Source: an uncultured Gammaproteobacteria bacterium (GTDB taxonomy: Bacteria > Patescibacteriota > Patescibacteriia > UBA9570 > JBBTWU01). Taken from it: 64,000 nucleotides of DNA. Made by a program: the position numbers and the translations under genes. This document shows positions 1 to 64,000 of the stretch, one piece after another (the first letter of the stretch is position 1; the number at the start of each line of letters is the position of its first letter). The stretch is from positions 6,941 through 70,940 of the forward strand of contig CAYIMB010000001.1 of NCBI GenBank assembly GCA_964364425.1, in the 5' to 3' direction. The notes beneath the pieces were generated by a model that ran no database searches, was not told the origin of the DNA, and saw only the letters and a program-made list of their open reading frames with translations.

Positions 1-399
1 CTAGGTGCGCAAGTGGTGTTGGGCGGCAAGCGCAAACCCGGGCAGGGATTTTTCTTTGAACCAACCGTGGTGGTTAAGGTTACGGCTGATATGCCCATTT
101 GGAAAGAAGAAGTTTTTGGGCCGGTGCTGCCGGTGATGGTGGTGGAATCTGAAGATGAGGCATTGCGTGTGGCTAACGCCAGCCGGTTTGGGTTGGGTGC
201 CAGTGTGTGGACGCATAGTCCTGAGACTGCAAATCGATTTACGCGTGAACTTCAAGCCGGTGCCGTGTTTGTCAACGGCATGGTGAAATCTGACCCGCGC
301 CTACCATTTGGCGGAATCAAAAAATCTGGGTTGGGACGGGAGTTGGGCGAATATGGTATAAAGTCATTCGTGAACGCTAAAACGTTTTGGATTAAATAA
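1..399 (+). CDS. Aldehyde dehydrogenase family protein, C-terminal fragment (5' end lies outside the window)
   Basis: Translation shows the EEVFGPV motif and the ALDH C-terminal PFGGxKxSGxGRExG motif. The frame is open from base 1. Confidence 0.8.
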   Translation, partial: LGAQVVLGGKRKPGQGFFFEPTVVVKVTADMPIWKEEVFGPVLPVMVVESEDEALRVANASRFGLGASVWTHSPETANRFTRELQAGAVFVNGMVKSDPRLPFGGIKKSGLGRELGEYGIKSFVNAKTFWIK

Positions 400-401
400 A
401 C

Positions 402-1250
402 ATGAGACTGAGCGAACAAGCAAAATCACACGGTCGCCTGCGTACTCGAAGTCAAGATATGTTGGGAGAACAGCAGAGTGAATCCAATCCCATTGCGGAG
501 TTACAATTTTTGTTTACGCCAGAAGTGAAGGAGAGGATAGAAGATCCAAGTCAAATTCTCAGTGGAGAACATCGAACCCAATATGCCATAGCATATATTT
601 TGCAACAAGCGATTCCGGATTTAGATTTTTCTCGTCTTGAAGAAACTACTCGAGCACAACTCTCAACCTCTTTAGTTTTTGGATCCATGATTGCTGCTGA
701 ACTACAGAAAGATACCTTTGATCCCGCTTTGATTCGCATACTTGCTCTTGATGTGTCCTGTGCGCCTGAGCGTCGGTCAACAGTGGTCATTCCAGACAAT
801 GTATTTAACCATTGGCTACAGTTGTTAGACCAACGAGACCGGTCTGGAGACCAAAGCGCATTTTTAGTTGCTCAAACGTTATTTGATTTGCTTGTGCTGA
901 GACCAGATAAACAAGCAGACCTGCAAGACTATTTGCATAGTCATGGTTGGGATGAAGTATTATGGCGAGGAAAGCGGATTGAGGTCAGTGCTCATGCCTT
1001 AGCCACGGCTCAAGTTCGGGTAATTGAACCGCGGTATTCACTCACTCTTCAAGAAAGGAAAGCCTATCTACGTGAATATGCAGAAGCACAACAAACTCCA
1101 ATATTAGCTCCCTCAATCACGGGTTGGGCTGCTCTTGCCATTTTACTCAGTCCTGAAGTGGAGATGAATAGTCAGGGTCGAGTCGTTTTGAAAAATCAGA
1201 AACAAGCAGTTGATCAGCTCAGGCCTCTTCCGCCAAGAATAGTTGTGTAG
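402..1250 (+). CDS. Hypothetical protein (282 aa)
   Basis: ATG at 402, three bases after the upstream stop. No motif recognised. Confidence 0.5.
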   Translation: MRLSEQAKSHGRLRTRSQDMLGEQQSESNPIAELQFLFTPEVKERIEDPSQILSGEHRTQYAIAYILQQAIPDLDFSRLEETTRAQLSTSLVFGSMIAAELQKDTFDPALIRILALDVSCAPERRSTVVIPDNVFNHWLQLLDQRDRSGDQSAFLVAQTLFDLLVLRPDKQADLQDYLHSHGWDEVLWRGKRIEVSAHALATAQVRVIEPRYSLTLQERKAYLREYAEAQQTPILAPSITGWAALAILLSPEVEMNSQGRVVLKNQKQAVDQLRPLPPRIVV

Positions 1251-1323
1251 TTCACGGGTAAATCGATTTACTTGAGTTTTTCAAGGATAATTGGTAGAGT
1301 GGAGACCAATTTTTAGTTGATGT

Positions 1324-4251
1324 ATGAAAGAAAAAGGACAGAAAATAGGGCCGGCGCAAGGACCATTAGCCAAGATGGAAGAGAAGATTATTGCCTTGTG
1401 GAAAGACAAGAATATTTTTGAGCAAGTCCTCAAGAAAAATGAGGGAAAGCCGTACTGGGTATTTTTTGAAGGGCCGCCTACAGCCAACGGACGTCCGGGA
1501 ATTCATCATGTCTTGGGCCGTACATATAAAGACCTGTACTTGCGTTATAAAACCATGCAAGGGTTTATGATTAAGCGCAAGGCCGGATGGGACACGCATG
1601 GTTTGCCGGTGGAACTGCAGGTGGAAAAGGAATTGGAGATTTCTGGGAAACAGTTTATTGAAAATTTGGTACCAGGTGATAAGCGCGCGTCAATTGAACT
1701 GTTCAACAAAAAATGTAAAGAGAGCGTGTGGAAGTTTAAGGATGAGTGGGAGAAGCTCACGGTGCGTTCCGGTGTTTGGCTGGATGTGCAACATCCTTTC
1801 ATCACCTATGAACGTTCATATATGGAATCTTTGTGGTGGATCTGCAAGCAACTTTGGGAAAAGGATTTGTTGTATCAAGGGCATAAGGTAGTACCGCATT
1901 GTCCGCGGTGTGAAACAACTTTGTCTACACATGAATTAGCGCAAGGGTATAAAGAGGTGACAGAAACCTCTGTGTACATGAAGTTTCAGTCGGCGGATGA
2001 TCCTCAGACCTATTTTTTGAGTTGGACTACTACGCCCTGGACTTTACCGGGAAACGTTGGGTTGGCCGTGGGACCAGAATTTACCTATGTGAAAATAAAA
2101 ACCCAAGGCAAACATGGTGAGGAATTTTGGTGGTTAACAAAAGAACGTTTGAGTATATTGGAAGGTGTGGCATATGCAGTAGTGGAAGAGAAATTGGGTA
2201 AGGATTTGGTTGGTATGAAGTATCAGCCATTATGGCCAGAAGCTATTCCGCAAGCAGCCACTCACGGAACGCGCGCCTTTGAAGTCTTGCCAGCTGCCTT
2301 TGTGACCACCACAGACGGTACCGGAATTGTGCACACGGCTGTGATGTACGGCGTAGATGACTATGAGTTAGGTGTTAAAGTTGGCTTGCCGCAAGTACAT
2401 ACGGTGAATATGAACGGAAAATTTGTTGACCATATTCCCGAGATCGGTGGAAAATTTGTTAAGGCTGAGGCAGTGGAGAAATCGATTTTAAATTATTTGG
2501 AGGAGCACAATAATTTATTCAAACAAGAAAAGTATACGCACGATTATCCTTTTTGTTGGCGCTGCTCCACGCCAGTCTTATACTACGCCAAGACCTCATG
2601 GTTTGTGCGCATGACTCAGGTGAAGAAAGAATTGTTAGAAAATAATGAAAGTGTGCACTGGGTTCCAGAGCATATCAAACATGGGCGCATGGGAGAGTGG
2701 TTGAATGAATTGAAGGATTGGGCATTCTCACGTGAACGGTATTGGGGAACGCCGTTGCCAATTTGGATTTGCGAAGGTTGTGGAGAAAAGCATGTGGTGG
2801 GGAGTATGGCAGAGGTAGAGAAGTTAGGCGGCAGACCGTTGCCGGACCCACACCGTCCGTTTGTGGATGATGTGGTTTGGTCATGTGACAAATGCGGAAA
2901 GACCATGCGCCGAATCCCGGAAGTGGCGGATGTCTGGTTTGATTCCGGAGCCATGCCCTATGCTCAATGGCATTATCCGTTTGAAGGTCAGGCAGAGGTT
3001 GGGAAGTTGGAAGAACTGAGTGGTGAACAATTCCCGGCCGACTTTATTGTGGAGGCCATAGATCAAGCTCGCGGTTGGTTTTATACCCTACTGGCCGTAT
3101 CCACTGCCTTGGGCAGGCCAGCACCTTTCAAGAATTGCTTGGTCTATGGCCACATTATGGATAAGCAAGGGAAAAAAATGTCTAAGTCCAAGGGCAATGT
3201 GGTTGACCCGTGGAGTATGATTGATGCGTATGGAGCTGATGCTACACGTTTATACTTGATGGCTGCCAGTCAGCCCTGGGACTCCAAAAACTTTGACCCA
3301 GAGGGCGTGGCTGAAACCATGCGTTCAAACATGATGATTTTGTGGAATGTCTTGGCCTTTTGGAATACATTTGTGAAAGAGGCTGGATTGAACCGTGGGG
3401 TGACTGAGACGCCAAAAGCACAACATATTTTGGACAAATGGATGTTGTCTCGCGTGTTCCAAACTCAGCAGGTCATGACCGAACAGTTGGATCAATTCCA
3501 GGTTACGGAAGTGGCTCGTCAGATTCCTGCGTTGATCACAGATTTGTCCACTTGGTACATTCGTCGTTCCAGAGACAGATTTAAAACGGGCACACCAGCC
3601 GAGCGCCAAGCCGCAGCCGACACGCTTAGCTTTGTCTTACTGACACTGGCCAAGTTGCTAGCCCCTATCACCCCATTCATAGCTGAACAGGTGTACCAAA
3701 CCGTGGGTGGCTCAACTGATTCGGTGCATTTAGAAGATTGGCCGCACATGGAAGTTCCTCAAGATGAAGCTAAAGTATTAATAGAAATGAAGGGGTTGCG
3801 TACTTGGGTGGAGCAAGCCTTAGCCTTGCGTCAGGAACAGGGGATCAAAATTCGCCAACCCTTACCCGCCCTTACTATACCGGCTAAAAATCTTGCCGCT
3901 GACTTAACTGCAGTCTTGCAGGATGAATTAAATGTGAAAGAAATACGTTTTGGTAAAATCCTAGAGCTAGATGTGAACATTACACCTGAATTAAAAGCTG
4001 AGGGCTTAGTGCGTGAGTTTACCCGGCAAGTGAATGCCTTACGCAAAAGCACCGGACTGACTGTGAAGGATATTCGTCCTCTGTACATTGAAACAACTCA
4101 AGAGCTAAAAGCGGCCATTCAGGCGCATGAAGCGTTTGTGGTGCAAACCACCAAAGCTTCTGCCCTTCATTTTGGGTCGCTTCCAGCAGATGTTACGCCC
4201 ACTCCGGTCAAGGTGGATGCCGCAGTCGCCCAAGTTGGTTTTGGGCAGTAA
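1324..4251 (+). CDS. ileS: Isoleucyl-tRNA synthetase
   Basis: HIGH-type motif PGIHHVLG, KMSKS motif, Zn-binding CWRC, editing domain, 975 aa. Confidence 0.93.
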   Translation: MKEKGQKIGPAQGPLAKMEEKIIALWKDKNIFEQVLKKNEGKPYWVFFEGPPTANGRPGIHHVLGRTYKDLYLRYKTMQGFMIKRKAGWDTHGLPVELQVEKELEISGKQFIENLVPGDKRASIELFNKKCKESVWKFKDEWEKLTVRSGVWLDVQHPFITYERSYMESLWWICKQLWEKDLLYQGHKVVPHCPRCETTLSTHELAQGYKEVTETSVYMKFQSADDPQTYFLSWTTTPWTLPGNVGLAVGPEFTYVKIKTQGKHGEEFWWLTKERLSILEGVAYAVVEEKLGKDLVGMKYQPLWPEAIPQAATHGTRAFEVLPAAFVTTTDGTGIVHTAVMYGVDDYELGVKVGLPQVHTVNMNGKFVDHIPEIGGKFVKAEAVEKSILNYLEEHNNLFKQEKYTHDYPFCWRCSTPVLYYAKTSWFVRMTQVKKELLENNESVHWVPEHIKHGRMGEWLNELKDWAFSRERYWGTPLPIWICEGCGEKHVVGSMAEVEKLGGRPLPDPHRPFVDDVVWSCDKCGKTMRRIPEVADVWFDSGAMPYAQWHYPFEGQAEVGKLEELSGEQFPADFIVEAIDQARGWFYTLLAVSTALGRPAPFKNCLVYGHIMDKQGKKMSKSKGNVVDPWSMIDAYGADATRLYLMAASQPWDSKNFDPEGVAETMRSNMMILWNVLAFWNTFVKEAGLNRGVTETPKAQHILDKWMLSRVFQTQQVMTEQLDQFQVTEVARQIPALITDLSTWYIRRSRDRFKTGTPAERQAAADTLSFVLLTLAKLLAPITPFIAEQVYQTVGGSTDSVHLEDWPHMEVPQDEAKVLIEMKGLRTWVEQALALRQEQGIKIRQPLPALTIPAKNLAADLTAVLQDELNVKEIRFGKILELDVNITPELKAEGLVREFTRQVNALRKSTGLTVKDIRPLYIETTQELKAAIQAHEAFVVQTTKASALHFGSLPADVTPTPVKVDAAVAQVGFGQ

Positions 4252-4258
4252 CTAGCGT

Positions 4259-5011
4259 ATGAGCCGCATGGTCAAAACACAAGCGGTGGTCCTGCGCCGG
4301 CGTGATCTGAAAGAACGCGACAAATTGCTGACTTTGTACACCCAGGAACACGGGAAGCTGACCGTCAGAGCTATTGGAGCCAAAAAGATTGAGTCTAAAC
4401 TGGGAGGTCATGTGGAACCGTTTATGCGCACAGAGGTGTGCTTGGTTACCTCAAAAACCATAGACATTCTGGCCGGAGCCCAAGTGGTGGAAGCGTATCC
4501 ACAACTCAGGTCTTCCATTTCTGGAACTCACGCGGCCCAATATCTGATGGAAGTGGTGGATCAACTCACCCCGGACGGTCAGCAAGAGCCGAGTGTGTAC
4601 GAGTTATTATGTAGCGGTCTGGATATTCTGAACCAACAATCTAGGGTCAATTTTTTGACCGTTCAAGCCACGGTCCTCAAGATTTTAGGTCGCCTTGGAT
4701 TTGAACCGGAGTTAGACAAATGTGTGCATTGCGCTTTACCCACAGTATCAGGTGACTACCTGTTTAACGTCAGTGCCGGTGGTGTAACACATAGTCGGTG
4801 CGGGGGAGACATTACCTGGGCGGCACCGCAAGTTCAGTTTGAAACTATTAAATCCTTGCGTTTTTCCTTGCGTTCACCTTTAGATGCTATGGCCAGCCTT
4901 AGGCTCTCGCCAATTATCTGGGAACAACTGAACACCTGTATTGATCAGCTGGTTCTGACCCATAGTCGTAAACCCATCCGCAGTCGGCTGTTCCTAGCCC
5001 AAGCCAATTAG
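4259..5011 (+). CDS. recO: DNA repair protein RecO
   Basis: N-terminal OB-fold region (AVVLRRRDLKERDKLLTLYT) and C-terminal Cys-containing segment; the size is typical of RecO. Confidence 0.8.
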   Translation: MSRMVKTQAVVLRRRDLKERDKLLTLYTQEHGKLTVRAIGAKKIESKLGGHVEPFMRTEVCLVTSKTIDILAGAQVVEAYPQLRSSISGTHAAQYLMEVVDQLTPDGQQEPSVYELLCSGLDILNQQSRVNFLTVQATVLKILGRLGFEPELDKCVHCALPTVSGDYLFNVSAGGVTHSRCGGDITWAAPQVQFETIKSLRFSLRSPLDAMASLRLSPIIWEQLNTCIDQLVLTHSRKPIRSRLFLAQAN

Positions 5012-5026
5012 TGGTATACTATCCAC

Positions 5027-6886
5027 ATGAAAAAGAAAAAACAGCATAAGCCACAGATGCCGAACCCTGAGGAAGAACCGTCCCGGTTAGATGAGGCGGA
5101 AGAAGGAGAGCAGGCTGAGGGTGAAGAGCAAATCGAGATAGAAAAAAAGTCCGAACGGGCTGAGTTTTCCACTTTACCTGTAGATACCGAGGATATTTCT
5201 GACTGGTATCATGATGATGAGTATGAGGGTAAGGTGGACATGACTAAGATTGACCGCTCGGCCAAACGGAATTGGTGGCCGTGGGTGTTTGCTTTGGTTG
5301 GTGTGCTGGTGGTGGGTGCAGCGTTGGCTTTTAGCTACGTTACGTATTTGTCCGGGCGGCCCGCGGCTGAAGGGTCTGCCCGCTTGGAGCTGTCTGTTCC
5401 GGAAAAAACTGCTTCAGGTGAAGCTGTTGTAGTGGAGGTCACGTATGAAAACTCAGACAGCGTAGATTTTAAAACCGGCAAAATAGAAGTGGTGTACCCT
5501 GAAGGTTTTGTATTTGAATCCGCCAACCCGCTGCCTACCAGCGGCCAAACTAACTGGGAGCTGGGTGTTATTCCCAGCGGACGCGGCGGGAAAATATACA
5601 TCACCGGACAATTGGTTGGAGAAGTGGGCAGCAGCAAAATATTTTCGTCTTTCTTTACCTACCGACCAGAAAACTTAAATTACGACTTTCAAGAAATTGC
5701 TCAAGCTGAGGTGGATATTTCCTCGTCTACCATTCAGATTGAAATTGACAGTCCGGAACAAGCCCATACAGGACAAGATATAGCATTAAAAGCCGAATTT
5801 AAGAACACTTCAAGCTCTCCCATTAAAGACGTGAAGGCCAAAGTGAAGCCTCCGTTAGGCTTCACTGTAACCTCAGTTGATCCGGAGGCCCCTGCGCCAG
5901 ATGATCTGTCTTGGCGTTTTGATGAAATTCAGCCAGGTGAGTCACAAACAGTGACTTTGCGCGGAACCGTTCAAGGTGAATCAGGTCAACAGCAAGCCTT
6001 CTCTTTTGAAGCCGGTTTTATAGAGATTGATGGTCGGTATAACGTGCAAGTGGAAAAACAAGCCTTGGTCTTACTCATCAATCCGTCCATAGAGCTGAAG
6101 TTGGATGCACCGGAAAAGGCGGCACCGGGCGAAAAAATCACCTATACCGTTACCGCCACCAATACATCTGATGTTCTGTTGAAAAATGTTAAACTACGTT
6201 TGCTGTTGGAGGGAGATTATTTTACAGAAGAACAGTTGGATCTGGCGGTGATAGACGAGTTGGCGGCTCAGGAGTCCAAAACAGTCACTGCCACCACCAC
6301 TTTGAAAGAATCAACTAAAGCCAGAGACTTAAGTCTGTCGGCGGTTGTATCCGTGCGTCAGGTGACGGTAGACGGAGAACAAACCACCATCACTTCCACT
6401 GCTTCAGTCAGCACGCAAGTAGAAGGTTCACTCTCTTTCTCGGCTCAAGCCAGATACTTTGATGACAATCTACAAAAGATTGGAGACGGTCCTATTCCGC
6501 CAAAAGTTGGTGACAAAACAACGTATGTGATCTGGTGGGATGTCACAAGTGGTCCATCTGACCTGAAACAGTTCACCGTGTCTGCACAACTGCCGGATGA
6601 TGTGACTTTTGAAACCAGTGATCCAGATATTACCTACACCGCAAAAACGCGTACAGTCAGTTACTCTTCCTCCGTATTTAAAGCAGACACCAGTAAACAC
6701 TTGGAGTTTTCCGTGTCCATTACGCCAACTCCAGATGACTTTAATGGTTTGATGGTACTGGTGGAAGCCGGTTCAGCCCAAGCCGTGGACACATCATCTA
6801 ACGACACCTTGACCGCAGATACAGAACGGCTCACCACTAATTTGGATGGAGACCCGGCCGCAGAAGGAAAGGGAGTAGTGGAGTAA
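5027..6886 (+). CDS. Membrane-anchored surface protein with DUF11-type (conserved repeat domain) Ig-like repeats
   Basis: Acidic N-terminus, one TM helix, then repeated ITYTVTxTN...LxGTVQGE-like modules. Confidence 0.6.
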   Translation: MKKKKQHKPQMPNPEEEPSRLDEAEEGEQAEGEEQIEIEKKSERAEFSTLPVDTEDISDWYHDDEYEGKVDMTKIDRSAKRNWWPWVFALVGVLVVGAALAFSYVTYLSGRPAAEGSARLELSVPEKTASGEAVVVEVTYENSDSVDFKTGKIEVVYPEGFVFESANPLPTSGQTNWELGVIPSGRGGKIYITGQLVGEVGSSKIFSSFFTYRPENLNYDFQEIAQAEVDISSSTIQIEIDSPEQAHTGQDIALKAEFKNTSSSPIKDVKAKVKPPLGFTVTSVDPEAPAPDDLSWRFDEIQPGESQTVTLRGTVQGESGQQQAFSFEAGFIEIDGRYNVQVEKQALVLLINPSIELKLDAPEKAAPGEKITYTVTATNTSDVLLKNVKLRLLLEGDYFTEEQLDLAVIDELAAQESKTVTATTTLKESTKARDLSLSAVVSVRQVTVDGEQTTITSTASVSTQVEGSLSFSAQARYFDDNLQKIGDGPIPPKVGDKTTYVIWWDVTSGPSDLKQFTVSAQLPDDVTFETSDPDITYTAKTRTVSYSSSVFKADTSKHLEFSVSITPTPDDFNGLMVLVEAGSAQAVDTSSNDTLTADTERLTTNLDGDPAAEGKGVVE

Positions 6887-6902
6887 AACAGGACGACAGT
6901 CC

Positions 6903-7496
6903 TTAATCTATATTGTTTGGGCTGATTATGTGTCTGACCATACTGGCTAGGGCAAAGGCAATGGCTAGTCCAAAGGTGATTTCCGCAACACCCAGGACCC
7001 AGGGCCAGTTCATGAGGTAGACAATCAAGAGTAACAAACCTACCACTTCAAAAACAGTTTTGAGTTTTCCATATATGTTAGCCCCGAATTTTCGGTCAGG
7101 TAAATTTTTGCTTGGTACCAGAGAGAAAATTAAGCCAGTTAGAAGAAACACTAATTCAATTAACGCCAGCAAGGTAAAAATCCTGAGGTCTAAGACTTGC
7201 CAACCTAAAATCCAGAACAAGACAAGAAAGATCACTTTATCTGCAATGGGATCCAAGACAGCGCCGGCTTTGGTCACTTGGTTGCGTGAACGGGCTAATA
7301 CCCCGTCCAGTACGTCTGTAAAGTAGGCAGCAACCAGTAAGAAAGCCGTTGGAACCGCTTGTCCGGCTAAAGCAAAGTAGCCAATGGGGACAACCATGAT
7401 CAAACGGAAGACGGCCAAGCCGTTGGGCGTAATCCACAAGGGGAGGGCATCTGCCAGCGGTTTAAACAGTTGATCTTTTGATTTTAATATGTCCAT
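6903..7496 (-). CDS. CDP-alcohol phosphatidyltransferase
   Basis: DG(x2)AR(x8)G(x3)D(x3)D motif (DVLDGVLARS...AVLDPIADK). The ORF-track start was GTG at 7505; the ATG lies at 7494-7496. Confidence 0.8.
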   Translation of the reverse strand: MDILKSKDQLFKPLADALPLWITPNGLAVFRLIMVVPIGYFALAGQAVPTAFLLVAAYFTDVLDGVLARSRNQVTKAGAVLDPIADKVIFLVLFWILGWQVLDLRIFTLLALIELVFLLTGLIFSLVPSKNLPDRKFGANIYGKLKTVFEVVGLLLLIVYLMNWPWVLGVAEITFGLAIAFALASMVRHIISPNNID

Positions 7497-7513
7497 ACTG
7501 CACACTGTAGCAT

Positions 7514-8614
7514 ATGTTGAATCAAGCGTTTACTCTTGCCCATACGCATGAGTCCGGAATTCGTCGGGGCGTGTTGCAGTTGGGTCATGGTCCGGTGGAA
7601 ACTCCGGCATTTATGCCTATAGCCACGGTTGGGGCAGTCAAGGCGTTAACCATGCAACAGGTGGCTGCCCTGAAACCCAGCATCATTTTAGCTAACACCT
7701 ATCATTTATCACTTCGTCCTGGGCTAGAAGTGATTTCTGCAGCTGGCGGATTACACAGGTTTATGGGTTGGGATAAAAATTTACTCACGGACTCGGGTGG
7801 TTTTCAGATTTTTTCTTTGGCCAAATTAGTTGAGCGGGACTTAGATGGAGTGTCTTTCCGCTCCCATATTGACGGAAGTTTAGTCCGTATGACACCGGAG
7901 CGGTCCATGGAGGTTCAAACCGTTTTGAACCCGGATATTGCCATGTCGTTTGATTGGTTTCCCGGTTTCCCGGCCAAAGAATCTGAGGTAGAGGAGTCGG
8001 TCAAACACACCTCCGCATGGGCCTCCCGGTCTAAACAGGCTTTTCGGGGTGACGGGTTGTTGTTTGGGATAGTCCAGGGAGGGATGTTTCCGGAATGGCG
8101 AGAACGTTCTGCGGCAGAACTCTCAGCCATGGACTTTCCCGGATACGCAGTTGGCGGGTTGGCCGTAGGAGAATCATTTACTGAACGTGAACGGATTTTG
8201 CAAACGACTACGCCATTTTTACCTCAACACAAACCTCGTTATGCCATGGGTGTTGGTTTACCTGAGGATATACTATCAGCCGTTCGGGCAGGGATAGACT
8301 TATTTGATTGTGTGATCCCAACGCGTGAAGGCCGTCACGGGAAAATTTATACCGGAGGAATGTTGAATGACGACCTGACCCGCGTGGAGTACCATACCAT
8401 CAATATTTCCTCGTCTGCTTATAGGCTTGATATGTCACCGCTTGACCCAAAATGCGAATGCTCAGTTTGTACCACAGGTGTTACCCGCGCTTATACCCGT
8501 CATTTGTTTACCATAGATGAACCGGCAGCTTTTACAATAACCTCTGTTCATAATCTGTATTTTTATTTGTCCTTGATGCAACGCATTCGCGACCGCACAG
8601 AACAGGCTCACTGA
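7514..8614 (+). CDS. tgt: Queuine tRNA-ribosyltransferase
   Basis: LTDSGGFQ catalytic motif and the Zn site CxCxxC...H near the C-terminus. Confidence 0.9.
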   Translation: MLNQAFTLAHTHESGIRRGVLQLGHGPVETPAFMPIATVGAVKALTMQQVAALKPSIILANTYHLSLRPGLEVISAAGGLHRFMGWDKNLLTDSGGFQIFSLAKLVERDLDGVSFRSHIDGSLVRMTPERSMEVQTVLNPDIAMSFDWFPGFPAKESEVEESVKHTSAWASRSKQAFRGDGLLFGIVQGGMFPEWRERSAAELSAMDFPGYAVGGLAVGESFTERERILQTTTPFLPQHKPRYAMGVGLPEDILSAVRAGIDLFDCVIPTREGRHGKIYTGGMLNDDLTRVEYHTINISSSAYRLDMSPLDPKCECSVCTTGVTRAYTRHLFTIDEPAAFTITSVHNLYFYLSLMQRIRDRTEQAH

Positions 8615-9210
8615 CATTTTTTCCACACGCCAAGGTTGAGACTGCGCGCGGCTGTTTGAGCTGACGTGAAATCTGTGGCATGTGCCAGATCCGGGGGATA
8701 GACTACGGCGTAAGCTAAACCCTCCTCCACCAACAACTGGTTCACAAAGACGCCATCCACATACACATAACGTAAGAGTCGACCGAATCTATCCTGATCA
8801 GAAACGTCTCTCACCAGCTGAACGGTTTTCCCCTCCACTAATTCTTTATTCCGTTTGGTAGCCGCCTGGGCATAACACTCTACGTGAGGAAAAATTTCCG
8901 GCGTATCAATCCCAATGTAGCGAACGTATGCGCCGTTACTTAAAATAATGGTATCCCCGTCTACTACTTGGGTGACCGTTAACTCTTGATCAGCTCTGCC
9001 AGTTTCTGCTAATTGGGTCAATGCGGGGAGCTGTGGCCAACCGGTCTGATCAGCAGTCTGAGCCCCAACAATTTGGAATAACCCCAATAAAAATAGGAAG
9101 GCAAAGGCTATAGCGGCAAACGCCCCTTCTCTGCGGTGGAAGTCCCGCACGGCTTTAGCGGCCCGCCGGACATGGTGATGCCATTTAGGTTTGGAGTGAC
9201 TGGTAGACAT
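8608..9210 (-). CDS. Thermonuclease (SNase-like) family nuclease with N-terminal membrane anchor
   Basis: VVDGDTI...YIGIDTPE SNase motifs and an N-terminal hydrophobic helix. Confidence 0.75.
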   Translation of the reverse strand: MSTSHSKPKWHHHVRRAAKAVRDFHRREGAFAAIAFAFLFLLGLFQIVGAQTADQTGWPQLPALTQLAETGRADQELTVTQVVDGDTIILSNGAYVRYIGIDTPEIFPHVECYAQAATKRNKELVEGKTVQLVRDVSDQDRFGRLLRYVYVDGVFVNQLLVEEGLAYAVVYPPDLAHATDFTSAQTAARSLNLGVWKKCQ

Positions 9211-9262
9211 GGGAACAGTCTAGACAGATGCGTAAAGATACGCAACTTGGTATACTGTCCCC

Positions 9263-9679
9263 ATGTTTGGATTGACTGGACAAGTGATAGGATTTATTGC
9301 CAAAGATATTGTTTGGAATACGGTGTATTTTCCCATTTGGTGGTACACCCGTGGGATTTTGCGTATCTTGGTGTTAATGAAGCACCAAGTGTCCAGCCTG
9401 GCCCGCACATTGCATTTACCCACGTTGTTCAAATATTTGTTGAAACCAATGTACGGCTACACAGACATCATTAGTCGGATCATCAGTTTTTACGTACGCA
9501 TAGTTCAGTTTATTGTTCTCTTGCTGATCACGTTGGTTGTGGTTGTAGGCCTGGTAGTCCTCTTAGCGGTGTGGATTACCGCGCCGGTCTTGGTTCTGTA
9601 TGGAGTTGCCTTCCACTTGGGTTGGATTGAGTTTAATCTTTATGCCTTGATTGCATGGAACGTTGGACTCCCAGTGTAG
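9263..9679 (+). CDS. Hypothetical integral membrane protein (138 aa)
   Basis: Several hydrophobic helices; lies directly upstream of the Clp-like gene. Confidence 0.5.
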   Translation: MFGLTGQVIGFIAKDIVWNTVYFPIWWYTRGILRILVLMKHQVSSLARTLHLPTLFKYLLKPMYGYTDIISRIISFYVRIVQFIVLLLITLVVVVGLVVLLAVWITAPVLVLYGVAFHLGWIEFNLYALIAWNVGLPV

Positions 9680-9684
9680 TTGGT

Positions 9685-12432
9685 ATGCAACTCCTCACCT
9701 GCCCTACATGCAGAGGATTTGGGTTTGAATTAACTCCAGGTGGAAGGCACGTCAAATGTGAACAATGCCAACATGAAGATTCGGTGATTGGGGTCATGCC
9801 GGACATGGTGCTGTACTTTTCTCGGCGCGTGAACAAGGTTTCCGTTCACGGACGCCGGTTTTTGCAATGGTTCCACCGCTTGGTGGATGTCATCTGTTTA
9901 GTTGCCGCTTTAGGCAGCCTGGGCTACGGCATCTGGTTTGTTGTCCAACAGACTGCGCAGGGTCAAGACACTCTTACGCTACTCATCACACCACACTCCA
10001 CAATCGCTTGGATTTGGGTTGGGGTGTTGCTGGTTTTATTTCTGATTTACCGGATAGCATCAGTCTCGGAACAGTTGAAAGTCTTACCTGAACTGTCTAT
10101 TGTCCAGTTACAAGAACACCGACTCACCGGCCTTAACCAGTGGCAAGCTGCTCACCAAATTAAAGGGAAGTCAAAGTTAAATTTGGCGGAATATTTAGCT
10201 GAAGACGGTATTCGGGCCATTGAAGATGCGGTCATTCTGGCAACACAGCTGAAGCATACTTCTGTCACGCCGGTGCATGTATTTGCCTCTGCCTTAAAGT
10301 CACCCCAAGCTTCCGTGGTGATAGGTCGGCTGGGGTTGGATTCAACCACGCTGATCAAGAAAGTTGCTTCAGCTTTACACCGACTAGATACCAAAGAGGC
10401 ATCCAAAGAAGTAGAGTTGTCCGCCAGTGCGCGTTCAGCCTTGGTTTTAGCCGGATACTTTGCCCGGCATGATAAGCGCCCCCGGGTAGAAGCCACTCAA
10501 CTGCTTCAAGCCACACTCCTACAAGATAAGTTGTTACAGGAAGTGTTTGAAGACATGGATGTAGATTTGCGCAGTGTATTCAACACTGTGGAATGGCTGC
10601 ACATCCAGAGCAATTTACGGGATAGGTTCAAACGCTGGCGGTCTACTCGGCGGGCCAAACCTAAGGGGATCATGAACCGGGCCATGACGGCTCGCCCCAC
10701 GCCGACCTTGGATTCCATTGGTCAGGATTACACCCAAGCCGCCCGGGCTGGCCACTTTGCCCCGCGCATTGGCCGAGATAAAGAAGTGGAGGAAGCCTTC
10801 CGGATTTTGCGTGAAGGAACGGGGAATGTACTTTTAGTGGGTGAGCCTGGCGCGGGTAAGTCGACCTTATTGGAGGGGATTGCCGAGCTGATGACTATGG
10901 AAGATGTGCCTAAAGCCTTGCAAGATAAACGGTTGGTGGTCATGGACCCGGGAGCTCTGGTGGCTGGGGCGTCTGGTGTGGGAGGCTTAGAACAACGCAT
11001 GCAAAATGTGATGCATGAAATTATCAAGGCGGGGAATGTGCTGCTTGGCATAGAAGATGTTCATCACTTGTTGGGAGCTTCCAGTGTTGGAGGGTCTGAA
11101 GATATTGGTCACCTTTTCATGAACTATTTGTCGCAAGGTTTTCTCCATGTTGTGGCCACTACCACAACGGAAGAGTTTCAAAAATATATCCAACCCCAGG
11201 AGACATTTTTACGTCGCTTTCAAATTGTGAAAGTGGGTGAACTGCCGCCGGAGGACGCCTTGCGGGTACTCATGGGCCGGTCTGGCATGGTGGAATACAA
11301 AGCAAAAGTATTTTTCTCGTATGCCGCACTGGCGGCATGTGTGGACCTCAGTGATAGGTATATCAAAGACCGCTATCTGCCGTCTAAAGCTTTGGACATT
11401 ATGGAAGAGGCCGCTTTGTACGCGGCGGAAAAACGTGGAGAGAAAACCATTGTGACTAAAGAAGATGTAGCCGCAGTGGTGAGTGAAAAAACCAACGTGC
11501 CAGTGACTTCAGTCGGAGCAGGGGAAGCGCAGCGTTTGTTGAATCTGGAACAAATTATGCATCAACGCATAGTCGGCCAAGATGATGCCATCTCAGCTAT
11601 TAGCTCCGCTATGCGCCGGGCGCGTGAGGAGCTGCGTGATATGAAGCGTCCCATTTCAAGCTTTTTGTTTTTAGGACCAACTGGTGTGGGTAAAACAGAA
11701 ACCGCTAAAACCCTGGCCCAAGTATACTTTGGGCAAGAAGAGCAGATGGTTCGGATTGATATGTCTGAATATCAGAATCAATATTCTTTGGACAAGCTGA
11801 TTGGCGCCTCAGGGCAACAGGGTCATTTGACTGAAGCGGTCAGGCAAAAACCATTTAGCGTTCTGTTATTTGATGAAGTGGAAAAAGCGCATCCGGATGT
11901 GTTGAATATTCTACTCCAACTCTTGGATGACGGACGGTTGACTGAAGGCACTGGCAAGACCATTGATTTTACCAACACCATTGTGATTGCTACCTCTAAC
12001 GCCGCCTCGGCACAAATTCAGCAAGCTTTCAGCGGTGGTGTGTCTTTAGAGGAGTTGAAACGTCAGTTGTTAGAGCAAGATTTACTCAAGTATTTCAGAC
12101 CTGAGTTGTTAAATCGATTTGACCATGTCACGGTCTTTACGCCTTTGAGTTTTAATGAAATCCTAGAGGTCACCCGCCGGCAGTTACAGGGAGTGGCCGA
12201 ATTAGTCGCTAAAAAGGGCATTTTCTTGGAGTTTTCTGACGAGGCCGTCCAAGATTTGGCCACCAAAGGCTATGATCCCAAGTTTGGCGCCCGGCCGCTC
12301 AGGCGCCTCATTCAGGACACGGTTGACGACGCCTTGGCAAAACTCCTATTAGAACATAAACTAAACCGTAGAGACGTCGTAGTTCTCCAAGCCGGCGGCC
12401 TCATGACTATTCGTAAAGCACAACAATTATGA
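9685..12432 (+). CDS. ClpA/ClpC-type double AAA+ unfoldase with N-terminal zinc ribbon and two TM helices (alternative start at 9655)
   Basis: CPTC...CEQC zinc ribbon, two hydrophobic helices, Clp_N-like repeats, and two AAA modules with Walker A motifs GEPGAGKST and GPTGVGKTE. No long M-domain and no IGF/VGF ClpP-docking tripeptide could be seen. Confidence 0.85.
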   Translation: MQLLTCPTCRGFGFELTPGGRHVKCEQCQHEDSVIGVMPDMVLYFSRRVNKVSVHGRRFLQWFHRLVDVICLVAALGSLGYGIWFVVQQTAQGQDTLTLLITPHSTIAWIWVGVLLVLFLIYRIASVSEQLKVLPELSIVQLQEHRLTGLNQWQAAHQIKGKSKLNLAEYLAEDGIRAIEDAVILATQLKHTSVTPVHVFASALKSPQASVVIGRLGLDSTTLIKKVASALHRLDTKEASKEVELSASARSALVLAGYFARHDKRPRVEATQLLQATLLQDKLLQEVFEDMDVDLRSVFNTVEWLHIQSNLRDRFKRWRSTRRAKPKGIMNRAMTARPTPTLDSIGQDYTQAARAGHFAPRIGRDKEVEEAFRILREGTGNVLLVGEPGAGKSTLLEGIAELMTMEDVPKALQDKRLVVMDPGALVAGASGVGGLEQRMQNVMHEIIKAGNVLLGIEDVHHLLGASSVGGSEDIGHLFMNYLSQGFLHVVATTTTEEFQKYIQPQETFLRRFQIVKVGELPPEDALRVLMGRSGMVEYKAKVFFSYAALAACVDLSDRYIKDRYLPSKALDIMEEAALYAAEKRGEKTIVTKEDVAAVVSEKTNVPVTSVGAGEAQRLLNLEQIMHQRIVGQDDAISAISSAMRRAREELRDMKRPISSFLFLGPTGVGKTETAKTLAQVYFGQEEQMVRIDMSEYQNQYSLDKLIGASGQQGHLTEAVRQKPFSVLLFDEVEKAHPDVLNILLQLLDDGRLTEGTGKTIDFTNTIVIATSNAASAQIQQAFSGGVSLEELKRQLLEQDLLKYFRPELLNRFDHVTVFTPLSFNEILEVTRRQLQGVAELVAKKGIFLEFSDEAVQDLATKGYDPKFGARPLRRLIQDTVDDALAKLLLEHKLNRRDVVVLQAGGLMTIRKAQQL

Positions 12433-13094
12433 CCATGAGTTTTGAAAAATCGTTCGGGTTTGTATTTAAAGATCCGAACTGGGTAAAAAAGTTAGTGATT
12501 GGAACGGTATTTGTTTTACTCACTCCGTTTTTGATTGGAATCCCGTTCATGTCTGGTTACATGATTCGGATTATTCGCCAGCGCTTACAAGGAAAAGAAG
12601 GTTTACCAGAGTGGGATGATATGGGCAGTCTATTTGTGGACGGGATGAAAACTCTGTTCATAGGGTTGGTATATGCTTTACCAGTGGTCGTTGTGGCTTT
12701 TGGTTTGGCTATACTCATGTTCATTGTGGGAGAAGTTGACAGTGATGCCGGAGCCTTTATGGGCTTGTTATTTTTACCTTTCCAAGGACTGAGCATGCTC
12801 TACTCTTTGTTCATTATTCTCATGCATCCACATATTTATTATGTTATTGCTACTGACGCTCCGCTGAGTCAGGCGTTTCATGTGAGAAAGTATTTTCAAG
12901 TGTTGAAAGTAGAATGGTCAAACGTGTTGATTGCCTTACTGATGGTTTGGTTGGCTGGGGCCCTGGCTTGGTTTGGTATATTTGTGTTTATTATTGGCTT
13001 CTTTATTGCTTTGGCCTACGTCAACATGGTGACTGGTGATGTCTACGGACGCTTATTGCAAGATTGGAAGTCCAGAGGATTACTCACCGCTTAA
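12429..13094 (+). CDS. DUF4013-like integral membrane protein
   Basis: FKDPNW N-terminal signature and multiple TM helices. Overlaps the Clp-like gene by 4 nt. Confidence 0.55.
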   Translation: MTMSFEKSFGFVFKDPNWVKKLVIGTVFVLLTPFLIGIPFMSGYMIRIIRQRLQGKEGLPEWDDMGSLFVDGMKTLFIGLVYALPVVVVAFGLAILMFIVGEVDSDAGAFMGLLFLPFQGLSMLYSLFIILMHPHIYYVIATDAPLSQAFHVRKYFQVLKVEWSNVLIALLMVWLAGALAWFGIFVFIIGFFIALAYVNMVTGDVYGRLLQDWKSRGLLTA

Positions 13095-13138
13095 ATTCGA
13101 TTTTCACTAGGAGCGTTTGAGTTGGCTGCCCCATAGAG

Positions 13139-13167
13139 TTGCAAATAAGCTAGGTTTTTTGTATAGT
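13139..13167 (+). promoter_or_regulatory. Sigma70-like promoter TTGCAA-N17-TATAGT, 10 nt upstream of the glyQS ATG
   Basis: Hexamers read directly from the sequence. Confidence 0.5.
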
Positions 13168-13177
13168 CAACGTCAGT

Positions 13178-14569
13178 ATGGCAACACAACCTCCTTCTGT
13201 AATGGAGCATATTATATCCTTGTGCAAACGTCGAGGCTTTGTTTTTCCTGGCTCAGAGATCTACGGAGGTCTGGCCAACTCCTGGGATTACGGTCCTTTA
13301 GGCGTGGAACTCAAAAATAATATCAGAGATCATTGGTGGAAACGTTTCGTCCACTCCCGTCCGGATGTGGTTGGTTTTGACAGCTCTATTTTTTTGAATA
13401 GCAAAGTCTGGGAAGCTTCAGGGCATGTGTCCAACTTTAATGACCCTTTGGTAGATTGCAGGGCGTGTAAAAACAGGTTCCGAGCTGACCATTTGGTAGA
13501 AAACGGTTTACATGAGCCGGTGGTTGGATTGTCTAACGCTGATCTCACTACACTCATTCAAACTCATTTGAAATGCCCGGTGTGTGGGAAAAAGGACTTC
13601 ACTGAGGTGCGTAAGTTCAGCCTGTTGTTTGAAACACAGATTGGTGTGGTCAGTGGAGACAAAAATAAAGTTTACTTACGCGGTGAGACAGCTCAAGGTA
13701 TTTTCATCAACTTCAAAAATATTTTGAATTCCAGCCACGTTGGCCTGCCTTTTGGTGTAGCTCAAGTGGGCAAAGCCTTCCGCAATGAAATCACCCCTGG
13801 AAACTTTATTTTCCGTACACTGGAGTTTGAACAAATGGAATTGGAGTATTTTGTCTATCCTAAACAAGCTGATCAAGCCTTTGAAGATTGGCTTGAGGCT
13901 ATCCACGCTTGGTTGTTGGATTTAGGTATTCGTCCAGAGTTGTTACACCGTCATGAAATAGAAAAAGAGGCTTTGGCCCACTACGCCAAACGGAATGTGG
14001 ACATAGAGTTCGATTTTCCCTTTGGACAAAAAGAACTCTACGGCTTGGCTTACCGTACGGACTTTGATCTGAAGAACCACATGGAAAAAAGTGGCCAAGA
14101 CCTTACTGTTCTAGATCCAGAGACCAATCAAAAGGTCATTCCTCATGTGATTGAGCCGGCGGTTGGTTTAACTCGTACGTTACTAGCTGTTCTGACCAGT
14201 GCCTACACAGAAGAATCCGTACCTGACGCTAAAGGTGAAGATTCTACTCGTGTAGTTTTGAAACTTCATCCTAAAATTGCTCCATTTAAAGCCGCCGTCT
14301 TACCGTTATCTAAAAAAGAAGAACTCCAAGCAGTGGCGCAACCATTGTATCAGGAACTCATCAAGTCATTTGCTTGTGAATATGACCAAACTCAGTCCAT
14401 TGGAAAACGCTACCGGAGGCAAGATGAGATTGGAACTCCGTATTGTATTACCGTAGACTTTGAATCTATCAATGATAAAGCAGTGACCATTCGTGACCGT
14501 GACACCATGCAACAGGTTCGCATCCCAATTGTCCAAGTAGAACAGTATATTAAAGACAAACTGTCATGA
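13178..14569 (+). CDS. glyQS: Glycyl-tRNA synthetase, alpha2 dimeric type
   Basis: Class II motifs and a characteristic N-terminus (FVFPGSEIYGGLANSWDYGPLG). Confidence 0.9.
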   Translation: MATQPPSVMEHIISLCKRRGFVFPGSEIYGGLANSWDYGPLGVELKNNIRDHWWKRFVHSRPDVVGFDSSIFLNSKVWEASGHVSNFNDPLVDCRACKNRFRADHLVENGLHEPVVGLSNADLTTLIQTHLKCPVCGKKDFTEVRKFSLLFETQIGVVSGDKNKVYLRGETAQGIFINFKNILNSSHVGLPFGVAQVGKAFRNEITPGNFIFRTLEFEQMELEYFVYPKQADQAFEDWLEAIHAWLLDLGIRPELLHRHEIEKEALAHYAKRNVDIEFDFPFGQKELYGLAYRTDFDLKNHMEKSGQDLTVLDPETNQKVIPHVIEPAVGLTRTLLAVLTSAYTEESVPDAKGEDSTRVVLKLHPKIAPFKAAVLPLSKKEELQAVAQPLYQELIKSFACEYDQTQSIGKRYRRQDEIGTPYCITVDFESINDKAVTIRDRDTMQQVRIPIVQVEQYIKDKLS

Positions 14570-15840
14570 AACGAGCACAAAAAATTTCTCTCAAAAATGG
14601 AGCACAACTCCTGATTTCCCCAGAGGCGGACGCAGCAAGTGTTACTATTTTGATTATGTTCAAGGTGGGTTCCCGGTACGAAACGCCAGACATTAATGGC
14701 TCATCTCACTTTATTGAACATTTGATGTTTAAAGGTACAACCAAACGCCCGACCACTTTGGATATTAGCAAGGAGTTGGACGGTGTGGGTGCGGACTACA
14801 ACGCGTTTACCTCTAAGGACACTACCGGATATTATGTGAAAGTAGACGCGCGGCAACTTCCCATGGCGATCGATATTCTTCAAGACATGTTATTTAACAG
14901 TTTGTTTGACGCTAAAGAAATAGACCGTGAGCGGGGAGTGATCATAGAGGAGATTAATATGTATGAAGATAATCCGTTGATGCATGCTGAGGAATTGTTG
15001 GAGGAGCTACTGTTTGGAAAGAAGCATCCCTTGGGGTATCAGATTGCCGGCCCACGTTCTGTCATCCGGAATGTCACACGAGAAAAAATGTTGGCCTACA
15101 AAGAAAAATTTTATGACGCCAAGCACATGGTGGTGTCTGTGGCGGGGCAGGTTATGCCTAGAGATGTAAAGAATTTGAAAAAGTCCTTTGAGTCATACCC
15201 GACCAAGCCAGGAAAACACCAATTTATTCCGTTCAAAGTCCGGCAGTCTTCCTCACGCGCTTTGGTGAGTTATAAAAAGACGGAACAAGTGCAAATGATG
15301 ATAGGAGTACCTTCAGCTTCCTTGTTTGATACGGATTTAGCCACTTTATCAGTCTTGAGTGTGATCTTAGGTGGCAATATGTCATCCCGCTTGTTTGTGA
15401 ATGTGCGGGAAAAGCGAGGATTGTGTTACATGATTCGTTCTAGCTCAAACCCGTATGAGGATGCCGGGTCATTCACTGTGCAATCAGGGGTTGCGCTCAA
15501 GAGCGTGAAACAAGCCCTGGAAGCTATCTTAGCGGAAATGAAGCGTATGAAGACTGAACCGGTCACTGCGCAAGAGTTGAAACAAGCAAAAGATTTCATT
15601 AGCGGAAAACTGACGTTGTCTTGGGAAGATTCAGAGACCGTGGCTAACTATTGGGCGCGACAATTTTTATTGGAGCGCAAACTAGAGACTCCAGATGAAA
15701 AGCTAGCCAAGATTAACCGGGTGAGCGTCAAAGATATTCAGCGAGTAGCCAAAAAATTATTCCAAACCAAGCAATTGAATTTGGTATTAATTGGTCCGTA
15801 CACTTCATCCGCTCCATTTAAGAGACTTTTGAAGGTCTAA
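14566..15840 (+). CDS. M16 family (insulinase/pitrilysin-like) zinc peptidase
   Basis: HxxEH inverted zinc motif (HFIEHLMFKGT). Confidence 0.85.
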   Translation: MKRAQKISLKNGAQLLISPEADAASVTILIMFKVGSRYETPDINGSSHFIEHLMFKGTTKRPTTLDISKELDGVGADYNAFTSKDTTGYYVKVDARQLPMAIDILQDMLFNSLFDAKEIDRERGVIIEEINMYEDNPLMHAEELLEELLFGKKHPLGYQIAGPRSVIRNVTREKMLAYKEKFYDAKHMVVSVAGQVMPRDVKNLKKSFESYPTKPGKHQFIPFKVRQSSSRALVSYKKTEQVQMMIGVPSASLFDTDLATLSVLSVILGGNMSSRLFVNVREKRGLCYMIRSSSNPYEDAGSFTVQSGVALKSVKQALEAILAEMKRMKTEPVTAQELKQAKDFISGKLTLSWEDSETVANYWARQFLLERKLETPDEKLAKINRVSVKDIQRVAKKLFQTKQLNLVLIGPYTSSAPFKRLLKV

Positions 15841-15844
15841 ATGT

Positions 15845-16951
15845 ATGAGTAAACTTCCATTTTCATTTCAACCGGTTCAGCGCATCTCAATCAGCAATAG
15901 TACATTACTGAGAGTCGTGTTGATTGGGTTCATTATGTATTTCCTGTTCTATATCCGGAGTGTTTTAGGTGTGGTGTTTATTGCTTGGGTCTTATCATCT
16001 GCCCTTGATCCGTTTGTGGATAAATTGGAACGGTACAGAATACCCCGCTGGGTGACTATTCTGGGTACGTATTTGGTCATTATTGCGGTTATCATTGCCG
16101 TATTTTCACTCTTGATTCCAGCAGTGGTACACCAACTGACAGACGTCACGGTGAACTTTGCGCCTGTGTATGGCCCTCGTCTGAATGAGCTACTGTCTAC
16201 ATTTAATGTCACTGGTCAAAATATTGCTGATCAAATTCAGCAAAACCTGTCATCTATCACCCAGAACGCCGGGAAAATTACCAGTGGTTTATTTGGTGCC
16301 GTGGGACAAGTTCTGTCTTTGCTAGCTACCACCTTGATCATTTTGGTCATGGCATTCTATATGACCATAGAGGAGGAAGGGATAAAGAAGTTTGTCCGTG
16401 CAGTGGCTCCGCTCAAGTATCATCCGTACTTGGTCCAGAAGTTAAATCGAATTCAAGAACGGATGGGTGCTTGGTTGAGGGGGCAACTACTCCTCATGTT
16501 GATCATTGGTTCATTATCCGCCATTGGATTGTGGGCTTTAGGAGTTAAATACTCCTTACTCTTAGGTATTATTGCCGGCTTCATGGAATTTGTGCCGGTG
16601 GTTGGTCCTATTTTAGCCGCCGTTCCAGCTCTGTTTTTTGCCGTCACTGATTCGCCGTTCAAAGGGTTGGCGGTGTTAATCTTGTATATAGTGATTCAGC
16701 AGTTGGAAAATCACTTAATTGTGCCACGCGTGATGAGTCGGGCCGTGGGAATTAACCCGCTGGTGGTGTTGATTGCCATCTTGGTTGGTGCCTCAGTGGC
16801 CGGTGTGGTGGGGGTGTTATTGGCTGTTCCCGCTACGCTTATTTTGTGGATCTTGTTGGAAGATTTCTTTAAGGAAAAAGAAGCGGCTGATACATCCTTA
16901 GAGATTGATGAAACGGAGGTTGAGGTGTCCAAGGATCAAACCAAAGAGTAA
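15845..16951 (+). CDS. AI-2E family transporter (PerM/UPF0118)
   Basis: About 8 TM helices and the characteristic C-terminal conserved region. Confidence 0.7.
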   Translation: MSKLPFSFQPVQRISISNSTLLRVVLIGFIMYFLFYIRSVLGVVFIAWVLSSALDPFVDKLERYRIPRWVTILGTYLVIIAVIIAVFSLLIPAVVHQLTDVTVNFAPVYGPRLNELLSTFNVTGQNIADQIQQNLSSITQNAGKITSGLFGAVGQVLSLLATTLIILVMAFYMTIEEEGIKKFVRAVAPLKYHPYLVQKLNRIQERMGAWLRGQLLLMLIIGSLSAIGLWALGVKYSLLLGIIAGFMEFVPVVGPILAAVPALFFAVTDSPFKGLAVLILYIVIQQLENHLIVPRVMSRAVGINPLVVLIAILVGASVAGVVGVLLAVPATLILWILLEDFFKEKEAADTSLEIDETEVEVSKDQTKE

Positions 16952-16977
16952 GCACGGCTAAGTAGAGTTGACGGCAT

Positions 16978-18462
16978 ATGCCAAAAGCCAAACCATACTA
17001 CATTACCATGGCTATAGCCTACGCCAACGCTAAGCCTCATATAGGCTATGCCTTAGAATGTTTGTATACGGATGTTTTAGCTCGCTACTTTCGGCTGCAG
17101 GGGAGGGAAGTATTTTTTCTCACCGGCACAGACGAACACGGTCAGAAAATTGTTCGGGCAGCCAAAAATGCCGGTCAACAACCAAAAGATTTTGTGGATG
17201 AAATGGTGTTACGTTTTCAAGCCTTGCGCGAAGTGCTAAATTTATCCTCAGATATTTTTACCCGTACCACTACACCTGACCATGCTGCGGCTGCTCAGGA
17301 TTTATGGCGGAGGTGTCTAAAAACTGGAGATATCTATAAGAAAATATTTCAAGGTTTGTACTGCGTTGGGTGTGAGTCATTTAAAACTGAGAAAGAACTG
17401 GTTGAAGGAAAGTGTCCGGACCACAAAGTTGTACCAGAAATGATAGAAGAAGAGAATTACTTTTTCCGTCTGTCCAAATACACTAACCCGTTACTTGAGT
17501 TGTATACCAAGAATCCAAACTTTGTGTATCCAGAAACTAAGTTTAACGAAATTATCAGTCTGGTGCGGGACGAAGGCTTGGAAGATATTAGTATTTCTCG
17601 GTCTAAAGACGTTTTGAGCTGGGGTGTTCCGGTGCCAGACGACCCTGGGCAAGTGATGTATGTGTGGTTTGATGCCTTGACCGTATACTTGAGCGGAGTT
17701 GGCTATCCTGAGGGCGACTGGAACAACTGGTGGCCAGCCAATGTGCAAATTGTGGGTAAAGAAATAAACCGTTTTCACTCCGCCTTATGGCCAGCCATGC
17801 TGATGAGTGCCGGATTGGAACTGCCAAATCAAGTCGCGGTACACGGTTGGATTACTGTGGACGGGCAGAAGATGAGTAAATCGATTGGCAATGTGCTTGA
17901 TCCCGTAGCTTTGGTTGAACAGTATGGCGTTGAACCGGTGCGTTACTTTTTGCTCAGAGAAATTCCGTTTGAACGGGACGGAGACTTTTCACACCGCAGA
18001 TTTCGGGACCGCTATACAGCTGATCTGGCTAATGATTTAGGCAATTTACTTTCCCGCACTACCACCATGATTGAGAAATACTTTGCCGGGAAGTTGGATC
18101 CAAAAATTCAAATCAATCCAGACATTGCAGTCATTCATTCGGAAGCACATTTGAAAGTGATTTCTCAGTTAATAGAAACTTTACGTTTTGATCTGGCTTT
18201 GGAAAAAGTTTGGCATATTCTAGATGAGGGTAACGGGTTAATTGAACGAGAAAAGCCCTGGGTCTTGGCCAAATTTGATACGGACCGCTTACACCAAGTG
18301 TTATATCAGTTAGTCATCTATTTAGAAGCTGTAGCCACGGCGCTCACTCCCTTTATGCCGGAAACGGCTCACAAGATTCAACACGCCCTGGGTCAAGATG
18401 TGATTCACAAAGCCGAACCGTTATTCCCAAGATTGCCTGAAGAAGAAACAACAACCCCATGA
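16978..18462 (+). CDS. metG: Methionyl-tRNA synthetase
   Basis: KMSKS motif (KMSKSIGNV), Zn knuckle CxxC...CPDH, N-terminus typical of class I MetRS. Confidence 0.92.
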   Translation: MPKAKPYYITMAIAYANAKPHIGYALECLYTDVLARYFRLQGREVFFLTGTDEHGQKIVRAAKNAGQQPKDFVDEMVLRFQALREVLNLSSDIFTRTTTPDHAAAAQDLWRRCLKTGDIYKKIFQGLYCVGCESFKTEKELVEGKCPDHKVVPEMIEEENYFFRLSKYTNPLLELYTKNPNFVYPETKFNEIISLVRDEGLEDISISRSKDVLSWGVPVPDDPGQVMYVWFDALTVYLSGVGYPEGDWNNWWPANVQIVGKEINRFHSALWPAMLMSAGLELPNQVAVHGWITVDGQKMSKSIGNVLDPVALVEQYGVEPVRYFLLREIPFERDGDFSHRRFRDRYTADLANDLGNLLSRTTTMIEKYFAGKLDPKIQINPDIAVIHSEAHLKVISQLIETLRFDLALEKVWHILDEGNGLIEREKPWVLAKFDTDRLHQVLYQLVIYLEAVATALTPFMPETAHKIQHALGQDVIHKAEPLFPRLPEEETTTP

Positions 18463-18935
18463 CATGGTTTGAATGGATTTTATTGGTCTGGTTGGGGATA
18501 GCCATTTTGATTGGTTGGCGGGCCGGATTTATTTTTACCGCCGGAAACCTTCTGGGGTTCTTGGCCTCTTTGTGGGTATCTAAACACTACGGCGGCGCGG
18601 TAGCTGAATGGGCCGGAGGAGGAGCGTGGGGTTCAGTCTTGTCCTCACTCGGAGTGGTTCTGGTGGTGACCAAGCTGGGGGGCGTAGCGGCTTTGATTAT
18701 AGATAAATTTGCCAAAATCAGTTTTATTATCCCCTTCGTGAAGACATTTAACCGCCTGTTGGGTGCCGGCCTCAGTTTTGTCACCCACGGGATGGCAGCT
18801 GCTCTGATTGCATTTTTAGTCAACTCAATTATTTTAGAAAAATTGATTACCCAACCTTGGGCTAAAGTCCTTGTTTCTGCTGGAAGTCTCCTGGCCGGAG
18901 CCTTACCCTCAACAGTGCAAAAGTATCTCTTATGA
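18459..18935 (+). CDS. CvpA-like membrane protein
   Basis: Four TM helices; N-terminus resembles the CvpA family. Confidence 0.5.
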   Translation: MTWFEWILLVWLGIAILIGWRAGFIFTAGNLLGFLASLWVSKHYGGAVAEWAGGGAWGSVLSSLGVVLVVTKLGGVAALIIDKFAKISFIIPFVKTFNRLLGAGLSFVTHGMAAALIAFLVNSIILEKLITQPWAKVLVSAGSLLAGALPSTVQKYLL

Positions 18936-19786
18936 AATGGAAACTCATAGATTCACACGCCCATGTGAATTTCCGTCCCTTTCAGGACGACTGGCATCAG
19001 GTGATTGAACGAGCACATGAAGCCAGCGTTGGCGTGATGAATGTAGGTTCTCAACTTTCGACCAGTCGCAGAAGTGTGGAAGTGGCTCAAGAATTTTCAG
19101 CAGATGGAGTCTGGGCCGCAGTTGGCCTCCACCCAACTCACTTGGCTGAGGACCACGTAGAAGAGGATGTGATTGATGGAGAAAAAATTTCTTTCACCAC
19201 CCGCCAAGAACGGTTTGATCACATGGCTTACTTGGGATTAGCTCAACGACCAGAGGTAGTTGCCATTGGGGAATGTGGTTTGGATTATTACCGTCTCCCG
19301 GAGGACGCGGGGAAAAAACAGGAATACATTACGCTGCAAAAGGATGTGTTGAAGCAGCAAATCGGTTTAGCCTTGCAAGTGAAGAAACCAAATATTTTTC
19401 ATTGCCGGGAAGCGTATGATGATTTTCTCAAGATTGTGGAAAAATACCGTGGGCAGGTGAGGGGAGTGGTACATTGTTATACCGGCGACGCTGATACGGT
19501 CGAGCGGTTGGTCGCCGCTGGTTTATATGTAGGGTTTACCGGAATTATTACCTTTCCTAAGACTGAGTATCTAGCTGAGGCCGTAAAACGTGTTCCGCTG
19601 GACAGATTATTGGTAGAAACTGACTGTCCATATCTTGCTCCGGTGCCATACCGGGGGAAACGTAACGAGCCAGCGTATGTGGAGTTTGTGGCGCAACAAG
19701 TGGCGAAAATCAAAGGAATCTCTTTTGACCTGGTGTGTCAGCAGACAGAGGAAAATACACGTAAATTATTTAAGTTAAACGGTTGA
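18932..19786 (+). CDS. tatD: TatD family metal-dependent deoxyribonuclease
   Basis: N-terminal IDSHAHVNF motif and a TIM-barrel hydrolase pattern. Confidence 0.88.
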   Translation: MKWKLIDSHAHVNFRPFQDDWHQVIERAHEASVGVMNVGSQLSTSRRSVEVAQEFSADGVWAAVGLHPTHLAEDHVEEDVIDGEKISFTTRQERFDHMAYLGLAQRPEVVAIGECGLDYYRLPEDAGKKQEYITLQKDVLKQQIGLALQVKKPNIFHCREAYDDFLKIVEKYRGQVRGVVHCYTGDADTVERLVAAGLYVGFTGIITFPKTEYLAEAVKRVPLDRLLVETDCPYLAPVPYRGKRNEPAYVEFVAQQVAKIKGISFDLVCQQTEENTRKLFKLNG

Positions 19787-19829
19787 AAGTTGATCTACTC
19801 TCAGGGTAGCCAGAATTTCCTTTTTTCTG

Positions 19830-19835
19830 TATAAT
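19830..19835 (+). promoter_or_regulatory. TATAAT -10 box 6 nt upstream of the rmuC ATG (leaderless or very short leader)
   Basis: Reads ctgTATAATttcagcATG. Confidence 0.4.
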
Positions 19836-19841
19836 TTCAGC

Positions 19842-20798
19842 ATGGATTGGATCCTTTTGGTTGTCATTTTGTTGGTTGCCGGGGTAGTCTTGGCGGCCTT
19901 TGCGTTGCTGTTGAAACGCCTGAAAGGTTTGGAGCAAAAATTAGGCCCATCTGAAGGAGTTATGTTGTTGAACCAAAATGTTCAGGGTATGCAAACACGT
20001 TTGGACACCATTAACGAAGGTATTAATACCCGTTTGGATAAGGCTGCCAGCGTGATTGGCGCCATGAATAAAGAGTTGGGGACTATGTCAGAGATTGGTC
20101 GGGGGATGAAAGACTTGCAAGATTTTCTTCGTTCACCCAAGTTGCGCGGAAACATAGGCGAACAAATCATGCATGACTTATTGTCACAGCATTTTCCCCG
20201 ACAATACTTTGAAGTGCAATATAAATTTAAGAATGGACAAACGGTTGACGCTTTACTCAAAACAGATCAAGGCTTTATTTCCATTGACTCTAAGTTCCCC
20301 ATGGAGAATTTTATTCGTGCTGCTAAATCAGCCACGGAAGAGGAGCATGCTGGGCATTTACGCGAGTTTAAGAAGGATGTGAAGAAACACATTACGGACA
20401 TCTCTAAAAAATATATTTTGCCGGAAGAGGGGACTGTGGATTTTGCTCTCATGTATATTCCTTCCGAAGCCGTGTATTACGAAATTATTCGAGACGATAC
20501 GGATTTGAATCAGTTTGCCCAAGAAAAGAAAGTTTTGTTGGTTTCCCCCAATAGCTTTTTTTACTTTTTGAAAGTGTTGTTGATTGGGTTAGCTGGGAAA
20601 AAGATGGAAGAAAACGCACGTAACATTTTTCAGGTGTTACAAGCGGCACAAAAAGACATGACTAGATTTGGTGATGACTTGGCTGTTTTGGCTAGACACA
20701 TGAAGAATGCTGGTGGCATGCTGGAGCAAGTGCAGTTGGATCACCAGAAGTTGTCTTCTACTATGGACCAAGTGCATTTACTCAAACAAGGCGACTGA
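19842..20798 (+). CDS. rmuC: DNA recombination protein RmuC
   Basis: N-terminal TM helix, coiled coil, and the conserved RmuC region (LRSPKLRGNIGEQ). Confidence 0.85.
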   Translation: MDWILLVVILLVAGVVLAAFALLLKRLKGLEQKLGPSEGVMLLNQNVQGMQTRLDTINEGINTRLDKAASVIGAMNKELGTMSEIGRGMKDLQDFLRSPKLRGNIGEQIMHDLLSQHFPRQYFEVQYKFKNGQTVDALLKTDQGFISIDSKFPMENFIRAAKSATEEEHAGHLREFKKDVKKHITDISKKYILPEEGTVDFALMYIPSEAVYYEIIRDDTDLNQFAQEKKVLLVSPNSFFYFLKVLLIGLAGKKMEENARNIFQVLQAAQKDMTRFGDDLAVLARHMKNAGGMLEQVQLDHQKLSSTMDQVHLLKQGD

Positions 20799-20799
20799 T

Positions 20800-21480
20800 A
20801 TGCTCAAGTTAGAAGATTTATATGACATAGCCGGATGGGAGTGGGAGGATTTGTTTGACGGGGTCACTTACCCTTGGGAAGTATTGCCAAAAATAGAAGC
20901 ATATATTTGCAGAACATTACAACCAAAAAACTTGGGACAACTGGTTGGCCAACCGTTTATAGGGGTTGATGTGCAAATTGGGGCCGGAACTATCATAGAA
21001 CATGGAGCCGTCATTTACGGTCCAACTATTATTGGTGAAAATTGTGTGATTCGGGCTGGAGCTTATATTCGGGGCTGGGTTCTCATTGGCAATCAAGTAG
21101 TGGTTGGAAATTCTTCTGAGATTAAGAACGCTGTGGTGATGGATCAAACCGCTATTGCTCACTTTAATTACGTAGGTGACAGTATTTTGGGATTCCGTAG
21201 CCACTTAGGCGCCGGCGCCATTTTATCAAACTTAAAAATTCCGGTGGGCGAGATTGTCATCCAAACCCTGGAGGGTGCTTTTCCTACCGGTCTGACCAAA
21301 TGCGGAGCGTTTGTAGGGGATGATTGTGAGATTGGTTGTAATTCTGTGTTAAACCCCGGATCAATTGTTGGTCAGGGTTCAACCATCTATCCCCTGACTT
21401 CTTTCCGTGGAGTAGTTGGTCCGCAGAGCATTGTCAAGACTAAGCAAAGGCAAGAAACAGTCATTAAACAACAACGTTGA
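20800..21480 (+). CDS. Left-handed beta-helix (hexapeptide-repeat) transferase-like protein
   Basis: Tandem [LIV]GxxxxI hexapeptide repeats. The ATG at 20800 lies just after the rmuC stop; the ORF-track start at 20707 overlaps rmuC. Confidence 0.65.
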   Translation: MLKLEDLYDIAGWEWEDLFDGVTYPWEVLPKIEAYICRTLQPKNLGQLVGQPFIGVDVQIGAGTIIEHGAVIYGPTIIGENCVIRAGAYIRGWVLIGNQVVVGNSSEIKNAVVMDQTAIAHFNYVGDSILGFRSHLGAGAILSNLKIPVGEIVIQTLEGAFPTGLTKCGAFVGDDCEIGCNSVLNPGSIVGQGSTIYPLTSFRGVVGPQSIVKTKQRQETVIKQQR

Positions 21481-21483
21481 CTT

Positions 21484-23160
21484 ATGCCAGGAGGGATTTC
21501 AGAATTAGCCGTGGTCATGGGCTTGGCTGCTGTGTTGGGAATTATTCTTCGTCTATTTAAACAACCGTTAATTTTGGCGTATGTAGCGACCGGAGCTTGC
21601 ATAGGCTTATTTGGATTATTCCAGCTTCCGGACAAAGAAACATTTCAAATCTTTTCAGATCTAGGTATTATGTTTCTCCTGTTCTTGGTTGGATTGGAGA
21701 TGAATTATGCTTCACTCAAGGTGGTAGGCAAGGCTTCCATCATAGTTGGGCTAGCGCAGATTATGTTAACCGCCCTGATTGCCTTGGGGATTGCCCTGAT
21801 CTTCCGCTTCAGCTTACTTGAGTCTGCCTACATCAGTGCAGCTTTGACCTTCTCCAGCACTATTATTGTAGTGAAGTATCTTTCGGATAAAAAGGACGTA
21901 AATAGTCTGTATGGAAAAATCAGTGTTGGGGTGTTATTGGTCCAAGACGCGGTGGCTATTTTGACTCTGTTTTTCCTGACTAGCTTTTTAACCGAATCAG
22001 CCGTTCAGGTGACGCAAGCCTTGACCACTATTGGTTTTGGAATTCTGTTATTCATGTGTATTTTCTTGATTGGACGGTTTTTGTTGCCACCGCTGATGCG
22101 CTCAATTGGGCGTTCTCCCGAATTAGTCTTTGTGGTCAGCTTAGCGTGGTTATTTCTAGTGGTGGGCGCAGTGCACCAACTAGGATTTTCTTTAGAAATT
22201 GGAGGCTTTTTGGCTGGTGTCGCCTTGGCCCAAAGCGCAGAACACATGCAGATTGCTCACCGCATAGGAGCTTTGCGCGACTTTTTTCTCCTCATCTTCT
22301 TTGTCATCCTTGGCTCCTCCTTAATCTATGCTGACTTTCAGGGGTTGTTTGTTCCCATTCTCACACTCACCCTATTTGTACTGATAGGCAAACCGTTAGC
22401 CGTCATGGGAATTATGGGCTTCTTGGGGTATAGAAAACGAACCAGCTGGTTGACCAGTGTAACTCTTGGACAGGTGTCTGAGTTCAGTTTAATTTTGGTT
22501 GCGTTAGGCTTGCAACTTGAACATATCTCAAACCAAGTGGTGAGCCTGGTGACCGCTGTAGCTATTTTGACTATTACTTTTTCCACGTATGAAATGATGT
22601 ACGCAGATAAAGTGGCCAACAAGCTTTCCAGCCTTTTATCTGTGTTTGAAAGAAAGGTGACCAAGGAACCGCATTGGTCAACACAGAAAATTAAGAAGCC
22701 AATTATCTTGATTGGCGCTCACCGGACTGGCCAAAGTATTTTGGCTAACCTACCCATGGAGGAAGCCTTGGTCATAGATTTTGACCCTGAATTAATACAG
22801 CATTTAAAACAACGCGGATATAAAACTTTATTTGGAGATATTAGTGACCCAGAAGTTTTTGAAGCAGCTAGGTTTGGTCAAGCAGAATTAGTCATCTCAA
22901 CCAGCCCAGATATTGAAGACAATGTGTTACTGTTAGAAAAAATTCGGAAGCTGAGACGTCACCCCTTAGTTATTTTACGGGCAGAAACAGAGCGAGAAGC
23001 TGAAGTACTGTATAAACAAGGCGCGGACTACGTGCTCCTCCCGCACTTTACCTCCGGATATTACATTGGCCTAGCCTTGTCCAAGAATCGCACAGCCAAA
23101 AAACTCCATGCTTTGAGGAAAAAAGACGAAAAAATGTTGAACTTACAGGTCGTGTCCTGA
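21484..23160 (+). CDS. Cation:proton antiporter (CPA2/Kef-type) with C-terminal RCK/TrkA-N domain
   Basis: About 12 TM helices followed by a Rossmann-like RCK domain. Confidence 0.8.
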   Translation: MPGGISELAVVMGLAAVLGIILRLFKQPLILAYVATGACIGLFGLFQLPDKETFQIFSDLGIMFLLFLVGLEMNYASLKVVGKASIIVGLAQIMLTALIALGIALIFRFSLLESAYISAALTFSSTIIVVKYLSDKKDVNSLYGKISVGVLLVQDAVAILTLFFLTSFLTESAVQVTQALTTIGFGILLFMCIFLIGRFLLPPLMRSIGRSPELVFVVSLAWLFLVVGAVHQLGFSLEIGGFLAGVALAQSAEHMQIAHRIGALRDFFLLIFFVILGSSLIYADFQGLFVPILTLTLFVLIGKPLAVMGIMGFLGYRKRTSWLTSVTLGQVSEFSLILVALGLQLEHISNQVVSLVTAVAILTITFSTYEMMYADKVANKLSSLLSVFERKVTKEPHWSTQKIKKPIILIGAHRTGQSILANLPMEEALVIDFDPELIQHLKQRGYKTLFGDISDPEVFEAARFGQAELVISTSPDIEDNVLLLEKIRKLRRHPLVILRAETEREAEVLYKQGADYVLLPHFTSGYYIGLALSKNRTAKKLHALRKKDEKMLNLQVVS

Positions 23161-24732
23161 GTAAGACAGGTTGAAGGATTTATTGCACAGGGGGAAATCA
23201 GGAATGATATTACCTAATACACACCAGGCCAGAGCATCCCAGTTGTGGAAGCCGGCGTCTCTGATTTTTACCCGGTTAATTTTACCTTGAGAATCAGTCA
23301 TCACCACATACTGTAATTCACCCCTATTTGATTCCACACAGCTCCAACCAAAACTATTCGGGTTAAGGTCTACGCTCGTTTGTATTTCGCCAGCTTGTTT
23401 TAAGCCCGACAAGCACTGTTCTATGATGTGAATGGATTCAAGCAATTCATCCCGGCGCAGAAGGAAGCGAGCCAGCACATCTCCTTCTTTTCTGACTGGA
23501 ACGGTAAATTGGATTTTGGCGTATTGCCAGGTGGGAAAGTCTCGTCTGGCATCAATATGTATGCCTGAAGCCCGGGCTCCAACCCCAACAACTCCTAAAT
23601 CTTCAGCCACCTGTTTCTTCAATAGGCCGGTTGTTTCCAAGCGGTCAAGAGCACTAGGCATGGCCAAAACAATCTTTAGAATCTCATTCATTTCTGCAGC
23701 AATGCGTTTGAGCTCAGCCAGCAAGCGGTGTTGCTGGTCTTGGGTAAGGTCTTGTTTCACCCCGCCTAGAGTATTTACTCCCCGTAAAAATCGACTTCCC
23801 GTCAGCTCACGGTTGAGTTCAAGTAATTGTTCACGTAAGCGCCAGAGTTGGGAAGCGCCAAAATTGCAACCAATACCAACATTCATGTTGGCCAGGTCAT
23901 GCAAGTGAGTGTTCACCCGCTCTAGCTCCAGGAAAATCATGCGCAACCATTGGGCTCTGATGGGAATAGTCACACCCGCGGCATCTTCTACAGCAGCACA
24001 CAGCCCTGCGGAGTGGGCTATACTGTTGTCGCCAGAGATTTGTTCACTTAAATGGAGCCACTTGTCCTGGGGTAGGTGTTCAAACAATTTTTCCACCCCC
24101 CGGTGTTTCCAGCCAAGACGAATTTCTAAGTTCTGAATAGGTTCTCCGGCCACTTGGAAACGGAAATGGCCTGGTTCAATCACACCAGCGTGAATGGGGC
24201 CCACCGGAACCTCATATATTCCTTCACCCTCATAGCGTTTAAATGGATATGGTCTGGCGTCAGGCGTGCGTTTGACCGGAGCGTTCCAAGCCACATCTTT
24301 GCGTAAAGGAAAAAAGTCCGTCGGCCAATCACTGTGAGCAATGACAGATTTTAGTTCTGGGTGGTTGGAGGGAATCAAACCAAACATATCCCAAATATCC
24401 CGCTCATACCTGGCGGCAGCTACAGACAGGGCGGCGAGGCTGTGGTATTCAGATGATTGTTCCGGAACAACTGTACGTAGGATCAAGATCGATTTTTCTG
24501 CGTCTACTGACCAGATCAAGTACAGTCCAAACCCCTTGCTCTGAACACGTTCGTCCGTAGCAAAGTAATTAGACACGCGGGCGTGGGTGAAGGTTCGCTT
24601 CACGGCTGAAGCCACTTGGTACCACGTCTCAACGGGAACGGTGAATTGGTAACGGTCACCGTTCTGCTCAATACTTTGAGCCAAGTGCGGCCAATCCGCT
24701 AAGGTTTTGTTGAGTTGGTCAACCAGTGTCAT
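23143..24732 (-). CDS. Fused NuoC/NuoD-like (HycE/HyfG-like) large subunit without Ni-Fe ligand cysteines
   Basis: NuoC-like N-terminus (ERYERDIWDMFGL) and large-subunit core (GPIHAGVIEPGHFRF...WKHRGVEKL). The L1 motif reads QISGDNS in place of R-x-CGxC-G, and the C-terminus reads DFPLCNKS in place of DPCxxC. Confidence 0.85.
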   Translation of the reverse strand: MTLVDQLNKTLADWPHLAQSIEQNGDRYQFTVPVETWYQVASAVKRTFTHARVSNYFATDERVQSKGFGLYLIWSVDAEKSILILRTVVPEQSSEYHSLAALSVAAARYERDIWDMFGLIPSNHPELKSVIAHSDWPTDFFPLRKDVAWNAPVKRTPDARPYPFKRYEGEGIYEVPVGPIHAGVIEPGHFRFQVAGEPIQNLEIRLGWKHRGVEKLFEHLPQDKWLHLSEQISGDNSIAHSAGLCAAVEDAAGVTIPIRAQWLRMIFLELERVNTHLHDLANMNVGIGCNFGASQLWRLREQLLELNRELTGSRFLRGVNTLGGVKQDLTQDQQHRLLAELKRIAAEMNEILKIVLAMPSALDRLETTGLLKKQVAEDLGVVGVGARASGIHIDARRDFPTWQYAKIQFTVPVRKEGDVLARFLLRRDELLESIHIIEQCLSGLKQAGEIQTSVDLNPNSFGWSCVESNRGELQYVVMTDSQGKINRVKIRDAGFHNWDALAWCVLGNIIPDFPLCNKSFNLSYSGHDL

Positions 24733-24736
24733 AGAG

Positions 24737-26242
24737 TTAGTAGTTTAATACCAGTTCGGTTAATTTAGCCAGGTATACGGTAAGGCCCAACGGCAGCATG
24801 AGGCCAAGTCCCAGCATGAGCGTTCCGTTTAAGATCATAGCCGCACTGTTCCAAGCTGAAATGCGTACACCTTCCGGAGTATGAACGTGACCATTGTCAT
24901 CCGTTGTGTCTGATACCGGTTTGTGGTTAAACACCAAGCGCATGAGGTTGTATAAGAATCCGACAAAGACAATGACCAACAGGCCCAAGAGCAGCCAGAG
25001 CATCCACCCAGGTGCGTCACTGAGCCCCCAGAGTAAACTAAACTTGCTCAGGAAAATACTGAACGGGGGGAATCCGGTCATGGCCACGGCTGCCAGCATA
25101 AGAGCTAGGCCGGTCATGGGCATAACCTTCATTAAATTTGAAATGTTGGGGATTTTGGTTGATTGGTATTTTAGGAGCACATTTCCGGCGGCAAAGAAAG
25201 AAAAACTTTTGGCAATAGAATGGTTAATGACTTGGAATAAAGCGGCAAAGACACCAAGCGGGGTGGCGAGCGCTAAGCCAATCACAATCAAACCCATGTT
25301 CTCTATGGAACTATAGGCAAACAAACGTTTGTAGTTGTTCTGTCTGAGCAAAGACAGAGCAGCAATCCCTACAGACAAGAAACCTAAAATATACAGTAAT
25401 GTTCCGGTAAATTCTGTGCCTACGGATAAGTCTGAAATCATTTTAACCCTAATCAGAGCAAATAACGCTACGTTGAGCAACACAGCTGAAAGGAGTGCGC
25501 TGATTGGAGTAGGAGCTTTACCATGCGCATCTGGCAACCACGTGTGCATAGGCACCAAACCAATTTTGGTGCCGTATCCAATCAACAAGAAGACAAAGGC
25601 AATTTTGACTAATTCAGGGTTTAACTCACTGCCTAAACTGTGTAAGTGTGTCCACAGGAGTGTGCTGGCTTCTTCTCCTCCGGCGTTTAACCCAGAGAAG
25701 TAGAGCAGCACTGTTCCGGCCAAGGCTAAGGTCAGGCCTACCGAGCTCATGATGACGTACTTCCAAGCGGCCTCAATGCTTTGTTTGTGTCTGTAAATGC
25801 CAACTAAGAATGCGCTAGCTAAGGTTGTTGCTTCAACACCCACCCAGAGTAAGCCTAAGTTGTTGCTACTCACAGCTAAACTCATGGCCAACAAAAAGAC
25901 GTTGTACAAGACGTAATACAATTTCACCTGTCTGGCGTCCATTTCCTGTTGTGCCTCTTCTGTTTTCACATACCCAATAGAGTACAAAGTGACGGAGAAA
26001 CCAATGAACGCAATTAACGCCAAGAAGAAGAATGACAGGGGATCAATGTATAACAAATCACCAAACAACCCCAGACTTTGGTCTACACTCACCACCTCCC
26101 GGTACAAGAAATACATACTCCCAATAGACACCAGACTTGAAGCTAAAGTGGCTGTCTCAAAGATGACCCGTTTCCGTGTGGCCAAACACACCAGCGCGGC
26201 AACCAGTGGAGCAATCAGATATAACCAGTAGACAAGTGTCAT
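24737..26242 (-). CDS. NuoM/N / HyfF-like antiporter-type membrane subunit
   Basis: About 14 TM helices and the Mrp/NuoLMN antiporter-family pattern. Confidence 0.8.
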   Translation of the reverse strand: MTLVYWLYLIAPLVAALVCLATRKRVIFETATLASSLVSIGSMYFLYREVVSVDQSLGLFGDLLYIDPLSFFFLALIAFIGFSVTLYSIGYVKTEEAQQEMDARQVKLYYVLYNVFLLAMSLAVSSNNLGLLWVGVEATTLASAFLVGIYRHKQSIEAAWKYVIMSSVGLTLALAGTVLLYFSGLNAGGEEASTLLWTHLHSLGSELNPELVKIAFVFLLIGYGTKIGLVPMHTWLPDAHGKAPTPISALLSAVLLNVALFALIRVKMISDLSVGTEFTGTLLYILGFLSVGIAALSLLRQNNYKRLFAYSSIENMGLIVIGLALATPLGVFAALFQVINHSIAKSFSFFAAGNVLLKYQSTKIPNISNLMKVMPMTGLALMLAAVAMTGFPPFSIFLSKFSLLWGLSDAPGWMLWLLLGLLVIVFVGFLYNLMRLVFNHKPVSDTTDDNGHVHTPEGVRISAWNSAAMILNGTLMLGLGLMLPLGLTVYLAKLTELVLNY

Positions 26243-26243
26243 A

Positions 26244-26894
26244 TTAGTCTTCCTTCAACTCACTTAATTTTTCTGTATCTGTGGAGTGCATGAGTGTATT
26301 CATCCGGGCGGTCAACAGAGAGAGAATGGTAATGCCTAAGACCACATCTACCAATAGGCCTAGTTCCACCACCGCCGGTAAGCCTAACGTTGTGGCTATG
26401 GCTAACAAGAATACACCGTTTTCCAAAACTAGAAAGCCAACCATCTGACTCAAAGCTGCGCGTTGTGAAATGACCATCAGGAAGCCCAAGAAGATCAAAG
26501 ACATGGCCACCACCAACTGCCACTCACCATGGGGTGAAATAACTGAAGCAACGGGCTGGACAATAAAGTAGGAGAACACAATCAGTAAGCCGCCAATTAA
26601 GGCGATTGGCGCCGGGTTAATGACCGTTGGGGCTTTCAGGGCCGGTTTCAGACGCTTCAACAACAGGAGCAATCCACAGGGGATAGCCACAGCCTTTACT
26701 CCAATGGTGAGTAAAGCGGTCAGCCACAGGTGTTGTTGTCCTAAGTTCACCGCCACAAGGATGGTAATGATGCCAACTAGCGCGGCCTGTCCAATATATA
26801 AGTAGACTTGTGATCTAAAGATTGGCCTGACCAGCATGATCAAGGTAATAAACAGAACTAAACCGGTAAACCATTGAATAAAGTCAGTTATCAT
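26244..26894 (-). CDS. HyfE-like small membrane subunit
   Basis: 216 aa, polytopic, in the position of hyfE between the HyfC-like and HyfF-like genes. Confidence 0.6.
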   Translation of the reverse strand: MITDFIQWFTGLVLFITLIMLVRPIFRSQVYLYIGQAALVGIITILVAVNLGQQHLWLTALLTIGVKAVAIPCGLLLLLKRLKPALKAPTVINPAPIALIGGLLIVFSYFIVQPVASVISPHGEWQLVVAMSLIFLGFLMVISQRAALSQMVGFLVLENGVFLLAIATTLGLPAVVELGLLVDVVLGITILSLLTARMNTLMHSTDTEKLSELKED

Positions 26895-27838
26895 AAGCTT
26901 GCAAAGAGTTGAGTTACTAGGGCAATCATGGCCACCACCCAGCCCATACCCAGGAGTGCCGGTACTCTGAGCAAGCGCATTTTAGCCATAGAAGACTCCA
27001 CCAAGGCAATGAGGATAGCTAAGATGAACACTTTTCCTAACCAGAGGACTGTCCCAAGCAACACTGCGCTTAACGTCCACTCCGTAGCCATGCCCCAAGG
27101 CACAACTAAGCTAGCCAAAATGCTCAACATCACCGTGAGTTTAGTCATACTCCCAATCTCCATTAAGGCCAGGTTTTTTCCGGAATTTTCCAAGATCATG
27201 GCTTCATGTACCATGGTGAGCTCTAAGTGTGTGGTTGGGTTATCAAAGGGATAACGGGCATTTTCCGCCAGGGTGATGAGGAAAAAAGACAAGAAGACCA
27301 AAATCAAGGCTGGGTCTAACCAGGCATGTGGGGTGCCTAAGACATGACTGATTATTTCCCCAGGGTAGGTAGATCCTCCGGTCAAGGCTAAAGCAAACAA
27401 GGCAGTAATAAAGACTGGTTCAGCCAAGGCGCTGATCATGGCCTCTCTAGAAGAACCCATGCCTCCAAAGGTCGTCCCTGCGTCCAAGCCGGACAGGACC
27501 AAGAAAGCAGTACCCAGGACCAGAATAAAACCGACAAAAATCATATCAGCCTGAGCGCCAAGGTTGGTGACGTTTGGAAGTAAAAATGCAGCTGTTGCGG
27601 TGGTTCCAAACACCATATATGGGGCGAGTTTAAACACCCAGGAGGTCACATCAGACACCACAGCATCTTTACGGATAAATTTGAGAATATCTCGGTATCC
27701 CTGGAGCAAGGGAGCGCCAACGCGTCCTTGCAGACGAGCTTTGACTTTACGTATAACCCCCGTGACCAGAGGCGCAACGGTCAGCAGCAGCAGACCTTGA
27801 GCGAGAGAAATCAGAATGGCTTGTGTTGTCTGAGTCAT
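26891..27838 (-). CDS. NuoH / HycD / HyfC-like membrane subunit
   Basis: N-terminal GxIRKxKARLQGRxGxPLLQxYRDxLK signature. Confidence 0.85.
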   Translation of the reverse strand: MTQTTQAILISLAQGLLLLTVAPLVTGVIRKVKARLQGRVGAPLLQGYRDILKFIRKDAVVSDVTSWVFKLAPYMVFGTTATAAFLLPNVTNLGAQADMIFVGFILVLGTAFLVLSGLDAGTTFGGMGSSREAMISALAEPVFITALFALALTGGSTYPGEIISHVLGTPHAWLDPALILVFLSFFLITLAENARYPFDNPTTHLELTMVHEAMILENSGKNLALMEIGSMTKLTVMLSILASLVVPWGMATEWTLSAVLLGTVLWLGKVFILAILIALVESSMAKMRLLRVPALLGMGWVVAMIALVTQLFASL

Positions 27839-29925
27839 ATCGTTTTGGCTAACAACAGGAGAGCAATTAACGCCAGCATCATGTAAGTGAGGTAACTATA
27901 GATGTGACCGGATTGTACTTTTTTTACGGAGTTGCCTAAGCGAATGGAAAACCGGGTGATGGGTCTGACCACATAGTCATCAAAGAAGGCCAACGTGTGG
28001 ACTGAATATGAACGGACATGCCAGAAGTAAAAGTTATCCTGCCCTTTGGTCACATGGACTTGTTCTTTAGGACGCAAGAAATAGCGCAAGGCATGCCGCA
28101 CAGGGCTGGTAAACCCAAGGCCTGAATATTGCATGCGTTCATTTAGGGGAGAACCGCAATCCCAAGACGGGCCTTTGACCACTCTGTTTTTCCCTCCCAC
28201 TAATTTCAAGATAATCCAAGCCAGTAGCATCAAGCCAAGCAGAAATACCAGAACCGTCCAAGCGCTGTTTCCAAATGAGACTGTTCCAGTGAGCTGTGCT
28301 TGATAGCTGAGGGTGGTTAGTGGCTCCAGTAGGTCAATAACGTTTGATCCAGCCGCTTGTTTTGTGATCCCCCAAAATTTAGGTAGACGTGCCAGTGTAT
28401 CTAGGACCTCACCCATGCCAAGCGAGATGCCTAAGGCACCTGCCGCCAAGACCAGCATAGAAATACGCATAGACAAAGGAGTTTTAGCCGGTGTAGGAAT
28501 ACCAGCGTCATGGGGTGTCCGGTTCCGGCCTAAGAACACAATTCCAAACATACGGGTGAAGACCACAAAGGCTAAGCCTGCGGCAAAAGCCAGGGCTCCT
28601 AAAATAAGAGGAAAGATAAAGCGCGCTCCCATACTTCCGGTCATAAAACCCTGTAACAACGTTTGTAGCATGAGCCACTCAGAGGCAAATACGCTGAGTG
28701 GAGGAAGGCCCATTAACCCAATTGCACCAACCAAGAAGATCATGGAAGTCAGAGGCAATACTTTGGCCACCCCACCTAGTAAATCCATAGACCTGGTGTG
28801 GAAGGAAAAATACACACTCCCCGCACCCAAGAATAATAACGATTTAAGCACCGCATGATTTACCGTATGCAGCAACGCAGCAATAATTGCTACGTGGGCA
28901 ATGGCCGGTTTCCCAATTGAGGTAAAATACATAGCCGCACCCAAGCCAATAAAAATAATTCCAATATTCTCTATAGAAGAGAAGGCTAAGGCTTTTTTCA
29001 TGTCGCGGCGTTCAATGGCATAAAACACGCCCACCAAAGCAGAAATTCCACCTAAGGCCATGACCAACAGCCCCCACCAGGGAGACATGACTTCCAACAT
29101 GCTTAAACCAAATACGCGGAAGAAGCCATACACCGCTACTTTTAACATCACTCCGGACATCAAGGCGGAAATATGCGACGGGGCTTGTGGGTGTGCTTCC
29201 GGCAACCACATATGCATGGGGACTAAGCCGGCTTTTGTTCCGAAGCCTAAAACTAAGAGGATAAAAGCAAAGGTGGCCATGCCCGGGGTCAGAAATCCGC
29301 CCACGCCCGTCCAATCGTTAAAAAACAGAGATCCGCTGTTATATGAGAAAATAATAAACACGGCCATCAAGAATGCGGTGCCAATCTGCGTCATAATGGC
29401 ATAGATAAATCCGGCTGGTCGGGCTTTGGCGTGGGAGTGTTGGTACACCACCAGCGCAAACGAAGTGAGCGCCATGATTTCCCAGGCAAATAAGAAAGTA
29501 AGAGCATGGGAGGCCACTAAGACCAAGGCCATAGACGCAATAAACCAGTTGGTCATGGCTCCTAGCCAGCCAAGACTATGGTGGCCAATATAGAGCTTGG
29601 CGTACCCAATTCCGTATAAGCTAGTAACAGCGGCTATACCACCCAGAAGTAGCAAAAATAGGCCAGAAAAGGCATCTATATGGATAGATCCTTGGCCAAA
29701 AATGAGGAAATAGGGAAGAGAAAAGGCTTTGTCTTGAGCGGCTTGATGTAAGGCTGTATATCCAACCAGAGCTAAGACCACGCCTCCTACCACGCCTCCC
29801 CAACCACTCACCCAGCGGGACAACACTTGGGCACGGCTACATACCAAAGCAAACGCCCCAGACGCCACTAAGATGCCTAGACTGGTGGTAAAAAGTGCCA
29901 GATTTGAGCTCCCAACCTGTATCAT
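27835..29925 (-). CDS. NuoL / HyfB-like antiporter-type membrane subunit
   Basis: 696 aa, about 17 TM helices, antiporter-family core. Confidence 0.8.
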   Translation of the reverse strand: MIQVGSSNLALFTTSLGILVASGAFALVCSRAQVLSRWVSGWGGVVGGVVLALVGYTALHQAAQDKAFSLPYFLIFGQGSIHIDAFSGLFLLLLGGIAAVTSLYGIGYAKLYIGHHSLGWLGAMTNWFIASMALVLVASHALTFLFAWEIMALTSFALVVYQHSHAKARPAGFIYAIMTQIGTAFLMAVFIIFSYNSGSLFFNDWTGVGGFLTPGMATFAFILLVLGFGTKAGLVPMHMWLPEAHPQAPSHISALMSGVMLKVAVYGFFRVFGLSMLEVMSPWWGLLVMALGGISALVGVFYAIERRDMKKALAFSSIENIGIIFIGLGAAMYFTSIGKPAIAHVAIIAALLHTVNHAVLKSLLFLGAGSVYFSFHTRSMDLLGGVAKVLPLTSMIFLVGAIGLMGLPPLSVFASEWLMLQTLLQGFMTGSMGARFIFPLILGALAFAAGLAFVVFTRMFGIVFLGRNRTPHDAGIPTPAKTPLSMRISMLVLAAGALGISLGMGEVLDTLARLPKFWGITKQAAGSNVIDLLEPLTTLSYQAQLTGTVSFGNSAWTVLVFLLGLMLLAWIILKLVGGKNRVVKGPSWDCGSPLNERMQYSGLGFTSPVRHALRYFLRPKEQVHVTKGQDNFYFWHVRSYSVHTLAFFDDYVVRPITRFSIRLGNSVKKVQSGHIYSYLTYMMLALIALLLLAKTI

Positions 29926-30464
29926 ACAGAGGTTGTTTTAGCGGCCAGACGGTCAACGGCAGCCAAGAGTCCGGCCAACAGATCTGAAGGGGTTGGTGGG
30001 TTTCCAGGAATCCAGATATCCACAGGCAAGACCGCATCCACGCCACCAACAATTCCGTAAGAACCCTTAAAAATACCACCGTCTTTAGCGTTATCTCCAA
30101 AAGCCACCACAATTTTAGGTGTTGGCATGGCGTTATACGCACGTTTTAAGGCCTCTTCCATATTTCGTGAGACCGGACCGCTGACTAACAACATATCTGC
30201 GTGCCTAGGCGAAGCAGCCACATGAATACCATAGCGTTCCATATCATAGTAGGGGTTGGCCAACATATTCACTTCAACCTCTTCCGCGTTGCTGGAACCC
30301 GGATCAACCTCACGGATATGCAAAGAACGGCCAATCAGCCGTTTTATTTTTTGACTTAACTCCCCACGCAGCAGTTCAATATCTTTTGGAACAGCGGCTT
30401 CCTGAGCGAATTTTTTTTTGGTCACTACCCCGTTTAAGAGGCTTTTTTTGAGCAACTGAAACAT
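29922..30464 (-). CDS. NuoB / HycG-like small subunit lacking all four [4Fe-4S] cysteine ligands
   Basis: Conserved NuoB scaffold (ASPRHADMLLVSGPV...YNAMPxPKxVxAFG...GGVDxxLPVDIWIPGxPP). The four Cys positions read P, S/A, N and N. Confidence 0.85.
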   Translation of the reverse strand: MFQLLKKSLLNGVVTKKKFAQEAAVPKDIELLRGELSQKIKRLIGRSLHIREVDPGSSNAEEVEVNMLANPYYDMERYGIHVAASPRHADMLLVSGPVSRNMEEALKRAYNAMPTPKIVVAFGDNAKDGGIFKGSYGIVGGVDAVLPVDIWIPGNPPTPSDLLAGLLAAVDRLAAKTTSV

Positions 30465-30636
30465 AATTGAGAATTATAACTCCTCCCGCAAATCGAATTT
30501 TATCAGACAACTGTCAAGTAGTATTAGGAATACGAATCTCCTTGTCAAATGGCCTAAAAGCGAGTTTTATACAGCATGTCAAGGCAAAAAGGGGCTTGAC
30601 GCCGGGAAAAAAAATGATCCAAAAATTTTGGCTGGG

Positions 30637-30665
30637 TTGACACAAAATCCCGTACTCCGTAGACT
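30637..30665 (+). promoter_or_regulatory. Sigma70-type promoter TTGACA-N17-TAGACT for the ATP synthase operon
   Basis: Consensus -35 with a 17-nt spacer, 24 nt upstream of the atpZ-like ATG. Confidence 0.6.
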
Positions 30666-30689
30666 GGGAACGCGTAAACTTGACAGAGT

Positions 30690-30901
30690 ATGGATAAAGA
30701 ACCGTCTTGGGCTGATTCAATGCGCCTGGTAGGTCAGCTTGGTTTTGAAATAGCGTTGCCCCTGGTGGGAGGAGCGTGGGGAGGGCACTGGCTGGACCAA
30801 CGCTATACTGCCTCACCTAAGTTTTTGTTGGTTGGGATGGTTTTAGCCGTGATTCTCTCTACACTCTTGGTGGCACACAAAATTAAACAGTTGCTGAAAT
30901 A

Positions 30902-30902
<1 letters not shown>
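30690..30902 (+). CDS. AtpZ/AtpI-like small membrane protein
   Basis: 70 aa, two TM helices, immediately upstream of atpB. Confidence 0.6.
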
Positions 30903-31977
<1,075 letters not shown>

Positions 31978-31978
31978 C

Positions 31979-32479
31979 ATGGAATTCATAGAAAAATTTG
32001 GGATCGATTGGAAACTGTTGATTGCGCAAGCGGTTAACTTTGCCATTGTGCTTTTGGTCTTATGGAAGTTTGCTTACAAACCCATCTTGAAGTTGCTGCA
32101 TGACCGGGAAAACAAAATTGATCAGAGTTTAAAAGACGCGGACAGAGTGGAAAAGTTGAAAGTGGAAATGGAGCAGGAAAAGTCCAAAGTTTTGGCTCAG
32201 GCAAAGAAGGAAGCACAGGTGGTTTTGCAGGAGGCACAGAAGAAAATCGAAATGAATAGACAGGCACAAATGGACAAAACAAAAGGGGAGGTACAGCAGC
32301 TAGTGACCAAAGCCAAACAAGAAATTGCTGCGGAAAAGGTGAAGGCCATGAAGCAAGCGGAAAAGGAATTGGGCTCAATTGCGGTGACTATTGCAGAGAA
32401 GTTAGTCAAACGTGAGCTGACTGATACAGATCATGCTCGCTTGGTGAGTGAGACTTTGAAGGAAATAGGAACCGTATGA
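31979..32479 (+). CDS. atpF: F-type ATP synthase Fo subunit b
   Basis: One TM helix then a long charged helix. The ATG at 31979 is preferred over the TTG at 31970. Confidence 0.85.
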   Translation: MEFIEKFGIDWKLLIAQAVNFAIVLLVLWKFAYKPILKLLHDRENKIDQSLKDADRVEKLKVEMEQEKSKVLAQAKKEAQVVLQEAQKKIEMNRQAQMDKTKGEVQQLVTKAKQEIAAEKVKAMKQAEKELGSIAVTIAEKLVKRELTDTDHARLVSETLKEIGTV

Positions 32480-32877
32480 AGCGCGTATCCCCGGGGCAAC
32501 TCGCCAGACAATTATTCAAAGCTTTGGAAAGCTCGCAAGAGCAGGACCTAGTCATTCAGGTATTTGCGGAGCAACTGGTGCGGCACAGACTGAGACGACA
32601 TTTGCCTCAAATCTTGCGAGCCCTAGAGACGCTTTTAGATGAGAAAGAAGGATTGGTTAAAGCGAAGTTTACTAGTCCAGTAGAGGTAACGAACCACTTA
32701 AAAAAACAAGTTGAGCAGGCCGTTTCTCAAGCTGTGGGTAAACGTGTGGAACTAGAGACGCACCAGGACCAAGACTTACTTGGTGGAGCCGTGCTCAAAA
32801 TAGGGGATACCGTGTACGACGCTTCAATTCGTACACAATTAGCAAAATTGAAACTTTCGGTAGAGAACTATGGATAA
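32476..32877 (+). CDS. atpH: F-type ATP synthase subunit delta (short)
   Basis: Position in the operon and OSCP-like C-terminal region. Confidence 0.75.
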
Positions 32878-34369
32878 AGAAAAAATATTAGACTCGCTTA
32901 AACAACACATTTCTAGCTTTGCCGCTACGGTGGATAAAGCAGAAGTGGGAACCGTGATTGAAGTGGGAGACGGCGTGGCCAAATTATCTGGACTAACCCA
33001 AGCGGTGGCAGATGAAATGATTGAATTTGCCAACGGTGCGTATGGAGTGGTGTTGAACTTAGAGTCAGAACAAGTGGGCGCTATGGTGTTGGGTGATTTT
33101 TCTACCATCCGTGAAGGTGAAACGGTCAAACGAACCAATCGTATTTTGTCTGTTCCGGTGTCTGATGCCTTGATTGGTCGCGTGGTCAATCCTTTAGGCA
33201 TGCCTTTGGATGGAAAAGCAGCTATCTCATCCAAGGAATTCTATCCAGTAGAACGTATTGCACCTGGTGTTATTCAACGTCAAAAAGTGGATCAACCGGT
33301 ACAAACGGGTATCAAAGCTATAGACGCCATGATCCCAATTGGTCGTGGTCAACGTGAGTTGATTATTGGTGACCGGCAAACTGGTAAAACGGCCATTGCT
33401 ATAGACGCCATCATCAACCAAAAGGGGAAAGACCTGATTTGTATTTACGTAGCTATAGGTCAAAAGGAATCTAAGACCGCTCGGATTGTGGCCAAACTGC
33501 AAGAGACCGGAGCTATGGACTACACTATAGTGGTGAACGCTCCAGCTTCTAGCCCAGCTTCCTTGCAATATATTGCTCCATACGCCGGTGTAGCTATAGC
33601 TGAATTCTTCATGGACCAAGGGAAAGATGTATTGGTTGTATATGATGATTTGTCCAAGCATGCTTGGGCCTACCGTCAGATCTCTTTGATCTTACGTCGT
33701 CCACCGGGTCGTGAAGCCTACCCGGGTGATATTTTCTATGCTCACTCTCGTTTGTTGGAACGGGCTAACCGTCGAGCCAAAGAATTTGGTGGAGGTTCCA
33801 TCACTGCCTTACCAATTATTGAAACTCAAGCCGGTGACGTGTCTGCCTATATTCCAACCAACGTGATTTCCATTACTGACGGTCAAATCTACTTGGAGTC
33901 AGACTTGTTCTACCAAGGTATTCGTCCAGCCTTGAACGTAGGTTTGTCTGTGTCTCGTGTAGGTTCAGCAGCCCAACTCAAGCCTATGAAAAAAGTAGCT
34001 GGAAAATTACGTTTAGACTTAGCTCAATACCGTGAGTTGGCCGCTTTTGCCCAATTTGGGTCTGACTTGGATGAGGCAACCAAAAAGCAGCTAGAGCGCG
34101 GTAAACGCACCATTGAAATCTTGAAACAAGATCAATACCAACCAGCTTCTGTGGCGCATCAAGTGTTGGCCATATACGCTGTGTCTAACGGATTCATGGA
34201 TGATGTAGAAGTAGACAGCGTTCGTCGTTTTGAAAATGAAATGACGGAATATGTTGATCAATCCGCTCGTGAGTTAGTGGAAAAAGTGGAAAGTGGTGAT
34301 TGGAGTGATGAAACTGCAGACAAAGTGAAAAAATTGATTGAGGACTTTAAGCAAGTGTGGAGTAAGTAA
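32870..34369 (+). CDS. atpA: F-type ATP synthase subunit alpha
   Basis: Walker A motif GDRQTGKT and alpha-specific motifs. Confidence 0.95.
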
Positions 34370-34370
34370 T

Positions 34371-36708
<2,338 letters not shown>

Positions 36709-36725
36709 ATCGATTATTACGCGAC

Positions 36726-37190
36726 ATGAAACTGACACTCAAAGTCACTACTCCAGACCGAACGTTGATCAACGCTGAAGTTGATCAGGTGACGGTACCT
36801 ACAAAAGAAGGGGAGATCACCATTCTCCCTGGACACGTGTCCTTAATGGGTGTGCTGGCACCAGGGGAATTAAGTATGAAAACTGATGCGAAGGAAGAAG
36901 CTGTTGTGGTCTACGGTGGCTTTGTGGATATCAGAGATGGAAGAGAAGTCAGAATTTTAGCTGATGAAGCTGCTCACGTTGCGGAGTTGGATTTAGAAAA
37001 GGCGGAAGCCGCACACGCTCTCGCGGTGCGGGTTATGGCTGAAAAGTTCAACCCAAGCGACTATGAAGATGCAGCACTTGCTGTTGAAAGAGAATTGGCG
37101 ACCATTCGAGTTGCTCGCAAATGGAAAGCCAAAGGCTTTGGAACAAGTACGGTGACAAGTGGGATCCCTGGGGCGCAAAGAAAAGAATAA
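36726..37190 (+). CDS. atpC: F-type ATP synthase subunit epsilon
   Basis: Beta-sandwich N-terminus, helical C-terminus, last gene of the operon. Confidence 0.85.
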   Translation: MKLTLKVTTPDRTLINAEVDQVTVPTKEGEITILPGHVSLMGVLAPGELSMKTDAKEEAVVVYGGFVDIRDGREVRILADEAAHVAELDLEKAEAAHALAVRVMAEKFNPSDYEDAALAVERELATIRVARKWKAKGFGTSTVTSGIPGAQRKE

Positions 37191-37193
37191 AAT

Positions 37194-37291
37194 AAAAACC
37201 GCAACAGCGGCTCAGAGGAGCGGGCTCATCCGGGAGCTTCAATCACCCTTCTTCGCCCATCTCCTCCTGCGCCGCTGTTTTTGCGTTTTTT
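37194..37291. terminator. Bidirectional Rho-independent terminator; its loop holds copy B of the hairpin repeat
   Basis: Stem AACAGCGGC (37203-37211) pairs with GCCGCTGTT (37271-37279). An A-tract precedes it and a T-tract follows. It sits between the convergent atpC gene and the minus-strand gene ending at 37290. Confidence 0.55.
37215..37276 (+). repeat. Copy B of the ~60-nt hairpin repeat
   Basis: Aligns with 34989-35053. The inner stem GGAG..GGGC/GCCC..CTCC carries two compensatory changes relative to copy A. Confidence 0.7.
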
Positions 37292-37673
37292 ATTTCTCTT
37301 CCTGGATCTGCGCCCTGAGTTTCTTCACTTTGTCAGCATCCTTCTTTTTCATTGCAGACTTGGTTGTCTGATGCACGGCATGTTCAATTTGATCAACTTC
37401 ATCCTCATATTTTTCAAACGCCTGGTTCATGAGTTTTTGAGCAAAACTAACTTCAACTGGATTATCTGGAAGGTCAGTTTCTAAGTCAGCCAATCTGGCC
37501 AAATCGCCCTCAATCGCTTTGACGGCTTGGTCTATAGCTTTGTTGATGGCTTCTTGGACACTGGCACTTAAACCGTGTTTTTCTAATTTATCTAAAAGTT
37601 TCTCCTTGATTTCAGGAGCTAGTTCTGCGGCCTCTAAAATTTCACGTGCCTCGACAGTTGTCATATATGCCAA
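37290..37673 (-). CDS. Hypothetical charged coiled-coil protein (127 aa)
   Basis: Protein-like composition, unlike the S/A-rich antisense plus-strand ORF 37519-38046. Confidence 0.5.
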   Translation of the reverse strand: MAYMTTVEAREILEAAELAPEIKEKLLDKLEKHGLSASVQEAINKAIDQAVKAIEGDLARLADLETDLPDNPVEVSFAQKLMNQAFEKYEDEVDQIEHAVHQTTKSAMKKKDADKVKKLRAQIQEEK

Positions 37674-37687
37674 ACAGACTACAGGAT

Positions 37688-38032
37688 TTATGCAGCCTGG
37701 GCAAATCGACCCTGAGCTTCAAGTAAGCCTCTACCTTTCTGAACTAAGGCTTGAGCTTGTGGAGCTTTTTTCTTTTCAGCCAAACCACCCAAAGTCCTCA
37801 GGACTTCCATATGTAAATTCCGGGAAGCAGAGCGTAAATCCACTACAGCTCCATCTAAGTCATGTTCTTGTGGAGTGCCGCGCAGGTCCGCTTGTTCTTT
37901 ACGCAACGTTTCTTTGGCTCCAGCAGTACGATCTTCAGCCCGAGTCATCCCACGAGCCAAAATTTCCTGGTTGGTTACAACTGGAGTCTCCTTTTTTTCA
38001 GATTTTGGCGCGCCGTGTTCAAGTGATGGCAT
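37688..38032 (-). CDS. Hypothetical charged protein (114 aa)
   Basis: Same reasoning as for 37290-37673. Confidence 0.45.
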   Translation of the reverse strand: MPSLEHGAPKSEKKETPVVTNQEILARGMTRAEDRTAGAKETLRKEQADLRGTPQEHDLDGAVVDLRSASRNLHMEVLRTLGGLAEKKKAPQAQALVQKGRGLLEAQGRFAQAA

Positions 38033-38122
38033 GGAGTTGTGATTAATTTGATTAAATGGAACCTAACAGAAATATATGGTTTTGTCAATCATTGGGCCAA
38101 AAAGACTCTATTTTCTATTGTT

Positions 38123-38150
38123 TTGACTCTCAGTGGTGGACTGATAGTAT
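38123..38150 (+). promoter_or_regulatory. Promoter TTGACT-N16-TAGTAT, 9 nt upstream of the helicase ATG
   Basis: Hexamers read directly from the sequence. Confidence 0.5.
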
Positions 38151-38159
38151 GTGGGAAGT

Positions 38160-41100
38160 ATGGAAAAAATCTTAGACGGTCTGAATTCAGCTCAAGCCGA
38201 AGCGGTGTGCCACCGGAATGGTCCATTGTTGTTGGTGGCCGGAGCGGGGACGGGAAAAACGACAGTCATTACCAGGCGCTTGGCCAAGCTCATTCAGGAT
38301 GGGGTGGCTACTCCTGATCAGGTATTAGCTCTGACCTTTACTGACAAGGCAGCGGGTGAGATGGAAGAGCGTATAGATACTTTGATGCCCTATGGGTATA
38401 CAGATTTATGGGTATCTACATTTCATTCTTTTGGAGAACGTTTGCTCCATGAGTATGGGCTGGACATAGGCCTGCCGCATCAATTCAAATTGTTGAATCA
38501 AACGGATCAATGGTTACTCTTGCGCGAACATATTGAGGAATTGGGCCTGGAGTACTACCGGCCAAAAGGCAATCCGACCAAATTTGTTGAAGCGTTATCT
38601 CACCATTTTTCTCGTTTGAAAGATGAGATGATTACACCGGAGCAATATGTGGAATATGCAGAAAAGTTGTGTCTAAACTTAGACGCAGAAGTTGCGCGGA
38701 CAAAACAAACCTTAACAGATGAAGAACGGGCAGGTGCAGATGAAGCCATACGTATTCGCGAGTTAGCCCACGCCTACCATGTATATCAACAGTTATTACT
38801 GGCAGAAAACGCTTTAGACTTTGGTGATCTGATTTTCCATACCGTGCAGTTACTAAAAAAACGTCCGGCTATTTTAAAAAAATTGCGTGATCAATTTCGC
38901 TATATTATGGTAGATGAGTTTCAAGATACCAACTTGGCACAATACGAGCTGATCAAGTTAATTGCTTCACCTAAAAATAATTTGGTGGCCGTGGGTGATG
39001 ATGACCAATGCCTCCCGGTAGGAACAAAAGTAACCATCCCCGGCGGAGAAAAAAGTATTGAGAGCATTAAATCTGGCGATGTGGTTTTGACTGCAGTCGG
39101 GAAAGGAAGTTTGAGCACTTCCGTAGTTTTAGCCTGTTCAAAAAAGAAAAAGACTTCAAGATTTCTTACATTTCAACTAGAAGATGGTCATTCATTAACT
39201 GCTACAGATAATCACAAGCTTTTTTGTTACGTCCCAAGAATTGATCAAGGGGGTAGAACCTATGTTTATGTGATGCATAGTTCATTGTTTGGGTGGAGGA
39301 TTGGAATAACAAATGATTTGGCCACCAGGTTATCTTTAGAAAGGGGTGCTGATAAAATTATAGCTTTACGCTCATTTTCTGATCCAGATGAAGCGAAGTT
39401 CTATGAAATACTGTGGGTTCTGCGTTATCAAATTCCGCCTGTTTGTTTTAAAGAAAGAGAGGGGGTAGCCATTAAGGGGGAATGGTTGAGTCGTCTATAC
39501 CATGAAATAGACACTGAAAAGAATATACAAAAGTTAGCAAAAGATCTGAGGGTAGATTTGCATAGTCATCATGTTGGTTTAGATAGTGTCAATAGAGGTC
39601 GGGGCAAGCGGCTAAAGATTCATTTTAAACTTTGCTATAGAAGTCATAAAATAAAAGGGAGGAATGATTCGATTCTATCTCAACCCCTTGTTCAACATAT
39701 AGTTGAGTTCCAAACTTCCCAATTAGACATCATCCGGAAATTAAAGTTAGCGGGAATTGAAACTCAGAAAGCTAAAAAAGGAATCAGGATCAGAAAGGCA
39801 GGTGTTGACTTAACTGTATTAGAAAACTTTGCACAAAAGGTTGCAGAGATTACAACAGGCTACATTGAATACTCTTTCGATGTCGGGAGAGTAAATATAC
39901 AATCTAAAAAAGCTTTATGTATGCCAGCAGGGAATGTTGTGATTGGTCATTTTTTGCCCGTACAAGTTAAAAATCATATTGAGTATAAAAAGGTTATTGC
40001 TATTCAAGAAAAAGTTACTACGGAGAATGTATATGATTTGGAGATTGCCAGAAGTCACAACTTTTTGGCTAATGGAGTAGTAGTACATAATTCGATTTTC
40101 AAATGGCGTGGAGCATCCGTGTCTAATATTCTGCACTTCCAAAAAGATTTTCCAAACCTGAAGCAAATCGTGCTCACAGAAAATTACCGGTCAGGGCAAC
40201 CTATTCTGGATTTAGCCTACCAATTCATTCAGCAAAATAATCCGGACCGTTTGGAATCAAAACTAGAGATTCAAAAACGGTTGGTGGCTAAGTCAGGACG
40301 TGAGGGAAAGGTATTTCATTTGCGCAGTATGACCGGAGAAGGTGAGGCGCATACTATTGTGAGAAAGATTGCGGAGTTGAAACAGGAACATCCGGACTGG
40401 ACCTGGAGTGATTTTGCCGTTTTGGTTAGGGCGAATGATCATGCGGAAAGTATTTTACCGTTGTTGGAACGGGCCAACATTCCTTACCAGTATGTAGCTT
40501 CCACGGGATTATTTTTGAAACCGCTTATGTTGGATATTTTGTCGTATTTGCGCGTGGTGGAAAATGTGCATAACAATTTGGCTTTGTACCGCGTGCTGAC
40601 CATGCCCATGTGGAAGCTGGCGGCAGAAGATGTGATGGCAGTGTTGAATTACACTGCCCGCAAACCGGTGGGGATGTTGGACACGCTGAAGAACTGTCGA
40701 GCCATTGGGGGCCTGAGCGTTCCAGCGTGTGTGACCATAGAACGCATGCTTTCACTCATGGCCCAGCACTCCCAATTGGTGCGTGAAAAACATGCGGGAG
40801 AGGCGGTCTTGAAGATTGTTCAAGACGTTGGATTGATGAAATGGATGACGGATCAAGAGGAACAGAAGGCGGCACAACATTTGGTCTTACTCAACCAATT
40901 ATTCCAACTGATCGCCTCGTTTGAACAAAGTGCTGAGGATAAGCGGGTTAAATACTTTCTACACAACGTAGATTTAATGCTTGAGGCTGGGGATGCTGGT
41001 GCACTGAAAGTAGATATTGATGAAGGGCCGGAATCAGTTAAAGTCATGACGGTACACGCTTCCAAGGGTCTGGAGTTTCAAGCCGTATTTGTCACCAATC

Positions 41101-42182
41101 TAGTGGATAAACGATTTCCTTCAGTTGGTCGGAACGAACCTATTTCTGTTCCGGATGATTTGCTCCAAGAAATTTTACCCACCGGGGATGCGCATCTTCA
41201 AGAGGAACGTCGTTTATTTTATGTTGCCTGTACCCGGGCTAAACAATACTTATTCCTTACCAGTGCGGAAGATTACGGTGGTATGCGGAAGAAAAAACCC
41301 AGCCGGTTTTTAGTTGAATGTGGATTGGCTGAAGTCAAAGCTGAACCAACCGGCGTGGTGGCCTTTGCAGCGCAAGATCAGGCCATTCCTGCGGAACGCG
41401 CTGTGGTGTTGTCGCATGCCCCTGAGACGTTTAGCTTCTCCCAATTTGAGGCCTATGAACGCTGTCCCTGGCAATACCGGTACCGGTTTGTCCTCAAAGT
41501 ACCGGCCCCCGGAAACTACTCAGCTTCCTTTGGTCGTAGCGTGCATGACACCTTGTTGGAGTTTTTTAAACGTGTGCGGTCTAACACAGAAGCCTCACAG
41601 GGCACGTTGTTTGGTCCGGCGGAAAAACTTACGCTTCCCACAGACAAAGACCTCCTCCAAATTTTTGAAGACAAATGGCAGTCTGATTGGTATGCTACAC
41701 CCAAAGCTGAACAAGAATATAAAGAAGCCGGTCGTAACGCCTTAAAAGAGTTTTACAACATCCATCATCAGGCCTGGCCCAAGGTGAAGTATTTGGAAAA
41801 AGGATTTTCTTTGCGTCTAAAAGACGTCACGGTGAAAGGTAAAATTGACCGGGTAGATGGAGTGGGAGATTCAAAGGTTCAGGTCAATGTGGTGGATTAT
41901 AAAACTGGGCGGTTCAAAGAAAAGAAAGACTTCAACCAGTTGTTTATTTACGCCATGGCCATTCAGGACGTGTTTAAAGAAGAACCGCAACAGGTTGGAT
42001 ATTATTTTATTGAAGAAAATAAACCTTTGGATAAACCGGTGACTCAGCAGGCCTTAGACAAAACGCGTGATTGGGTGCTGAACCTAGCTGAGCAAATTCT
42101 GTCCGGCGACTTTACGCCCTCCCCAGGCCAGCAATGCCAATTTTGTGATTACCGCTCCATTTGTGAATTTAGAGCGGTTTAA
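38160..42182 (+). CDS. UvrD/PcrA-family helicase fused to a C-terminal Cas4/AddB-like PD-(D/E)xK nuclease with a Cys cluster; interrupted by an intein
   Basis: Walker A motif GAGTGKT, motif II DEFQD, motif III VGDDDQ/SIFKWRGA split by the intein, C-terminal VVDYKTG nuclease motif and C...CxxCx5C cysteines. The ATG at 38160 is preferred over the GTG at 38151. Confidence 0.85.
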   Translation: MEKILDGLNSAQAEAVCHRNGPLLLVAGAGTGKTTVITRRLAKLIQDGVATPDQVLALTFTDKAAGEMEERIDTLMPYGYTDLWVSTFHSFGERLLHEYGLDIGLPHQFKLLNQTDQWLLLREHIEELGLEYYRPKGNPTKFVEALSHHFSRLKDEMITPEQYVEYAEKLCLNLDAEVARTKQTLTDEERAGADEAIRIRELAHAYHVYQQLLLAENALDFGDLIFHTVQLLKKRPAILKKLRDQFRYIMVDEFQDTNLAQYELIKLIASPKNNLVAVGDDDQCLPVGTKVTIPGGEKSIESIKSGDVVLTAVGKGSLSTSVVLACSKKKKTSRFLTFQLEDGHSLTATDNHKLFCYVPRIDQGGRTYVYVMHSSLFGWRIGITNDLATRLSLERGADKIIALRSFSDPDEAKFYEILWVLRYQIPPVCFKEREGVAIKGEWLSRLYHEIDTEKNIQKLAKDLRVDLHSHHVGLDSVNRGRGKRLKIHFKLCYRSHKIKGRNDSILSQPLVQHIVEFQTSQLDIIRKLKLAGIETQKAKKGIRIRKAGVDLTVLENFAQKVAEITTGYIEYSFDVGRVNIQSKKALCMPAGNVVIGHFLPVQVKNHIEYKKVIAIQEKVTTENVYDLEIARSHNFLANGVVVHNSIFKWRGASVSNILHFQKDFPNLKQIVLTENYRSGQPILDLAYQFIQQNNPDRLESKLEIQKRLVAKSGREGKVFHLRSMTGEGEAHTIVRKIAELKQEHPDWTWSDFAVLVRANDHAESILPLLERANIPYQYVASTGLFLKPLMLDILSYLRVVENVHNNLALYRVLTMPMWKLAAEDVMAVLNYTARKPVGMLDTLKNCRAIGGLSVPACVTIERMLSLMAQHSQLVREKHAGEAVLKIVQDVGLMKWMTDQEEQKAAQHLVLLNQLFQLIASFEQSAEDKRVKYFLHNVDLMLEAGDAGALKVDIDEGPESVKVMTVHASKGLEFQAVFVTNLVDKRFPSVGRNEPISVPDDLLQEILPTGDAHLQEERRLFYVACTRAKQYLFLTSAEDYGGMRKKKPSRFLVECGLAEVKAEPTGVVAFAAQDQAIPAERAVVLSHAPETFSFSQFEAYERCPWQYRYRFVLKVPAPGNYSASFGRSVHDTLLEFFKRVRSNTEASQGTLFGPAEKLTLPTDKDLLQIFEDKWQSDWYATPKAEQEYKEAGRNALKEFYNIHHQAWPKVKYLEKGFSLRLKDVTVKGKIDRVDGVGDSKVQVNVVDYKTGRFKEKKDFNQLFIYAMAIQDVFKEEPQQVGYYFIEENKPLDKPVTQQALDKTRDWVLNLAEQILSGDFTPSPGQQCQFCDYRSICEFRAV
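39009..40091 (+). mobile_element. Intein (361 aa) in helicase motif III
   Basis: Begins with Cys directly after VGDDDQ, has a block-B TxxH (TATDNH), and ends VVVHN followed by Ser. The extein halves rejoin to the canonical GDDDQSIFKWRGA. Confidence 0.8.
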
Positions 42183-42220
42183 CTGGACAAAACTACTTTT
42201 TTCGGCTAGACTGTCCACAT

Positions 42221-42814
42221 ATGAAAGAATCAAGACGATTAGCTCGCGTAGGTATGGCAGCCTTGGGTTTAGCAGCCGCCGGTGCGCCCGGTCAGGCAGA
42301 AGCCGGTATCACTCATAAGAAACCCGGAATGGAAACACACCAAATAGCTGATGTGGTTGCTCCGGTTGACCATGAAACCAGAAAGCTCATGGAAAAATGG
42401 GGCATTGATTTTAATGGCAGAGAAATTCGGTTGAAGCTTGATCCTAGAGATGACGGAAGACCCTTGGTCGCCGGAGAACCAAATGCTGTTGTACAAGTTT
42501 CACATGTCGGAAATGACAAAGTTGTATTCCGTTTTGTTGAGCGTGATGGGGGAGTTGGATCAGTCTCTATTGTACGAGGATATGAGGCAGGTTCATTTGA
42601 ATTCGATTTGAATGTCAGTCAAGGCCACCCACGTAGTGGGTCCGTTGAACAAGGGCTTGGTAAGCATACCTATGGAGAGTACGGAAAGGTTCGAGTGTTT
42701 GGGATGCATACGCATAAACCACCGTCTGATCCTGGAATGAAATGGTATTATCATAACCCTAAAGGAGAAGAGAAAGAGGGTTGGTGGTACCAGGCGCGTG
42801 AGGGCTCAAGATAA
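42221..42814 (+). CDS. Hypothetical secreted protein (197 aa) with C-terminal GMHT...PGMKWYY...G..WY motif
   Basis: N-terminal signal-like sequence (SRRLARVGMAALGLAAAGAPGQAEA). Confidence 0.6.
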   Translation: MKESRRLARVGMAALGLAAAGAPGQAEAGITHKKPGMETHQIADVVAPVDHETRKLMEKWGIDFNGREIRLKLDPRDDGRPLVAGEPNAVVQVSHVGNDKVVFRFVERDGGVGSVSIVRGYEAGSFEFDLNVSQGHPRSGSVEQGLGKHTYGEYGKVRVFGMHTHKPPSDPGMKWYYHNPKGEEKEGWWYQAREGSR

Positions 42815-42840
42815 AATCCAAATCAGTCTATAATCAGCAG

Positions 42841-42864
42841 AACGCCCGCTCCTGGGCGTTTTTG
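42841..42864 (+). terminator. Rho-independent terminator
   Basis: Reads AACGCCC-gctcct-GGGCGTT followed by TTTT. Confidence 0.65.
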
Positions 42865-42986
42865 ATGTGACTTATACTGTTTTTTTGGGTATATCAGGCC
42901 TGACCCCTTGATTTTATATCGATTTTCAGCTATTATCTCTGGCCATCATGGAAGGAATTCCGTGCTCTGCAACCCAGGAGACTCCC

Positions 42987-43244
42987 ATGTTGCAACCCCT
43001 CATGTTTCTTGTCCTCGTCATGGGGCTGTTCGCCGCCCCGTCCACCGCCAACGCCCGGCCGCCCAAGCACCACCAGGCGGCGGCGAGTCACCACGTCCGC
43101 GCCTACGGCCACCACCGCCCGCCCCCGACCCGCATCTACGGCATGCACACCCCGCTGCCCATCCCGCCCGCGGGCATGAAGTGGTACTACAAGGACGGGT
43201 CCAAGGGCCACTACTGGTACCTGGCCCCGGCGCCGGCCTACTAG
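42987..43244 (+). CDS. Small secreted protein (85 aa), paralog of the C-terminus of 42221-42814, encoded with near-100 % GC3 codons
   Basis: AGGAG Shine-Dalgarno 6 nt upstream of the ATG. Signal peptide MLQPLMFLVLVMGLFAAPSTANA, His-rich middle, C-terminal GMHTPLPIPPAGMKWYYKDGSKGHYWY. Confidence 0.6.
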   Translation: MLQPLMFLVLVMGLFAAPSTANARPPKHHQAAASHHVRAYGHHRPPPTRIYGMHTPLPIPPAGMKWYYKDGSKGHYWYLAPAPAY

Positions 43245-43375
43245 GGCCAGCCTGTCCAGCCCACATCCCGCTGCACCTTGCCATGTTGCGGGTCGAATGG
43301 AGCTTCTTCGGAAGCACCTTCGGCCCGCACCTCGTCTCTCTTTTCAAATATACAACAAACCTTTATCATGCCTCC

Positions 43376-45577
43376 ATGCAAGACCAAGTCATTCTCAAAT
43401 TACGCTTTCCCTTTGAAGACGCTTTGCGAGACCCAGTTGAACGTGTGGGAAAATTTGAGTCATTTTTTTACAACGTGTTTCATTTGATGCTCAAGCGCGG
43501 TGAAGTCATGTCATTTGAAATTGTGCAGATTAACGGGATCATGGATTTTTATATTGTGGCACCACGTATTTTGGTTCCCGCAGTACAATCTTTTCTGTAC
43601 GGTGTGATGCCAGATGCTTCTATTGATGAAGTGCAAACCTATGAACACCTTGATGCACTTCCATCTCAAGCCGTTGGGTTTCACCCGCGCTTAAAAGGAA
43701 GTGAAGCCTTCAGCTTACGATCATTCCGTTCCTCAGCCGGGGATCCGTTAAACGCATTTTTTAATTTACTGTCGGCTGTCCCTTCAACCGACGCAGTGTT
43801 TTATCAAGTCTTAGTCCGCACCATTGACGAGTCTTTAACTGGAGAAGAGGGGACAAGTGTGTATGGCTTTACAGAAAAACAAGAAACGGAAGAAGCGAAA
43901 CCAAAGTTCAGCACCACGGTGCGTATGTTGTACTTTCCTCAAGACGCTGAAGATATTAAAACGCGTAGCTTGTCATTTGAAAACGTGTTTAGCCCATTCT
44001 CTACAGAACACAATCATATTGAAGTACAAACCGTGGCCAACATTCAACAGTTTGTAGATGAATATTTCCGGCGCACAGAACAGGCGACTGGTGTGTTTAC
44101 CACAGAAGAAATCGCGTCCTTTTTCCACTCACCGGATCCAGCCGCAAAAATCCGTGGTGTGAACTGGTTGTATTCAAGACGAGCTGAACCACCTATGAAT
44201 CTGCCTTCCTTGAAGAACTGTGAGGAAGATGAATTGTCCATGTTTGGTGAAACCAACTTTCGCGGTCAGCAATTAGAATTTGGAGTGAAGCGGGAAGACC
44301 GTAGACGGCATTTGTATATTGTGGGTAAGAGCGGTACGGGTAAATCGAAGTTATTGGAGAAACTGATTAGTGACGATATTAAGGCAGGTAAAGGGGTGTG
44401 CGTCATAGACCCGCACGGTGACTTGATTCAAGCCTTGTTGTATCACATTCCGCAAGAACGCGTAGAGGATTTGGTGTATTTTAATCCTGCGGACTTGGAT
44501 TTTCCCATTGCGTTTAATCCCATTGCCAACGTGACCCGAGAGTTCAAGCAACAGGTGGCGCAAGGCATGATTGAAATTTTCAAGAAATTTTTTGGTGCGG
44601 ACTGGAGTCCCAAGATTGAACACGTGTTCCGCTTTACTGTTTTGGCCTTGTTGGATTATAAGAAAGCCACGTTGATGGGTATGCAGAAAATGTTGACCGA
44701 CCGACCATACCGCCAAAGTGTCATTTCAGAAATTCAAGATCATGTGGTTAAAAAATTCTGGGCCAATGAATTTTCTAGTTGGTCAGAAAAATTTGATAAT
44801 GAAGCTATTGTGCCTTTGGTGAACAAATTAGGACAGTTTTTGGCAAATGAGATGGTGCGCAACATAGTCTCACAAACTCAAAATAAGATTGACTTTGATG
44901 ATATTATGAATAACCAACGGATTCTGTTGGTTGAATTATCTAAAGGAAAATTGGGTGAAGAGAATTCTGCTTTACTTGGTTCTTTGATTATCACCAAGAT
45001 TGAACAAGCTGGTATGGCACGGGCCTTTGTTTCGGCTCAAGAACGTAAGGACTTCTACCTGTATGTAGATGAGTTCCAAAATTTTGCCACCAAAACGTTT
45101 GATAACATTTTGTCTGAGGCCCGTAAGTATAAACTCAACCTCACCATCTCACATCAATACTTAGGACAACTCTTAAGCTCTACCCGTGAGACGGTGTTTG
45201 GAAACGTTGGTTCTATTATTACTTTCCGTTTAGGCGCAGAAGATGCCGGATATATTGCCAATGAGTTTACTCCACGCTTTACGGCCTATGATGTGATGAA
45301 CCTATCTGTACGAGAAATGTACGTCAAAATGTCCATTGCTGGTGTAGTGGCGCCGCCTTTCTCGGCTCGTACCATGAATGTAGAAGACCCAGAATTTAAT
45401 GAGACCATGCACAATCGTCTGATTGAAGCTTCCCGGAATAAGTATGCAACCCCACTGGCTGAGGTGGAAGCTGAGATTGCCGGAATTGATCAGATAGTTG
45501 TCAGTTCTAATGGAACGGGCAAGCTGGCGGCGCAAGCGGAGTCAACAGATACCGTATTTGAGGCACCTCTGGTGTAA
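43376..45577 (+). CDS. VirD4/TraG-like (AAA_10 superfamily) coupling-type ATPase with no N-terminal TM anchor (alternative start at 43283)
   Basis: Walker A motif VGKSGTGKSKL, VIDPHGD, Walker B motif LYVDEFQNF, and the TISHQYLGQL motif (Q-S/H-x-x-QL). No hydrophobic N-terminal helices. Confidence 0.6.
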   Translation: MQDQVILKLRFPFEDALRDPVERVGKFESFFYNVFHLMLKRGEVMSFEIVQINGIMDFYIVAPRILVPAVQSFLYGVMPDASIDEVQTYEHLDALPSQAVGFHPRLKGSEAFSLRSFRSSAGDPLNAFFNLLSAVPSTDAVFYQVLVRTIDESLTGEEGTSVYGFTEKQETEEAKPKFSTTVRMLYFPQDAEDIKTRSLSFENVFSPFSTEHNHIEVQTVANIQQFVDEYFRRTEQATGVFTTEEIASFFHSPDPAAKIRGVNWLYSRRAEPPMNLPSLKNCEEDELSMFGETNFRGQQLEFGVKREDRRRHLYIVGKSGTGKSKLLEKLISDDIKAGKGVCVIDPHGDLIQALLYHIPQERVEDLVYFNPADLDFPIAFNPIANVTREFKQQVAQGMIEIFKKFFGADWSPKIEHVFRFTVLALLDYKKATLMGMQKMLTDRPYRQSVISEIQDHVVKKFWANEFSSWSEKFDNEAIVPLVNKLGQFLANEMVRNIVSQTQNKIDFDDIMNNQRILLVELSKGKLGEENSALLGSLIITKIEQAGMARAFVSAQERKDFYLYVDEFQNFATKTFDNILSEARKYKLNLTISHQYLGQLLSSTRETVFGNVGSIITFRLGAEDAGYIANEFTPRFTAYDVMNLSVREMYVKMSIAGVVAPPFSARTMNVEDPEFNETMHNRLIEASRNKYATPLAEVEAEIAGIDQIVVSSNGTGKLAAQAESTDTVFEAPLV

Positions 45578-45604
45578 ATCGAACTGGTCTGATACTGTTT
45601 TGGC

Positions 45605-47359
45605 ATGTCCACTTGCCAAAATTGTCATACGAATTTTCCTATCACGCAGCGTGAAGCGGACTTTCACGCCCGCTTATCTGTTCCAGCCCCAACTTGGTGT
45701 TTTGAATGCCGTTTGCAACGGAAAATGATGTTCCGGAATTATCAAAACCTATCTCGTCAGAAGTGCTTGAAGTGTGGGAAAGAAATAATTTCCATGTTTT
45801 CTGAACAGAGCCCAGTCACGGTCTGGTGTTCAGATTGTTTTGTTTCGGACACTTGGGAGGCCCAAGACTTTGCGTTGGAGGTTGATTTCTCAAGACCATT
45901 TTTATCTCAAGTCCGTGAACTGATGCAGACTGTTCCTCAACAACATTTGAACCAAAAGCAGAATGAAAATAGTCCTTGGAACAACCACCAAAGTCAGAGT
46001 AAAAATTGTTACATGAATTTTGGTGGAATAGCTAATGAAGATGGAGCTTACAACCATTGGTCTGGCTTCACAGCCAACTGTTTGGATAACTATGCCCTGC
46101 TGAATTCACAGGTCTGTTATGAAACAAACTTAGTGACTGAATGTTACCAAACATTTTTTTCCCATTTTGTTTTTAACTCGCATGAAGTGTATTTTTCTGA
46201 AAATTGTTTTAACTCTTCCAACATCATTGGCTGCTTCAATTTAAAAAGTAAATCGTATCATATTATTAATCAACCGGTGGCTCCGGATGAATTTAGACAA
46301 GAATTGAAGAAACTCCGCAGTTACGCCTACCAGCAAGAGTTCAAACAACGGTTTTGTGCTTTCAAGCTCACTCAACCATATCCTGCCGTTCACCATGTGG
46401 CCACCACTGATTCTACCGGCGACTATTTGGTCCGGAGCCATAATAATGTCAACATTTTTACTGCGGTTGAAGTTCAAAATTGCACTAATGCCTTCAGTGT
46501 TGGCTTTATAAAGGATTGTATGGATATGTTTTCCAGTAGTTTGGGGACGGAGTTATGTTATGAGTATGGTGGTGATGGCCAGAAATGCTATAAGGTACTT
46601 TTTTCTTTTGATTGTGAACAATCTCAGGACTTATTCTATAGCTATCATTGTTTTAATTGCTCTGATTGTTTTGGCTGCGTTGGTCTGAAAAATAAACAAT
46701 ATTGTATTTTGAACAAGCAATATAGCAAAGAGGAGTACCAAGCGTTGCTGCCAAAATTAAAACAGCACATGGGTAATCTCCCATATACAGATGCCAAGGG
46801 GAGAGTCTATCCGTTTGGAGAATTTTTTCCGGGAGAACTCTCGTCTTTTCCCTATAATGACAGCATTGCACAAGATTTTTATCCCCTCACGGCTGAACAA
46901 GCTCAAACACAAGGCATGAGATGGCGGCCAGAAAAATCAGCTCAGTATACTCCAACCGTTCAAGCCACTAACTTACCAGATCAGATTGACCAGGTACCAG
47001 ACTCCATCTTAAAAGAGATTATAGCCTGCGAACATGAAGGAACCTGTAGTGACCACTGCACCCGGGTGTTTCCTATTATTCCCATGGAGCTGGAATTTTT
47101 GAGAACCTACGGGATGCCCCTGCCTCACCTCTGCCCAAATTGTAGACACATCAGGCGGGTGAAACAAAAGAACTCTATGAAACTGTGGGAACGAGCATGC
47201 CAATGCGCTGGCACCACTAGCCAAAGCAAAGCCTACCAGAACCAGGTTGCTCATGATCATAGGGCTTCCGCCTGTCCGCGCGTGTTTTCCACCACCTACG
47301 CCCCAGAACGGCTGGAGATGATTTACTGCCAAGAATGCTACCAGGCGGAAGTGGTCTAG
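45605..47359 (+). CDS. Cysteine-rich repeat protein flanked by zinc-ribbon-like CxxC pairs
   Basis: CxxC pairs at both termini. The centre is a ~11-13-aa periodic C-[YF]-x-N/x ladder (NCYMNF, NCLDNY, VCYETN, ECYQTF, NCFNSS, GCFNLK, NCTNAF, DCMDMF, LCYEYG, KCYKVL, HCFNCS, DCFGCV). Confidence 0.55.
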   Translation: MSTCQNCHTNFPITQREADFHARLSVPAPTWCFECRLQRKMMFRNYQNLSRQKCLKCGKEIISMFSEQSPVTVWCSDCFVSDTWEAQDFALEVDFSRPFLSQVRELMQTVPQQHLNQKQNENSPWNNHQSQSKNCYMNFGGIANEDGAYNHWSGFTANCLDNYALLNSQVCYETNLVTECYQTFFSHFVFNSHEVYFSENCFNSSNIIGCFNLKSKSYHIINQPVAPDEFRQELKKLRSYAYQQEFKQRFCAFKLTQPYPAVHHVATTDSTGDYLVRSHNNVNIFTAVEVQNCTNAFSVGFIKDCMDMFSSSLGTELCYEYGGDGQKCYKVLFSFDCEQSQDLFYSYHCFNCSDCFGCVGLKNKQYCILNKQYSKEEYQALLPKLKQHMGNLPYTDAKGRVYPFGEFFPGELSSFPYNDSIAQDFYPLTAEQAQTQGMRWRPEKSAQYTPTVQATNLPDQIDQVPDSILKEIIACEHEGTCSDHCTRVFPIIPMELEFLRTYGMPLPHLCPNCRHIRRVKQKNSMKLWERACQCAGTTSQSKAYQNQVAHDHRASACPRVFSTTYAPERLEMIYCQECYQAEVV

Positions 47360-47417
47360 GGAAAATCGAAACACCCAATCCTTCCCAACTTAGCTAAAAA
47401 TCAGTATAATTTTTGGC

Positions 47418-47858
47418 ATGTCTTTACCCCGTTTTTTGTTTTTCACCGCAGTTGGTACGCTGGTGTGTATATTGGCCTGGTTGTTTGTGTTGTTTTTTAT
47501 AGATCCGACTCAGGGTGGGGCCATTGGACCCACATTATTTTTCATCAGTCTCTACTTAAGCGTATTTGGAATATTTCTCTTGATTGGCTTCTTTATCCGC
47601 TTAATCATTCACAAACAAGAGCCTCCCTTCCACCATGTTGCTATCTCCTTGCGCCAATCCTTTTGGCTCGCTACTCTGCTGGTACTCTCCTTAATCCTCC
47701 AGTGGAACGGTCTATTTGAATGGTGGATAGGAGTCCTGCTAGTTATAGGCTTCTCTGTACTTGAAGCATTTTTCCTCTCCCGGGCTGTGGATAAACGTTC
47801 CAAGCGTCGTCCAGTCCATCACCCTCAATCCCACGAAATTGAACACCCAGTCAACTAA
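47418..47858 (+). CDS. Hypothetical 4-TM membrane protein
   Basis: Hydrophobic helices; TATAAT 9 nt upstream of the ATG. Confidence 0.5.
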   Translation: MSLPRFLFFTAVGTLVCILAWLFVLFFIDPTQGGAIGPTLFFISLYLSVFGIFLLIGFFIRLIIHKQEPPFHHVAISLRQSFWLATLLVLSLILQWNGLFEWWIGVLLVIGFSVLEAFFLSRAVDKRSKRRPVHHPQSHEIEHPVN

Positions 47859-47859
47859 T

Positions 47860-48879
47860 ATGTACGAAAAAGAAATAGAACAAGCCAAAGAGCAATTGCG
47901 AAAAATTGATTCCCCGCAGACGTTGGAAGAGTTTCGTGTGAGATGGTTGGGACGCAAAGACGGCATGGTGACCCAAGCCATGAAGAAGATTGCTGAGTTG
48001 CCAAAACAAGAACGGGCGGAGGCGGGGCAGTCAGCAAATCGATTTAAAAGTATCATTGAAACCGAATTTGAGTTAGTCAAACAACAACTGGAGCAAGCCA
48101 CGCACAAACAAACGGTGGTAGACCCAACCTGGCCAGGAACAGTTCCACCCTCTGGCTCCATTCACCCGGTGACTCAAATGATTTTCAAAATCTGGGAAGT
48201 GTTCTCTGATATGAATTTTAAAATCTGTGAGGGTCCTGAAATAGAAACAGACTGGAACAACTTTGAAGCGTTGAATGTCCCAAAGCATCATCCAGCTCGG
48301 GATATGCAGGATACCTTTTATACCCCAGGCGGATTTTTGTTGCGCACACATACCACGGCAACGAACGCAAGGGTCATTCTTGGGGAACAGAGAAAGTCAC
48401 CGATTCGGATTTTATCAACGGGTAAATGTTACCGGCGTGATTCTTCCTTGCGGCATAGTCCTATGTTTCATCAATTTGACGGGGTGATGATTGATAAGGA
48501 TATTTCAATGAGTAACCTCAAGTGGACTTTAGAAGTTGCCTTATCAAAGACATTGGAGCAGGAGATAAAAGTTCGCTTACGCTATTCATATTTTCCGTTT
48601 GTTGAGCCTGGAGCAGAATTTGATGTGACCTGTACCATTTGTGCCGGCTCAGGTTGCGCGGTATGTAAGCACTCAGGTTGGTTGGAATTAGGTGGTTGCG
48701 GCATGTTGCATCCTAATGTGTTGCGTAATTTGGGCTTGGATCCAAAAGAAGTGCAAGGATGGGCCTTTGGATTCGGGATTGAGCGGCCTATGATGATTAA
48801 ACACCGTATTCCAAACATCCGCCTCTTCTTTGATAATGACCCGCGCTTCTTATCTCAATTTCAAGCACCATCTGTATGA
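47860..48879 (+). CDS. pheS: Phenylalanyl-tRNA synthetase alpha subunit
   Basis: Class II motifs (FRxxYFPFxEPGAE). The ATG at 47860 is preferred over the ORF-track start at 47761. Confidence 0.9.
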   Translation: MYEKEIEQAKEQLRKIDSPQTLEEFRVRWLGRKDGMVTQAMKKIAELPKQERAEAGQSANRFKSIIETEFELVKQQLEQATHKQTVVDPTWPGTVPPSGSIHPVTQMIFKIWEVFSDMNFKICEGPEIETDWNNFEALNVPKHHPARDMQDTFYTPGGFLLRTHTTATNARVILGEQRKSPIRILSTGKCYRRDSSLRHSPMFHQFDGVMIDKDISMSNLKWTLEVALSKTLEQEIKVRLRYSYFPFVEPGAEFDVTCTICAGSGCAVCKHSGWLELGGCGMLHPNVLRNLGLDPKEVQGWAFGFGIERPMMIKHRIPNIRLFFDNDPRFLSQFQAPSV

Positions 48880-51254
48880 AAGTAATTCAATCTTGGTTAG
48901 CTGATTACATCCTACGCTTCAATATCTCACCTGAAAAATTGAGCGCTTTACTGACGGCGCGAGCGGTGGAGGTGGATGAAGTCCTTGATCTCAAAGATAA
49001 ACTTCAATCCATTGTGGTGGGAAAAATTCTGACCATGGAAAAGCATCCAAATGCTGCCCGTTTACGCGTGGCTAAAGTCAGTCTTGGAGCTAAACGGTTA
49101 TCTATTGTATGTGGTGCGCCAAATATATACGCCGGAATGTACGTGGCTGTGGCTCAACCCGGTGCTCATGTGGTGGATATGCAGAGCGGGGAGTGGAAAC
49201 AACTTGAGGCAGCCACTATCCGTGGTGTAGCCAGTGAAGGGATGATTGTGGGAGCAGATGAGTTGGCTTTGGCGACTGGAGCAGCTGCGCAGAATGAACG
49301 ACTGGTCATGGACTTAACTGAGGTGGCAAAAGATACTCACGTAGGGAAATCAATTGTCTCTGTACTAGATGTTTCCCCGGTATACGACTTGGATGTGTTG
49401 GCCAATAGACCAGACTTGATGAGTCACCGCGGTGTGGCCAAAGAAATTGCAGGCTTGTTGAAATTGAAATATACCGAACCAACGTTGTCGCTTCCAAAAG
49501 CACGTAGTAAAAAAGCCCCAATCACCATTCAAATTCAGGCTAAACGGTTAGTTCCACGGTATGCTGGCTTGGTGCTGAGTGGAGTGAAGTTTCAACCGTC
49601 ACCACTCTGGATGCAACACCGATTGCGTCGTGCTGGCATTAGGCCAATTAATCTGGTCGTAGATGTGACCAACTACGTTATGTTGGATGTGGGGCAACCT
49701 CTGCACGCTTTTGATTTGGACAAAGTGGTGAAATTCATGAGAGTGAGAGAGTCTAAAAAAGGGGAGAAGCTGATGACTTTAGATGGCAAGCAACATGAGC
49801 TTCCACCGGGAGCTATAGTGATTGAAGATGGTAGCGGTTTGATTGATTTGGCTGGAATTATGGGCGGACAGTCCAGCATGATCACTGACCAAACTCAAAG
49901 AATTTTCATACAAGCAGCGGTGTTTAGTCCTGAACGTGTGCGCATGACTTCTCGGGCACTGGGACACCGCACAGAAGCTTCAGGTCGATATGAAAAAGGT
50001 GTTTCACCAGTATTAGTGGATCAAGCCTTACAACTGGCCTATGACTTATTGCACCGCCTGATGCCATCCGTGCAGTTGGAATCTATGGTTGATATCAAGC
50101 AGCCGGTCAGTGCTCCAGTGCAGGTTGTTATACGCACAGCTAAAACCAATTCACTCTTGGGCTCTAGAGTCACCCCTCAACAGATTGAAACAGTCATAAA
50201 GACTTTAGGGTTTACTGTATTGAAGAAAACCCAAGATAGTTTAAAGGTTCGTCCACCGCTCCACCGCTTAGATGTGAAGATTGAAGAAGACGTGATTGAA
50301 GAAGTTGGACGCTACATGGATTATAACTCCTTGCCTAAAACCGGACCTGTCCTACAACTTGAACCAGCCCCAACTACAGACGCCATTCGTTTGCGGCCAA
50401 TGATTTTTTCTACACTGGCTACTGCAGGCTGGACTGAAGTGATGCAGTTGTCGTTCACCAATGCGCAGCATATAAAACTTACCGGAAAGACGGAAAAGGA
50501 ATATATGCGTCTGGTCAATCCCATGAGCGAAGATCAAGCATTCATGCGTTCTGAGTTGTTGTCTACGTTAGTTACTTTGGCCAAGAAACACCTACGTCTA
50601 GGAACTACTCCAAAAATCTTTGAACTCGCCAAGGTATTTATTGCCCAGGGAACAGACTGGGCAGAAATTCCGCACCTGGCTGGCATGACTGTAGGCAAAG
50701 ACAGCTTTGCTCAGGTAAAGGGGGGTGCTGAGGCGCTACTGAAACGCCTACATATAGACCAAGTAAGGTTTGAACCAGCAACTCACTGGGCTTTTTATCC
50801 AGATACTTGTCTCAGTCTTAAGCTCGGAAAGGAATCAATAGGAACTATTGGCCAAATTAATCCAGAACTAGCTAAACAACTAGGAGTAGATCAACCTTGT
50901 GCCGGGTTTGAGTTATCTTATGATCAACTTATTCACTTAACTTCACCTCGCTTTGCTTATCAAGATATCCCAGTCTTCCCCAACATCATTTTAGATATTT
51001 CAGTGATCATTCCTGAGAACATCCAGTGGAAAGCGGTAGAAGAAGTGGTGCGGAATTTCGGCGGGGAGTTTTTATCTGAAGTAAAACCTTTTGATATTTA
51101 TACTGGAGATCCCATTCCGAAGGGTAAAAAGAACCTCGCTTTCAGGGTAGAATTTCAGGCCAAAGACAGAACGTTGGAGATGTCGGAAGCGGAAAACGCC
51201 AGAACTCAAATTGTGGCCCAGTTGAACCAAAAATGGGGTGCAAATTTGCGCTAA
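48876..51254 (+). CDS. pheT: Phenylalanyl-tRNA synthetase beta subunit
   Basis: tRNA-binding N-terminus, B3/B4 and B5 domains, 792 aa, overlaps pheS by 4 nt. Confidence 0.9.
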   Translation: MKVIQSWLADYILRFNISPEKLSALLTARAVEVDEVLDLKDKLQSIVVGKILTMEKHPNAARLRVAKVSLGAKRLSIVCGAPNIYAGMYVAVAQPGAHVVDMQSGEWKQLEAATIRGVASEGMIVGADELALATGAAAQNERLVMDLTEVAKDTHVGKSIVSVLDVSPVYDLDVLANRPDLMSHRGVAKEIAGLLKLKYTEPTLSLPKARSKKAPITIQIQAKRLVPRYAGLVLSGVKFQPSPLWMQHRLRRAGIRPINLVVDVTNYVMLDVGQPLHAFDLDKVVKFMRVRESKKGEKLMTLDGKQHELPPGAIVIEDGSGLIDLAGIMGGQSSMITDQTQRIFIQAAVFSPERVRMTSRALGHRTEASGRYEKGVSPVLVDQALQLAYDLLHRLMPSVQLESMVDIKQPVSAPVQVVIRTAKTNSLLGSRVTPQQIETVIKTLGFTVLKKTQDSLKVRPPLHRLDVKIEEDVIEEVGRYMDYNSLPKTGPVLQLEPAPTTDAIRLRPMIFSTLATAGWTEVMQLSFTNAQHIKLTGKTEKEYMRLVNPMSEDQAFMRSELLSTLVTLAKKHLRLGTTPKIFELAKVFIAQGTDWAEIPHLAGMTVGKDSFAQVKGGAEALLKRLHIDQVRFEPATHWAFYPDTCLSLKLGKESIGTIGQINPELAKQLGVDQPCAGFELSYDQLIHLTSPRFAYQDIPVFPNIILDISVIIPENIQWKAVEEVVRNFGGEFLSEVKPFDIYTGDPIPKGKKNLAFRVEFQAKDRTLEMSEAENARTQIVAQLNQKWGANLR

Positions 51255-51285
51255 GGTTAGCTGAAAAATGTACATCGAACTGGAC

Positions 51286-54011
<2,726 letters not shown>

Positions 54012-54025
54012 TACGGCTGATAGTC

Positions 54026-54586
54026 ATGGGAGGTTATACTTGGCCACAACTTATCCTTGGATCGCTCTGGTTTATTTTACCTATTGGCTTGGCTAACATG
54101 GCCCCGGTGCTCTTTCGTTCGGCCATGAAGTTTTTGGCTAAACCAATAGACGGTGGCCGCCTGGTTATGGGCAGGCCGTTATTTGGTTCACACAAAACTT
54201 GGCGCGGATTGATATTTGCTACTGGAGCCGGGGAAATTATTTTTTTGATGCAACTTGGGATCATTGTGACCTTTCCAGATGTGAGGCACATCACCCTGTT
54301 TGATTATTTTAGCGTTCCCTTATGGACTGGGTTCATTCTTGGGTTTGGTGCCATCTTTGGCGACTTATTTAAGAGTTTTGTGAAGCGGCGGGTGAGTGTC
54401 AAACCTGGAGAACGCTGGTTTCCTTTTGATCAAATCGATTATCTGCTGGGAGGGCTGATTGCTATTTCTCTAGTGAATCCCGTGGCCTGGTTTGTGTGGG
54501 TTGCTGTTTTGGTCGGGGGGTTGATTCTCCACTTGTTGGTCAACAATATTGGTTATGCTTTGGGCTTGAAAGATACACGCTGGTAG
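54026..54586 (+). CDS. CDP-archaeol synthase-like (CarS/DUF46 family) membrane protein
   Basis: KPIDGGR...G...KTWRG signature and polytopic topology. Confidence 0.6.
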   Translation: MGGYTWPQLILGSLWFILPIGLANMAPVLFRSAMKFLAKPIDGGRLVMGRPLFGSHKTWRGLIFATGAGEIIFLMQLGIIVTFPDVRHITLFDYFSVPLWTGFILGFGAIFGDLFKSFVKRRVSVKPGERWFPFDQIDYLLGGLIAISLVNPVAWFVWVAVLVGGLILHLLVNNIGYALGLKDTRW

Positions 54587-54593
54587 GCGCTGC

Positions 54594-54622
54594 TTGACTC
54601 CACGCATTCCGTTCTGTATAGT
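54594..54622 (+). promoter_or_regulatory. Promoter TTGACT-N17-TATAGT upstream of secE
   Basis: Hexamers read directly from the sequence. Confidence 0.5.
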
Positions 54623-54630
54623 GTCAACAG

Positions 54631-54653
54631 AAATCCCGCCGCGGGGATTTTTT
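54631..54653 (+). terminator. Terminator-like hairpin plus T-tract (AAATCCCGCCGCGGGGATTTTTT) between the promoter and secE
   Basis: GC-rich stem followed by six T. It may terminate the upstream gene or act as a leader attenuator. Confidence 0.45.
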
Positions 54654-54674
54654 AAGATCGAATATTGATTTGCC

Positions 54675-54905
54675 ATGGATCAACCAGTCCCAACCTCAAT
54701 CCAGCCCCGTGTCACCATACGGACCCTACCTTCGTATTTTAAGACCTCCTGGCAAGAGTTGAAGAAAGTGTCTTGGCCAACTCGCAAGGAAACTTGGCGC
54801 AACACCTGGGTCGTGATCTTGGTCAGCGTGTTTTTTGGCCTCTTTTTGGGGGCTTTGGATTACGCCTTAAATCGATTGCTTGAATATATTTTGTCCTATG
54901 CCTAA
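54675..54905 (+). CDS. secE: Preprotein translocase subunit SecE
   Basis: 76 aa, single TM helix, conserved WPTRKE region. Confidence 0.85.
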   Translation: MDQPVPTSIQPRVTIRTLPSYFKTSWQELKKVSWPTRKETWRNTWVVILVSVFFGLFLGALDYALNRLLEYILSYA

Positions 54906-55443
54906 ACAAACAGGGGAACAAGGTCGTCGTTGGTACGTCATTCATACCTATTCCGGATACGAAGAAAACGTGGCACACAACTTGAAACAACGTATTGAAT
55001 CCATGGATATGGAGGACAAAATTTTTGATGTTCTCATTCCAACGGAGAAAAAAATTAAAATCCGCAACGGCAAACGCCGCGTGGTGATTGAGAAAATTTT
55101 TCCAGGCTACGTCTTGGTGAATATGATTGTAACGGATGATTCATGGTATGTGGTGCGAAATACACCTAATGTGACTGGATTTGTAGGAAGTGGAACCACT
55201 CCAACTCCAATTGATGATAAAGAAGTAGAAGGCTTGAAGAAACGAATGGGTGCTGAAGAACCAACGTATAAAATTGACGTCAACACTGGGGATACGGTAC
55301 GGATCACTGATGGTCCGTTCAAAGACATGGAGGGGAAAGTGTCAGAGGTGGATGAAACCCGTGGTAAGGTCAAAGTCATGGTGTCTATGTTTGGCCGTGA
55401 GACTCCGGTAGAACTTGATTCACTCCAAGTAAAGAAAATCTAA
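54898..55443 (+). CDS. nusG: Transcription antitermination factor NusG
   Basis: NGN domain ([12 protein letters not shown]) and KOW domain. The ATG at 54898 overlaps secE by 8 nt. Confidence 0.9.
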
Positions 55444-55445
55444 AT

Positions 55446-55868
55446 ATGGCAAAAAAAGTTAAGGTTCAGATTAAATTACAAATCCCAGCCGGCAAGGCTA
55501 ACCCAGCACCTCCAATTGGTCCTGCTTTAGGTCAACACGGTGTGGCTATTCAGGAATTTTGTACCAAGTTTAATGCAGAAACCAAAGACAAGATGGGAGA
55601 CATATTGCCTACGGTGATTACGGTATATGAAGACCGGTCTTTCACCTTTGTGGTGAAGACTCCTCCAGCAGCTGAGTTGTTAAAAAAGGCAGCCAAGATT
55701 CAAAAAGGTTCAGGTAAGTCGTTGACTGAAAAGGTCGGCAGCGTGACCAAAGCGCAAATCAAGGAAATAGCTGAAATGAAAATGCCTGACCTGAATGCCA
55801 ATACCATTGAGGCAGCCATGAAGATTATTGAGGGCACAGCACGCCAAATGGGAATCACGGTCAAGTAG
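55446..55868 (+). CDS. rplK: 50S ribosomal protein L11
   Basis: Conserved L11 sequence ([20 protein letters not shown]). Confidence 0.95.
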
Positions 55869-55939
55869 CTAGAAGTTAAATTGAAATTAATTAACGTGGG
55901 AGGGCTTGAGGCCCGCTTGAACCACTAAACCAGAAACAT

Positions 55940-56617
55940 ATGCCAAGATCAAAACGGTACAAAGCGCTCGTTGAAAAGATAGAAAAGGGAAAGGTCTACC
56001 CAGTCCAAGAAGCGCTTGCTGTGTTGAAAGAAAGTCCGGTCAAGTTTGATGCTGCCGTGGAAGTTCACATGCGGTTAGGAATTGATCCAAAAAAAGGTGA
56101 ACAAATGGTACGTGGTACCGTGGTGTTGCCTCATGGATCAGGCAAAACCCGCAAGATTGCCGCTTTTGTCTCTCCTGAAAAAGAAGCTGAAGCCAAGGCA
56201 GCTGGTGCTGATATTATAGGAACTGCTGACGTGATTGAGAAAATTAAATCTACAGGAAAGATAGACTTTGATATTGCTGTAGCTACTCCTGATATGATGA
56301 AGAAACTAGCACCCATTGCCAAGAACTTGGGTCAAGCGGGTGTGATGCCAAACCCCAAGACTGAAACGGTGAGCCCCAACGTGACGAAAATGATTACTGA
56401 ACTGAAAGGTGGAAAAGTGGCGTATAAAAACGATGACACTGCCAACGTCCACCAAATTGTTGGTCGCATAAGTTTTCCCGCTGATCACTTGGCAGAAAAC
56501 GTCAAAACATTTGTTGATGTCGTCAAAAAGGCTAAACCAGCTGACTCTAAGGGAACCTACGTTAGATCCATCACCCTGACCACCACTATGGGGCCAGGTA
56601 TTGCCATTAGCGTCTAG
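55940..56617 (+). CDS. rplA: 50S ribosomal protein L1
   Basis: Conserved L1 sequence, 225 aa. Confidence 0.95.
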   Translation: MPRSKRYKALVEKIEKGKVYPVQEALAVLKESPVKFDAAVEVHMRLGIDPKKGEQMVRGTVVLPHGSGKTRKIAAFVSPEKEAEAKAAGADIIGTADVIEKIKSTGKIDFDIAVATPDMMKKLAPIAKNLGQAGVMPNPKTETVSPNVTKMITELKGGKVAYKNDDTANVHQIVGRISFPADHLAENVKTFVDVVKKAKPADSKGTYVRSITLTTTMGPGIAISV

Positions 56618-56620
56618 CCT

Positions 56621-57724
56621 ATGGCACTGGGAGCATTTCCATCCCAGTATATCCGCAGGCTGATTGAGGAAGGTGCTGTTATTGGTGCCAGTCAAACCAA
56701 TATTCAACCTTCTTCTTTGGATTTGACCTTGTCTGAAGAGGCGTGGCGCATGCCTGGCATATTTTTACCGCGGCCAGGGGAAACCATTCATGACATTATC
56801 AAAACTGGCGGGGGAGAGCCCTGGGATTTATCCAAGCCCCTGCCTTTGCGCGGAATCTTTTTTGTGCGCTTGCGTGAGTCTTTGAAATTACCTTCAACGG
56901 TGATTTTTGCTTACGCTAACAACAAAAGCTCAACCGGGCGTATTAATTTACAAACTCGTTTGATTTGTGACGGAGTGAGTCAGTTTGACAAAGTGCCTCG
57001 TGGCTACGCCGGTGAGTTGTGGTTAGTGATTAGTCCGCGCTCTTTTAATATTCAAATGCATCCAGGGGCAGCTTTGAATCAACTCCGTTTCTTTAATTCT
57101 GATACGCGCCTGAACTACACAGATCATTTGGCCTTGTATGAGTATTTCAACTTACTCTGGAATCCAGATCATACTCCTATCTCACGGGATGAAGTCCATT
57201 TCGATCTGCACGGGGGAATCACCATGTCGGTGAACTTAGACCAAGACGTCATAGGATACTCCGCCACACAGAATCCAAATGTGACTCTGGATATTTCACG
57301 CTCTGATCATGATCCACATGATTTTTTCCGTCCACTCCACCGACCAGAAAATGGGCGCTTGATGTTGTTGCGTGATGAATTTTATATTCTTTCCACCATA
57401 GAACAGATTGCTGTTCCGCCGGAATTTTCTGTAGAGATGGTAGCGTATGATCCATCTAAGGGTGAATTCCGTAGCCATTATGCCGGTTTCTTTGATCCGG
57501 GCTTTGGGTTTGGAGAGAAGGGTGAGGTCAAGGGCACAACGGCTGTTTTAGAGGTATATCCGCATGATAACGACTTCTTTTTGCGTCATGGGCAACCAAT
57601 CTGTAAAATGGTGTATGAGCGTTTGGCTACGTTTCCGGAGTTGGTTTATGGCACCGGCAACCTGAAGTCGAATTACCAGAAACAGTCAGGACCTCGTCTC
57701 AGTAAATATTTTAAATCAGCTTAA
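56621..57724 (+). CDS. dcd: 2'-deoxycytidine 5'-triphosphate deaminase, long form (DCD family)
   Basis: N-terminus resembles the dCTP deaminase/dUTPase fold, and the ~360-aa size is typical of long-form DCD. Confidence 0.6.
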   Translation: MALGAFPSQYIRRLIEEGAVIGASQTNIQPSSLDLTLSEEAWRMPGIFLPRPGETIHDIIKTGGGEPWDLSKPLPLRGIFFVRLRESLKLPSTVIFAYANNKSSTGRINLQTRLICDGVSQFDKVPRGYAGELWLVISPRSFNIQMHPGAALNQLRFFNSDTRLNYTDHLALYEYFNLLWNPDHTPISRDEVHFDLHGGITMSVNLDQDVIGYSATQNPNVTLDISRSDHDPHDFFRPLHRPENGRLMLLRDEFYILSTIEQIAVPPEFSVEMVAYDPSKGEFRSHYAGFFDPGFGFGEKGEVKGTTAVLEVYPHDNDFFLRHGQPICKMVYERLATFPELVYGTGNLKSNYQKQSGPRLSKYFKSA

Positions 57725-57819
57725 ATATCTCGATCGCGAGGCTCAGAGAGTGCATGCTTTGACGGAGCCCCAATCACCGTCACGCACGCATCTCTCTTGC
57801 GCCTCGCTCTCAAAATTCT

Positions 57820-59256
57820 ATGTCAGATTGGCCAGTCTACTTTAAAGAGAACTTGATTGTTGGAAATCTTGACTCCGGAGTTGGAGTCGCTACGCTTTGG
57901 TCTCCGCGGGAAGCTATTGCCAAGGGTCTAGACCCTAAGACCTATTGCGTGATTGGTCAGTTGTATGCCAATGATGGGATTAATCCCATGATTCGGAATA
58001 TCATGGCCAGGCCGCAAATCAGAACACTGGTGCTATGCGGTCAGGATAAAATTGGTTCAGCCGATTCTTTGGCTCATTTGATTAACAACGGCATAGATGA
58101 AAAAGGGAAGGTGGTAGGCAAGCCGGAGTCAAAAGTGGAAAAAGAAATTCCACGGGAAGCGGTGGAGAAATTCCGGCAGAATGTGAAGCTGGTGGATATG
58201 CGTGGAGTGTTTGATACGGTTAAAATCCAGACCGCCATTAATGAGGTGTCTCAAGACAATACGGCGTTTGCAGAACCACAATTATTCCCGGAGCCGGAGA
58301 TTTCCACTGACCGGTACCCAACAGATGCTTCCACCATCAAAATTCGGGGAAAGTTTGTTGGCGACGTGTGGCTGCGTCTACTCTGGCACATCATGCGGTT
58401 TGGGGCAGAAAAACAGTCACATCACGGGACGAACCAGAAAGAGTTGTGGAATGTAGTCACTGTCATAGAGGAAGAAGATCCGACTCATATCAAATGGTCG
58501 CCGTGGTTTAATTTCACACAGGAACATTTTGAAGGGTATAAGCCGCAAGTGATGACTAAAGAGAAAATTCCTTCGTTGGAATATACCTACGGTCAACGCC
58601 TGAGAGATCATGACGGGATTGACCAGATTGCTTCCATTAAAGAAAAGCTCAAAAAAGAGCCGTTCAGCCGGCGGGCTGTGGGCGTGACTTGGAATGTGCA
58701 GTTGGATGATTCCAGCACCCATCCACCATGTTTAGATATTGTGCAGTGTGTGGTTCAAGATGAACTGTTGTTGATGAATTGTTACTTCCGTTCCAATGAC
58801 ATGTTTAGAGCTTGGCCGGAAAACGCTTTGGCTTTGCGCACCATGCAAAAAGAAATTGCAGACGAACTGGGAATCATGTTGGGTTCTTTGACCATTGTTT
58901 CAGCTTCTGCACATGTGTACGAAGAAAGTTACGCGGCGATCAAGGAGATGTTGAAGGAGTATTATCCTAAGGCCCTTGATTTTTGTGAATTTGATCCACG
59001 AGGTAATTTTGTCATCTCAGTCTCAAACGGAACTATCAACTTGATTCAGATGAATCCCACCGGATCAAAAATTGGAACGTACTCAGGAAAGACTGCCATG
59101 CAAGTCTATCAAAAGCTGGTTGAAGATTATGCGGTATCTATTATTGGACATGCCTTAGATTTAGGCGGAGAGTTACAAAAAGCTGAGATGTGTTTGCGTT
59201 TAGGTATTCAGTATACGCAGGACCGCCCAGTGCCGTTTCAGGATTTGAAAAAGTAG
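57820..59256 (+). CDS. thyA: Thymidylate synthase (ThyA family) with an uncharacterised N-terminal extension of about 175 aa
   Basis: HPPCLD catalytic-Cys motif, YFRSNDMF...WPEN, SAHVYEE, and an upstream GTNQKELWNV region. Confidence 0.7.
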   Translation: MSDWPVYFKENLIVGNLDSGVGVATLWSPREAIAKGLDPKTYCVIGQLYANDGINPMIRNIMARPQIRTLVLCGQDKIGSADSLAHLINNGIDEKGKVVGKPESKVEKEIPREAVEKFRQNVKLVDMRGVFDTVKIQTAINEVSQDNTAFAEPQLFPEPEISTDRYPTDASTIKIRGKFVGDVWLRLLWHIMRFGAEKQSHHGTNQKELWNVVTVIEEEDPTHIKWSPWFNFTQEHFEGYKPQVMTKEKIPSLEYTYGQRLRDHDGIDQIASIKEKLKKEPFSRRAVGVTWNVQLDDSSTHPPCLDIVQCVVQDELLLMNCYFRSNDMFRAWPENALALRTMQKEIADELGIMLGSLTIVSASAHVYEESYAAIKEMLKEYYPKALDFCEFDPRGNFVISVSNGTINLIQMNPTGSKIGTYSGKTAMQVYQKLVEDYAVSIIGHALDLGGELQKAEMCLRLGIQYTQDRPVPFQDLKK

Positions 59257-59310
59257 AAAGAGACGCAACCCCTTTACCAATCAGATCAGTATGATATACT
59301 CATATCAAGT

Positions 59311-59967
59311 ATGAAAAACCCATTCGAAGGACTGTTTAGCCATAAAGGAAAGTTCATTGTGTTTGAGGGGGGTGAGGGCTCGGGCAAATCGACTCAGGCG
59401 AAATTATTGTTGGAACGGCTGCAAAAAGAAGGCAAAGACGTGATCTATACCAAGGAACCAGGAGGAACCCCGGTGGCTGACAAGATTCGGGAGATTATTT
59501 TGTATCAAAATACTGAACCAGTGGTTCCCAAGACGGAACTCTTTTTGTTATTGGCTTCCCGGGCGCAACATGTGACACAGAAAATTGCACCAGCTTTGAA
59601 GGAAAGCAAGCACGTGATTTGTGACCGTTTTTCCGGTTCAACTTATGCCTACCAAATTGGCGCGCGTAAGATGCCTAACGGTACATTTATTGAGGCTATG
59701 GATGCGTATGCACGGGACGGGCTAGAACCGGATTTGGTGATTTTTTTTGATGTGGACCCGGAGATTGGTTTAGCACGGAAAAAACAAGGCAATGAAGAGC
59801 TGAACCGCTTAGATAAAGAAGAGCTAGACTTTCACCGTAAAGTCCGTGGTCATTTCAAAAAACTGGCCAAACACAATGACGACAATTGGGTGGAACTGGA
59901 TGGCAGCTTACCTATCCAAGACCTGCATGTGCTGGTGTATGACCAGGTGAGTAAATTGTTGGCATGA
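59311..59967 (+). CDS. tmk: Thymidylate kinase
   Basis: P-loop FEGGEGSGKST, DR(F/Y) motif and lid region. Confidence 0.9.
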   Translation: MKNPFEGLFSHKGKFIVFEGGEGSGKSTQAKLLLERLQKEGKDVIYTKEPGGTPVADKIREIILYQNTEPVVPKTELFLLLASRAQHVTQKIAPALKESKHVICDRFSGSTYAYQIGARKMPNGTFIEAMDAYARDGLEPDLVIFFDVDPEIGLARKKQGNEELNRLDKEELDFHRKVRGHFKKLAKHNDDNWVELDGSLPIQDLHVLVYDQVSKLLA

Positions 59968-60389
59968 CACTCAAGGTACAGAAAGTTCGACCTGAGGCAC
60001 AACTCCCCGTTTACGCCCACCCCGGAGATGCTGGGTTAGATATCAGAGCAGCGCTAGCTGCTCAAATCCCATCCGGAGAACGCGTGGCCGTGGCTACCGG
60101 CCTGGCGCTTGAACTCCCCCAAGGAACGGTCGGATTGGTCTGGGATAAAAGCGGTCGAGCCTTAAAACAAGGGCTAAAAACCATGGCCGGGGTGATTGAT
60201 GCAGGATTCCGGGGAGAGTTTTTGGTGGTATTACTCAATACCTCGGACCAGGTGGTGAAGATCGAACCTGGAGATAAAATAGCCCAACTGCTGATCCAGC
60301 CTGTCAACCAAGTTGAGGTGGAAGAAGTGACCTCCGTTGCGGATTCTACGCGTGGTCAGGGCGGTTTTGGCTCAACTGGACTGCAATAA
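59964..60389 (+). CDS. dut: dUTP diphosphatase
   Basis: dUTPase motifs (AGLDI, GVIDAGFRGE, RGQGGFGSTG). Confidence 0.9.
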   Translation: MTLKVQKVRPEAQLPVYAHPGDAGLDIRAALAAQIPSGERVAVATGLALELPQGTVGLVWDKSGRALKQGLKTMAGVIDAGFRGEFLVVLLNTSDQVVKIEPGDKIAQLLIQPVNQVEVEEVTSVADSTRGQGGFGSTGLQ

Positions 60390-60411
60390 GGTTTTTTGTC
60401 ATGCTACCGCT

Positions 60412-61935
60412 ATGTCTAAATATGAAGTAGTTGTTGGAATTGAAGTGCACTTGCAGCTTAAAACTGCAAGCAAGATGTATTGTGCTTGCCGAAATGAAGA
60501 CAACGCAACGCCAAATGTGAATATTTGTCCTATTTGTACTGGGCAACCTGGGACGTTGCCGGTGTTGAACCAAAAGGCCGTTGAGTTGGTCGGGATTTTA
60601 TCTATTGCGCTGGAGGCGGAAATTTTACAGGAATCTGTGTTTGCACGGAAAAACTATTTTTATCCTGACTTACCTAAAGGCTACCAGATTTCCCAATATG
60701 AACTTCCTTTTTCAAAGGATGGTAAAGCAGAGATTGAAACGCGAGCTTTGCATAAAAAAGTGATTCGGATTGAGCGTCTGCAGTTAGAAGAAGATTCAGC
60801 CAAGATGATGCATGCTGTTGACGGTTCCAGTTTAGTCGATTTTAATCGAGCTGGAGCGCCGTTGGTGGAAATTGTGAGTCTGACGGATATTCGTTCTGCT
60901 GAGGAGGCAAAGTTGTATGTGTTGCAGCTGCAATCCATTGCGCGGTTTTGCGGTGTGTCTGACGCTGATATGGAAAAAGGTCAGATGAGATGTGACGTGA
61001 ATGTGAGTATTCGGCCGGTGGGGGATACAAAGTTATATACTAAGATTGAAGTTAAAAATCTGAATTCTGTTCGGGCGGTTGAACGCACGATTGAATTTGA
61101 ATTGAACCGGCAAGCCTCGTTGTGGGAAGCCGGAACTCCTCCGACCAAATCTGAAACCAGAGGCTGGAATGACGCAAGCGGTGAAACGGTCGCTCAACGC
61201 ACTAAAGAAGGGGCGGCAGACTACCGTTACTTTAATGAACCGGATATTCCCCCGCTCAGAATTACCCCAGAGCAAGTGGCTCATTGGCGAGCTGAAGTGC
61301 CAGAACTTCCAGCCGTGCGCCAACAACGGCTAATGAGCGAATACGAATTGTCTAAGCATGATGCCGGGGTGTTGGTTGGTGATGCTAGGATAGCTGAGTT
61401 TTTTGAAACAACCATGTCTGAACTGAGGGCTTGGTTGAACTCTATAGAGTCAACAGAAGGAAATGAGGAGGAGATTTGGAAGGTTAACCGTTTGAAGTTA
61501 GTCAGAGGCGCCTTTGGCTGGATTACTGGTGACCTATTCAAGCTGCTTAACCGGCAAGGTAAAACTTTGGCTGACCTTAAAATTACCCCAGAAAATTTTG
61601 CTGAACTGTTAATTTTGGTGTTTGATAAAAAACTCAATCGCACTGCTGCGGCTCAAGTCTTGGAAATGATGTTGGAAAAACAACATGTTCCCAACGGTTC
61701 TGATCCTTCCATGATTATGCAGAACCTTGGTGTGGAACAACAACATGATACGGGGGCATTGAGCGCGGCTGTTGATACAGTCCTGAATGAGCACCCTAGC
61801 GTGGCAGCTGATGTGAGAGGCGGGAAAGATCAAGCTGTCATGTTTTTGGTGGGTAAAGTCATGAAGTTGACCAAAGGTTCGGCTAATCCAGAAAAAGTAG
61901 CTGAATTGATTCGGGACCGGATTGGGCTTATATAA
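60412..61935 (+). CDS. gatB: Asp/Glu-tRNA amidotransferase subunit B
   Basis: N-terminus VVGIEVHLQL...K(M/L)(Y/F)C and GatB/YqeY C-terminal domain. The ATG at 60412 follows the dut stop. Confidence 0.9.
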   Translation: MSKYEVVVGIEVHLQLKTASKMYCACRNEDNATPNVNICPICTGQPGTLPVLNQKAVELVGILSIALEAEILQESVFARKNYFYPDLPKGYQISQYELPFSKDGKAEIETRALHKKVIRIERLQLEEDSAKMMHAVDGSSLVDFNRAGAPLVEIVSLTDIRSAEEAKLYVLQLQSIARFCGVSDADMEKGQMRCDVNVSIRPVGDTKLYTKIEVKNLNSVRAVERTIEFELNRQASLWEAGTPPTKSETRGWNDASGETVAQRTKEGAADYRYFNEPDIPPLRITPEQVAHWRAEVPELPAVRQQRLMSEYELSKHDAGVLVGDARIAEFFETTMSELRAWLNSIESTEGNEEEIWKVNRLKLVRGAFGWITGDLFKLLNRQGKTLADLKITPENFAELLILVFDKKLNRTAAAQVLEMMLEKQHVPNGSDPSMIMQNLGVEQQHDTGALSAAVDTVLNEHPSVAADVRGGKDQAVMFLVGKVMKLTKGSANPEKVAELIRDRIGLI

Positions 61936-61951
61936 ATACCCTACACAGCCT

Positions 61952-62392
61952 ATGGCTTTTTATCCTCTACTGGTCACTACTGATGTGGTCGTCCGTAACC
62001 CAAAGGGTCAGGTCTTGGTGGTAAAACGCAACATAGACCCATTTAGAGGGTTGTGGGTGAATCCAGGTGGTCACTTGGAAAAAGGCCAGACGGTAGAAGA
62101 GTGTGCCTTAACCGAATTGGCTGAAGAAACGGGCTTGGTGGTTGGACCTCAAGACCTTAAATTGATTAATGTGTTTTCCAGTCCTGAGCGTGATACCAGA
62201 ACGGATTACCAACGGATTAGCGTGGCTTACCTGGTGGAGGCGCCAGACGGCTGGGAGCCACGGTTGAATGAAGAAGCAAATGAGTGGAAATGGATTGACC
62301 CAAAAGACGTTTCCAGATCAGATATGGGTTTTGATCATTTTGACGTGATTACCCAAGTCAGAAAAAAATACCCAAGGCGGACTACTTCATAA
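61952..62392 (+). CDS. NUDIX hydrolase (alternative start at 61922)
   Basis: Nudix box GGHLEKGQTVEECALTELAEETGL. Confidence 0.8.
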   Translation: MAFYPLLVTTDVVVRNPKGQVLVVKRNIDPFRGLWVNPGGHLEKGQTVEECALTELAEETGLVVGPQDLKLINVFSSPERDTRTDYQRISVAYLVEAPDGWEPRLNEEANEWKWIDPKDVSRSDMGFDHFDVITQVRKKYPRRTTS

Positions 62393-63281
62393 ATTGCTGC
62401 ACCAGCTTACTCGCCTTATCTGGTTTAATCCAATGAATCCGTTTATCTCGCTTGAACCAGGTCATTTGACGGCGAGCGTATTGGCGGGTATGTAGTTTGA
62501 TTTGGTCTATTGCCTCAGGCAGATCGATCTTCCCTTGCACATAAGCCCCTATTTCCTTATATCCAATTCCTGACAGAGCCGGTAAGTCCCAAGTATAGTG
62601 TTGGGCTAACCCTTTTACCTCTTCTACTAACCCGTCCTTGATCTGCTGGTCAACCCGCTGGTTAATCCTTTTGTCTAACACGCTCGTTTCCGGTTTTAAC
62701 CCAAGCATCAGGGTGTTAAAAACCGCCGGCCCGCGTTTATTGAGGATAGGCGCAAGCTTGGAATTCGCTTGGGCAATTTCTATTGCCCTAATCACTCGGC
62801 GTTTATTTTTTAGCTGAACCATCTGAGCGGCTTCAGGCTCAAGTTTTAAAAGTTGGCCGACTAATTGGTCGAGTGGTTGTTGTTCCCATTTTGTTCTTTG
62901 GCCTGACGGCTTTCCCGTTGGGAGCAGCCAGTTATCCACCACAGAGTTTATATACAAACCAGTTCCGCCAACTAAAAACGGAATTTGGTCCGGATGTGTG
63001 TTGTGGCGTGTTTGAATAATTTCAAAGATGCGTGTTTGTATTTCGTTCAGGGCCAAGGGTTGATCAGGGGTAGTGATATCAATTAAAAAATGTGGTAGTT
63101 GAGCCCGTTCCTCAGCTGTCATTTTGGCTGTACCAATGTCCATTCCCATGTAGATCTGTCTAGAATCAGCTGAAATAATATAGCCGTTGAACTGTTTGGC
63201 CAGACGTATAGACAATCCGGTTTTTCCGGAGGCAGTGGGGCCAACAATGCAAATTAATTTTGGTAGGGCAGGCAAGTTCAT
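62382..63281 (-). CDS. miaA: tRNA dimethylallyltransferase
   Basis: P-loop GPTASGKT and the DSRQIYxGMDIGTAK motif. Confidence 0.9.
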   Translation of the reverse strand: MNLPALPKLICIVGPTASGKTGLSIRLAKQFNGYIISADSRQIYMGMDIGTAKMTAEERAQLPHFLIDITTPDQPLALNEIQTRIFEIIQTRHNTHPDQIPFLVGGTGLYINSVVDNWLLPTGKPSGQRTKWEQQPLDQLVGQLLKLEPEAAQMVQLKNKRRVIRAIEIAQANSKLAPILNKRGPAVFNTLMLGLKPETSVLDKRINQRVDQQIKDGLVEEVKGLAQHYTWDLPALSGIGYKEIGAYVQGKIDLPEAIDQIKLHTRQYARRQMTWFKRDKRIHWIKPDKASKLVQQFMK

Positions 63282-64000
63282 GACAATACTAAATCACCGC
63301 TGAGTGAAAAGGGCCGAGCTGAGCAAATTATTACGTCCACGAATGTTCCTACCAAGGCGGTTGATGCAGGAGATTCTTTTTGGTTGATACGCACAATTTT
63401 TAAACCCTCGTTTTTTCCAGTTAAGAACCCAGCCCGGTCGTACCCGTCAACTAATACGCGAATAGTTTTTCCTACAAACGTCTGGCTTTTTTCAAGGGCG
63501 GTTTGGCGCAGAACTTCAGTCAGTATTTTCCACCGTTCCTCTTTTTCTTCTTTGGGGACATTGTCTGCAAATCGACTTGAAACGGCTCCCGGGCGAGGGG
63601 AATACTTGGCAATATAGGCCATATCAAATTTAGCCGTCTTAAATACTTTTACGGTTTGTTCAAATTGTTCCCGTGTTTCACCCGGGAATCCCACAATACA
63701 ATCCGTGCTTAAGTCAGCCGTTGGTAATATGTTTCTAAACCGTTCAACCTGAGCTAAAAACTGCGCCTGCGTATACGGACGGTTCATGCGTTTGAGCACC
63801 AAGTCGTCTCCAGCTTGAAGAGGCAAGTGAATTTGGTTGGCTAATTTGGGATATTGGGCAATCACTTGCAACACCTCATCTGTCATATCTCTGGGGTGAG
63901 GTGAAGTGAAGTGGACCCAAAAGTCACCTTCGATTTTGGCCGTCTGACGCAACAACTCAGCAAAAGAAATTTCTTCACCTGGTTTATCTAAACCGTATGA
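63278..64000 (-). CDS. miaB: tRNA methylthiotransferase MiaB-like radical-SAM enzyme, C-terminal part (N-terminus lies beyond the window end)
   Basis: Radical-SAM distal half (LHLPLQAGDD...FPGET) and TRAM domain. The frame continues open to base 64000. Confidence 0.8.
   Translation of the reverse strand, partial: SYGLDKPGEEISFAELLRQTAKIEGDFWVHFTSPHPRDMTDEVLQVIAQYPKLANQIHLPLQAGDDLVLKRMNRPYTQAQFLAQVERFRNILPTADLSTDCIVGFPGETREQFEQTVKVFKTAKFDMAYIAKYSPRPGAVSSRFADNVPKEEKEERWKILTEVLRQTALEKSQTFVGKTIRVLVDGYDRAGFLTGKNEGLKIVRINQKESPASTALVGTFVDVIICSARPFSLSGDLVLS

Follow-up and report, generated by a model that had tools for sequence, protein, structure and literature searches.

What does a Clp/Hsp100-type ATPase do once it is fixed to a membrane? 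In textbooks, Clp/Hsp100 proteins are soluble machines that work by threading. One account names FtsH as the sole AAA+ protease family known to be membrane-anchored in bacteria (PMC8943139). The question is raised by a three-gene locus (9263-13094, + strand) in a 64-kb stretch of DNA, hereafter the window, for which the original prediction was a membrane-tethered Clp unfoldase serving membrane protein extraction or quality control.

Gene layout and membrane anchor

The first gene of the locus encodes a small membrane partner of 138 aa (9263-9679; an ORF call), the second a membrane-anchored Clp/Hsp100-like double AAA+ protein of 925 aa (9655-12432; Pfam, PDB and AF2), and the third a polytopic DUF4013 membrane protein of 221 aa (12429-13094; Pfam). 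All three lie on the + strand, with the two flanking membrane proteins where they had been predicted. A Clp protein of 916 aa had been expected; the gene instead gives 925 aa from its first ATG (9655) or 915 aa from the ATG at 9685. ATG 9655 is the likely true start, because relatives open with MERWTP... and locus L003, which is 74% identical to the window, has no internal ATG matching 9685. Clp residues are numbered here in the 915-aa form, starting at 9685. Overlaps of 4 nt had been claimed on both sides of the Clp gene. The downstream one was found, since the Clp and DUF4013 ORFs share an ATGA, but upstream the small-protein and Clp ORFs overlap by 25 nt, and the codon at the 4-nt overlap position is GTA, a non-start codon. 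Translational coupling of the Clp gene to the small membrane protein gene is supported. The third-codon-position bias points to purifying selection on all three ORFs, including the first 150 Clp codons, and the TM region is therefore not an artefact of a misannotated start, an outcome named beforehand as one that would overturn the prediction.

The Clp protein begins with a four-Cys zinc ribbon (9685-9819; CPTC at 9700-9711, CEQC at 9757-9768). C6, C9 and C25 are invariant across 26 homologues and C28 is nearly so; all four are kept in 57 of 69 independent homologues, and AF2 places a beta-rich domain at residues 1-45 with a pLDDT of 82-90. The ribbon is followed by a transmembrane hairpin (9883-10059) comprised of TM1 (9883-9945), a short outside loop, and TM2 (10003-10059). 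Hydropathy located the two helices at residues 67-87 and 107-125, and AF2 modeled helices at residues 51-91 and 105-129. At least one hydrophobic helix was found in all 69 independent homologues and at least two in 61 of them; the loop between TM1 and TM2 has a median length of 21 aa. The homologues carry on average 3.5 K+R ahead of TM1, 2.0 within the loop, and 3.2 beyond TM2, a positive-inside charge bias that supports an N-in/C-in topology. Sequence features place the ATPase on the cytoplasmic face of the membrane, held there by the predicted N-in/C-in hairpin, with a predicted cytoplasmic zinc ribbon ahead of it. Cys conservation, the AF2 domain, hydropathy and charge bias thus bear out the ribbon and the two TM helices of the original prediction.

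For the predicted Clp_N repeats the evidence was mixed. A Clp_N-like N-domain (residues 167-323; 10183-10653) is indicated by weak Pfam, profile and PDB alignments and by AF2. The Pfam Clp_N score was below threshold and covered one repeat (19.3 bits vs. a cutoff of 20.7), while the ClpA profile aligns from residue 187, the Hsp104 N-domain in the PDB aligns with the region, AF2 predicts eight helices with a pLDDT of about 90, and homologues are annotated with PF02861. A linker of ~35 residues, modeled with low confidence, joins the hairpin to this domain, and direct force transmission into the membrane is therefore doubtful. Beyond the N-domain lies a family-specific conserved linker motif, KPKGIMNRAMTA (10657-10692), identified by conservation and predicted from pLDDT (<50 at residues 326-335) to be disordered. 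P326, M330, R332, T335 and A336 are invariant in the homologue alignment; the motif is 62-99% conserved in 196 members and missing from canonical paralogues. This disordered motif (KPKGxMNRAMTA) could contribute to substrate contact, which counts against a non-threading view of the protein.

The D1 and D2 ATPase modules

The body of the protein belongs to the Clp/Hsp100 class. Pfam identified AAA_2 (E = 4e-54), ClpB_D2-small (6e-21) and AAA_lid_9 (1.3e-11). The best PDB sequence matches were ClpC and ClpB (E ~1e-141 to 1e-130), led by S. aureus and B. subtilis ClpC (E ~1e-141 to 1e-136), and the AF2 model (mean pLDDT 84) had ClpC and ClpB as its best structural matches in Foldseek. The top NCBIfam score was for ClpB, at 604 bits vs. 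a cutoff of 1232. These results support a membrane-tethered class-I Clp/Hsp100 protein, and that part of the original prediction stands.

Among known systems, the protein resembles ClpC and ClpA in these matches and in its order of N-domain, D1, D2 and D2-small, and ClpA also in lacking an M-domain of ClpB length. It departs from both in its membrane N-terminus with a zinc ribbon and in its D1 Walker B, and in lacking a ClpP-docking tripeptide loop, the ClpC M-domain, and the pore Tyr of D1 and D2. With ClpB and Hsp104 it shares the missing ClpP loop and a post-sensor-1 segment of about ClpB length; unlike them it has a membrane anchor and neither a coiled-coil M-domain nor pore tyrosines. As predicted, there is no ClpB-type M-domain: the ClpB profile aligns in two stretches that skip it, residues are contiguous in the PDB alignment where ClpC and ClpB hold the insert, and the AF2 model has no long coiled coil. 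ClpB-style coupling to DnaK is not expected, since the M-domain is absent. ClpE of Firmicutes, with its N-terminal zinc finger, offers a parallel for a CxxC...CxxC ribbon before a double AAA+ body. Five soluble zinc-ribbon relatives among the matches (P0070-P0074), which we take to be ClpE-like, lack TM helices and retain KYRGELEE, MDEL, GAPPGYVG and the LGF loop; the window protein has two TM helices and none of these motifs.

Alignment to S. aureus ClpC located the D1 nucleotide site and pore loop at 10840-11058. Walker A is intact (GEPGAGKST, 10840-10866), but the pore loop VAGASGVGGLEQRM (10960-11001) has no Tyr, with SGV where KYR is expected, and Walker B reads I-E-D (GIED, 11050-11058), with ED where DE is expected. 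Two sets of family members were surveyed for motifs, one of 130 and one of the 69 independent homologues. The K-Y-R pore loop occurs in 0/130 and 0/69, and Walker B DE in 1/130 and 0/69; even the Walker A Lys is missing in some members. Judged by its motifs, D1 is degenerate throughout the family: it is predicted to bind nucleotide, and reads neither as a conserved hydrolase nor as carrying a substrate-gripping loop. It would most likely serve as an assembly or scaffold ring.

D2 presents the opposite picture in its catalytic motifs. Its core (11674-11877; alignment to ClpC and family census) has Walker A GPTGVGKTE (11674-11700) and Walker B F-D-E (11869-11877), the latter with DE in 130/130 and 69/69 members. 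The arginine finger NRFD (12112-12123) and sensor 2 GARPLRR (12286-12306), which together span 12112-12306, are conserved across the family. With all four ATPase motifs kept, D2 is predicted to be the sole motor. Its pore loop, however, is GASGQQG (11803-11823), six residues shorter than in ClpC and with a gap against PGYVGHDDGG. The aromatic of the D2 loop (G[YFW]) survives in 24/130 and 7/69 members; on a rough NJ tree it underwent at least 16 state changes, and the window protein falls within a large block that lacks it. In its short form the loop is a conserved turn rich in Gly (GxxG[QE]xG) and free of aromatic and hydrophobic residues. Since G707 and G713 are invariant in the homologue alignment, it appears to be a selected turn and not the result of decay. 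Canonical soluble Clp paralogues from related genomes retain KFRGEFE, FIDELH, GSPPGYIG and the IGF loop, and the motif losses are therefore specific to this paralogue. The term unfoldase in the original prediction is not supported, since the pore-loop Tyr is missing from D1 (KYR to SGV) and D2 (GYVG deleted) and the D1 Walker B has ED for DE, all of them family traits.

Pairing with a small membrane protein

The 138-aa protein has an N-terminal helical region with the motifs P24-x-W-W-Y-x-x-G31, P62-M-x-G65 and R72/S75/R79; its C-terminal part, at about residues 80-125, is hydrophobic. It had no match in Pfam or NCBIfam. AF2 predicts an all-helical protein (mean pLDDT 93), a model for which no fold match was found in the PDB. 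Its family comprises 1306 clusters, and all source-named matches among those listed came from Patescibacteria/CPR lineages. The N-terminal module of the Clp family forms 221 clusters at 50% identity, and the Clp type gave 395 matches in a collection that represents each species by one genome. A membrane protein of ~130 aa lies immediately upstream of the Clp type in all 77 informative species-genome loci (those with downstream DNA) and, in another count, in 8/8 loci. The predicted pairing with a small membrane protein is conserved across the phylum. Mirror-tree analysis singled out no contact domain. The Clp ATPase and the small membrane protein are a real, uncharacterised module across Patescibacteria, the ultra-small CPR bacteria; no literature on it was found. 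A search with PADLOC defence models gave no full-length match for the three proteins of the locus, only partial generic AAA-domain matches for the ATPase and none at all for the two membrane proteins.

The third gene behaves differently. Its Pfam identity is clear (PF13197, E = 2.6e-24; 86.4 bits vs. a cutoff of 26.9), and hydropathy gives at least four hydrophobic segments. The predicted DUF4013-like neighbor was thus found, but it is no conserved partner: apart from the window, only L003 and L012 among about 85 loci have DUF4013 3' of the pair, and it is a lineage-specific third gene outside the core. A GT4 glycosyl-1-phosphate transferase gene follows the pair in 33/80 loci, and a single Clp-GT4 fusion, consistent with the topology, was seen in one MAG. 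The GT4 and DUF4013 adjacencies lie inside conserved housekeeping gene order.

Candidate functions of the tethered ATPase

We propose, with a probability of about 0.5, that the window protein is a D2-driven, ClpP-independent, non-processive membrane remodeller acting together with its small partner; it is probably no threading unfoldase of the classical type. That its ring is a hexamer is an assumption from homology, and the N-domain/D1 face of the ring would be turned towards the membrane. Since the D2 loop is short, Gly-rich, and devoid of aromatic or hydrophobic residues, ATP hydrolysis in D2 would probably serve to remodel a membrane-associated partner or client without processive action. 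The likeliest element to dock with or regulate the ATPase is the conserved N-terminal helical region of the small protein, which is presumably cytoplasmic. Such a mechanism would work on the principle of Torsin and its membrane cofactors, not by hand-over-hand threading. Torsin, which is related to the D2 of Clp/Hsp100 and associated with the membrane, has no aromatic pore loops and needs cofactors (PMC5425593). Like Torsin with LAP1/LULL1, the window protein has a D2 without an aromatic pore loop and a dedicated membrane partner, a functional analogy with no family relationship. Torsin is eukaryotic and lumenal, with a single AAA module and no arginine finger of its own, which the cofactor supplies, whereas the window protein has two AAA modules and its own D2 arginine finger (NRFD) and sensor 2.

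The proposed remodeller may have a polytopic membrane protein as its client, with DUF4013 as third gene here and GT4 in many other lineages. This idea is weak, because the adjacency lies within housekeeping order and only one fusion was seen. We offer only tentatively the extended version, in which a widespread Hsp100 descendant is a non-threading membrane-embedded motor that, with its obligate small subunit, would serve to remodel, gate or assemble envelope proteins of polytopic type, for example the GT4 polyprenyl-phosphate glycosyl-1-phosphate transferase. The system would then be a prokaryotic counterpart of Torsin-plus-cofactor logic.

The strongest rival, which we nonetheless consider rather doubtful, is a tethered unfoldase that threads membrane proteins out of the bilayer, as FtsH minus its protease or in the manner of Msp1, with the small protein as adaptor. 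Its two-TM anchor before the AAA+ body recalls FtsH, which is likewise N-in with two TM helices and a cytoplasmic AAA+ ring. The likeness is one of topology and not of homology: FtsH carries a single AAA module of the classical clade along with an M41 protease domain, and its external domain is sizeable, while the window protein has two Clp-type modules, no protease and a ~21-aa loop. Peptidase_M41 was not found among the best 25 of 40 Pfam matches, Clp-type domains reach the C-terminus, and an FtsH core query gave only chance-level matches to the window. Msp1/ATAD1 and Bcs1 also have an N-terminal TM anchor and a ring facing the membrane. The former, an extractase, and the latter, a translocase of folded proteins, have a single AAA module of another clade and share no homology with the window protein beyond the AAA+ fold; moreover, Msp1 depends on aromatic pore loops, which the window protein lacks. 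Threading would fit the fully conserved D2 ATPase, the polytopic membrane genes that adjoin the pair, and the 24/130 and 7/69 members with a canonical D2 GAPPGY, and one study describes the D2 of ClpB as its main threading motor (PMC6593972). However, neither pore loop of the window protein has an aromatic or hydrophobic residue, its D2 loop is 6 aa shorter, and D1 is catalytically degenerate; loss of the loop is the majority state and arose repeatedly, which suggests a conserved function independent of it. Membrane-protein extraction by threading is possible for the minority that keeps GAPPGY and, from its motifs, appears unlikely for the window protein. With GAPPGY kept in 7/69 to 24/130 members, threading could still be the ancestral activity, or the general one.

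By analogy, 12 TM helices arranged in a ring might join with copies of the small protein to form a conduit, and the widened, Tyr-less pore would pass bulky or folded cargo into or across the membrane, as Bcs1 does. The obligate membrane partner, the shortened Gly-rich pore loops of both rings, and a ring axis presumably normal to the membrane would suit such a translocase. We consider it unlikely, as the idea is purely one of analogy, no cargo gene is conserved beside the pair, the external loop has only about 21 aa, and the small protein has no fold similarity to channel subunits.

Databases name the relatives 'ATP-dependent Clp protease ATP-binding subunit', and the IGF-bearing canonical paralogues (Y[ST]IGF at the docking-loop position) of related genomes suggest that ClpP is present in the phylum and probably encoded in those genomes. 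Could the protein then deliver substrates to ClpP, or to another peptidase, through a non-canonical contact? The segment that holds the docking loop in ClpA, ClpC and ClpX (11998-12093) is here a helix, a short turn and a helix (AF2 helices at 775-783 and 788-802), with 31 aa vs. 37 in S. aureus ClpC and thus about the length in ClpB. Aligned to the FAGFGG loop of S. aureus ClpC it shows a gap and no [LIV]-G-[FL] tripeptide, and no conserved tripeptide was found across 130 family members, in agreement with the predicted absence of an IGF/VGF loop. Since the docking loop is absent, the window protein would not feed ClpP, and it is most likely ClpP-independent by sequence. No ClpP gene was found within the 64-kb window and no peptidase gene is conserved next to the pair, and we regard a protease component as very improbable. 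Equally hard to credit is a paralogue in decay, or one reduced to a scaffold, with an ATPase function that has ceased to matter: degeneracy of the D1 motifs and of both pore loops would fit, but Walker A and B, sensor 2 and the arginine finger of D2 hardly vary across about 200 sequences, the codon-position pattern indicates purifying selection, and the gene pairing is strict over hundreds of species.

The finding corrects a systematic mis-annotation, since databases label these proteins as Clp protease subunits. It adds a second kind of membrane-integral AAA+ machine, derived from Hsp100, in one large bacterial radiation, and an Hsp100-derived ATPase locked to a previously unrecognised family of small membrane proteins. 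The module is among the few conserved lineage-specific membrane machines open to biochemistry in these largely uncultured episymbionts. If it is indeed non-threading, it would be a natural experiment in the repurposing of a Clp motor and a tractable bacterial analogue for Torsin-type mechanisms.

Gene layout and the paired small membrane protein

ORF calling placed three co-oriented genes in 9263-13094, all on the plus strand: the gene for a small membrane protein of 138 aa (9263-9679), the membrane Clp gene (9655-12432; 925 aa from ATG 9655) and a third gene of 221 aa (12429-13094), assigned to DUF4013 (Pfam E = 2.6e-24). The Clp and DUF4013 genes meet in a 4-nt ATGA overlap. At the upstream junction, the small gene and the Clp gene overlap by 25 nt with ATG 9655, or are separated by a 5-nt gap with ATG 9685. 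Thus, of the 4-nt overlaps on both sides described in the original prediction, only the downstream one stands, as no start codon yields 4 nt upstream. The likely start of the Clp gene is ATG 9655, because close relatives open with MERWTP and the 74%-identical L003, a locus from another genome, lacks an ATG at the site that corresponds to 9685. Residue numbers of the Clp protein refer here to the 915-aa form, which begins at 9685. In each of the three ORFs, and also within the opening 150 codons of the Clp gene, the window and L003 differ chiefly at third codon positions; therefore, the N-terminal extension is coding, and its TM helices do not stem from a mis-called start, the outcome that would have counted against the original reading.

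Promoter and terminator scans gave chance-level output, from which operon boundaries could not be called. Scans for Rfam families, tRNAs and repeats returned nothing relevant to the module, and window 1-64000 holds zero tRNA genes and zero Rfam families at gathering score. A 14-nt inverted repeat (93% complementary; arms 9607-9620 and 9736-9749, 115 nt apart) flanks the stretch where the small gene stops and the Clp gene starts, and may reflect chance or a coupling structure.

In 8/8 loci looked up by protein, the gene directly upstream of the membrane Clp gene was the small gene. The same held for 77/77 loci with downstream DNA in the species-genome collection, which holds one genome per species; three further loci, where the contigs end, were outside this count. 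This search used the small-protein alignment A3, since a second alignment, A4, was too diverse for locus finding. The pairing is strict, and gene order identifies the small membrane protein as the predicted obligate partner. Its family comprises 1306 clusters, and the source-named matches listed were all from Patescibacteria/CPR lineages. Across an alignment of 59 sequences, nine positions never vary (P24, W26, W27, Y28, G31, P62, M63, S75, R79). Pfam and NCBIfam searches with the protein gave no match. AF2 models it with confidence (pLDDT 93) as all-helical, and a PDB fold search with this model found no significant match. A DUF4873 identity was rejected: 19/59 homologues match, with a best E of 6e-4, which falls under any threshold and is uninformative. 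In a mirror-tree analysis, the partial correlation of the small protein with the Clp TM hairpin, N-domain and first AAA+ module (D1) was 0.41-0.43 and that with the zinc ribbon was 0.22, a test that did not discriminate between domains.

Genomic neighbourhood and family extent

DUF4013 had been proposed as a flanking partner. Apart from the window, the loci with DUF4013 3' of the pair are L003 and L012 alone, 2 of ~85, and it was rejected as a core partner; in L005, for example, the downstream gene encodes a 249-aa protein that is not DUF4013. A GT4 membrane transferase (Glycos_transf_4, WecA/TagO/MraY-type) comes next after the pair in 33/80 species-genome loci (within L021-L089), frequently at a distance of 30 nt or less (for instance L059:9053-10126). 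One MAG carries an in-frame fusion of GT4 to the Clp C-terminus (L090:3001-6696), in which the first TM helix of the transferase is missing. The wider block consists of DUF11/CLIPPER, TGT and the pair, followed either by GlyRS and an M16 peptidase or by GT4, DUF192 and L21. The DUF11/CLIPPER Ig-like surface protein (window 5027-6886, +) and TGT are also upstream of the pair in L002, L003, L007 and L090, a recurrence that points to a long-conserved gene order. Since this is a housekeeping gene order, adjacency alone is weak evidence of function. PADLOC gave generic AAA matches only, so the module was not classed as a defence system.

Elsewhere in the window, the GyrB gene (51315-54011, +) contains an intein, with an Intein_splicing domain that separates the GyrB domain from the Toprim domain. 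An intein/Hint insertion is also present in a helicase-nuclease of the UvrD/AddA type whose C-terminus is PD-(D/E)XK (38151-42182, +). The minus-strand ORF run at 23143-30464 includes a Proton_antipo_M protein (27835-29925), the single ORF with a scan match, and looks like a Mrp/NADH-quinone-type antiporter cluster. This bacterial genome also encodes a CarS-like protein of the CDP-archaeol synthase family (PF01864; 54026-54586, +), whose gene neighbours nusG and the ribosomal protein L1 gene. For an 889-aa protein (42908-45577, +), the matches were weak and of the HerA/DUF87 and TrwB coupling-protein ATPase types; it is a candidate ATPase for secretion or DNA translocation.

Full-length homologues of the membrane Clp protein (37-95% identity) make a distinct group of proteins, P0001-P0053, whose weakest member scores 661 bits, compared with 483 bits for the best match outside. 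With the first 345 residues as query, an exhaustive search retrieved 221 cluster representatives at E <= 1e-3. The database names of family members are generic, and our search of the full-text literature found neither a membrane-integral Clp/Hsp100 nor this Patescibacteria family described. Many pair-bearing loci are labelled "uncultured Gammaproteobacteria" in their record titles (L010-L089), and the labels Bdellovibrionales, Acutalibacteraceae and Vicinamibacterales occur on single loci; such non-Patescibacteria labels look like mis-assignments of MAGs with the same synteny.

Domain anatomy and classification

The Clp protein begins with a zinc ribbon (residues 1-45, CPTC...CEQC), modelled by AlphaFold2 as a small beta domain; every aligned homologue keeps C6, C9 and C25, and nearly every one keeps C28. 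Hydropathy and AF2 place hydrophobic helices at 67-87 and 107-125. Among family members with two predicted helices, mean K+R was 3.5 before TM1, 2.0 in the loop of ~21 residues and 3.2 after TM2. This distribution is consistent with an N-in/C-in hairpin, which fits a cytoplasmic location of both zinc ribbon and ATPase. Within 69 independent species-genome sequences, all had at least one TM helix, 61 had at least two, and 57 had the four zinc-ribbon cysteines. A low-confidence linker precedes an eight-helix Clp_N-like domain (residues 167-323; AF2, profile and PDB alignments). The linker motif KPKGIMNRAMTA is strongly conserved, yet predicted to be disordered. Located between the N-domain and D1 (window 10657-10692, +), KPKGxMNRAMTA is among the family's best-conserved stretches, with T and A above 90% in 196 sequences, is missing from canonical Clp paralogues, and may serve in docking or at the pore mouth.

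Pfam recognized AAA_2, ClpB_D2-small and AAA_lid_9, and the NCBIfam ClpB, ClpA, ClpV, ClpK and ClpG models all matched far under their own cutoffs. The closest solved relatives are ClpC and ClpB (PDB sequence and structure comparison). No M-domain was found by the ClpB profile, the PDB alignments or the AF2 model. In a residue-level alignment to ClpC, the second AAA+ module (D2) has a gap where ClpC carries its FAGFGG ClpP loop; the segment at this position is about as long as in ClpB, and its predicted structure is helix, turn, helix. The "AGF" of the close relatives P0002 and P0003 was rejected as a relic of this loop because it is unconserved and occupies the position of the ClpB-type "IQERFG" helix, in a segment without the loop insertion. 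The original prediction of an N-terminal CxxC...CxxC zinc ribbon, two TM helices, and neither a ClpB-type M-domain nor a ClpP-docking loop was therefore upheld.

By homology the protein is a class-I Clp/Hsp100, and it lacks the defining features of ClpA/ClpC, ClpB, ClpE and FtsH. It is without the ClpP loop of ClpA/ClpC and without the M-domain of ClpB; unlike ClpE, it is neither soluble nor equipped with a ClpP loop; and it has no M41 protease, the hallmark of FtsH. Sequence comparison establishes a membrane-anchored class-I Hsp100 with a predicted cytoplasmic ATPase body and a conserved ATPase site in D2 alone.

ATPase sites, pore loops and proposed mode of action

Three departures from ClpC had been overlooked in the original prediction. 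The D1 pore loop reads SGV in the window protein as opposed to KYR in ClpC, the D1 Walker B reads IED as opposed to IDE, and the D2 pore loop reads GASGQQG as opposed to GAPPGYVGHDDGG, a deletion that takes out the tyrosine. The remaining D2 motifs (Walker A, Walker B, sensor 1, arginine finger and sensor 2) are canonical. The D2 Walker B is DE in 130/130 full-length members and 69/69 independent species-genome sequences, while the D1 Walker B is DE in 1/130 and 0/69. The D1 Walker A lysine is retained in 117/130 and 59/69, and the D1 K-Y-R pore loop in 0/130 and 0/69.

Four related genomes have a canonical soluble Clp paralogue near the pair (L047:3225-5900, +; L054:3215-5848, -; L060:2823-5510, -; L073:3171-5810, -). 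These paralogues keep KFRGEFE and the Y[ST]IGF ClpP-type loop in 4/4, and FIDELH and GSPPGYIG in 3/4 each by strict pattern match; a long M-domain coiled coil is also present in that of L047, the only one inspected. It is thus the membrane paralogue in particular that has undergone these losses, which do not reflect general drift of the genomes.

Neither pore loop of the window protein has an aromatic or hydrophobic tip, the majority state in the family, so classical processive threading is unlikely for this protein. Extraction by threading is still a serious alternative, above all in the minority with GAPPGY retained: G[YFW] is kept in the D2 pore loop of 24/130 full-length members and 7/69 species-genome sequences. 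A rough NJ tree with the canonical paralogues as root requires at least 16 changes of the D2 aromatic state and puts the window protein inside a large block without the aromatic. The D2 pore loop most often seen in the family falls six residues short of canonical length and has invariant glycines, so it looks selected rather than decayed. Translocase, protease-partner (ClpP is absent from the 64-kb window) and decaying-paralogue readings are less likely.

The best fit is to non-processive remodelling that depends on a cofactor. The protein would form a ring with its N-domain/D1 face directed at the membrane, and D1 would act as a nucleotide-binding scaffold. Hydrolysis in D2 would then power work on a membrane-associated partner or client.

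Follow-up and report, generated by a model that had tools for sequence, protein, structure and literature searches.

The window, a stretch of 64,000 nucleotides from a groundwater Patescibacteria (CPR) genome, carries six intact genes on the minus strand (positions 23143-30464) whose products are relatives of complex I and membrane-bound hydrogenase subunits. This module had been described in a first-pass annotation made from the sequence alone; its ORFs were found at exactly these coordinates, and the families of the six proteins were assigned by Pfam and NCBIfam profile searches. The features of the region are as follows.

21484..23160, plus strand: Kef/CPA2-type cation/proton exchanger with a TrkA_N domain (PF00999, 8e-55; PF02254, 1e-22)
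23143..24732, minus strand: fused NuoC-NuoD / HycE-like large subunit, 529 aa, without Ni-Fe or quinone ligands
24737..26242, minus strand: HyfF/NuoM/N-like antiporter-like subunit, 501 aa
26244..26894, minus strand: HyfE-like small membrane subunit, 216 aa, its C-terminal half weakly NuoK-like
26891..27838, minus strand: HyfC/HycD/NuoH-like subunit, 315 aa
27835..29925, minus strand: HyfB/HycC/NuoL-like antiporter-like subunit, 696 aa
29922..30464, minus strand: NuoB / hydrogenase small-subunit-like protein, 180 aa, first gene of the operon
30465..30689, no strand: divergent intergenic region of 225 bp separating the module from the atp operon; promoter-like sites stand back to back
30690..37190, plus strand: F1Fo ATP synthase operon, divergent from the module (ORFs, Pfam and homology to atp genes at other loci)

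The junctions had been described as mostly 4-nt overlaps, which holds for three of them (NuoB-like/HyfB-like, HyfB-like/HyfC-like and HyfC-like/HyfE-like), but the HyfF-like and large-subunit genes are separated by a 4-nt spacer and do not overlap; the HyfE-like/HyfF-like junction is a 1-nt spacer. The NuoB-like protein matched Oxidored_q6 (PF01058, 3.9e-25; NCBIfam NF005012), and the HyfC/NuoH-like protein matched NADHdh (PF00146, 4.2e-38) and aligned to HycD (7z0s_D, 5.4e-44). Only the HyfB-like and HyfF-like proteins carry Proton_antipo_M (PF00361; 1e-51 and 9.5e-54, respectively), so that there are two antiporter-like subunits in the module instead of the three stated before. The former aligned to HycC (7z0s_C) and the latter to MbsH and MbhH, MbsH being its best match among solved structures. 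The HyfE-like protein matched the NCBIfam hydrogenase-4 membrane subunit (PRK11492, 3e-23) and, below the cut-off, Oxidored_q2 of Pfam (8e-4); it had no match among solved structures. The large subunit combines Complex1_30kDa (PF00329) and Complex1_49kDa (PF00346) and aligned to HycE (7z0s_E, 1.9e-67). All NCBIfam scores were below the equivalog cut-offs (569 bits against 667 for hydrogenase-4 subunit B with the HyfB-like protein, 447 against 610 for subunit F with the HyfF-like protein), so that E. coli Hyf has no orthologue among the six. In other respects the anatomy given in the first-pass annotation was correct.

Cofactor ligands were called by residue-by-residue alignment to solved structures (HycG 7z0s_G and MbhJ 6cfw_J for the NuoB-like subunit) and by family alignments. 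The four [4Fe-4S] ligands of the NuoB-like subunit are replaced (CxxC by S58..E61, GxC by GDN with N125, and PGCPP by PGNPP with N155), as are the four Ni-Fe cysteines of the large subunit relative to 7z0s_E (CGxC by S233-G-D-N236 and the C-terminal CxxC by S523..G526), confirming the losses noticed in the first-pass annotation. The complex I quinone ligands H38 and Y87 of Nqo4 align to I185 and G234 of the large subunit. The small-subunit motifs DPGS[ST]NAEE, GDNAKDGG and PGNPP were invariant in 12/12 members of the clade. The loss of ligands in the module is complete and fixed. We found no CxxCxxCxxxC motif in the ORFs of any frame of the window and no Fer4-type ORF in the operon, the window or the syntenic relatives L003, L004 and L006, in agreement with the reported absence of a HycF/NuoI-like ferredoxin subunit. 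Pfam scans of the larger ORFs of the window returned housekeeping genes only, with no maturation (hyp), NuoE/F/G or ferredoxin genes. The peripheral arm (the NuoB-like and fused NuoC-NuoD-like subunits) is no longer able to carry electrons and, since all the ligands are lost, the module is neither a hydrogenase nor a conventional redox pump, as had been proposed.

Ehr (energy-converting hydrogenase-related) complexes were reportedly defined by Marreiros et al. in 2013. The suspected relation to them was borne out, since 120/120 of the best homologues of the large subunit lacked the Ni-Fe cysteines and shared the SGD / NKSFNLSYSG signature (here E230-x-x-S233-G-D235 ... N517-K-S-F-N-L-S523-Y-S-G526-x-D). 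However, this loss is not special to the operon but is the already known hallmark of the whole, widespread Ehr family (PMC6349859, PMC10284858), whose function has been called unknown in the literature (10.1101/765248, PMC10284858, PMC6728331). Among the new points is a CPR-dominated clade that also lacks the small-subunit cluster and the Fer4 subunit, giving an entirely cofactor-free complex, and we found no published description of such a module in the literature. These two distinctive traits are shared with at least two or three other lineages. All four small-subunit [4Fe-4S] cysteines were kept in 54 of the 69 loci with a Cys-less large subunit, and at most one of the four was present in about 28 of 151 representatives (50%-identity clusters). 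Within Ehr, loss of the cluster has at least three to four independent origins. Besides the NuoB-first clade dominated by CPR, it affects a Chloroflexi locus nested in the Cys-containing NuoB-first clade, a NuoB-last clade of Methanosarcinales/Dehalococcoidales, and L075. The substitutes differ across lineages (E, A, C, V, T or P at position 2; N, D, G, A or E at position 3). The cofactor-free variant is thus recurrent rather than a one-off, and its recurrence argues that the core activity of the family is independent of the cluster.

The module is not decaying and is under purifying selection. Its gene order was unchanged in relatives down to 57% large-subunit identity, with dN of 0.12-0.49 and a dN/dS of about 0.05-0.13 at saturated synonymous sites. 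The NuoB-like subunit, devoid of its cofactor, is the most conserved of the six proteins (73-84% identity, dN/dS 0.054). The charged residues of the canonical ion pathways of the membrane arm are invariant, as revealed by a survey of the cofactor-free relatives in which each subunit was present (14-15 loci). HyfB-like E149, K231, H245, K262, H357, K361 and E416 were invariant, as were HyfF-like E137, K226, H341 and K345; the TM8 position of the latter subunit is Asn257, like in most Ehr, and its TM12 position is K400 (Lys/Glu in relatives). Conserved residues of the NuoH-like subunit include D119, R131, E132, E140, E192, D199, H204, E206, E212, E217, E281 and R288, and in the HyfE-like subunit E158 was invariant and E177 and D183 were largely conserved.

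The strongest functional lead, missed by the first-pass annotation, is the repeated physical linkage to the F1Fo operon, whose order in the window is atpI-like, a, c, b, delta, alpha, gamma, beta, epsilon (with ATPase_gene1, ATP-synt_C and ATP-synt_DE_N among its Pfam matches). At loci of at least 8 kb, F1Fo genes lay within 10 kb of 10 of the 16 cofactor-free NuoB-first modules and of none of the 90 other Ehr or hydrogenase modules (Fisher test; p = 2.5e-10, a statistic that ignores shared ancestry among CPR genomes). The arrangement is divergent in the window and L003, convergent in L012, downstream on the same strand in L004, L006 and L117, and directly after atpC in L115, L135, L109, L059 and L011, with 2 nt from atpC to the start of the NuoB-like gene in L135. 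The ATP synthase is the genomic partner of the cofactor-free NuoB-first clade. The c subunit in the window (31765-31977) lacks the Na+-binding Gln/Ser/Thr motif and looks H+-specific. The promoter-like sites of the intergenic region, one on the minus strand (TTGACA at 30548, 17-nt spacer, AATACT ending at 30520) and one on the plus strand (TTGACA at 30637, 17-nt spacer, TAGACT ending at 30665), are consensus matches only (10/12 each), and their number is not above chance for the region.

On the other flank, the Kef-type exchanger gene converges on the large-subunit gene with an 18-nt overlap. It was absent from the same position in L003 and is context rather than a conserved partner. The neighbours in L004 and L006 are a CBS protein and a CitMHS/Na_sulph_symp-type carrier. 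Ion or solute transporters thus border the module in the window, L004 and L006, an observation that we counted in favour of an ion translocator.

The repeated adjacency of this lineage to ATP synthase genes suggests that the clade probably moves ions without redox chemistry. With a probability of roughly one half, we consider the module a functional, entirely cofactor-free Ehr member that translocates ions independently of redox chemistry and is linked to the ATP synthase. The earlier interpretation is thereby partly supported: a non-redox ion translocator is the best-supported reading, although we infer it, together with the identity of the ion, the direction of transport and the role of the peripheral arm. 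Ions would pass through the canonical Glu/Lys/His pathways of a membrane arm made of two antiporter-like, one NuoH-like and one HyfE-like subunit. Since the peripheral arm is unable to carry electrons, an ion gradient rather than a redox reaction would have to supply the energy. Mrp antiporters are a precedent, in that their antiporter-like subunits are the same and work with no redox input. The complex may exchange H+ for a cation (Na+ or K+) as a secondary, electrogenic transporter, or convert the proton-motive force in a related way. Its partner in these respiration-less CPR bacteria would be the H+-type F1Fo ATPase, which could build an H+ gradient on fermentative ATP for the module to convert or regulate, the peripheral arm being retained as a cytoplasmic cap or gate above the NuoH-like channel. 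Against this reading, the module has no subunits of the MrpB/E/F/G type, to which Na+ transport in Mrp and MBH is ascribed, so that no cation path is evident, and the H+-specific-looking c subunit means that a Na+ cycle is not required.

The large subunit holds a strongly conserved pocket specific to Ehr (S233, D235, S523, N521, D492 and mostly C245), which suggests that the arm is more than a channel cap. A possible, if unlikely, alternative is that the peripheral arm performs non-redox chemistry coupled to ion translocation: a substrate or a hard metal ion would be bound in the pocket (E230, S233, D235, S523, N521, D492), and a non-redox reaction such as a hydration/dehydration or hydrolysis would drive the membrane arm, or the reverse, as in CupA/NDH-1MS or DabAB, where CO2 hydration is coupled to an antiporter-like subunit. 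In favour of this, the pocket is equally conserved in cofactor-free and Fe-S-containing Ehr complexes (S233 in 15/15 and 49/54, D235 in 15/15 and 51/54, S523 in 15/15 and 54/54, and G526 in 15/15 and 52/54, respectively), while Ni-Fe relatives carry C, A/V, C and C at these four positions. The beta1-beta2-loop motif PVGPIHAGVIEPGHFRF, which in relatives couples the active site to the membrane, is invariant, and repeated loss of the cluster with the pocket kept would fit a site that never needed electrons. Nevertheless, no candidate substrate is apparent, the operon flanks hold no conserved accessory enzyme gene, and conservation of the pocket could be structural or serve gating. The only structure model computed, of the NuoB-like subunit, had a pLDDT of 54.

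It is more doubtful that the complex transports no ions and keeps the complex-I fold just as a conformational switch, either to sense the proton-motive force or the state of the membrane or to act as a regulator or assembly partner (brake, scaffold, for example) of the ATP synthase. The tight atp-operon linkage, including the 2-nt junction, would fit such a role, and neither the energy source nor a second-ion pathway is obvious; but the invariance of all charged proton-pathway residues across four subunits is then hard to explain, and Pfam and NCBIfam found no signalling output domain in the operon. Nothing supported the sensor proposed earlier.

A redox enzyme after all, with a cluster on non-Cys ligands (Ser/Glu/Asn/Asp) or a separate ferredoxin, flavodoxin or Fe-S partner docking onto it, is very improbable. 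Fe-S clusters with an Asp, Ser or Glu ligand do occur occasionally elsewhere, most Ehr relatives (54/69) keep the small-subunit cluster, and our view of the genome spans 64 kb. However, all four ligands are gone and their lineage-dependent substitutes argue against a new defined metal site; every operon of the clade lacks a Fer4 subunit, and electrons would have no destination, since both the Ni-Fe and the quinone ligands are missing from the large subunit. Finally, an evolutionary relic, i.e., a decaying hydrogenase or Ehr operon with no present function, could be imagined from the reduced CPR genomes and the loss of all cofactor ligands, but is effectively refuted by the conservation data (six intact ORFs with overlapping start and stop codons, maintained gene order, the dN/dS values above and invariant functional residues).

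The cofactor-free ion translocator favoured here can be compared with several known systems. The gene order in the window is that of Mycobacterium tuberculosis rv0082-rv0087, which encode NuoB-like, HyfB-like, HycD-like, HycP/HyfE-like, HycQ/HyfF-like and HycE-like proteins (PMC6901956), and the same six-gene layout was found at Streptomyces, Nonomuraea and Streptosporangium loci. With Ehr complexes, other examples of which are named from Nitrospira, Margulisbacteria and Elusimicrobia, the module shares a homologous subunit set and the signature of the Cys-less large subunit. In contrast, typical Ehr small subunits keep the four [4Fe-4S] cysteines and in many operons a 2x[4Fe-4S] subunit is encoded separately or as a fusion, both absent from the window clade. 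That clade is linked to the atp operon, and none of the Cys-containing Ehr loci was. The module has the membrane-arm composition HyfB-C-E-F in common with formate hydrogenlyase-2/hydrogenase-4 (Hyf, group 4a) and group 4f [NiFe]-hydrogenases, and the best NCBIfam and PDB matches of its subunits are HyfB, HyfE, HyfF, HycD, HycE and HycG; the L-H-E-M-CD order is also that of the closest relatives with Ni-Fe (ERICGxC / NKSFELCYxCxDR). Unlike Hyf and group 4f, the module lacks the Ni-Fe ligands, the proximal cluster, HyfH/HycF, HyfA/HycB and HyfD, with no formate dehydrogenase or maturation genes near it.

The MBS (Mbx) complex of Pyrococcus furiosus (PDB 6u8y) is also complex-I-like with a large subunit that lost the Ni-Fe site, and it keeps three [4Fe-4S] clusters, using the proximal one in catalysis (PMC7684303). 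The module differs in retaining no cluster ligands. Mrp (Mnh/Pha) Na+/H+ antiporters have two PF00361 subunits and a NuoK-like small subunit and, in the mode proposed here for the module, are driven by ion gradients without redox cofactors; they lack NuoH-, NuoB-, NuoC- and NuoD-like subunits and have MrpB/E/F/G, which Pfam and NCBIfam did not find in the module. Deactive mitochondrial complex I, which Roberts and Hirst reportedly described in 2012 as a Na+/H+ antiporter, would likewise move ions through a complex-I architecture with no redox turnover; there it is a side activity of an enzyme fully loaded with cofactors, whereas the redox part of the module is permanently disabled.

The module consists of six intact, closely packed open reading frames on the minus strand (23143-30464):

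30464-29922, minus strand, NuoB-like small subunit, 180 aa
29925-27835, minus strand, HyfB/HycC/NuoL-like protein, 696 aa
27838-26891, minus strand, HyfC/HycD/NuoH-like protein, 315 aa
26894-26244, minus strand, HyfE-like protein, 216 aa
26242-24737, minus strand, HyfF/NuoM-like protein, 501 aa
24732-23143, minus strand, fused NuoC-NuoD/HycE-like large subunit, 529 aa

Three of the junctions overlap by 4 nt, and short spacers separate the HyfE-like and HyfF-like genes (1 nt) and the HyfF-like and large-subunit genes (4 nt). Searches with Pfam and NCBIfam agreed with the first-pass annotation on the family of all six proteins, every score being below the equivalog cut-off, and the membrane subunits were recognised as homologs of HyfB/C/E/F by NCBIfam and PDB matches, likewise below equivalog cut-offs. 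The HyfE-like protein had no sequence match among solved structures. Three antiporter-like subunits had been counted at first pass; since PF00361 was found in only two proteins (HyfB-like and HyfF-like), the count is two. A protein from a Hainich groundwater MAG labelled "Patescibacteria group bacterium" matches the large subunit at 100% identity.

Residue-level alignment to solved structures bore out the loss of the four [4Fe-4S] cysteines and of the Ni-Fe cysteines that the first-pass annotation had read from the sequence. When the small subunit was aligned to HycG (7z0s_G) and MbhJ (6cfw_J), the positions of the proximal [4Fe-4S] ligands were found to be S58, E61, N125 and N155, a replacement common to 12/12 members of the window clade, the clade to which the module belongs. 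The Ni-Fe cysteine positions of the large subunit, aligned to HycE (7z0s_E), are S233, N236, S523 and G526, while the same four positions are all cysteine in 8 Ni-Fe relatives. The quinone ligands H38 and Y87 of Thermus thermophilus Nqo4 align with I185 and G234. The reported absence of a ferredoxin-like subunit also held, for the operon and for the 64-kb window, where no ORF in any frame contains the CxxCxxCxxxC motif; the motif was equally absent from the loci of the window clade. Within the 64-kb window, the searches turned up no genes for Hyp maturation factors, an endopeptidase, NuoE/F/G or a ferredoxin. An AlphaFold2 model of the NuoB-like protein, built on a 17-sequence alignment, was unusable (mean pLDDT of 54, with the lowest confidence in the former cluster loops).

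Part of this pattern is ordinary for the Ehr (energy-converting hydrogenase-related) family. By the literature definition, Ehr complexes are homologs of group 4 hydrogenases and complex I whose large subunit lacks the Ni-Fe cysteines (PMC6349859, PMC10284858); they are close to group 4f hydrogenases, lack the CxxC motifs, and their function is not known (PMC6349859, PMC10284858, 10.1101/765248, PMC6728331). The loss of the Ni-Fe site is thus already described, as a cysteine-less large subunit is a known trait of the family. Accordingly, all 120 best large-subunit homologs, whose sources include Methanoperedens, Methanocella and Nitrospiria, carry the cysteine-less signature E-R-x-S-G-D...H / N-K-S-F-N-L-S-Y-S-G-x-D. 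No Ehr complex was found among solved structures.

The distinctive part emerged from a survey of 160 related loci (80 from species-representative genomes and 80 from metagenomes), identified by an alignment-based scan, used instead of a single-protein scan of genome contigs that gave no relatives. These loci showed two operon architectures: one with the NuoB-like gene last, in which a Fer4 subunit, separate or fused, may be present or absent (NuoB-last), and one with this gene first and no Fer4 subunit (NuoB-first). The typical relative L001 has the order HyfB-HyfC-HyfE-HyfF-NuoCD-Fer4-NuoB, a small subunit with all four cysteines and a Fer4 subunit of 112 aa (Pfam Fer4) with ferredoxin-type cysteine motifs. 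The window clade (12 clusters, with identities of 57-84% in the large subunit and 73-92% in the small one) places the NuoB-like gene first, lacks the Fer4 gene and has the invariant small-subunit motifs DPGS[ST]NAEE, GDNAKDGG and PGNPP. NuoB-first operons with an intact cluster were found in Rokubacteria, Chloroflexi and Actinomycetes (Streptomyces, Nonomuraea, Streptosporangium). Their six-gene layout is also the one listed for rv0082-rv0087 of Mycobacterium tuberculosis (PMC6901956), where the subunit identities of rv0082 and rv0083 are presumed. In Nitrospirota MAGs (L054, L058), the same strand carries two complete Ehr operons one after the other, with unlike large-subunit signatures (SGT...CDM/TDM-type versus SGD...NQSYSG-type).

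The genome-derived loci included 8 true Ni-Fe enzymes and two kinds of Ehr operon: 54 whose small subunit is Cys-containing and 15 that keep no more than one of the four cysteines. In a rough large-subunit tree (neighbour-joining, midpoint-rooted), the cofactor-free forms occur at four places:

a CPR-dominated NuoB-first clade (window clade, Daviesbacteria, Saccharibacteria, Falkowbacteria, other Patescibacteria), also including one Bdellovibrionales MAG and one Thermoleophilia MAG
the Chloroflexi locus L007, within the Cys-containing NuoB-first clade
a Methanosarcinales/Dehalococcoidales NuoB-last clade
the locus L075

This distribution implies that the cluster was lost independently at least three to four times within Ehr. 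Of the 151 best-matching cluster representatives (50% identity) from an exhaustive profile search, about 28 have no more than one ligand cysteine. Because the replacement residues vary from lineage to lineage, a new defined metal site in place of the cluster is disfavoured. In the separate NuoB-last clade of Methanosarcinales, Dehalococcoidales and metagenome loci (L067, L084, L085, L095), where the small-subunit ligands were independently lost, the ligand positions show a D-T/P-D-N pattern, and there is no ATP synthase linkage.

A 225-bp spacer, with back-to-back promoter-like sites that are consensus matches only, separates the module from the following operon:

30690-37190, divergent from the module, complete F1Fo ATP synthase operon (atpI-like, a, c, b, delta, alpha, gamma, beta, epsilon)

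This proximity recurs: 10/16 cofactor-free NuoB-first operons have ATP synthase genes no more than 10 kb away, vs 0/90 other Ehr or hydrogenase operons (Fisher test on loci of at least 8 kb, ignoring their shared ancestry; P = 2.5e-10). The arrangements are varied:

divergent from the ATP synthase: the window and L003, a relative with the same six-gene order
downstream, same strand: L004 and L006, also with this order, and L117
convergent with the ATP synthase: L012
directly after atpC, same strand: L011, L059, L109, L115, L135

In L135 (1643-2630), 2 nt lie between the atpC stop codon and the NuoB-like start. In L115, the NuoH-like and HyfE-like genes are apparently fused into one ORF of 532 aa (12739-14337). 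The c subunit encoded in the window lacks the Gln/Ser/Thr motif for Na+ binding, so that the ATPase is probably H+-coupled and a Na+-coupled ATP synthase is disfavoured as the partner. On the other side, a Kef/CPA2-type cation/proton exchanger with a TrkA_N domain (21484-23160, plus strand) is convergent with the module and shares 18 nt with the 3' end of the large-subunit gene; it is missing at the matching position of the otherwise syntenic L003. Further neighbours in L004 and L006 are a CBS protein and a CitMHS/Na_sulph_symp-type carrier.

The six genes are under purifying selection: between the window and L003, L004 and L006, dS was saturated (>2 or incalculable), dN was 0.12-0.49, and dN/dS was 0.05-0.13 where computable. 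Of the six proteins, the NuoB-like one, now without its cofactor, is the best conserved (84%, 77% and 73% identity, respectively). None of the canonical charged residues of the ion pathways varies across the 14-15 cofactor-free loci available per subunit, nor do they vary in Cys-containing relatives. They include E149 (TM5), K231 (TM7), K262 (TM8), H357 (TM11) and E416 (TM12) in the HyfB-like protein and E137, K226 and H341 in the HyfF-like protein, where the position of K400 is Lys or Glu in relatives. The NuoH-like protein conserves D119, R131, E132, E140, E192, D199, H204, E206, E212, E217, E281 and R288, and in the HyfE-like protein E158 is invariant and E177 and D183 are largely conserved. 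The TM8 lysine is central in NuoM/N-type subunits; the HyfF-like protein (24737-26242) has an asparagine there (N257), as do most Ehr HyfF-like proteins, and the HyfB-like protein keeps the lysine.

The remaining genes of the window are CPR housekeeping genes, encoding aminoacyl-tRNA synthetases, RecO, TGT, ClpB, GyrB and NusG, and an Rfam search of the window returned no RNA family. A recent horizontal insertion or mis-binning was rejected, since both flanks are syntenic with L003, the surroundings are a 64-kb run of such genes, and the GC content of the module is only slightly higher (0.48-0.49 vs about 0.46). The plus strand also encodes a UvrD/AddA-like helicase-nuclease in which an Intein_splicing/Hint insertion occupies about residues 284-647 (38151-42182), the GyrB, whose Intein_splicing insertion spans about residues 458-662 (51315-54011), and an unusual fusion of MtrA-like, thymidylate-synthase and pterin-binding DUF4346 domains (57820-59256). 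A CarS-like gene (54026-54586, plus strand; PF01864, 3.9e-30) belongs to the CDP-archaeol synthase family, usually linked to archaeal lipid synthesis, here in a CPR bacterium.

The best-supported reading of these sequence data is that the module encodes an Ehr-type complex that is functional without cofactors and whose membrane arm may still move ions. The comparisons show intact genes, lost ligands, purifying selection, conserved channel residues and genomic linkage to the ATP synthase operon; transport itself, its ions and their direction, and the part played by the peripheral arm are inferred. An ion gradient, and not electron transfer, would be the energy source, the peripheral arm would be a cap or gate, and the complex, as a H+/cation exchanger or proton-motive-force converter, would cooperate with the F1Fo ATPase in CPR bacteria that do not respire. 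In the main rival, ion flow is coupled to a non-redox reaction that takes place in, or is gated by, a conserved pocket. Its appeal is that the Ehr-specific pocket in the large subunit (S233, D235, S523, G526, N521, D492) shows equal conservation with and without the cluster, as does the beta1-beta2-loop motif. Near the former Ni-Fe site, C245 is present in 11/15 cofactor-free and 45/54 Cys-containing Ehr loci and in 3/8 Ni-Fe relatives. We give less weight to a non-transporting sensor or regulator of the ATPase, which would share the linkage to the ATP synthase genes and has the invariant ion-pathway residues to account for, and to residual redox activity through unconventional ligands or partners, set beside replacement residues that differ among lineages. 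A pseudogene or decaying relic is effectively excluded by the dN/dS values and the invariant functional residues.

A broader reading would join the ion-moving complex to the pocket. The Ehr family would be non-redox at its core, with the small-subunit cluster a dispensable accessory that has disappeared on at least three to four occasions; the CPR version free of cofactors and the F1Fo ATPase would form one functional unit, a two-component membrane energiser and gradient converter; and a novel non-redox step would be performed or gated by the pocket replacing the Ni-Fe site. Taken whole, this is tentative and rather unlikely, with perhaps one chance in four. If true, the Ehr-F1Fo unit would account for both the building and the management of ion gradients in respiration-less, ultra-small CPR bacteria.

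CPR/Patescibacteria lack respiratory chains and keep the F-type ATP synthase. A conserved complex-I-like partner of this enzyme, often co-oriented and sometimes abutting, is a testable candidate for a role in their membrane energetics, of interest to both complex-I and CPR specialists. A version stripped of all cofactors, yet strongly constrained by purifying selection and with its ion pathways intact, offers a natural experiment in the communication between peripheral and membrane arms and would be a simple target for cryo-EM and transport assays. The recurrent cluster loss also limits the hypotheses on Ehr function in general, including that of the hypoxia-linked Rv0082-Rv0087 locus of M. 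tuberculosis.

To our knowledge, all characterised complex-I-like machines (complex I, NDH-1, Fpo, MBH, MBS, FHL) are powered by Fe-S electron transfer. The MrpA/MrpD pair of Mrp antiporters is matched by the HyfB-like and HyfF-like proteins (structures and NCBIfam models, 1e-20 to 1e-40), but Mrp also has MrpB, C, E, F and G, of which the module has only a weak NuoK/MrpC-like half of HyfE, and lacks a peripheral arm, whereas the module has NuoB-, NuoC-, NuoD- and NuoH-like subunits. Complex I (Nuo/NDH-1) has N2 ligands in NuoB and the quinone His/Tyr in NuoD, both missing from the module, and its NADH-oxidising NuoE/F/G module and NuoA, I, J and N have no counterpart in the operon or the 64-kb window. 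Group 4 [NiFe]-hydrogenases (Hyf/Hyc/Ehf type) have homologous membrane subunits, HyfB/C/E/F. Unlike the module, they carry the L1 (RxCGxCxxxH) and L2 (CxxCxxR-type) Ni-Fe cysteines and a proximal [4Fe-4S] cluster with four Cys ligands in the small subunit; their 2x[4Fe-4S] ferredoxin-like subunit (HycF/HyfH/NuoI) and electron-input module were found neither in the operon and window nor in the loci of the clade. With Ehr the module shares the large subunit without Ni-Fe cysteines and the antiporter-like (Mrp/NuoLMN-type) subunits, with two PF00361 proteins, but it lacks the four small-subunit cysteines kept in 54/69 surveyed Ehr loci. The searchable literature, which does not include the founding Ehr paper, where cluster-less small subunits could be mentioned, describes the family and its Ni-Fe-less large subunit; in it we found no account of a cofactor-free Ehr complex, of the complete loss of Fe-S ligands jointly with Fer4, of its recurrence, of the CPR-dominated clade or of the linkage to the ATP synthase.

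What the first reader, a model, noticed from the sequence alone, without database searches (positions are those of the whole stretch)
23143..24732. Fused NuoC-NuoD-like large subunit with Ni-Fe site replaced (CxxC to SxxN)
The N-terminal roughly 150 aa are NuoC/HycE-N-like (ERYERDIWDMFGL). The large-subunit core is conserved (WKHRGVEKL). The L1 motif reads EQISGDNSIAHSAGLCAAVE where HycE has ERVCGICGFAHSTAYCQAVE, and the C-terminus reads DFPLCNKS where HycE has DPCYSC. This looks like a NuoD-like, non-hydrogenase member of the family. Whether it keeps the quinone-site His/Tyr is not known.
Basis: seen in the sequence. Interest (0 to 1): 0.6.

Follow-up and report, generated by a model that had tools for sequence, protein, structure and literature searches.

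The report
Complex-I-like Ehr machine without redox cofactors
This gene encodes the large subunit of a known hydrogenase-derived membrane complex ("Ehr") in a Patescibacteria (CPR) bacterium; the variant here has lost the nickel-iron site and also the only iron-sulfur cluster, and it lies next to the ATP synthase genes, so it probably moves ions without doing any redox chemistry.

Summary
It is a fused NuoC/HycE-type large subunit whose four Ni-Fe cysteines are S233, N236, S523 and G526.

It is not NuoD-like. The closest solved relative is E. coli HycE, and the quinone His/Tyr of NuoD are absent. It belongs to the known, functionally uncharacterised Ehr family (energy-converting hydrogenase-related). 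A CPR-specific Ehr clade lacking the cysteines was reported in 2020.

It is not a pseudogene: dN/dS is 0.06 or less for the five genes where it could be computed (synonymous sites saturated).

I found no report of the following in the papers I could search. The NuoB/HycG-like small subunit has also lost all four [4Fe-4S] ligands (to S, E, N, N). A large sister clade has T/S, C/E, D, D. No ferredoxin-like subunit is encoded. The antiporter-type Lys/Glu residues and the NuoH-type coupling loop are mostly intact. In 6 of 8 cluster-less loci the operon adjoins the H+-type F1Fo ATP synthase operon; in about 75 other loci it never does.

Best reading: a redox-independent ion translocator tied to proton-motive-force homeostasis. 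The mechanism is inferred.

The parts
23143..24732 (-). EhrL: fused NuoC-like (residues 31-150) + HycE/NuoD-like large subunit, 529 aa. Ni-Fe ligand positions are S233, N236, S523, G526. It ends at the position where mature HycE ends.
24737..26242 (-). EhrD: HyfF/NuoN/MrpD-like antiporter-type subunit, 501 aa. TM5 Glu, TM7 Lys and TM12 Lys are kept; TM8 Lys is Asn.
26244..26894 (-). EhrC: HyfE-like membrane subunit, 216 aa, with a weak NuoK-like C-terminal half. K67 and E158-N159 are invariant. No solved homologue was found by sequence.
26891..27838 (-). EhrB: HycD/NuoH-like subunit, 315 aa. The TM5-6 coupling loop PFDNPTTHLELTMVHEAMILENSG is identical in all five clade members and conserved up to true 4f hydrogenases.
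27835..29925 (-). EhrA: HycC/HyfB/NuoL-like antiporter-type subunit, 696 aa. TM5 Glu, TM7 Lys, TM8 Lys, TM11 His/Lys and TM12 Glu are all kept, as in HycC.
29922..30464 (-). EhrS: HycG/NuoB-like small subunit, 180 aa, first gene of the operon. All four [4Fe-4S] cysteine ligands are replaced (S58, E61, N125, N155). It is the most conserved subunit of the complex at depth.
30465..30689 (.). Intergenic region between the Ehr operon and the ATP synthase operon, with two back-to-back sigma-70-like sites: minus strand 30548-30520 and plus strand 30637-30665. These are consensus matches only. No Rfam element was found.
30690..37190 (+). Context: divergently transcribed F1Fo ATP synthase operon (atpI-like, a, c, b, delta, alpha, gamma, beta, epsilon). 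The c subunit (31765-31977) lacks the Na+-binding Gln/Ser/Thr signature, so it is the H+ type.
21484..23160 (+). Context: convergent CPA2-type cation/H+ exchanger with a TrkA_N gating domain. Its 3' end overlaps the 3' end of ehrL by 18 nt. The same neighbour is present in L005 and L006.

Best explanation
The ORF is EhrL, the large subunit of a six-gene Ehr operon (ehrS-A-B-C-D-L, 30464 to 23143, minus strand) in a Patescibacteria/CPR bacterium. Ehr stands for energy-converting-hydrogenase-related. The complex descends from group-4 (4f-like) [NiFe] hydrogenases and keeps their architecture. It has a peripheral module of small subunit plus fused NuoC/large subunit. This sits on a NuoH-like subunit, a HyfE-like subunit and two antiporter-like subunits. 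In this clade every canonical redox cofactor site is gone. The Ni-Fe site is Ser/Asn/Ser/Gly. The single [4Fe-4S] site of the small subunit is Ser/Glu/Asn/Asn. No ferredoxin-like (HycF/NuoI) subunit is encoded. I infer that the complex no longer transfers electrons and instead works as a redox-independent ion translocator. In this reading the two antiporter-like subunits move H+, possibly in exchange for another cation as in the related Mrp antiporters. The conserved polar pocket of EhrL/EhrS and the NuoH-type loop would act as a protonation- or ion-sensitive gate. The system would serve proton-motive-force or pH homeostasis together with the adjacent H+-F1Fo ATP synthase. Shown here: identity, cofactor-ligand loss, purifying selection, an almost intact set of membrane-arm residues, and synteny. 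Inferred: absence of any cofactor, the transport function, the ions moved and the direction.
For: Identity: Pfam domains of all six proteins. Best solved relatives are the E. coli FHL subunits HycE, HycG, HycD and HycC. The AF2 model has pTM 0.84 and its top Foldseek hit is HycE with TM 0.86. Ehr signature: SGD(N/S/T) and NLSYSG(H/N)DL are invariant from CPR to Methanoperedens and Nitrospiria, and are seen in over 60 of 87 surveyed loci, which were the best 80 of 569 confirmed matches in the genome collection. Cluster loss: the HycG motifs CGGCNGCE / GACG / PGCPP correspond to PGSSNAEE / GDNA / PGNPP. The replacement pattern is S/T-E-N-N in all 12 clusters of the window's clade. The sister clade has S/T-C/E-D-D: all 99 new top hits of a profile search are non-CCCC. 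No Fer4 ORF lies in or beside the operon. Selection: dN/dS is 0.015-0.058 against the nearest locus for the five genes where it could be computed (EhrD was not computable), with dS saturated. EhrS is the best conserved subunit at depth, 73-77% versus 45-65% for the others. Membrane arm: the Lys/Glu set is retained in both antiporter-like subunits apart from one Lys-to-Asn change. The EhrB loop PxDNPxTHLELTMxHExMxLExSG is conserved from true hydrogenases to the cluster-less forms. Synteny: the ATP synthase operon adjoins the Ehr operon in the window, L001, L005, L002/L009, L007 and L091, in three different arrangements. That is 6 of 8 cluster-less loci with readable flanks, against 0 of about 75 other Ehr/4f loci. 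Other neighbours are ion transporters: a CPA2 exchanger, or a CBS protein plus a CitMHS/ArsB-type carrier.
Against: No transport assay exists for any Ehr complex. The operon lacks MrpB/E/F/G-type subunits that Mrp antiporters need, so there is no recognisable Na+ path. If the peripheral arm were only a cap, the small subunit would not be expected to be the most conserved subunit. Nor would the pocket residues (E186, H189, S233, D235, H240, N517-K518-S519, S523, D528) be expected to stay invariant. That pattern suggests chemistry or ligand binding there. The cysteine replacements are oxygen donors (Glu, Asp, Asn, Ser, Thr), which hints at a bound cation of unknown role. Two cluster-less loci (L092, L093) are not near an ATP synthase, and L092 sits beside a group-3b-like hydrogenase operon. 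Part of the synteny signal is shared ancestry, because the flanks of the window, L001 and L005 are collinear. TM8 Lys of EhrD is Asn.
Confidence: 0.5

Rival explanations
1. Non-redox chemistry at the former Ni-Fe pocket. The conserved polar pocket (Ser, Asp, Asn, Lys, His), perhaps with a hard metal ion in the ex-cluster site, binds and converts a substrate. Candidate reactions are hydration/dehydration, decarboxylation or hydrolysis. The reaction is coupled through the NuoH-type loop to proton translocation. The complex would then be either a primary pump feeding the neighbouring ATP synthase or a PMF-driven enzyme, by analogy with CO2 hydration by cyanobacterial NDH-1MS/Cup and the DAB complexes.
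For: Pocket residues and the C-terminal tail are invariant across Ehr proteins only 42-48% identical overall. The coupling loop of EhrB is unchanged from true hydrogenases. EhrS is the most conserved subunit. The cysteine ligands are replaced recurrently by carboxylate or amide side chains: S-E-N-N, T-C-D-D, D-A-A-D, D-T-E-D. The operon is linked to the ATP synthase in organisms generally held to lack respiratory chains (the physiology is background knowledge).
Against: There is no candidate substrate, no catalytic-domain homologue and no accessory enzyme gene in the operon. The same pocket is present in Ehr complexes that still have the Fe-S cluster, so its conservation may reflect structure or gating rather than catalysis. 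In the monomer model the pocket-forming segments have low confidence (residues 160-211 and 506-529), so geometry cannot be judged.
Confidence: 0.2
2. It is still a redox enzyme. Electrons would arrive through an unconventional cofactor, such as a cluster or mononuclear metal held by Asp/Glu/Ser/Cys, or from a docking partner such as ferredoxin or the soluble group-3b hydrogenase. They would reduce an unknown acceptor in the pocket, as is usually assumed for Ehr complexes.
For: Typical Ehr small subunits keep all four Cys: 71 of 82 surveyed loci. The literature assumes a redox role (PMC6349859, PMC10432482). One cluster-less locus is adjacent to a group-3b-like hydrogenase operon (L092). Most of the sister clade keeps one Cys (T-C-D-D).
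Against: The window's clade has none of the four Cys, and no Fer4 subunit is encoded. To my knowledge, a [4Fe-4S] cluster with three or four non-Cys ligands is unprecedented. Neither the quinone His/Tyr nor the Ni-Fe ligands are present. CPR bacteria generally lack quinones (background knowledge; partly stated for related lineages in PMC6349859).
Confidence: 0.12
3. It is a decaying relic: a hydrogenase or complex-I remnant drifting toward loss in a reduced genome.
For: All cofactor ligands are lost, and CPR genomes are reductive. In one CPR locus (L011, Azambacteria) the NuoH-like gene is split into two ORFs.
Against: All six ORFs are intact and tightly packed. dN/dS is 0.06 or less despite saturated synonymous sites. 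The replacement residues themselves are conserved across more than 100 protein clusters. The operon order S-A-B-C-D-L is conserved in nine independent loci.
Confidence: 0.02
4. It is a NuoD-like quinone-reducing module: a simplified complex I or NDH-1.
For: The Complex1_49kDa and Complex1_30kDa domains are fused as in E. coli and Aquifex NuoCD.
Against: Nqo4 Tyr87 aligns with Gly234, and His38 has no His counterpart. There are no N2 cluster ligands and no NuoA/J/K/I/E/F/G genes. The protein is closer to HycE than to any NuoD.
Confidence: 0.02

Closest known systems
Ehr (energy-converting / Ech-hydrogenase-related) complexes, e.g. Geobacter sulfurreducens EhrA-D, L, S (GSU0739-45). The CPR Ehr clade was noted by Jaffe et al. 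2020 (PMC7304191).
   Same: The subunit set is the same: NuoL-like, NuoH-like, HyfE-like, NuoN-like, large and small subunits. The large subunit lacks both CxxC motifs and carries the family-wide SGD(N/S/T) and NKSFNLSYSG(H/N)DL signatures. The function of the family is unknown.
   Different: Typical Ehr complexes keep the four Cys of the small-subunit [4Fe-4S] cluster and have gene order A-B-C-D-L-S. Here the order is S-A-B-C-D-L, all four ligands are replaced, and the operon is linked to the ATP synthase.
Group 4 [NiFe] hydrogenases: E. coli FHL/Hyc (PDB 7Z0S), Hyf, and the uncharacterised group 4f
   Same: These are the best sequence and fold matches for every subunit. The operon content is Hyf-like. 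The DFPLxNKSF motif and the NuoH-type loop are shared with 4f-like enzymes of Alicyclobacillus and Thermomicrobiales.
   Different: There are no Ni-Fe ligands, no proximal cluster, no HycF/HycB ferredoxin-like subunits, and no formate dehydrogenase or maturation genes nearby.
Respiratory complex I Q-module (NuoB/NuoCD/NuoH) and P-module (NuoL/M/N)
   Same: The folds and architecture are homologous, including the C-D fusion seen in E. coli and Aquifex. The antiporter-like subunits carry the canonical Lys/Glu residues.
   Different: There is no cluster N2, no quinone His/Tyr and no N-module. There are only two antiporter-like subunits and no NuoA/J genes.
Mrp (Mnh/Pha/Sha) multisubunit cation/H+ antiporters
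   Same: Mrp is the only established redox-free relative of this machinery. MrpA/MrpD-type subunits (PF00361) and a NuoK/MrpC-like element are present. This makes Mrp the functional analogy for the proposed mechanism.
   Different: Mrp has no peripheral NuoB/C/D-like module and no NuoH-like subunit, and it needs MrpB/E/F/G, which are absent here.

Membership tests
Ehr (energy-converting hydrogenase-related) complex | The large subunit is homologous to group-4 [NiFe]-hydrogenase large subunits. | tested here: met
   HycE E=1.9e-67; Foldseek TM 0.86; Pfam PF00346 and PF00329.
Ehr (energy-converting hydrogenase-related) complex | Both CxxC Ni-Fe binding motifs (L1, L2) are absent. | tested here: met
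   C241, C244, C531 and C534 of HycE correspond to S233, N236, S523 and G526.
Ehr (energy-converting hydrogenase-related) complex | The gene is encoded with a NuoB-like small subunit, a NuoH-like subunit, a HyfE-like subunit and antiporter-like membrane subunits. | tested here: met
   Six contiguous genes, 30464-23143. The same set is present in L001, L002, L005, L007, L090-L093.
Ehr (energy-converting hydrogenase-related) complex | The small subunit retains the [4Fe-4S] ligands. This is typical of the family but is not part of its published definition as far as I could read. | tested here: not met
   S58, E61, N125 and N155 replace the four Cys. 71 of 82 other surveyed small subunits are CCCC.
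Group 4 [NiFe] hydrogenase | Four cysteine ligands of the Ni-Fe centre, plus a proximal [4Fe-4S] cluster in the small subunit. | tested here: not met
   No hyp or maturation protease gene lies among the annotated neighbours.
Complex I NuoD/NuoB (quinone module) | Quinone-headgroup ligands (T. thermophilus Nqo4 His38 and Tyr87) and the four-Cys site of cluster N2 in NuoB. | tested here: not met
   Tyr87 aligns with Gly234; His38 aligns with Ile185/Pro187 (residues counted from the printed alignment). The N2 Cys are all replaced.
Mrp cation/H+ antiporter | A seven-subunit set, MrpA-G, including MrpB/E/F/G, and no peripheral arm. | tested here: not met
   Only MrpA/D-like (PF00361, two copies) and a weak NuoK/MrpC-like match were found. 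A NuoB/C/D/H-like module is present.
Mrp cation/H+ antiporter | Cation/proton exchange activity. | not testable with these tools
   This needs flux assays or complementation.

The most novel reading that the evidence does not exclude
The CPR-type Ehr is a complex-I-like energy converter that has replaced redox chemistry altogether. A non-redox reaction, or ion binding, at the former Ni-Fe/Fe-S pocket would drive (or be driven by) proton translocation through a nearly complete antiporter module. This would give respiratory-chain-less CPR bacteria a dedicated partner for their ATP synthase. It would be the first member of the complex I superfamily with a full Q-module-like peripheral arm that works without electrons.
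Probability: 0.15. Interest if true: 0.85.

Novelty: new variant of a known kind. Interest (0 to 1): 0.5.

Why it matters
What stands out is that the whole peripheral arm here is predicted to be free of cofactors, yet it is under the strongest purifying selection in the complex. The hydrogenase/complex-I coupling loop and almost all antiporter residues are kept, and the genes travel with the ATP synthase.

If confirmed, this would be a natural 'electron-free' complex-I-type machine. It would be useful for separating conformational and electrostatic coupling from redox chemistry in complex I, MBH and FHL. It is also a concrete candidate for how CPR bacteria, which lack electron-transport chains, manage their proton-motive force.

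It also bears on metabolic annotation. These genes are currently labelled 'NADH-quinone oxidoreductase subunit' or 'Ni,Fe-hydrogenase III', which would wrongly imply respiration or H2 metabolism in CPR genomes.

Tried and rejected
- **Plus-strand reading:** the given coordinates on the + strand are full of stops; the gene is on the minus strand.
- **Genome-collection scan with the single protein:** no relatives found. Repeating with the clade alignment worked but returned mostly distant Ehr/4f loci.
- **Riboswitch or other RNA element upstream of the operon:** none found, either at Rfam gathering thresholds over the whole window or at E<=1 in the intergenic region. There is therefore no ligand clue.
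- **Na+-coupling hint from the ATP synthase c subunit:** rejected. The Gln/Glu-Ser-Thr motif is absent in the window, L002, L005 and L091.
- **Solved homologue of the HyfE-like subunit:** none by sequence.
- **Marreiros et al. 2013, the paper that defined Ehr:** not held in the library. Whether it mentions cluster-less small subunits could not be checked. Searches of the held literature found no such statement.
- **Monomer AF2 model:** too uncertain in the pocket-forming segments (residues 160-211 and 506-529) to judge site geometry.
- **Pseudogene and NuoD-like readings:** considered and rejected (see rival explanations).
Full report
**1. Observation**

The coordinates 23143-24732 hold an intact 529-aa ORF, but on the minus strand. 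The plus-strand translation is full of stops. Pfam finds a NuoC-type domain (PF00329, residues 31-150) fused to a NuoD/HycE-type domain (PF00346).

The best solved relative is HycE of the E. coli formate hydrogenlyase (7z0s_E, E=1.9e-67). T. thermophilus Nqo4 scores E=5e-39. An AlphaFold2 model built on 20 homologues has pTM 0.84 and mean pLDDT 81. Its best Foldseek match is HycE (TM 0.86), followed by the fused NuoCD of Aquifex and E. coli.

The quoted motifs are present, with one letter wrong: the sequence reads ARYERDIWDMFGL. In the HMMER alignment, HycE 'DPC531-Y-S-C534-TDR' matches 'NLS523-Y-S-G526-HDL', which is the end of the protein. 'DFPLCNKS' lies upstream, and the motif also occurs in true hydrogenases of the same branch ('DFPLINKSFELCYACCDR'). 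All four Ni-Fe ligands are therefore replaced.

**2. What the protein is**

A database search gives one identical protein, labelled 'MAG: NADH-quinone oxidoreductase subunit C [Patescibacteria group bacterium]'. Eleven close relatives follow at 57-84% identity. After a gap come thousands of proteins at 48% identity or less, from Methanoperedens, Methanocella, Nitrospiria and others.

In an alignment of both sets, S233-G-D235, H240, C245 and the tail N517-K-S-(F/L)-x-L-S-Y-x-G-x-D are invariant. This is the signature of the Ehr family, the energy-converting (Ech) hydrogenase-related complexes. These are group-4-hydrogenase relatives that lack the Ni-Fe cysteines, and their function is unknown (PMC6349859, PMC10284858, PMC10432482, PMC7894505).

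Jaffe et al. 2020 already reported that CPR bacteria carry a monophyletic Ehr clade without the metal-binding cysteines, and concluded that these proteins 'likely cannot interact with H2' (PMC7304191).

A scan of one genome per species found at least 569 genomes with relatives. The best 80 include Paraburkholderia, Caballeronia, Casimicrobiaceae, Melainabacteria, Legionellaceae, Actinomadura and Chloroflexota, alongside true 4f-like hydrogenases of Alicyclobacillus and Thermomicrobiales.

**3. NuoD-like? The quinone-site question**

I counted residues in the printed alignment to T. thermophilus Nqo4. Tyr87 aligns with Gly234, which is invariant in Ehr. His38 aligns with Ile185, or with Pro187 if the two-residue loop insertion shared with HycE is allowed for. 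Either way it falls next to the hydrogenase-type Glu186. Neither quinone ligand is present, and the protein is closer to HycE than to any NuoD. 'NuoD-like' is not supported.

**4. The operon**

ehrL is the last of six tightly packed, often overlapping genes on the minus strand:
- ehrS, HycG/NuoB-like, 29922-30464
- ehrA, HycC/HyfB/NuoL-like, 27835-29925
- ehrB, HycD/NuoH-like, 26891-27838
- ehrC, HyfE-like, 26244-26894
- ehrD, HyfF/NuoN-like, 24737-26242
- ehrL, 23143-24732

There is no HycF/NuoI-type ferredoxin gene, no other redox partner, and no hyp gene in the neighbourhood.

**5. The feature I found no report of: the Fe-S cluster is gone too**

Aligned with HycG, MbhJ and NDUFS7, the four cysteines of the proximal [4Fe-4S] cluster (N2-type) are S58, E61, N125 and N155. 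The motifs 'CGGCNGCE', 'GACG' and 'PGCPP' become 'PGSSNAEE', 'GDNA' and 'PGNPP'.

Among the 120 best database homologues of the small subunit:
- 97 have all four Cys.
- The 12 clusters of the window's clade all have S/T-E-N-N.
- A sister group of 9 has S/T-E/C-D/A-D/N. The two groups form one clade in an NJ tree.

A profile built from the Cys-less sequences retrieved 99 further clusters, none with four Cys: T-C-D-D in 75, T-E-D-D in 8, S-E-D-D in 7, S-C-D-D in 7, S-E-D-N in 1 and T-E-D-N in 1. One of them is annotated Candidatus Paceibacterota. Three long contigs of that group (L091-L093) have the same S-A-B-C-D-L order and Ehr-type large subunits.

A Chloroflexi MAG (L090) has independently reached D-A-A-D with an Ehr-type large subunit. 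By contrast, typical Ehr operons have order A-B-C-D-L-S and keep all four Cys (71 of 82). So does a CPR Azambacteria Ehr with S-first order (L011).

The window's complex therefore has no predictable binding site for any canonical redox cofactor. The replacements are consistently oxygen-donor side chains. This suggests, but does not show, that a hard cation or a hydrogen-bond network fills the former cluster cavity. I found no paper in the searchable library that mentions this loss. The paper that defined Ehr is not held.

**6. Not a relic**

Against the nearest locus (L005), dN is 0.04-0.10 while synonymous sites are saturated (dS > 1.3). This gives dN/dS of 0.015-0.058 for the five genes where it could be computed; for EhrD synonymous differences were too saturated. 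At greater depth the cofactor-less small subunit is the most conserved subunit, at 73-77% identity against 45-65% for the others.

**7. The ion-translocation machinery is mostly intact**

EhrA keeps the TM5 Glu, TM7 Lys, TM8 Lys, TM11 His/Lys and TM12 Glu exactly as HycC does. EhrD keeps the TM5 Glu, TM7 Lys and TM12 Lys; its TM8 Lys is Asn. EhrC keeps an invariant Lys and the NuoK-like 'LEN' Glu.

The EhrB loop that corresponds to the NuoH TM5-6 coupling loop reads PFDNPTTHLELTMVHEAMILENSG. It is identical in all five clade members and is nearly unchanged in cluster-containing Ehr and in true 4f-like hydrogenases.

**8. Context**

The operon is transcribed divergently from a complete F1Fo ATP synthase operon (30690-37190). 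Back-to-back promoter-like sites lie in the 225-bp spacer; these are consensus matches only. On the other side the operon converges on a CPA2 cation/H+ exchanger with a TrkA_N domain. The c subunit lacks the Na+ signature.

ATP-synthase adjacency recurs in L001 and L005 (divergent), in L002/L009 and L007 (downstream, after a CBS protein and a CitMHS/ArsB-type carrier), and in L091 (atpI starts 125 bp after ehrL, on the same strand). That is 6 of 8 cluster-less loci with readable flanks, in three arrangements. None of about 75 other Ehr/4f loci has ATP synthase genes within 10 kb.

The two exceptions are L092, which lies next to a group-3b-like hydrogenase operon and glycolysis genes, and L093. 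Part of this signal is inherited synteny. No riboswitch or other Rfam element was found.

**9. Mechanism**

Shown here:
- Descent from group-4f-like hydrogenases.
- Loss of all Ni-Fe and Fe-S ligands.
- Absence of a ferredoxin-like subunit.
- Strong purifying selection on every subunit, the peripheral ones included.
- A nearly complete set of antiporter and coupling-loop residues.
- Genetic linkage to the H+-ATP synthase and to ion carriers.

Inferred: the complex no longer transfers electrons and acts as a redox-independent H+ (or H+/cation) translocator serving PMF or pH homeostasis, with the polar EhrL/EhrS pocket acting as a protonation- or ion-sensitive gate. My confidence is about 0.95 for the identification, about 0.85 for 'no canonical redox cofactor', and about 0.4 for the transport function as stated.

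The main rival, at about 0.2, is that the strictly conserved pocket performs non-redox chemistry coupled to proton movement. The high conservation of the peripheral arm is the strongest argument for that reading. Residual redox function through an unconventional cofactor or partner (about 0.12) cannot be excluded without biochemistry. The pseudogene and NuoD-like readings are effectively refuted.

**10. Verdict**

The flagged feature is genuine, but it is the known hallmark of Ehr large subunits and has been described for CPR. The added value is that this CPR branch is a variant without any predicted redox cofactor, is highly conserved and is linked to the ATP synthase. That makes it a new variant of a known kind, of moderate interest, with a low-probability but high-interest reading as an electron-free complex-I-type energy converter.

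Noticed in passing
L018, L020, L025, L046 (Chloroflexota MAGs): These operons (order A-B-C-D-L-S) have a large subunit with all four Ni-Fe cysteines (ERxCGxC ... ELCYxCLDR). Their small subunit has lost three or four of the [4Fe-4S] ligands (GSDNGTDWE, GAEACGGG, PGDPP). This would be an apparent [NiFe] site with no proximal cluster to feed it.
   Followed up: partly
L090:10001-17536 (Chloroflexi MAG GCA_009692745.1): A second, apparently independent cofactor-less Ehr. It has S-first gene order, small-subunit ligands D-A-A-D, and an Ehr-type large subunit (SGDT / LSYSGNDL).
   Followed up: partly
L092:4715-9288 (Candidatus Paceibacterota contig): A cluster-less Ehr operon lies divergently next to a group-3b-like [NiFe] hydrogenase operon (Fer4 protein, NAD-binding/DHODB Fe-S protein, small subunit, large subunit, HypA). 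Glycolysis genes are nearby. No ATP synthase lies within 10 kb.
   Followed up: no
window 38151-42182 (+) and 51315-54011 (+): Two housekeeping genes carry intein (Hint/Intein_splicing) insertions. One is a UvrD/AddA-type helicase-nuclease (1343 aa). The other is GyrB (898 aa).
   Followed up: no
window 54026-54586 (+): A 186-aa protein matches the CarS-like CDP-archaeol synthase family (PF01864, E=4e-30) in a bacterial genome. It lies just upstream of nusG and the rplK-rplA genes.
   Followed up: no
window 23143-23160: The 3' ends of ehrL (minus strand) and the CPA2/TrkA_N exchanger gene (plus strand) overlap by 18 nt. The same convergent pair is present in L005 and L006.
   Followed up: partly
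L009 = L002 (CAZRYK010000013.1): The public record title calls this contig 'uncultured Gammaproteobacteria bacterium'. Its Ehr operon is 60% identical to the Patescibacteria one in the window and belongs to the same cluster-less clade, so the taxonomic label looks doubtful.
   Followed up: no
L011:5911-6886 (Candidatus Azambacteria): This CPR Ehr operon has S-first order and still has a four-Cys small subunit. Its NuoH-like gene is split into two ORFs, which may be a frameshift or an assembly error.
   Followed up: no
window 30690-30902 (+): A small 70-aa membrane ORF lies immediately upstream of atpB. The corresponding gene in L005, L002, L007 and L091 is PF09527 (ATPase_gene1, AtpI-like). 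It is the first gene facing the Ehr promoter region.
   Followed up: partly

Follow-up and report, generated by a model that had tools for sequence, protein, structure and literature searches.

Loss of all four cluster-ligand cysteines from the small subunit of an Ehr/Hyq-type complex, mainly in CPR bacteria

The window, a 64-kb stretch of DNA from a Patescibacteria MAG of Hainich groundwater, carries a six-gene operon on the minus strand (23143-30464) in which all open reading frames are intact and translationally coupled. The first gene (29922-30464) encodes a small subunit of the NuoB/HycG/HyqI type, 180 aa long, recognised by Pfam, alignment and an AlphaFold model. Its stop overlaps by 4 nt the start of a gene for a HyfB/HyqB-like antiporter-type subunit (27835-29925, 696 aa), which has a NuoL/M/N fold followed by a C-terminal extension (Pfam Proton_antipo_M, E 1e-51; NCBIfam hydrogenase 4 subunit B, 569 bits, under the 667 cut-off). 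Then come a NuoH/HycD/HyqC-like membrane anchor without cysteine (26891-27838, 315 aa; Pfam NADHdh, E 4e-38), a HyfE/HyqE-like small membrane subunit (26244-26894, 216 aa; NCBIfam hydrogenase 4 membrane subunit, E 3e-23 and below cut-off, with a weak Pfam Oxidored_q2 match) and a HyfF/HyqF-like antiporter-type subunit (24737-26242, 501 aa; Pfam Proton_antipo_M, E 9.5e-54), whose top solved relative is MbsH (6u8y_H). The last gene (23143-24732) encodes a large subunit of 529 aa, a NuoC-NuoD fusion of the HycE/HyqG type that has no NiFe cysteines. These are the six subunits of the Ehr/Hyq set (small subunit, HyqB, HyqC, HyqE, HyqF and a large subunit that fuses NuoC with NuoD), and the complex is of the Ehr/Hyq type, a NiFe-less branch of the group 4 hydrogenase/complex I superfamily.

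Divergently transcribed from the operon is an F1Fo ATP synthase operon (30690-37190, plus strand; atpI-like, a, c, b, delta, alpha, gamma, beta, epsilon), identified from open reading frames and from Pfam assignments that come from identical or orthologous genes. The c subunit looks H+-type, as read from motif positions. The intergenic region between the two operons (30465-30689) has promoter-like consensus matches; the two best sigma-70-like ones (10/12 each, consensus matches only) face outward, at 30548 to 30520 on the minus strand and 30637 to 30665 on the plus strand, and a GGGAGGAG motif lies 15 nt upstream of the small-subunit ATG. At the other end, a gene for a Kef-type cation/proton antiporter (Na_H_Exchanger plus TrkA_N; 21484-23160, plus strand) is convergent with the large-subunit gene and overlaps its 3' end by 18 nt, an arrangement repeated in the closest orthologous locus (L082). 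No RNA families were detected in the window with Rfam.

The small-subunit gene is an intact reading frame with an ATG start and a single stop, and the product belongs to the superfamily defined by Pfam PF01058 (Oxidored_q6; E 3.9e-25, 88.5 bits, cut-off 27) and scores 119.3 with the NCBIfam NuoB subfamily model NF005012 (cut-off 116). Among solved structures its best matches are E. coli HycG (7z0s_G, E 4.6e-32) and Pyrococcus furiosus MbhJ (6cfw_J, E 1.3e-29). An AlphaFold model built on a 70-sequence alignment (pLDDT 79.1) predicts the NuoB flavodoxin-like fold, and a Foldseek search with it returned HycG, NDUFS7 and MbhJ at the top (MbhJ, TM 0.87 and rmsd 2.2 A; NDUFS7 chains, TM about 0.75). 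A model from an 18-sequence cysteine-free alignment was discarded (pLDDT 47). The ASPRHAD motif (the NDUFS7 loop) and the PVD..PGxPP motif are kept, as in NuoB, MBH and MBS relatives, and so are all remaining family-invariant residues. The predicted fold is shared with NuoB/NDUFS7 and with P. furiosus MBH and MBS, but those proteins bind a [4Fe-4S] cluster and the site in the window protein is abolished. In MBS the proximal cluster is the catalytic site.

The protein has no cysteine at all, and the [4Fe-4S] ligand columns read S58, E61, N125 and N155. A sequence-only reading of this DNA had proposed a NuoB/HycG-like protein with all four N2 cysteines replaced, and both the HycG alignment and the cysteine count bear this out. 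Aligned with HycG, the window protein has VDPGSSNAEEVE where HycG has VDCGGCNGCEIE in the first ligand region, then GDNAKDGG for GACGNSGG and PGNPPTP for PGCPPTP. The window strings quoted in that reading, PGNPPTP among them, are exact; the HycG strings were slightly inaccurate (GACASSGG and PGCPPRP were given for the last two regions). The ligands are a CxxC pair (58 and 61 of the query) with 125 and 155, since all four columns are Cys in 65 of 65 cysteine-bearing relatives and the same four are named for HyqI (PMC3357923). Query position 55, the first Cys of 'VDC' in HycG, is A, P or S in the family and in MbhJ and is therefore not a ligand. Could another alignment restore the cysteines? With none in the protein, no re-alignment can bring back a ligand.

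The large subunit has likewise no metal ligands. Relative to HycE (E 2e-67), C241, C244, C531 and C534 are S233, N236, S523 and G526, and absence of the NiFe cysteines is a family-wide Ehr/Hyq feature: S-x-S-G is found at the NiFe positions in all 69 relatives with the four positions readable. Conserved across the family are S233 (70/72 loci), D235, S523 and D528, as well as H181, E186 and H189 of the beta1-beta2 loop (71/72). The quinone ligands H38 and Y87 of Nqo4, read off the alignment, fall on I185 and G234 and are thus absent. No NuoI or NuoE-G gene lies in the operon. The 64-kb window has no CxxCxxCxxxCP ferredoxin motif, and of 13 cysteine-free loci examined for the motif 12 have none. 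Nor do the six proteins have a set of conserved cysteines in common. With zero Cys and no ferredoxin motif, both a misaligned and a hidden cluster were rejected. The complex, by its sequences, is without any recognisable redox-cofactor site, because it has neither small-subunit nor NiFe ligands, no ferredoxin-like subunit and no conserved cysteine set.

How does this compare with known systems? Features that define a group 4 [NiFe]-hydrogenase (the L1/L2 Cys motifs, HycF/HyfH and HycB/HyfA) are not present, and NCBIfam equivalog scores fall below their cut-offs. The set that marks respiratory complex I (N2 cluster, NuoD His/Tyr, NuoI, NuoA/J/K and the N-module) is not there either. E. coli hydrogenase 4 and FHL (Hyf, Hyc; 7Z0S) provide the best solved matches for the peripheral subunits, HycG and HycE, and the best NCBIfam models for the membrane subunits, HyfB, HyfE and HyfF, but the window complex lacks the NiFe ligands, the proximal cluster, HycB, HycF and FdhF. 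Ehr/Hyq complexes, including Azorhizobium HyqBCEFGI (Sprecher et al., 2012, PMC3357923), are the closest in kind: they have the same six subunits (HyqI, HyqB, HyqC, HyqE, HyqF, HyqG), their large subunit is missing the NiFe CxxC motifs, membrane and coupling-loop residues are identical and the HycF/NuoI ferredoxin subunit is absent from most loci. All HyqI orthologues were reported to carry the CxxC...C...C ligands of an N2-type cluster (PMC3357923). The small subunit of the window clade does not have them. In ordinary Ehr/Hyq complexes this N2-type [4Fe-4S] cluster is the only predicted redox centre, so that in the window clade the last one is gone.

The cysteine-free loci form a clade. A tree of four other large subunits, concatenated, groups them as monophyletic in 91 of 100 bootstraps, and most members are CPR. 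The 65 cysteine-bearing relatives are all non-CPR and all have Cys at the four ligand positions; no member of the window clade has the full set. Among the 20 cysteine-free loci, position 155 is D/N in every one, position 58 S/T in 18 and position 61 E in 13. Six have G at 125, and one sub-clade retains Cys at 61. A single replacement, in their common ancestor, exchanged all four Cys ligands for S/T, E (or C), D/N/G and D/N. The order of the six genes is identical in 11 of 15 cysteine-free genome loci and in the close relatives of the window. A neighbour-joining tree of the small subunit only (119 columns) scattered the cysteine-free sequences and was too weak for counting losses. For the large subunit, a monophyletic NiFe-less clade of CPR Ehr sequences was published earlier (Jaffe 2020, PMC7304191). 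In the CPR/Patescibacteria hydrogenase and complex I literature no report of cluster loss from the small subunit was found, that study of the large subunit being the only related one; the loss from the small subunit thus appears to be new, and NiFe-less CPR large subunits are already known. Membership in an Ehr/Hyq-type operon, the metal-free large subunit and the clade-wide, mainly CPR loss go beyond what the sequence-only reading had put forward.

The N2 ligands are also gone in two other groups. In the Ehr-like small subunits of an actinobacterial clade (P0230, Streptosporangiaceae MAGs), 99 of 120 proteins have D-E-D-S at the ligand positions; the pattern is D-A-A-D in a Chloroflexi homologue (GCA_009692745.1). 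In both, the small-subunit gene is followed by HyfB, the actinobacterial context being a 2.3-kb contig. The actinobacterial proteins differ in an N-terminal four-Cys domain (CP...CxxCxxC) that could hold a replacement cluster, and the window protein has no such domain.

This bears on whether the complex might still be redox-active, via a cofactor that is not Cys-bound or a separately encoded carrier that docks on the peripheral arm. Redox or H2-linked activity of Ehr/Hyq is debated (PMC6349859, PMC7894505, PMC3357923), and elsewhere Ehr has been proposed as a partner of formate dehydrogenase (PMC6349859, PMC7894505). The fused ferredoxin-like domain of the N2-less actinobacterial clade suggests that in that clade electron transfer moved to this domain. 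The window small subunit has neither a fused domain nor a cysteine, ferredoxin motifs are missing from the window and from nearly all cysteine-free loci searched, and with no proximal cluster there is no wire from a docked partner to the membrane interface; the His/Tyr quinone ligands of NuoD are missing as well. Continued redox activity is thus very unlikely.

Is the operon then a decaying remnant, an unused complex that lost its cluster and whose genes are drifting? Metal ligands are gone from both peripheral subunits and CPR genomes are reductive, as such a remnant would have it. The sequence-only reading had favoured selection for a cofactor-free protein over decay and called for dN/dS and conservation checks across relatives, and these agree with it. 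Neither the small-subunit gene nor five close orthologues has a frameshift or internal stop. Pairwise dN/dS is 0.03-0.06 for the small-subunit gene and 0.02-0.10 for all six genes, dS being saturated for most pairs, so that the numerical values are from the closest pairs alone. Among the six proteins the small subunit shows the highest conservation (73% aa identity where HyfB has 49% and HyfE 45%), and its conservation relative to the other subunits is equal in the cysteine-free and cysteine-bearing clades. All 12 close homologues carry the replacements P55, S/T58, E61, N125 and N155. The codons for these residues vary synonymously, with both Ser codon families in use, and the residues stay unchanged. 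The operon is kept in more than 15 independent assemblies from several CPR classes, its six frames are intact and coupled, selection is not relaxed when compared with the cysteine-bearing clades, and the frameshifted or truncated copies to be expected in most relatives of a decaying gene are not seen. Decay is effectively refuted.

Constraint extends to the whole complex. When the 20 cysteine-free loci are set against the 65 with cysteines, the four ligand columns are the only systematic differences in the small subunit, and in each of the five other subunits 7-90 family-invariant positions are kept and 0-2 replaced. Motifs of three coupling loops are unchanged: the beta1-beta2 loop of the large subunit, ASPRHAD of the small subunit and the Cys of the HyfB C-terminal extension. 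The extension is probably ND3-like, and C590 of its SWDCGS motif would correspond to the ND3-loop cysteine, if HycC in the published FHL structure is a guide. In both groups of loci the HyfB-like subunit has, with few or no exceptions, E149, K231, K262, H353, H357, K361, E416 and C590. The HyfF-like subunit has invariant E137, K226 and K345 and an almost invariant H341. Its residue 400, in TM12, is K in the window and E in 49 of 49 cysteine-bearing loci. The NuoH-like anchor retains 62 family-invariant positions, 22 of them charged, and its acidic channel. The Glu/Lys/His proton path of the antiporter-like subunits and the NuoH-like channel are thus kept in a fully constrained complex.

What might such a complex do? 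It probably moves ions without electron transfer, to judge from the residues that are kept and lost. The membrane-arm subunits are homologous to antiporter subunits of Mrp, MBH and MBS. In Mrp, MrpA/MrpD-type subunits work independently of redox chemistry and have the same conserved Glu/Lys/His set; of the key residues, TM5 Glu, TM7 Lys, TM8 Lys and TM12 Glu/Lys, the HyfB-like subunit has E149, K231, K262 and E416 and the HyfF-like subunit E137, K226 and K400, with N257 in TM8. Mrp differs in that it has MrpB/C/E/F/G and no NuoB, NuoCD or NuoH homologues; the operon has NuoH-, NuoB- and NuoCD-like proteins and one small membrane subunit. There is also the link with ATP synthase, which among Ehr/Hyq loci is confined to the cysteine-free clade (7/20 loci against 0/65 cysteine-bearing ones, Fisher p = 1.6e-5) and comes in four different arrangements; the statistic is partly phylogenetically non-independent, with four of the seven loci from the window's own clade, and small CPR genomes raise the chance of such adjacency. 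CPR bacteria in general have ATP synthase and are without the other respiratory complexes (PMC12577380).

The reading that we prefer, with about an even chance of being right, is redox-independent ion translocation, a Mrp-like cation/proton exchange in conjunction with the adjacent F1Fo ATPase. The complex would be a secondary exchanger that bears a small peripheral subunit, with protons passing through the antiporter-like subunits and a counter-ion, or protons, taking a path via the NuoH/HyfE channel. The cofactor-less NuoB-NuoCD cap would serve as a structural and gating lid over this channel, with the polar and acidic replacement residues filling the former cluster cavity. Together with the F1Fo ATPase it might serve to control the membrane potential, the pH and the Na+/K+ balance of a cell that has no respiratory chain. 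There are difficulties. The Na+-related small subunits of Mrp (the MrpB/C/E/F/G type) are absent here, and a pure antiporter has no obvious need for a large, highly conserved peripheral arm. The conserved small subunit and the near-invariant S/D/S/D residues of the former NiFe pocket hint at a specific activity there, which the antiporter model leaves unexplained.

The former cluster site might have a role of its own, in binding a hard cation (Mg2+, Ca2+, Mn2+ or Na+) or loading protons. The quartet S/T, E, D/N, D/N, together with D54, E62, D124 and D128, would make an oxygen-rich acidic pocket that mimics the negative charge of [4Fe-4S](Cys)4 or senses ions or pH, and so gates the membrane arm. 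The dominant CPR combination S-E-D-D should have a charge of about -3, like a reduced cluster with its four thiolates; the neighbouring acidic residues are invariant, the quartet is under purifying selection, and the near-uniform residues at 155 and 58, with E61 in the majority of cysteine-free loci, fit as well. A strict metal site would be more uniform than this quartet, with its glycines at 125, the Chloroflexi D-A-A-D and the Cys61 sub-clade. An ion-binding pocket, which is unlikely, would be a refinement of the ion-translocation reading and not an alternative to it.

A true alternative is that the complex remains an energy-converting enzyme, with ion flow coupled to non-redox chemistry in the large-subunit pocket, e.g. 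vectorial CO2/bicarbonate hydration or another protonation-driven reaction. Complex I-type subunits couple to such chemistry in the DAB and NDH-1MS carbon-concentrating systems. The family-wide conservation of S233, D235, S523 and D528 and the retention of H181, E186 and H189 are consistent with it, and the peripheral arm, as the most conserved part, looks less like a passive cap than like a part with a catalytic or binding role. Neither the operon nor the genes beside it encode a carbonic-anhydrase-like or other catalytic domain, gene context yields no candidate substrate, and the cysteine-bearing relatives share the pocket residues, which leaves the loss of the cluster unexplained. Such coupling is distinctly unlikely.

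Ehr/Hyq complexes occur widely, in Methanoperedens, Acidobacteria, Verrucomicrobia, rhizobia, Geobacter and CPR, and are usually assumed to be redox-driven ion pumps. The clean removal of the sole remaining cluster, with the other constrained residues fixed, amounts to a natural experiment with two possible outcomes: the ion-translocating core can run without electron transfer, or the peripheral module does something else. It bears on how CPR bacteria that have an ATP synthase but no respiratory chain energise their membrane, and it points to a conserved, ATP-synthase-linked, complex I-like ion machine in CPR that needs no electron donor or acceptor. We put forward, tentatively and as somewhat less probable than its being wrong, that this is the first natural machine of the complex I superfamily with the whole coupling core (the NuoB-NuoCD-NuoH interface with its coupling loops and two antiporter-like subunits) but no redox centre. 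If so, the peripheral Q/hydrogenase module would have a redox-independent role, e.g. as a lid gated by ions or by pH, with side-chain carboxylates and amides in place of the N2 cluster, and the core activity of Ehr/Hyq would need no electron transfer. The complex would also be the missing partner of the F1Fo ATPase, and would allow CPR bacteria that do not respire to build up an ion gradient or convert it. For structural biology, it would offer a minimal model of the coupling interface of complex I, free of cofactors and insensitive to oxygen. A gene order like that of the window operon is presumably also found in Mycobacterium tuberculosis, at Rv0082-Rv0087.

The NuoB/HycG-type small subunit (window 29922-30464, - strand) is encoded by an intact open reading frame of 180 aa that matches Pfam Oxidored_q6 (E 3.9e-25). 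Its nearest solved structures are E. coli HycG (7z0s_G, E 4.6e-32) and P. furiosus MbhJ (6cfw_J). The HMMER alignment of the window protein with HycG pairs VDPGSSNAEEVE with VDCGGCNGCEIE in the CxxC region, GDNAKDGG with GACGNSGG in the second ligand region and PGNPPTP with PGCPPTP in the third. Four query positions, 58, 61, 125 and 155, form the ligand columns; they correspond to the CxxC...C...C residues that PMC3357923 gives for HyqI, and all four are Cys in 65/65 cysteine-bearing relatives. HycG also has a Cys at position 55, but the Ehr/Hyq-type family has A, P or S there, and it is no ligand. At the ligand positions the window protein carries S58, E61, N125 and N155, and there is not one Cys over its whole length, so misalignment cannot restore a cluster site. 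The sequence-only reading had proposed that all four cluster cysteines are substituted, unless a premature stop, a frameshift or a realignment should intervene. The substitution is confirmed, as the frame is intact and there is no Cys to realign; the window strings had been read exactly, while the HycG reference strings were slightly wrong.

Is the gene then decaying? In five orthologous loci, retrieved at 72-92% amino-acid identity, small-subunit dN/dS is 0.03-0.06 with dS saturated, and the range across all six operon genes is 0.02-0.10. Of the operon proteins, the small subunit is the best conserved (73% identity vs 57% for the large subunit, 49% for HyfB and 45% for HyfE). Its core, when normalised to the divergence of the other subunits, is equally conserved in the cysteine-free clade and in cysteine-bearing clades (0.71 vs 0.68 in the 40-50% bin). 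The replacement residues are kept in 12/12 close homologues while their codons vary synonymously: AGC/AGT/TCC at S58, GAA/GAG at E61 and AAC/AAT at N125 and N155, with CCG/CCA/CCT/CCC at P55. Low dN/dS, high conservation and these silent changes rule out decay and support selection for a cofactor-free protein, as had been suggested.

In this Patescibacteria (CPR) MAG from Hainich groundwater, the small-subunit gene (30464-29922) heads a set of six closely packed - strand genes, in which each stop codon overlaps the next start codon or is separated from it by 1-4 nt. Gene calls and profile matches place after it a HyfB-like antiporter subunit (29925-27835), a NuoH/HycD-like protein (27838-26891), a HyfE-like protein (26894-26244), a HyfF-like antiporter subunit (26242-24737) and a fused NuoC-NuoD large subunit (24732-23143), all on the - strand. 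The large subunit aligns with HycE (E 1.9e-67), and the four NiFe cysteines C241/C244/C531/C534 are replaced by S233/N236/S523/G526. The CxxCxxCxxxCP ferredoxin motif is absent from all open reading frames of the 64-kb window. The six operon proteins contain 10 Cys in total, and only large-subunit C245 and HyfB C590 are family-conserved; by analogy to C537 of HycC, as seen in the FHL structure, the latter is probably the cysteine of the ND3 loop. With ligands lost in both peripheral subunits, no ferredoxin motif and few conserved cysteines, the complex is left without a recognisable Fe-S, NiFe or quinone-ligand site. Downstream lies a Kef-type Na_H_Exchanger/TrkA_N gene (21484-23160, +), convergent with the large-subunit gene (23143-24732, -) and overlapping its 3' end by 18 nt; this neighbour is also present at the closest orthologous locus, L082, and is absent at L084 and L085.

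How specific is the change? The six proteins were extracted from 85 loci, 20 cysteine-free and 65 cysteine-bearing. Of the small-subunit columns that reach 85% conservation or more among cysteine-bearing loci, those consistently replaced are the four ligand columns. Each of the other five subunits has 7-90 positions with at least 90% conservation among cysteine-bearing loci that the cysteine-free loci retain, and only 0-2 that they replace. Residues invariant or nearly so in both groups include E149, K231, K262, H353, H357, K361, E416 and C590 of the HyfB-like protein; E137, K226, H341 and K345 of the HyfF-like protein; H211, E212 and about 20 more charged residues of the NuoH-like protein; H181, E186 and H189 of the large-subunit beta1-beta2 loop; and S233, D235, S523 and D528 of the former NiFe pocket. 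The small-subunit ASPRHAD loop, the counterpart of the NDUFS7 loop, is also invariant. At HyfF TM12 position 400 (gene 24737-26242, -), 49/49 cysteine-bearing loci have E, while the window and others, 10/16 of the cysteine-free loci in all, have K. Of the lineage-specific changes seen in canonical proton-path residues, this is the principal one.

Scanning GTDB representative genomes yielded 80 loci. NiFe cysteines are missing from every readable large subunit, with S-x-S-G in 69/69 relatives in which all four positions are readable; thus the whole family is of Ehr/Hyq type. Cysteine-bearing hosts include Methanoperedens, Acidobacteria, Verrucomicrobia, Rokubacteria and rhizobia, among others. 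Cysteine-free hosts are mostly CPR (Saccharibacteria, Kaiserbacteria, Paceibacterota, Magasanikbacteria, Parcubacteria and Levybacteria), with a few MAGs labelled otherwise. In a neighbour-joining tree of concatenated large, NuoH-like, HyfB-like and HyfF-like proteins (1,980 columns, small subunit left out), all 14 usable cysteine-free loci form one clade (91/100 bootstraps), and the window's subclade has 100/100. This single clade, which fits the finding of Jaffe et al. 2020 that CPR Ehr sequences are monophyletic, indicates one ancient cluster loss for its members. Loci L002 (CAZRYK010000013.1) and L071, labelled Gammaproteobacteria and Thermoleophilia, and L069, an unclassified 'bacterium', nest within the CPR cysteine-free clade; L047, labelled Desulfobacterales, is cysteine-free and too short for placement. 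These labels reflect wrong MAG taxonomy, mis-binned contigs or operon transfer out of CPR.

Similar losses are seen elsewhere. A Chloroflexi MAG (GCA_009692745.1, L087:10001-17536) has the same six-gene operon with a cysteine-free D-A-A-D small subunit and a NiFe-less large subunit, in a non-CPR context of acyl-CoA dehydrogenase, PBP and radical SAM enzyme genes; either independent loss or transfer from CPR would account for it. Actinobacterial Ehr-like small subunits (the large P0230 clade, from Streptosporangiaceae MAGs) read D-E-D-S in 99/120, the rest being close variants, and carry a fused N-terminal 4-Cys ferredoxin-like domain (CP...CxxCxxC); at L086:199-1035 such a gene is followed by a HyfB-like gene. 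Here the cluster may have been relocated rather than lost. Three or more ligands are missing from about a quarter of the 150 nearest representatives of 50%-identity clusters.

A complete F1Fo ATP synthase operon (30690-37190) lies upstream, divergently transcribed. ATP synthase genes occur within 10 kb in 7/20 cysteine-free vs 0/65 cysteine-bearing loci (Fisher p = 1.6e-5, a significance overstated by relatedness and small genomes). The arrangement is divergent in the window clade, co-directional and downstream at L029 and L054, and co-directional and upstream at L051, with an AtpI-like gene downstream at L085. Recurrence of the adjacency in differing arrangements argues for a functional link, and the linkage occurs in a non-respiring lineage. 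In the Ilyobacter tartaricus c-ring, Na+ is bound by Q32, S66 and T67. By our own alignment the window c subunit (31765-31977) carries I, A and I there, which suggests H+ coupling.

The predicted proteins make up a six-subunit complex I-like assembly that has no cofactor-binding residues, keeps its proton-path and coupling-loop residues and is under strong purifying selection. How might it work? It could translocate ions without redox chemistry, most simply by Mrp-like secondary cation/proton exchange. The NuoB-NuoCD cap would serve as a structural and gating lid over the NuoH-type channel, and the polar or acidic replacement residues would occupy the place of the lost cluster, perhaps mimicking its electrostatics. 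We would accept or doubt this proposal with equal readiness. A passive cap does not wholly account for the high conservation of the peripheral arm and the S/D/S/D pocket, so the arm may instead hold a cation- or pH-sensing site, or the complex may perform non-redox catalysis or dock a redox partner.

What defines Ehr complexes, 'suspected' to be redox-coupled ion pumps, is a large subunit without NiFe ligands (PMC6349859); in Geobacter, Ehr is abundant during growth on formate (PMC7894505). The N2-type site is reported to be intact in all HyqI orthologues (PMC3357923), unlike in the window protein. The CPR Ehr clade itself is already known: Jaffe et al. 2020 noted that its large subunits lack metal ligands and concluded only that they are unable to interact with H2 (PMC7304191). 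No mention of the small-subunit cluster was found in the papers that could be read; an earlier one in Marreiros 2013 is possible. By its residues, the complex is an Ehr/Hyq variant fully devoid of redox-cofactor sites, relevant to complex I-superfamily mechanism and CPR bioenergetics. Interest is tempered by the known clade, the like ligand losses in other lineages and a function deduced indirectly.

Other window genes deserve mention. In a ClpB-like AAA+ protein (9655-12432, +; 925 aa), clear matches are confined to the second AAA module (AAA_2, ClpB_D2-small); at E <= 1e-5, no Pfam family matches the first ~370 residues. Two housekeeping genes within 13 kb bear inteins. In the UvrD/AddA-type helicase-nuclease (38151-42182, +; 1343 aa; UvrD-helicase, UvrD_C, PDDEXK_1), a Hint/Intein_splicing match spans residues ~284-647, from 'CLPVGTK' to 'VVVHN|S', inserted in the conserved helicase motif DDDQ|SI..(F/W)RGA. 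In GyrB (51315-54011, +; 898 aa), the intein (Intein_splicing, residues ~458-662) lies inside the Toprim domain or just ahead of it.
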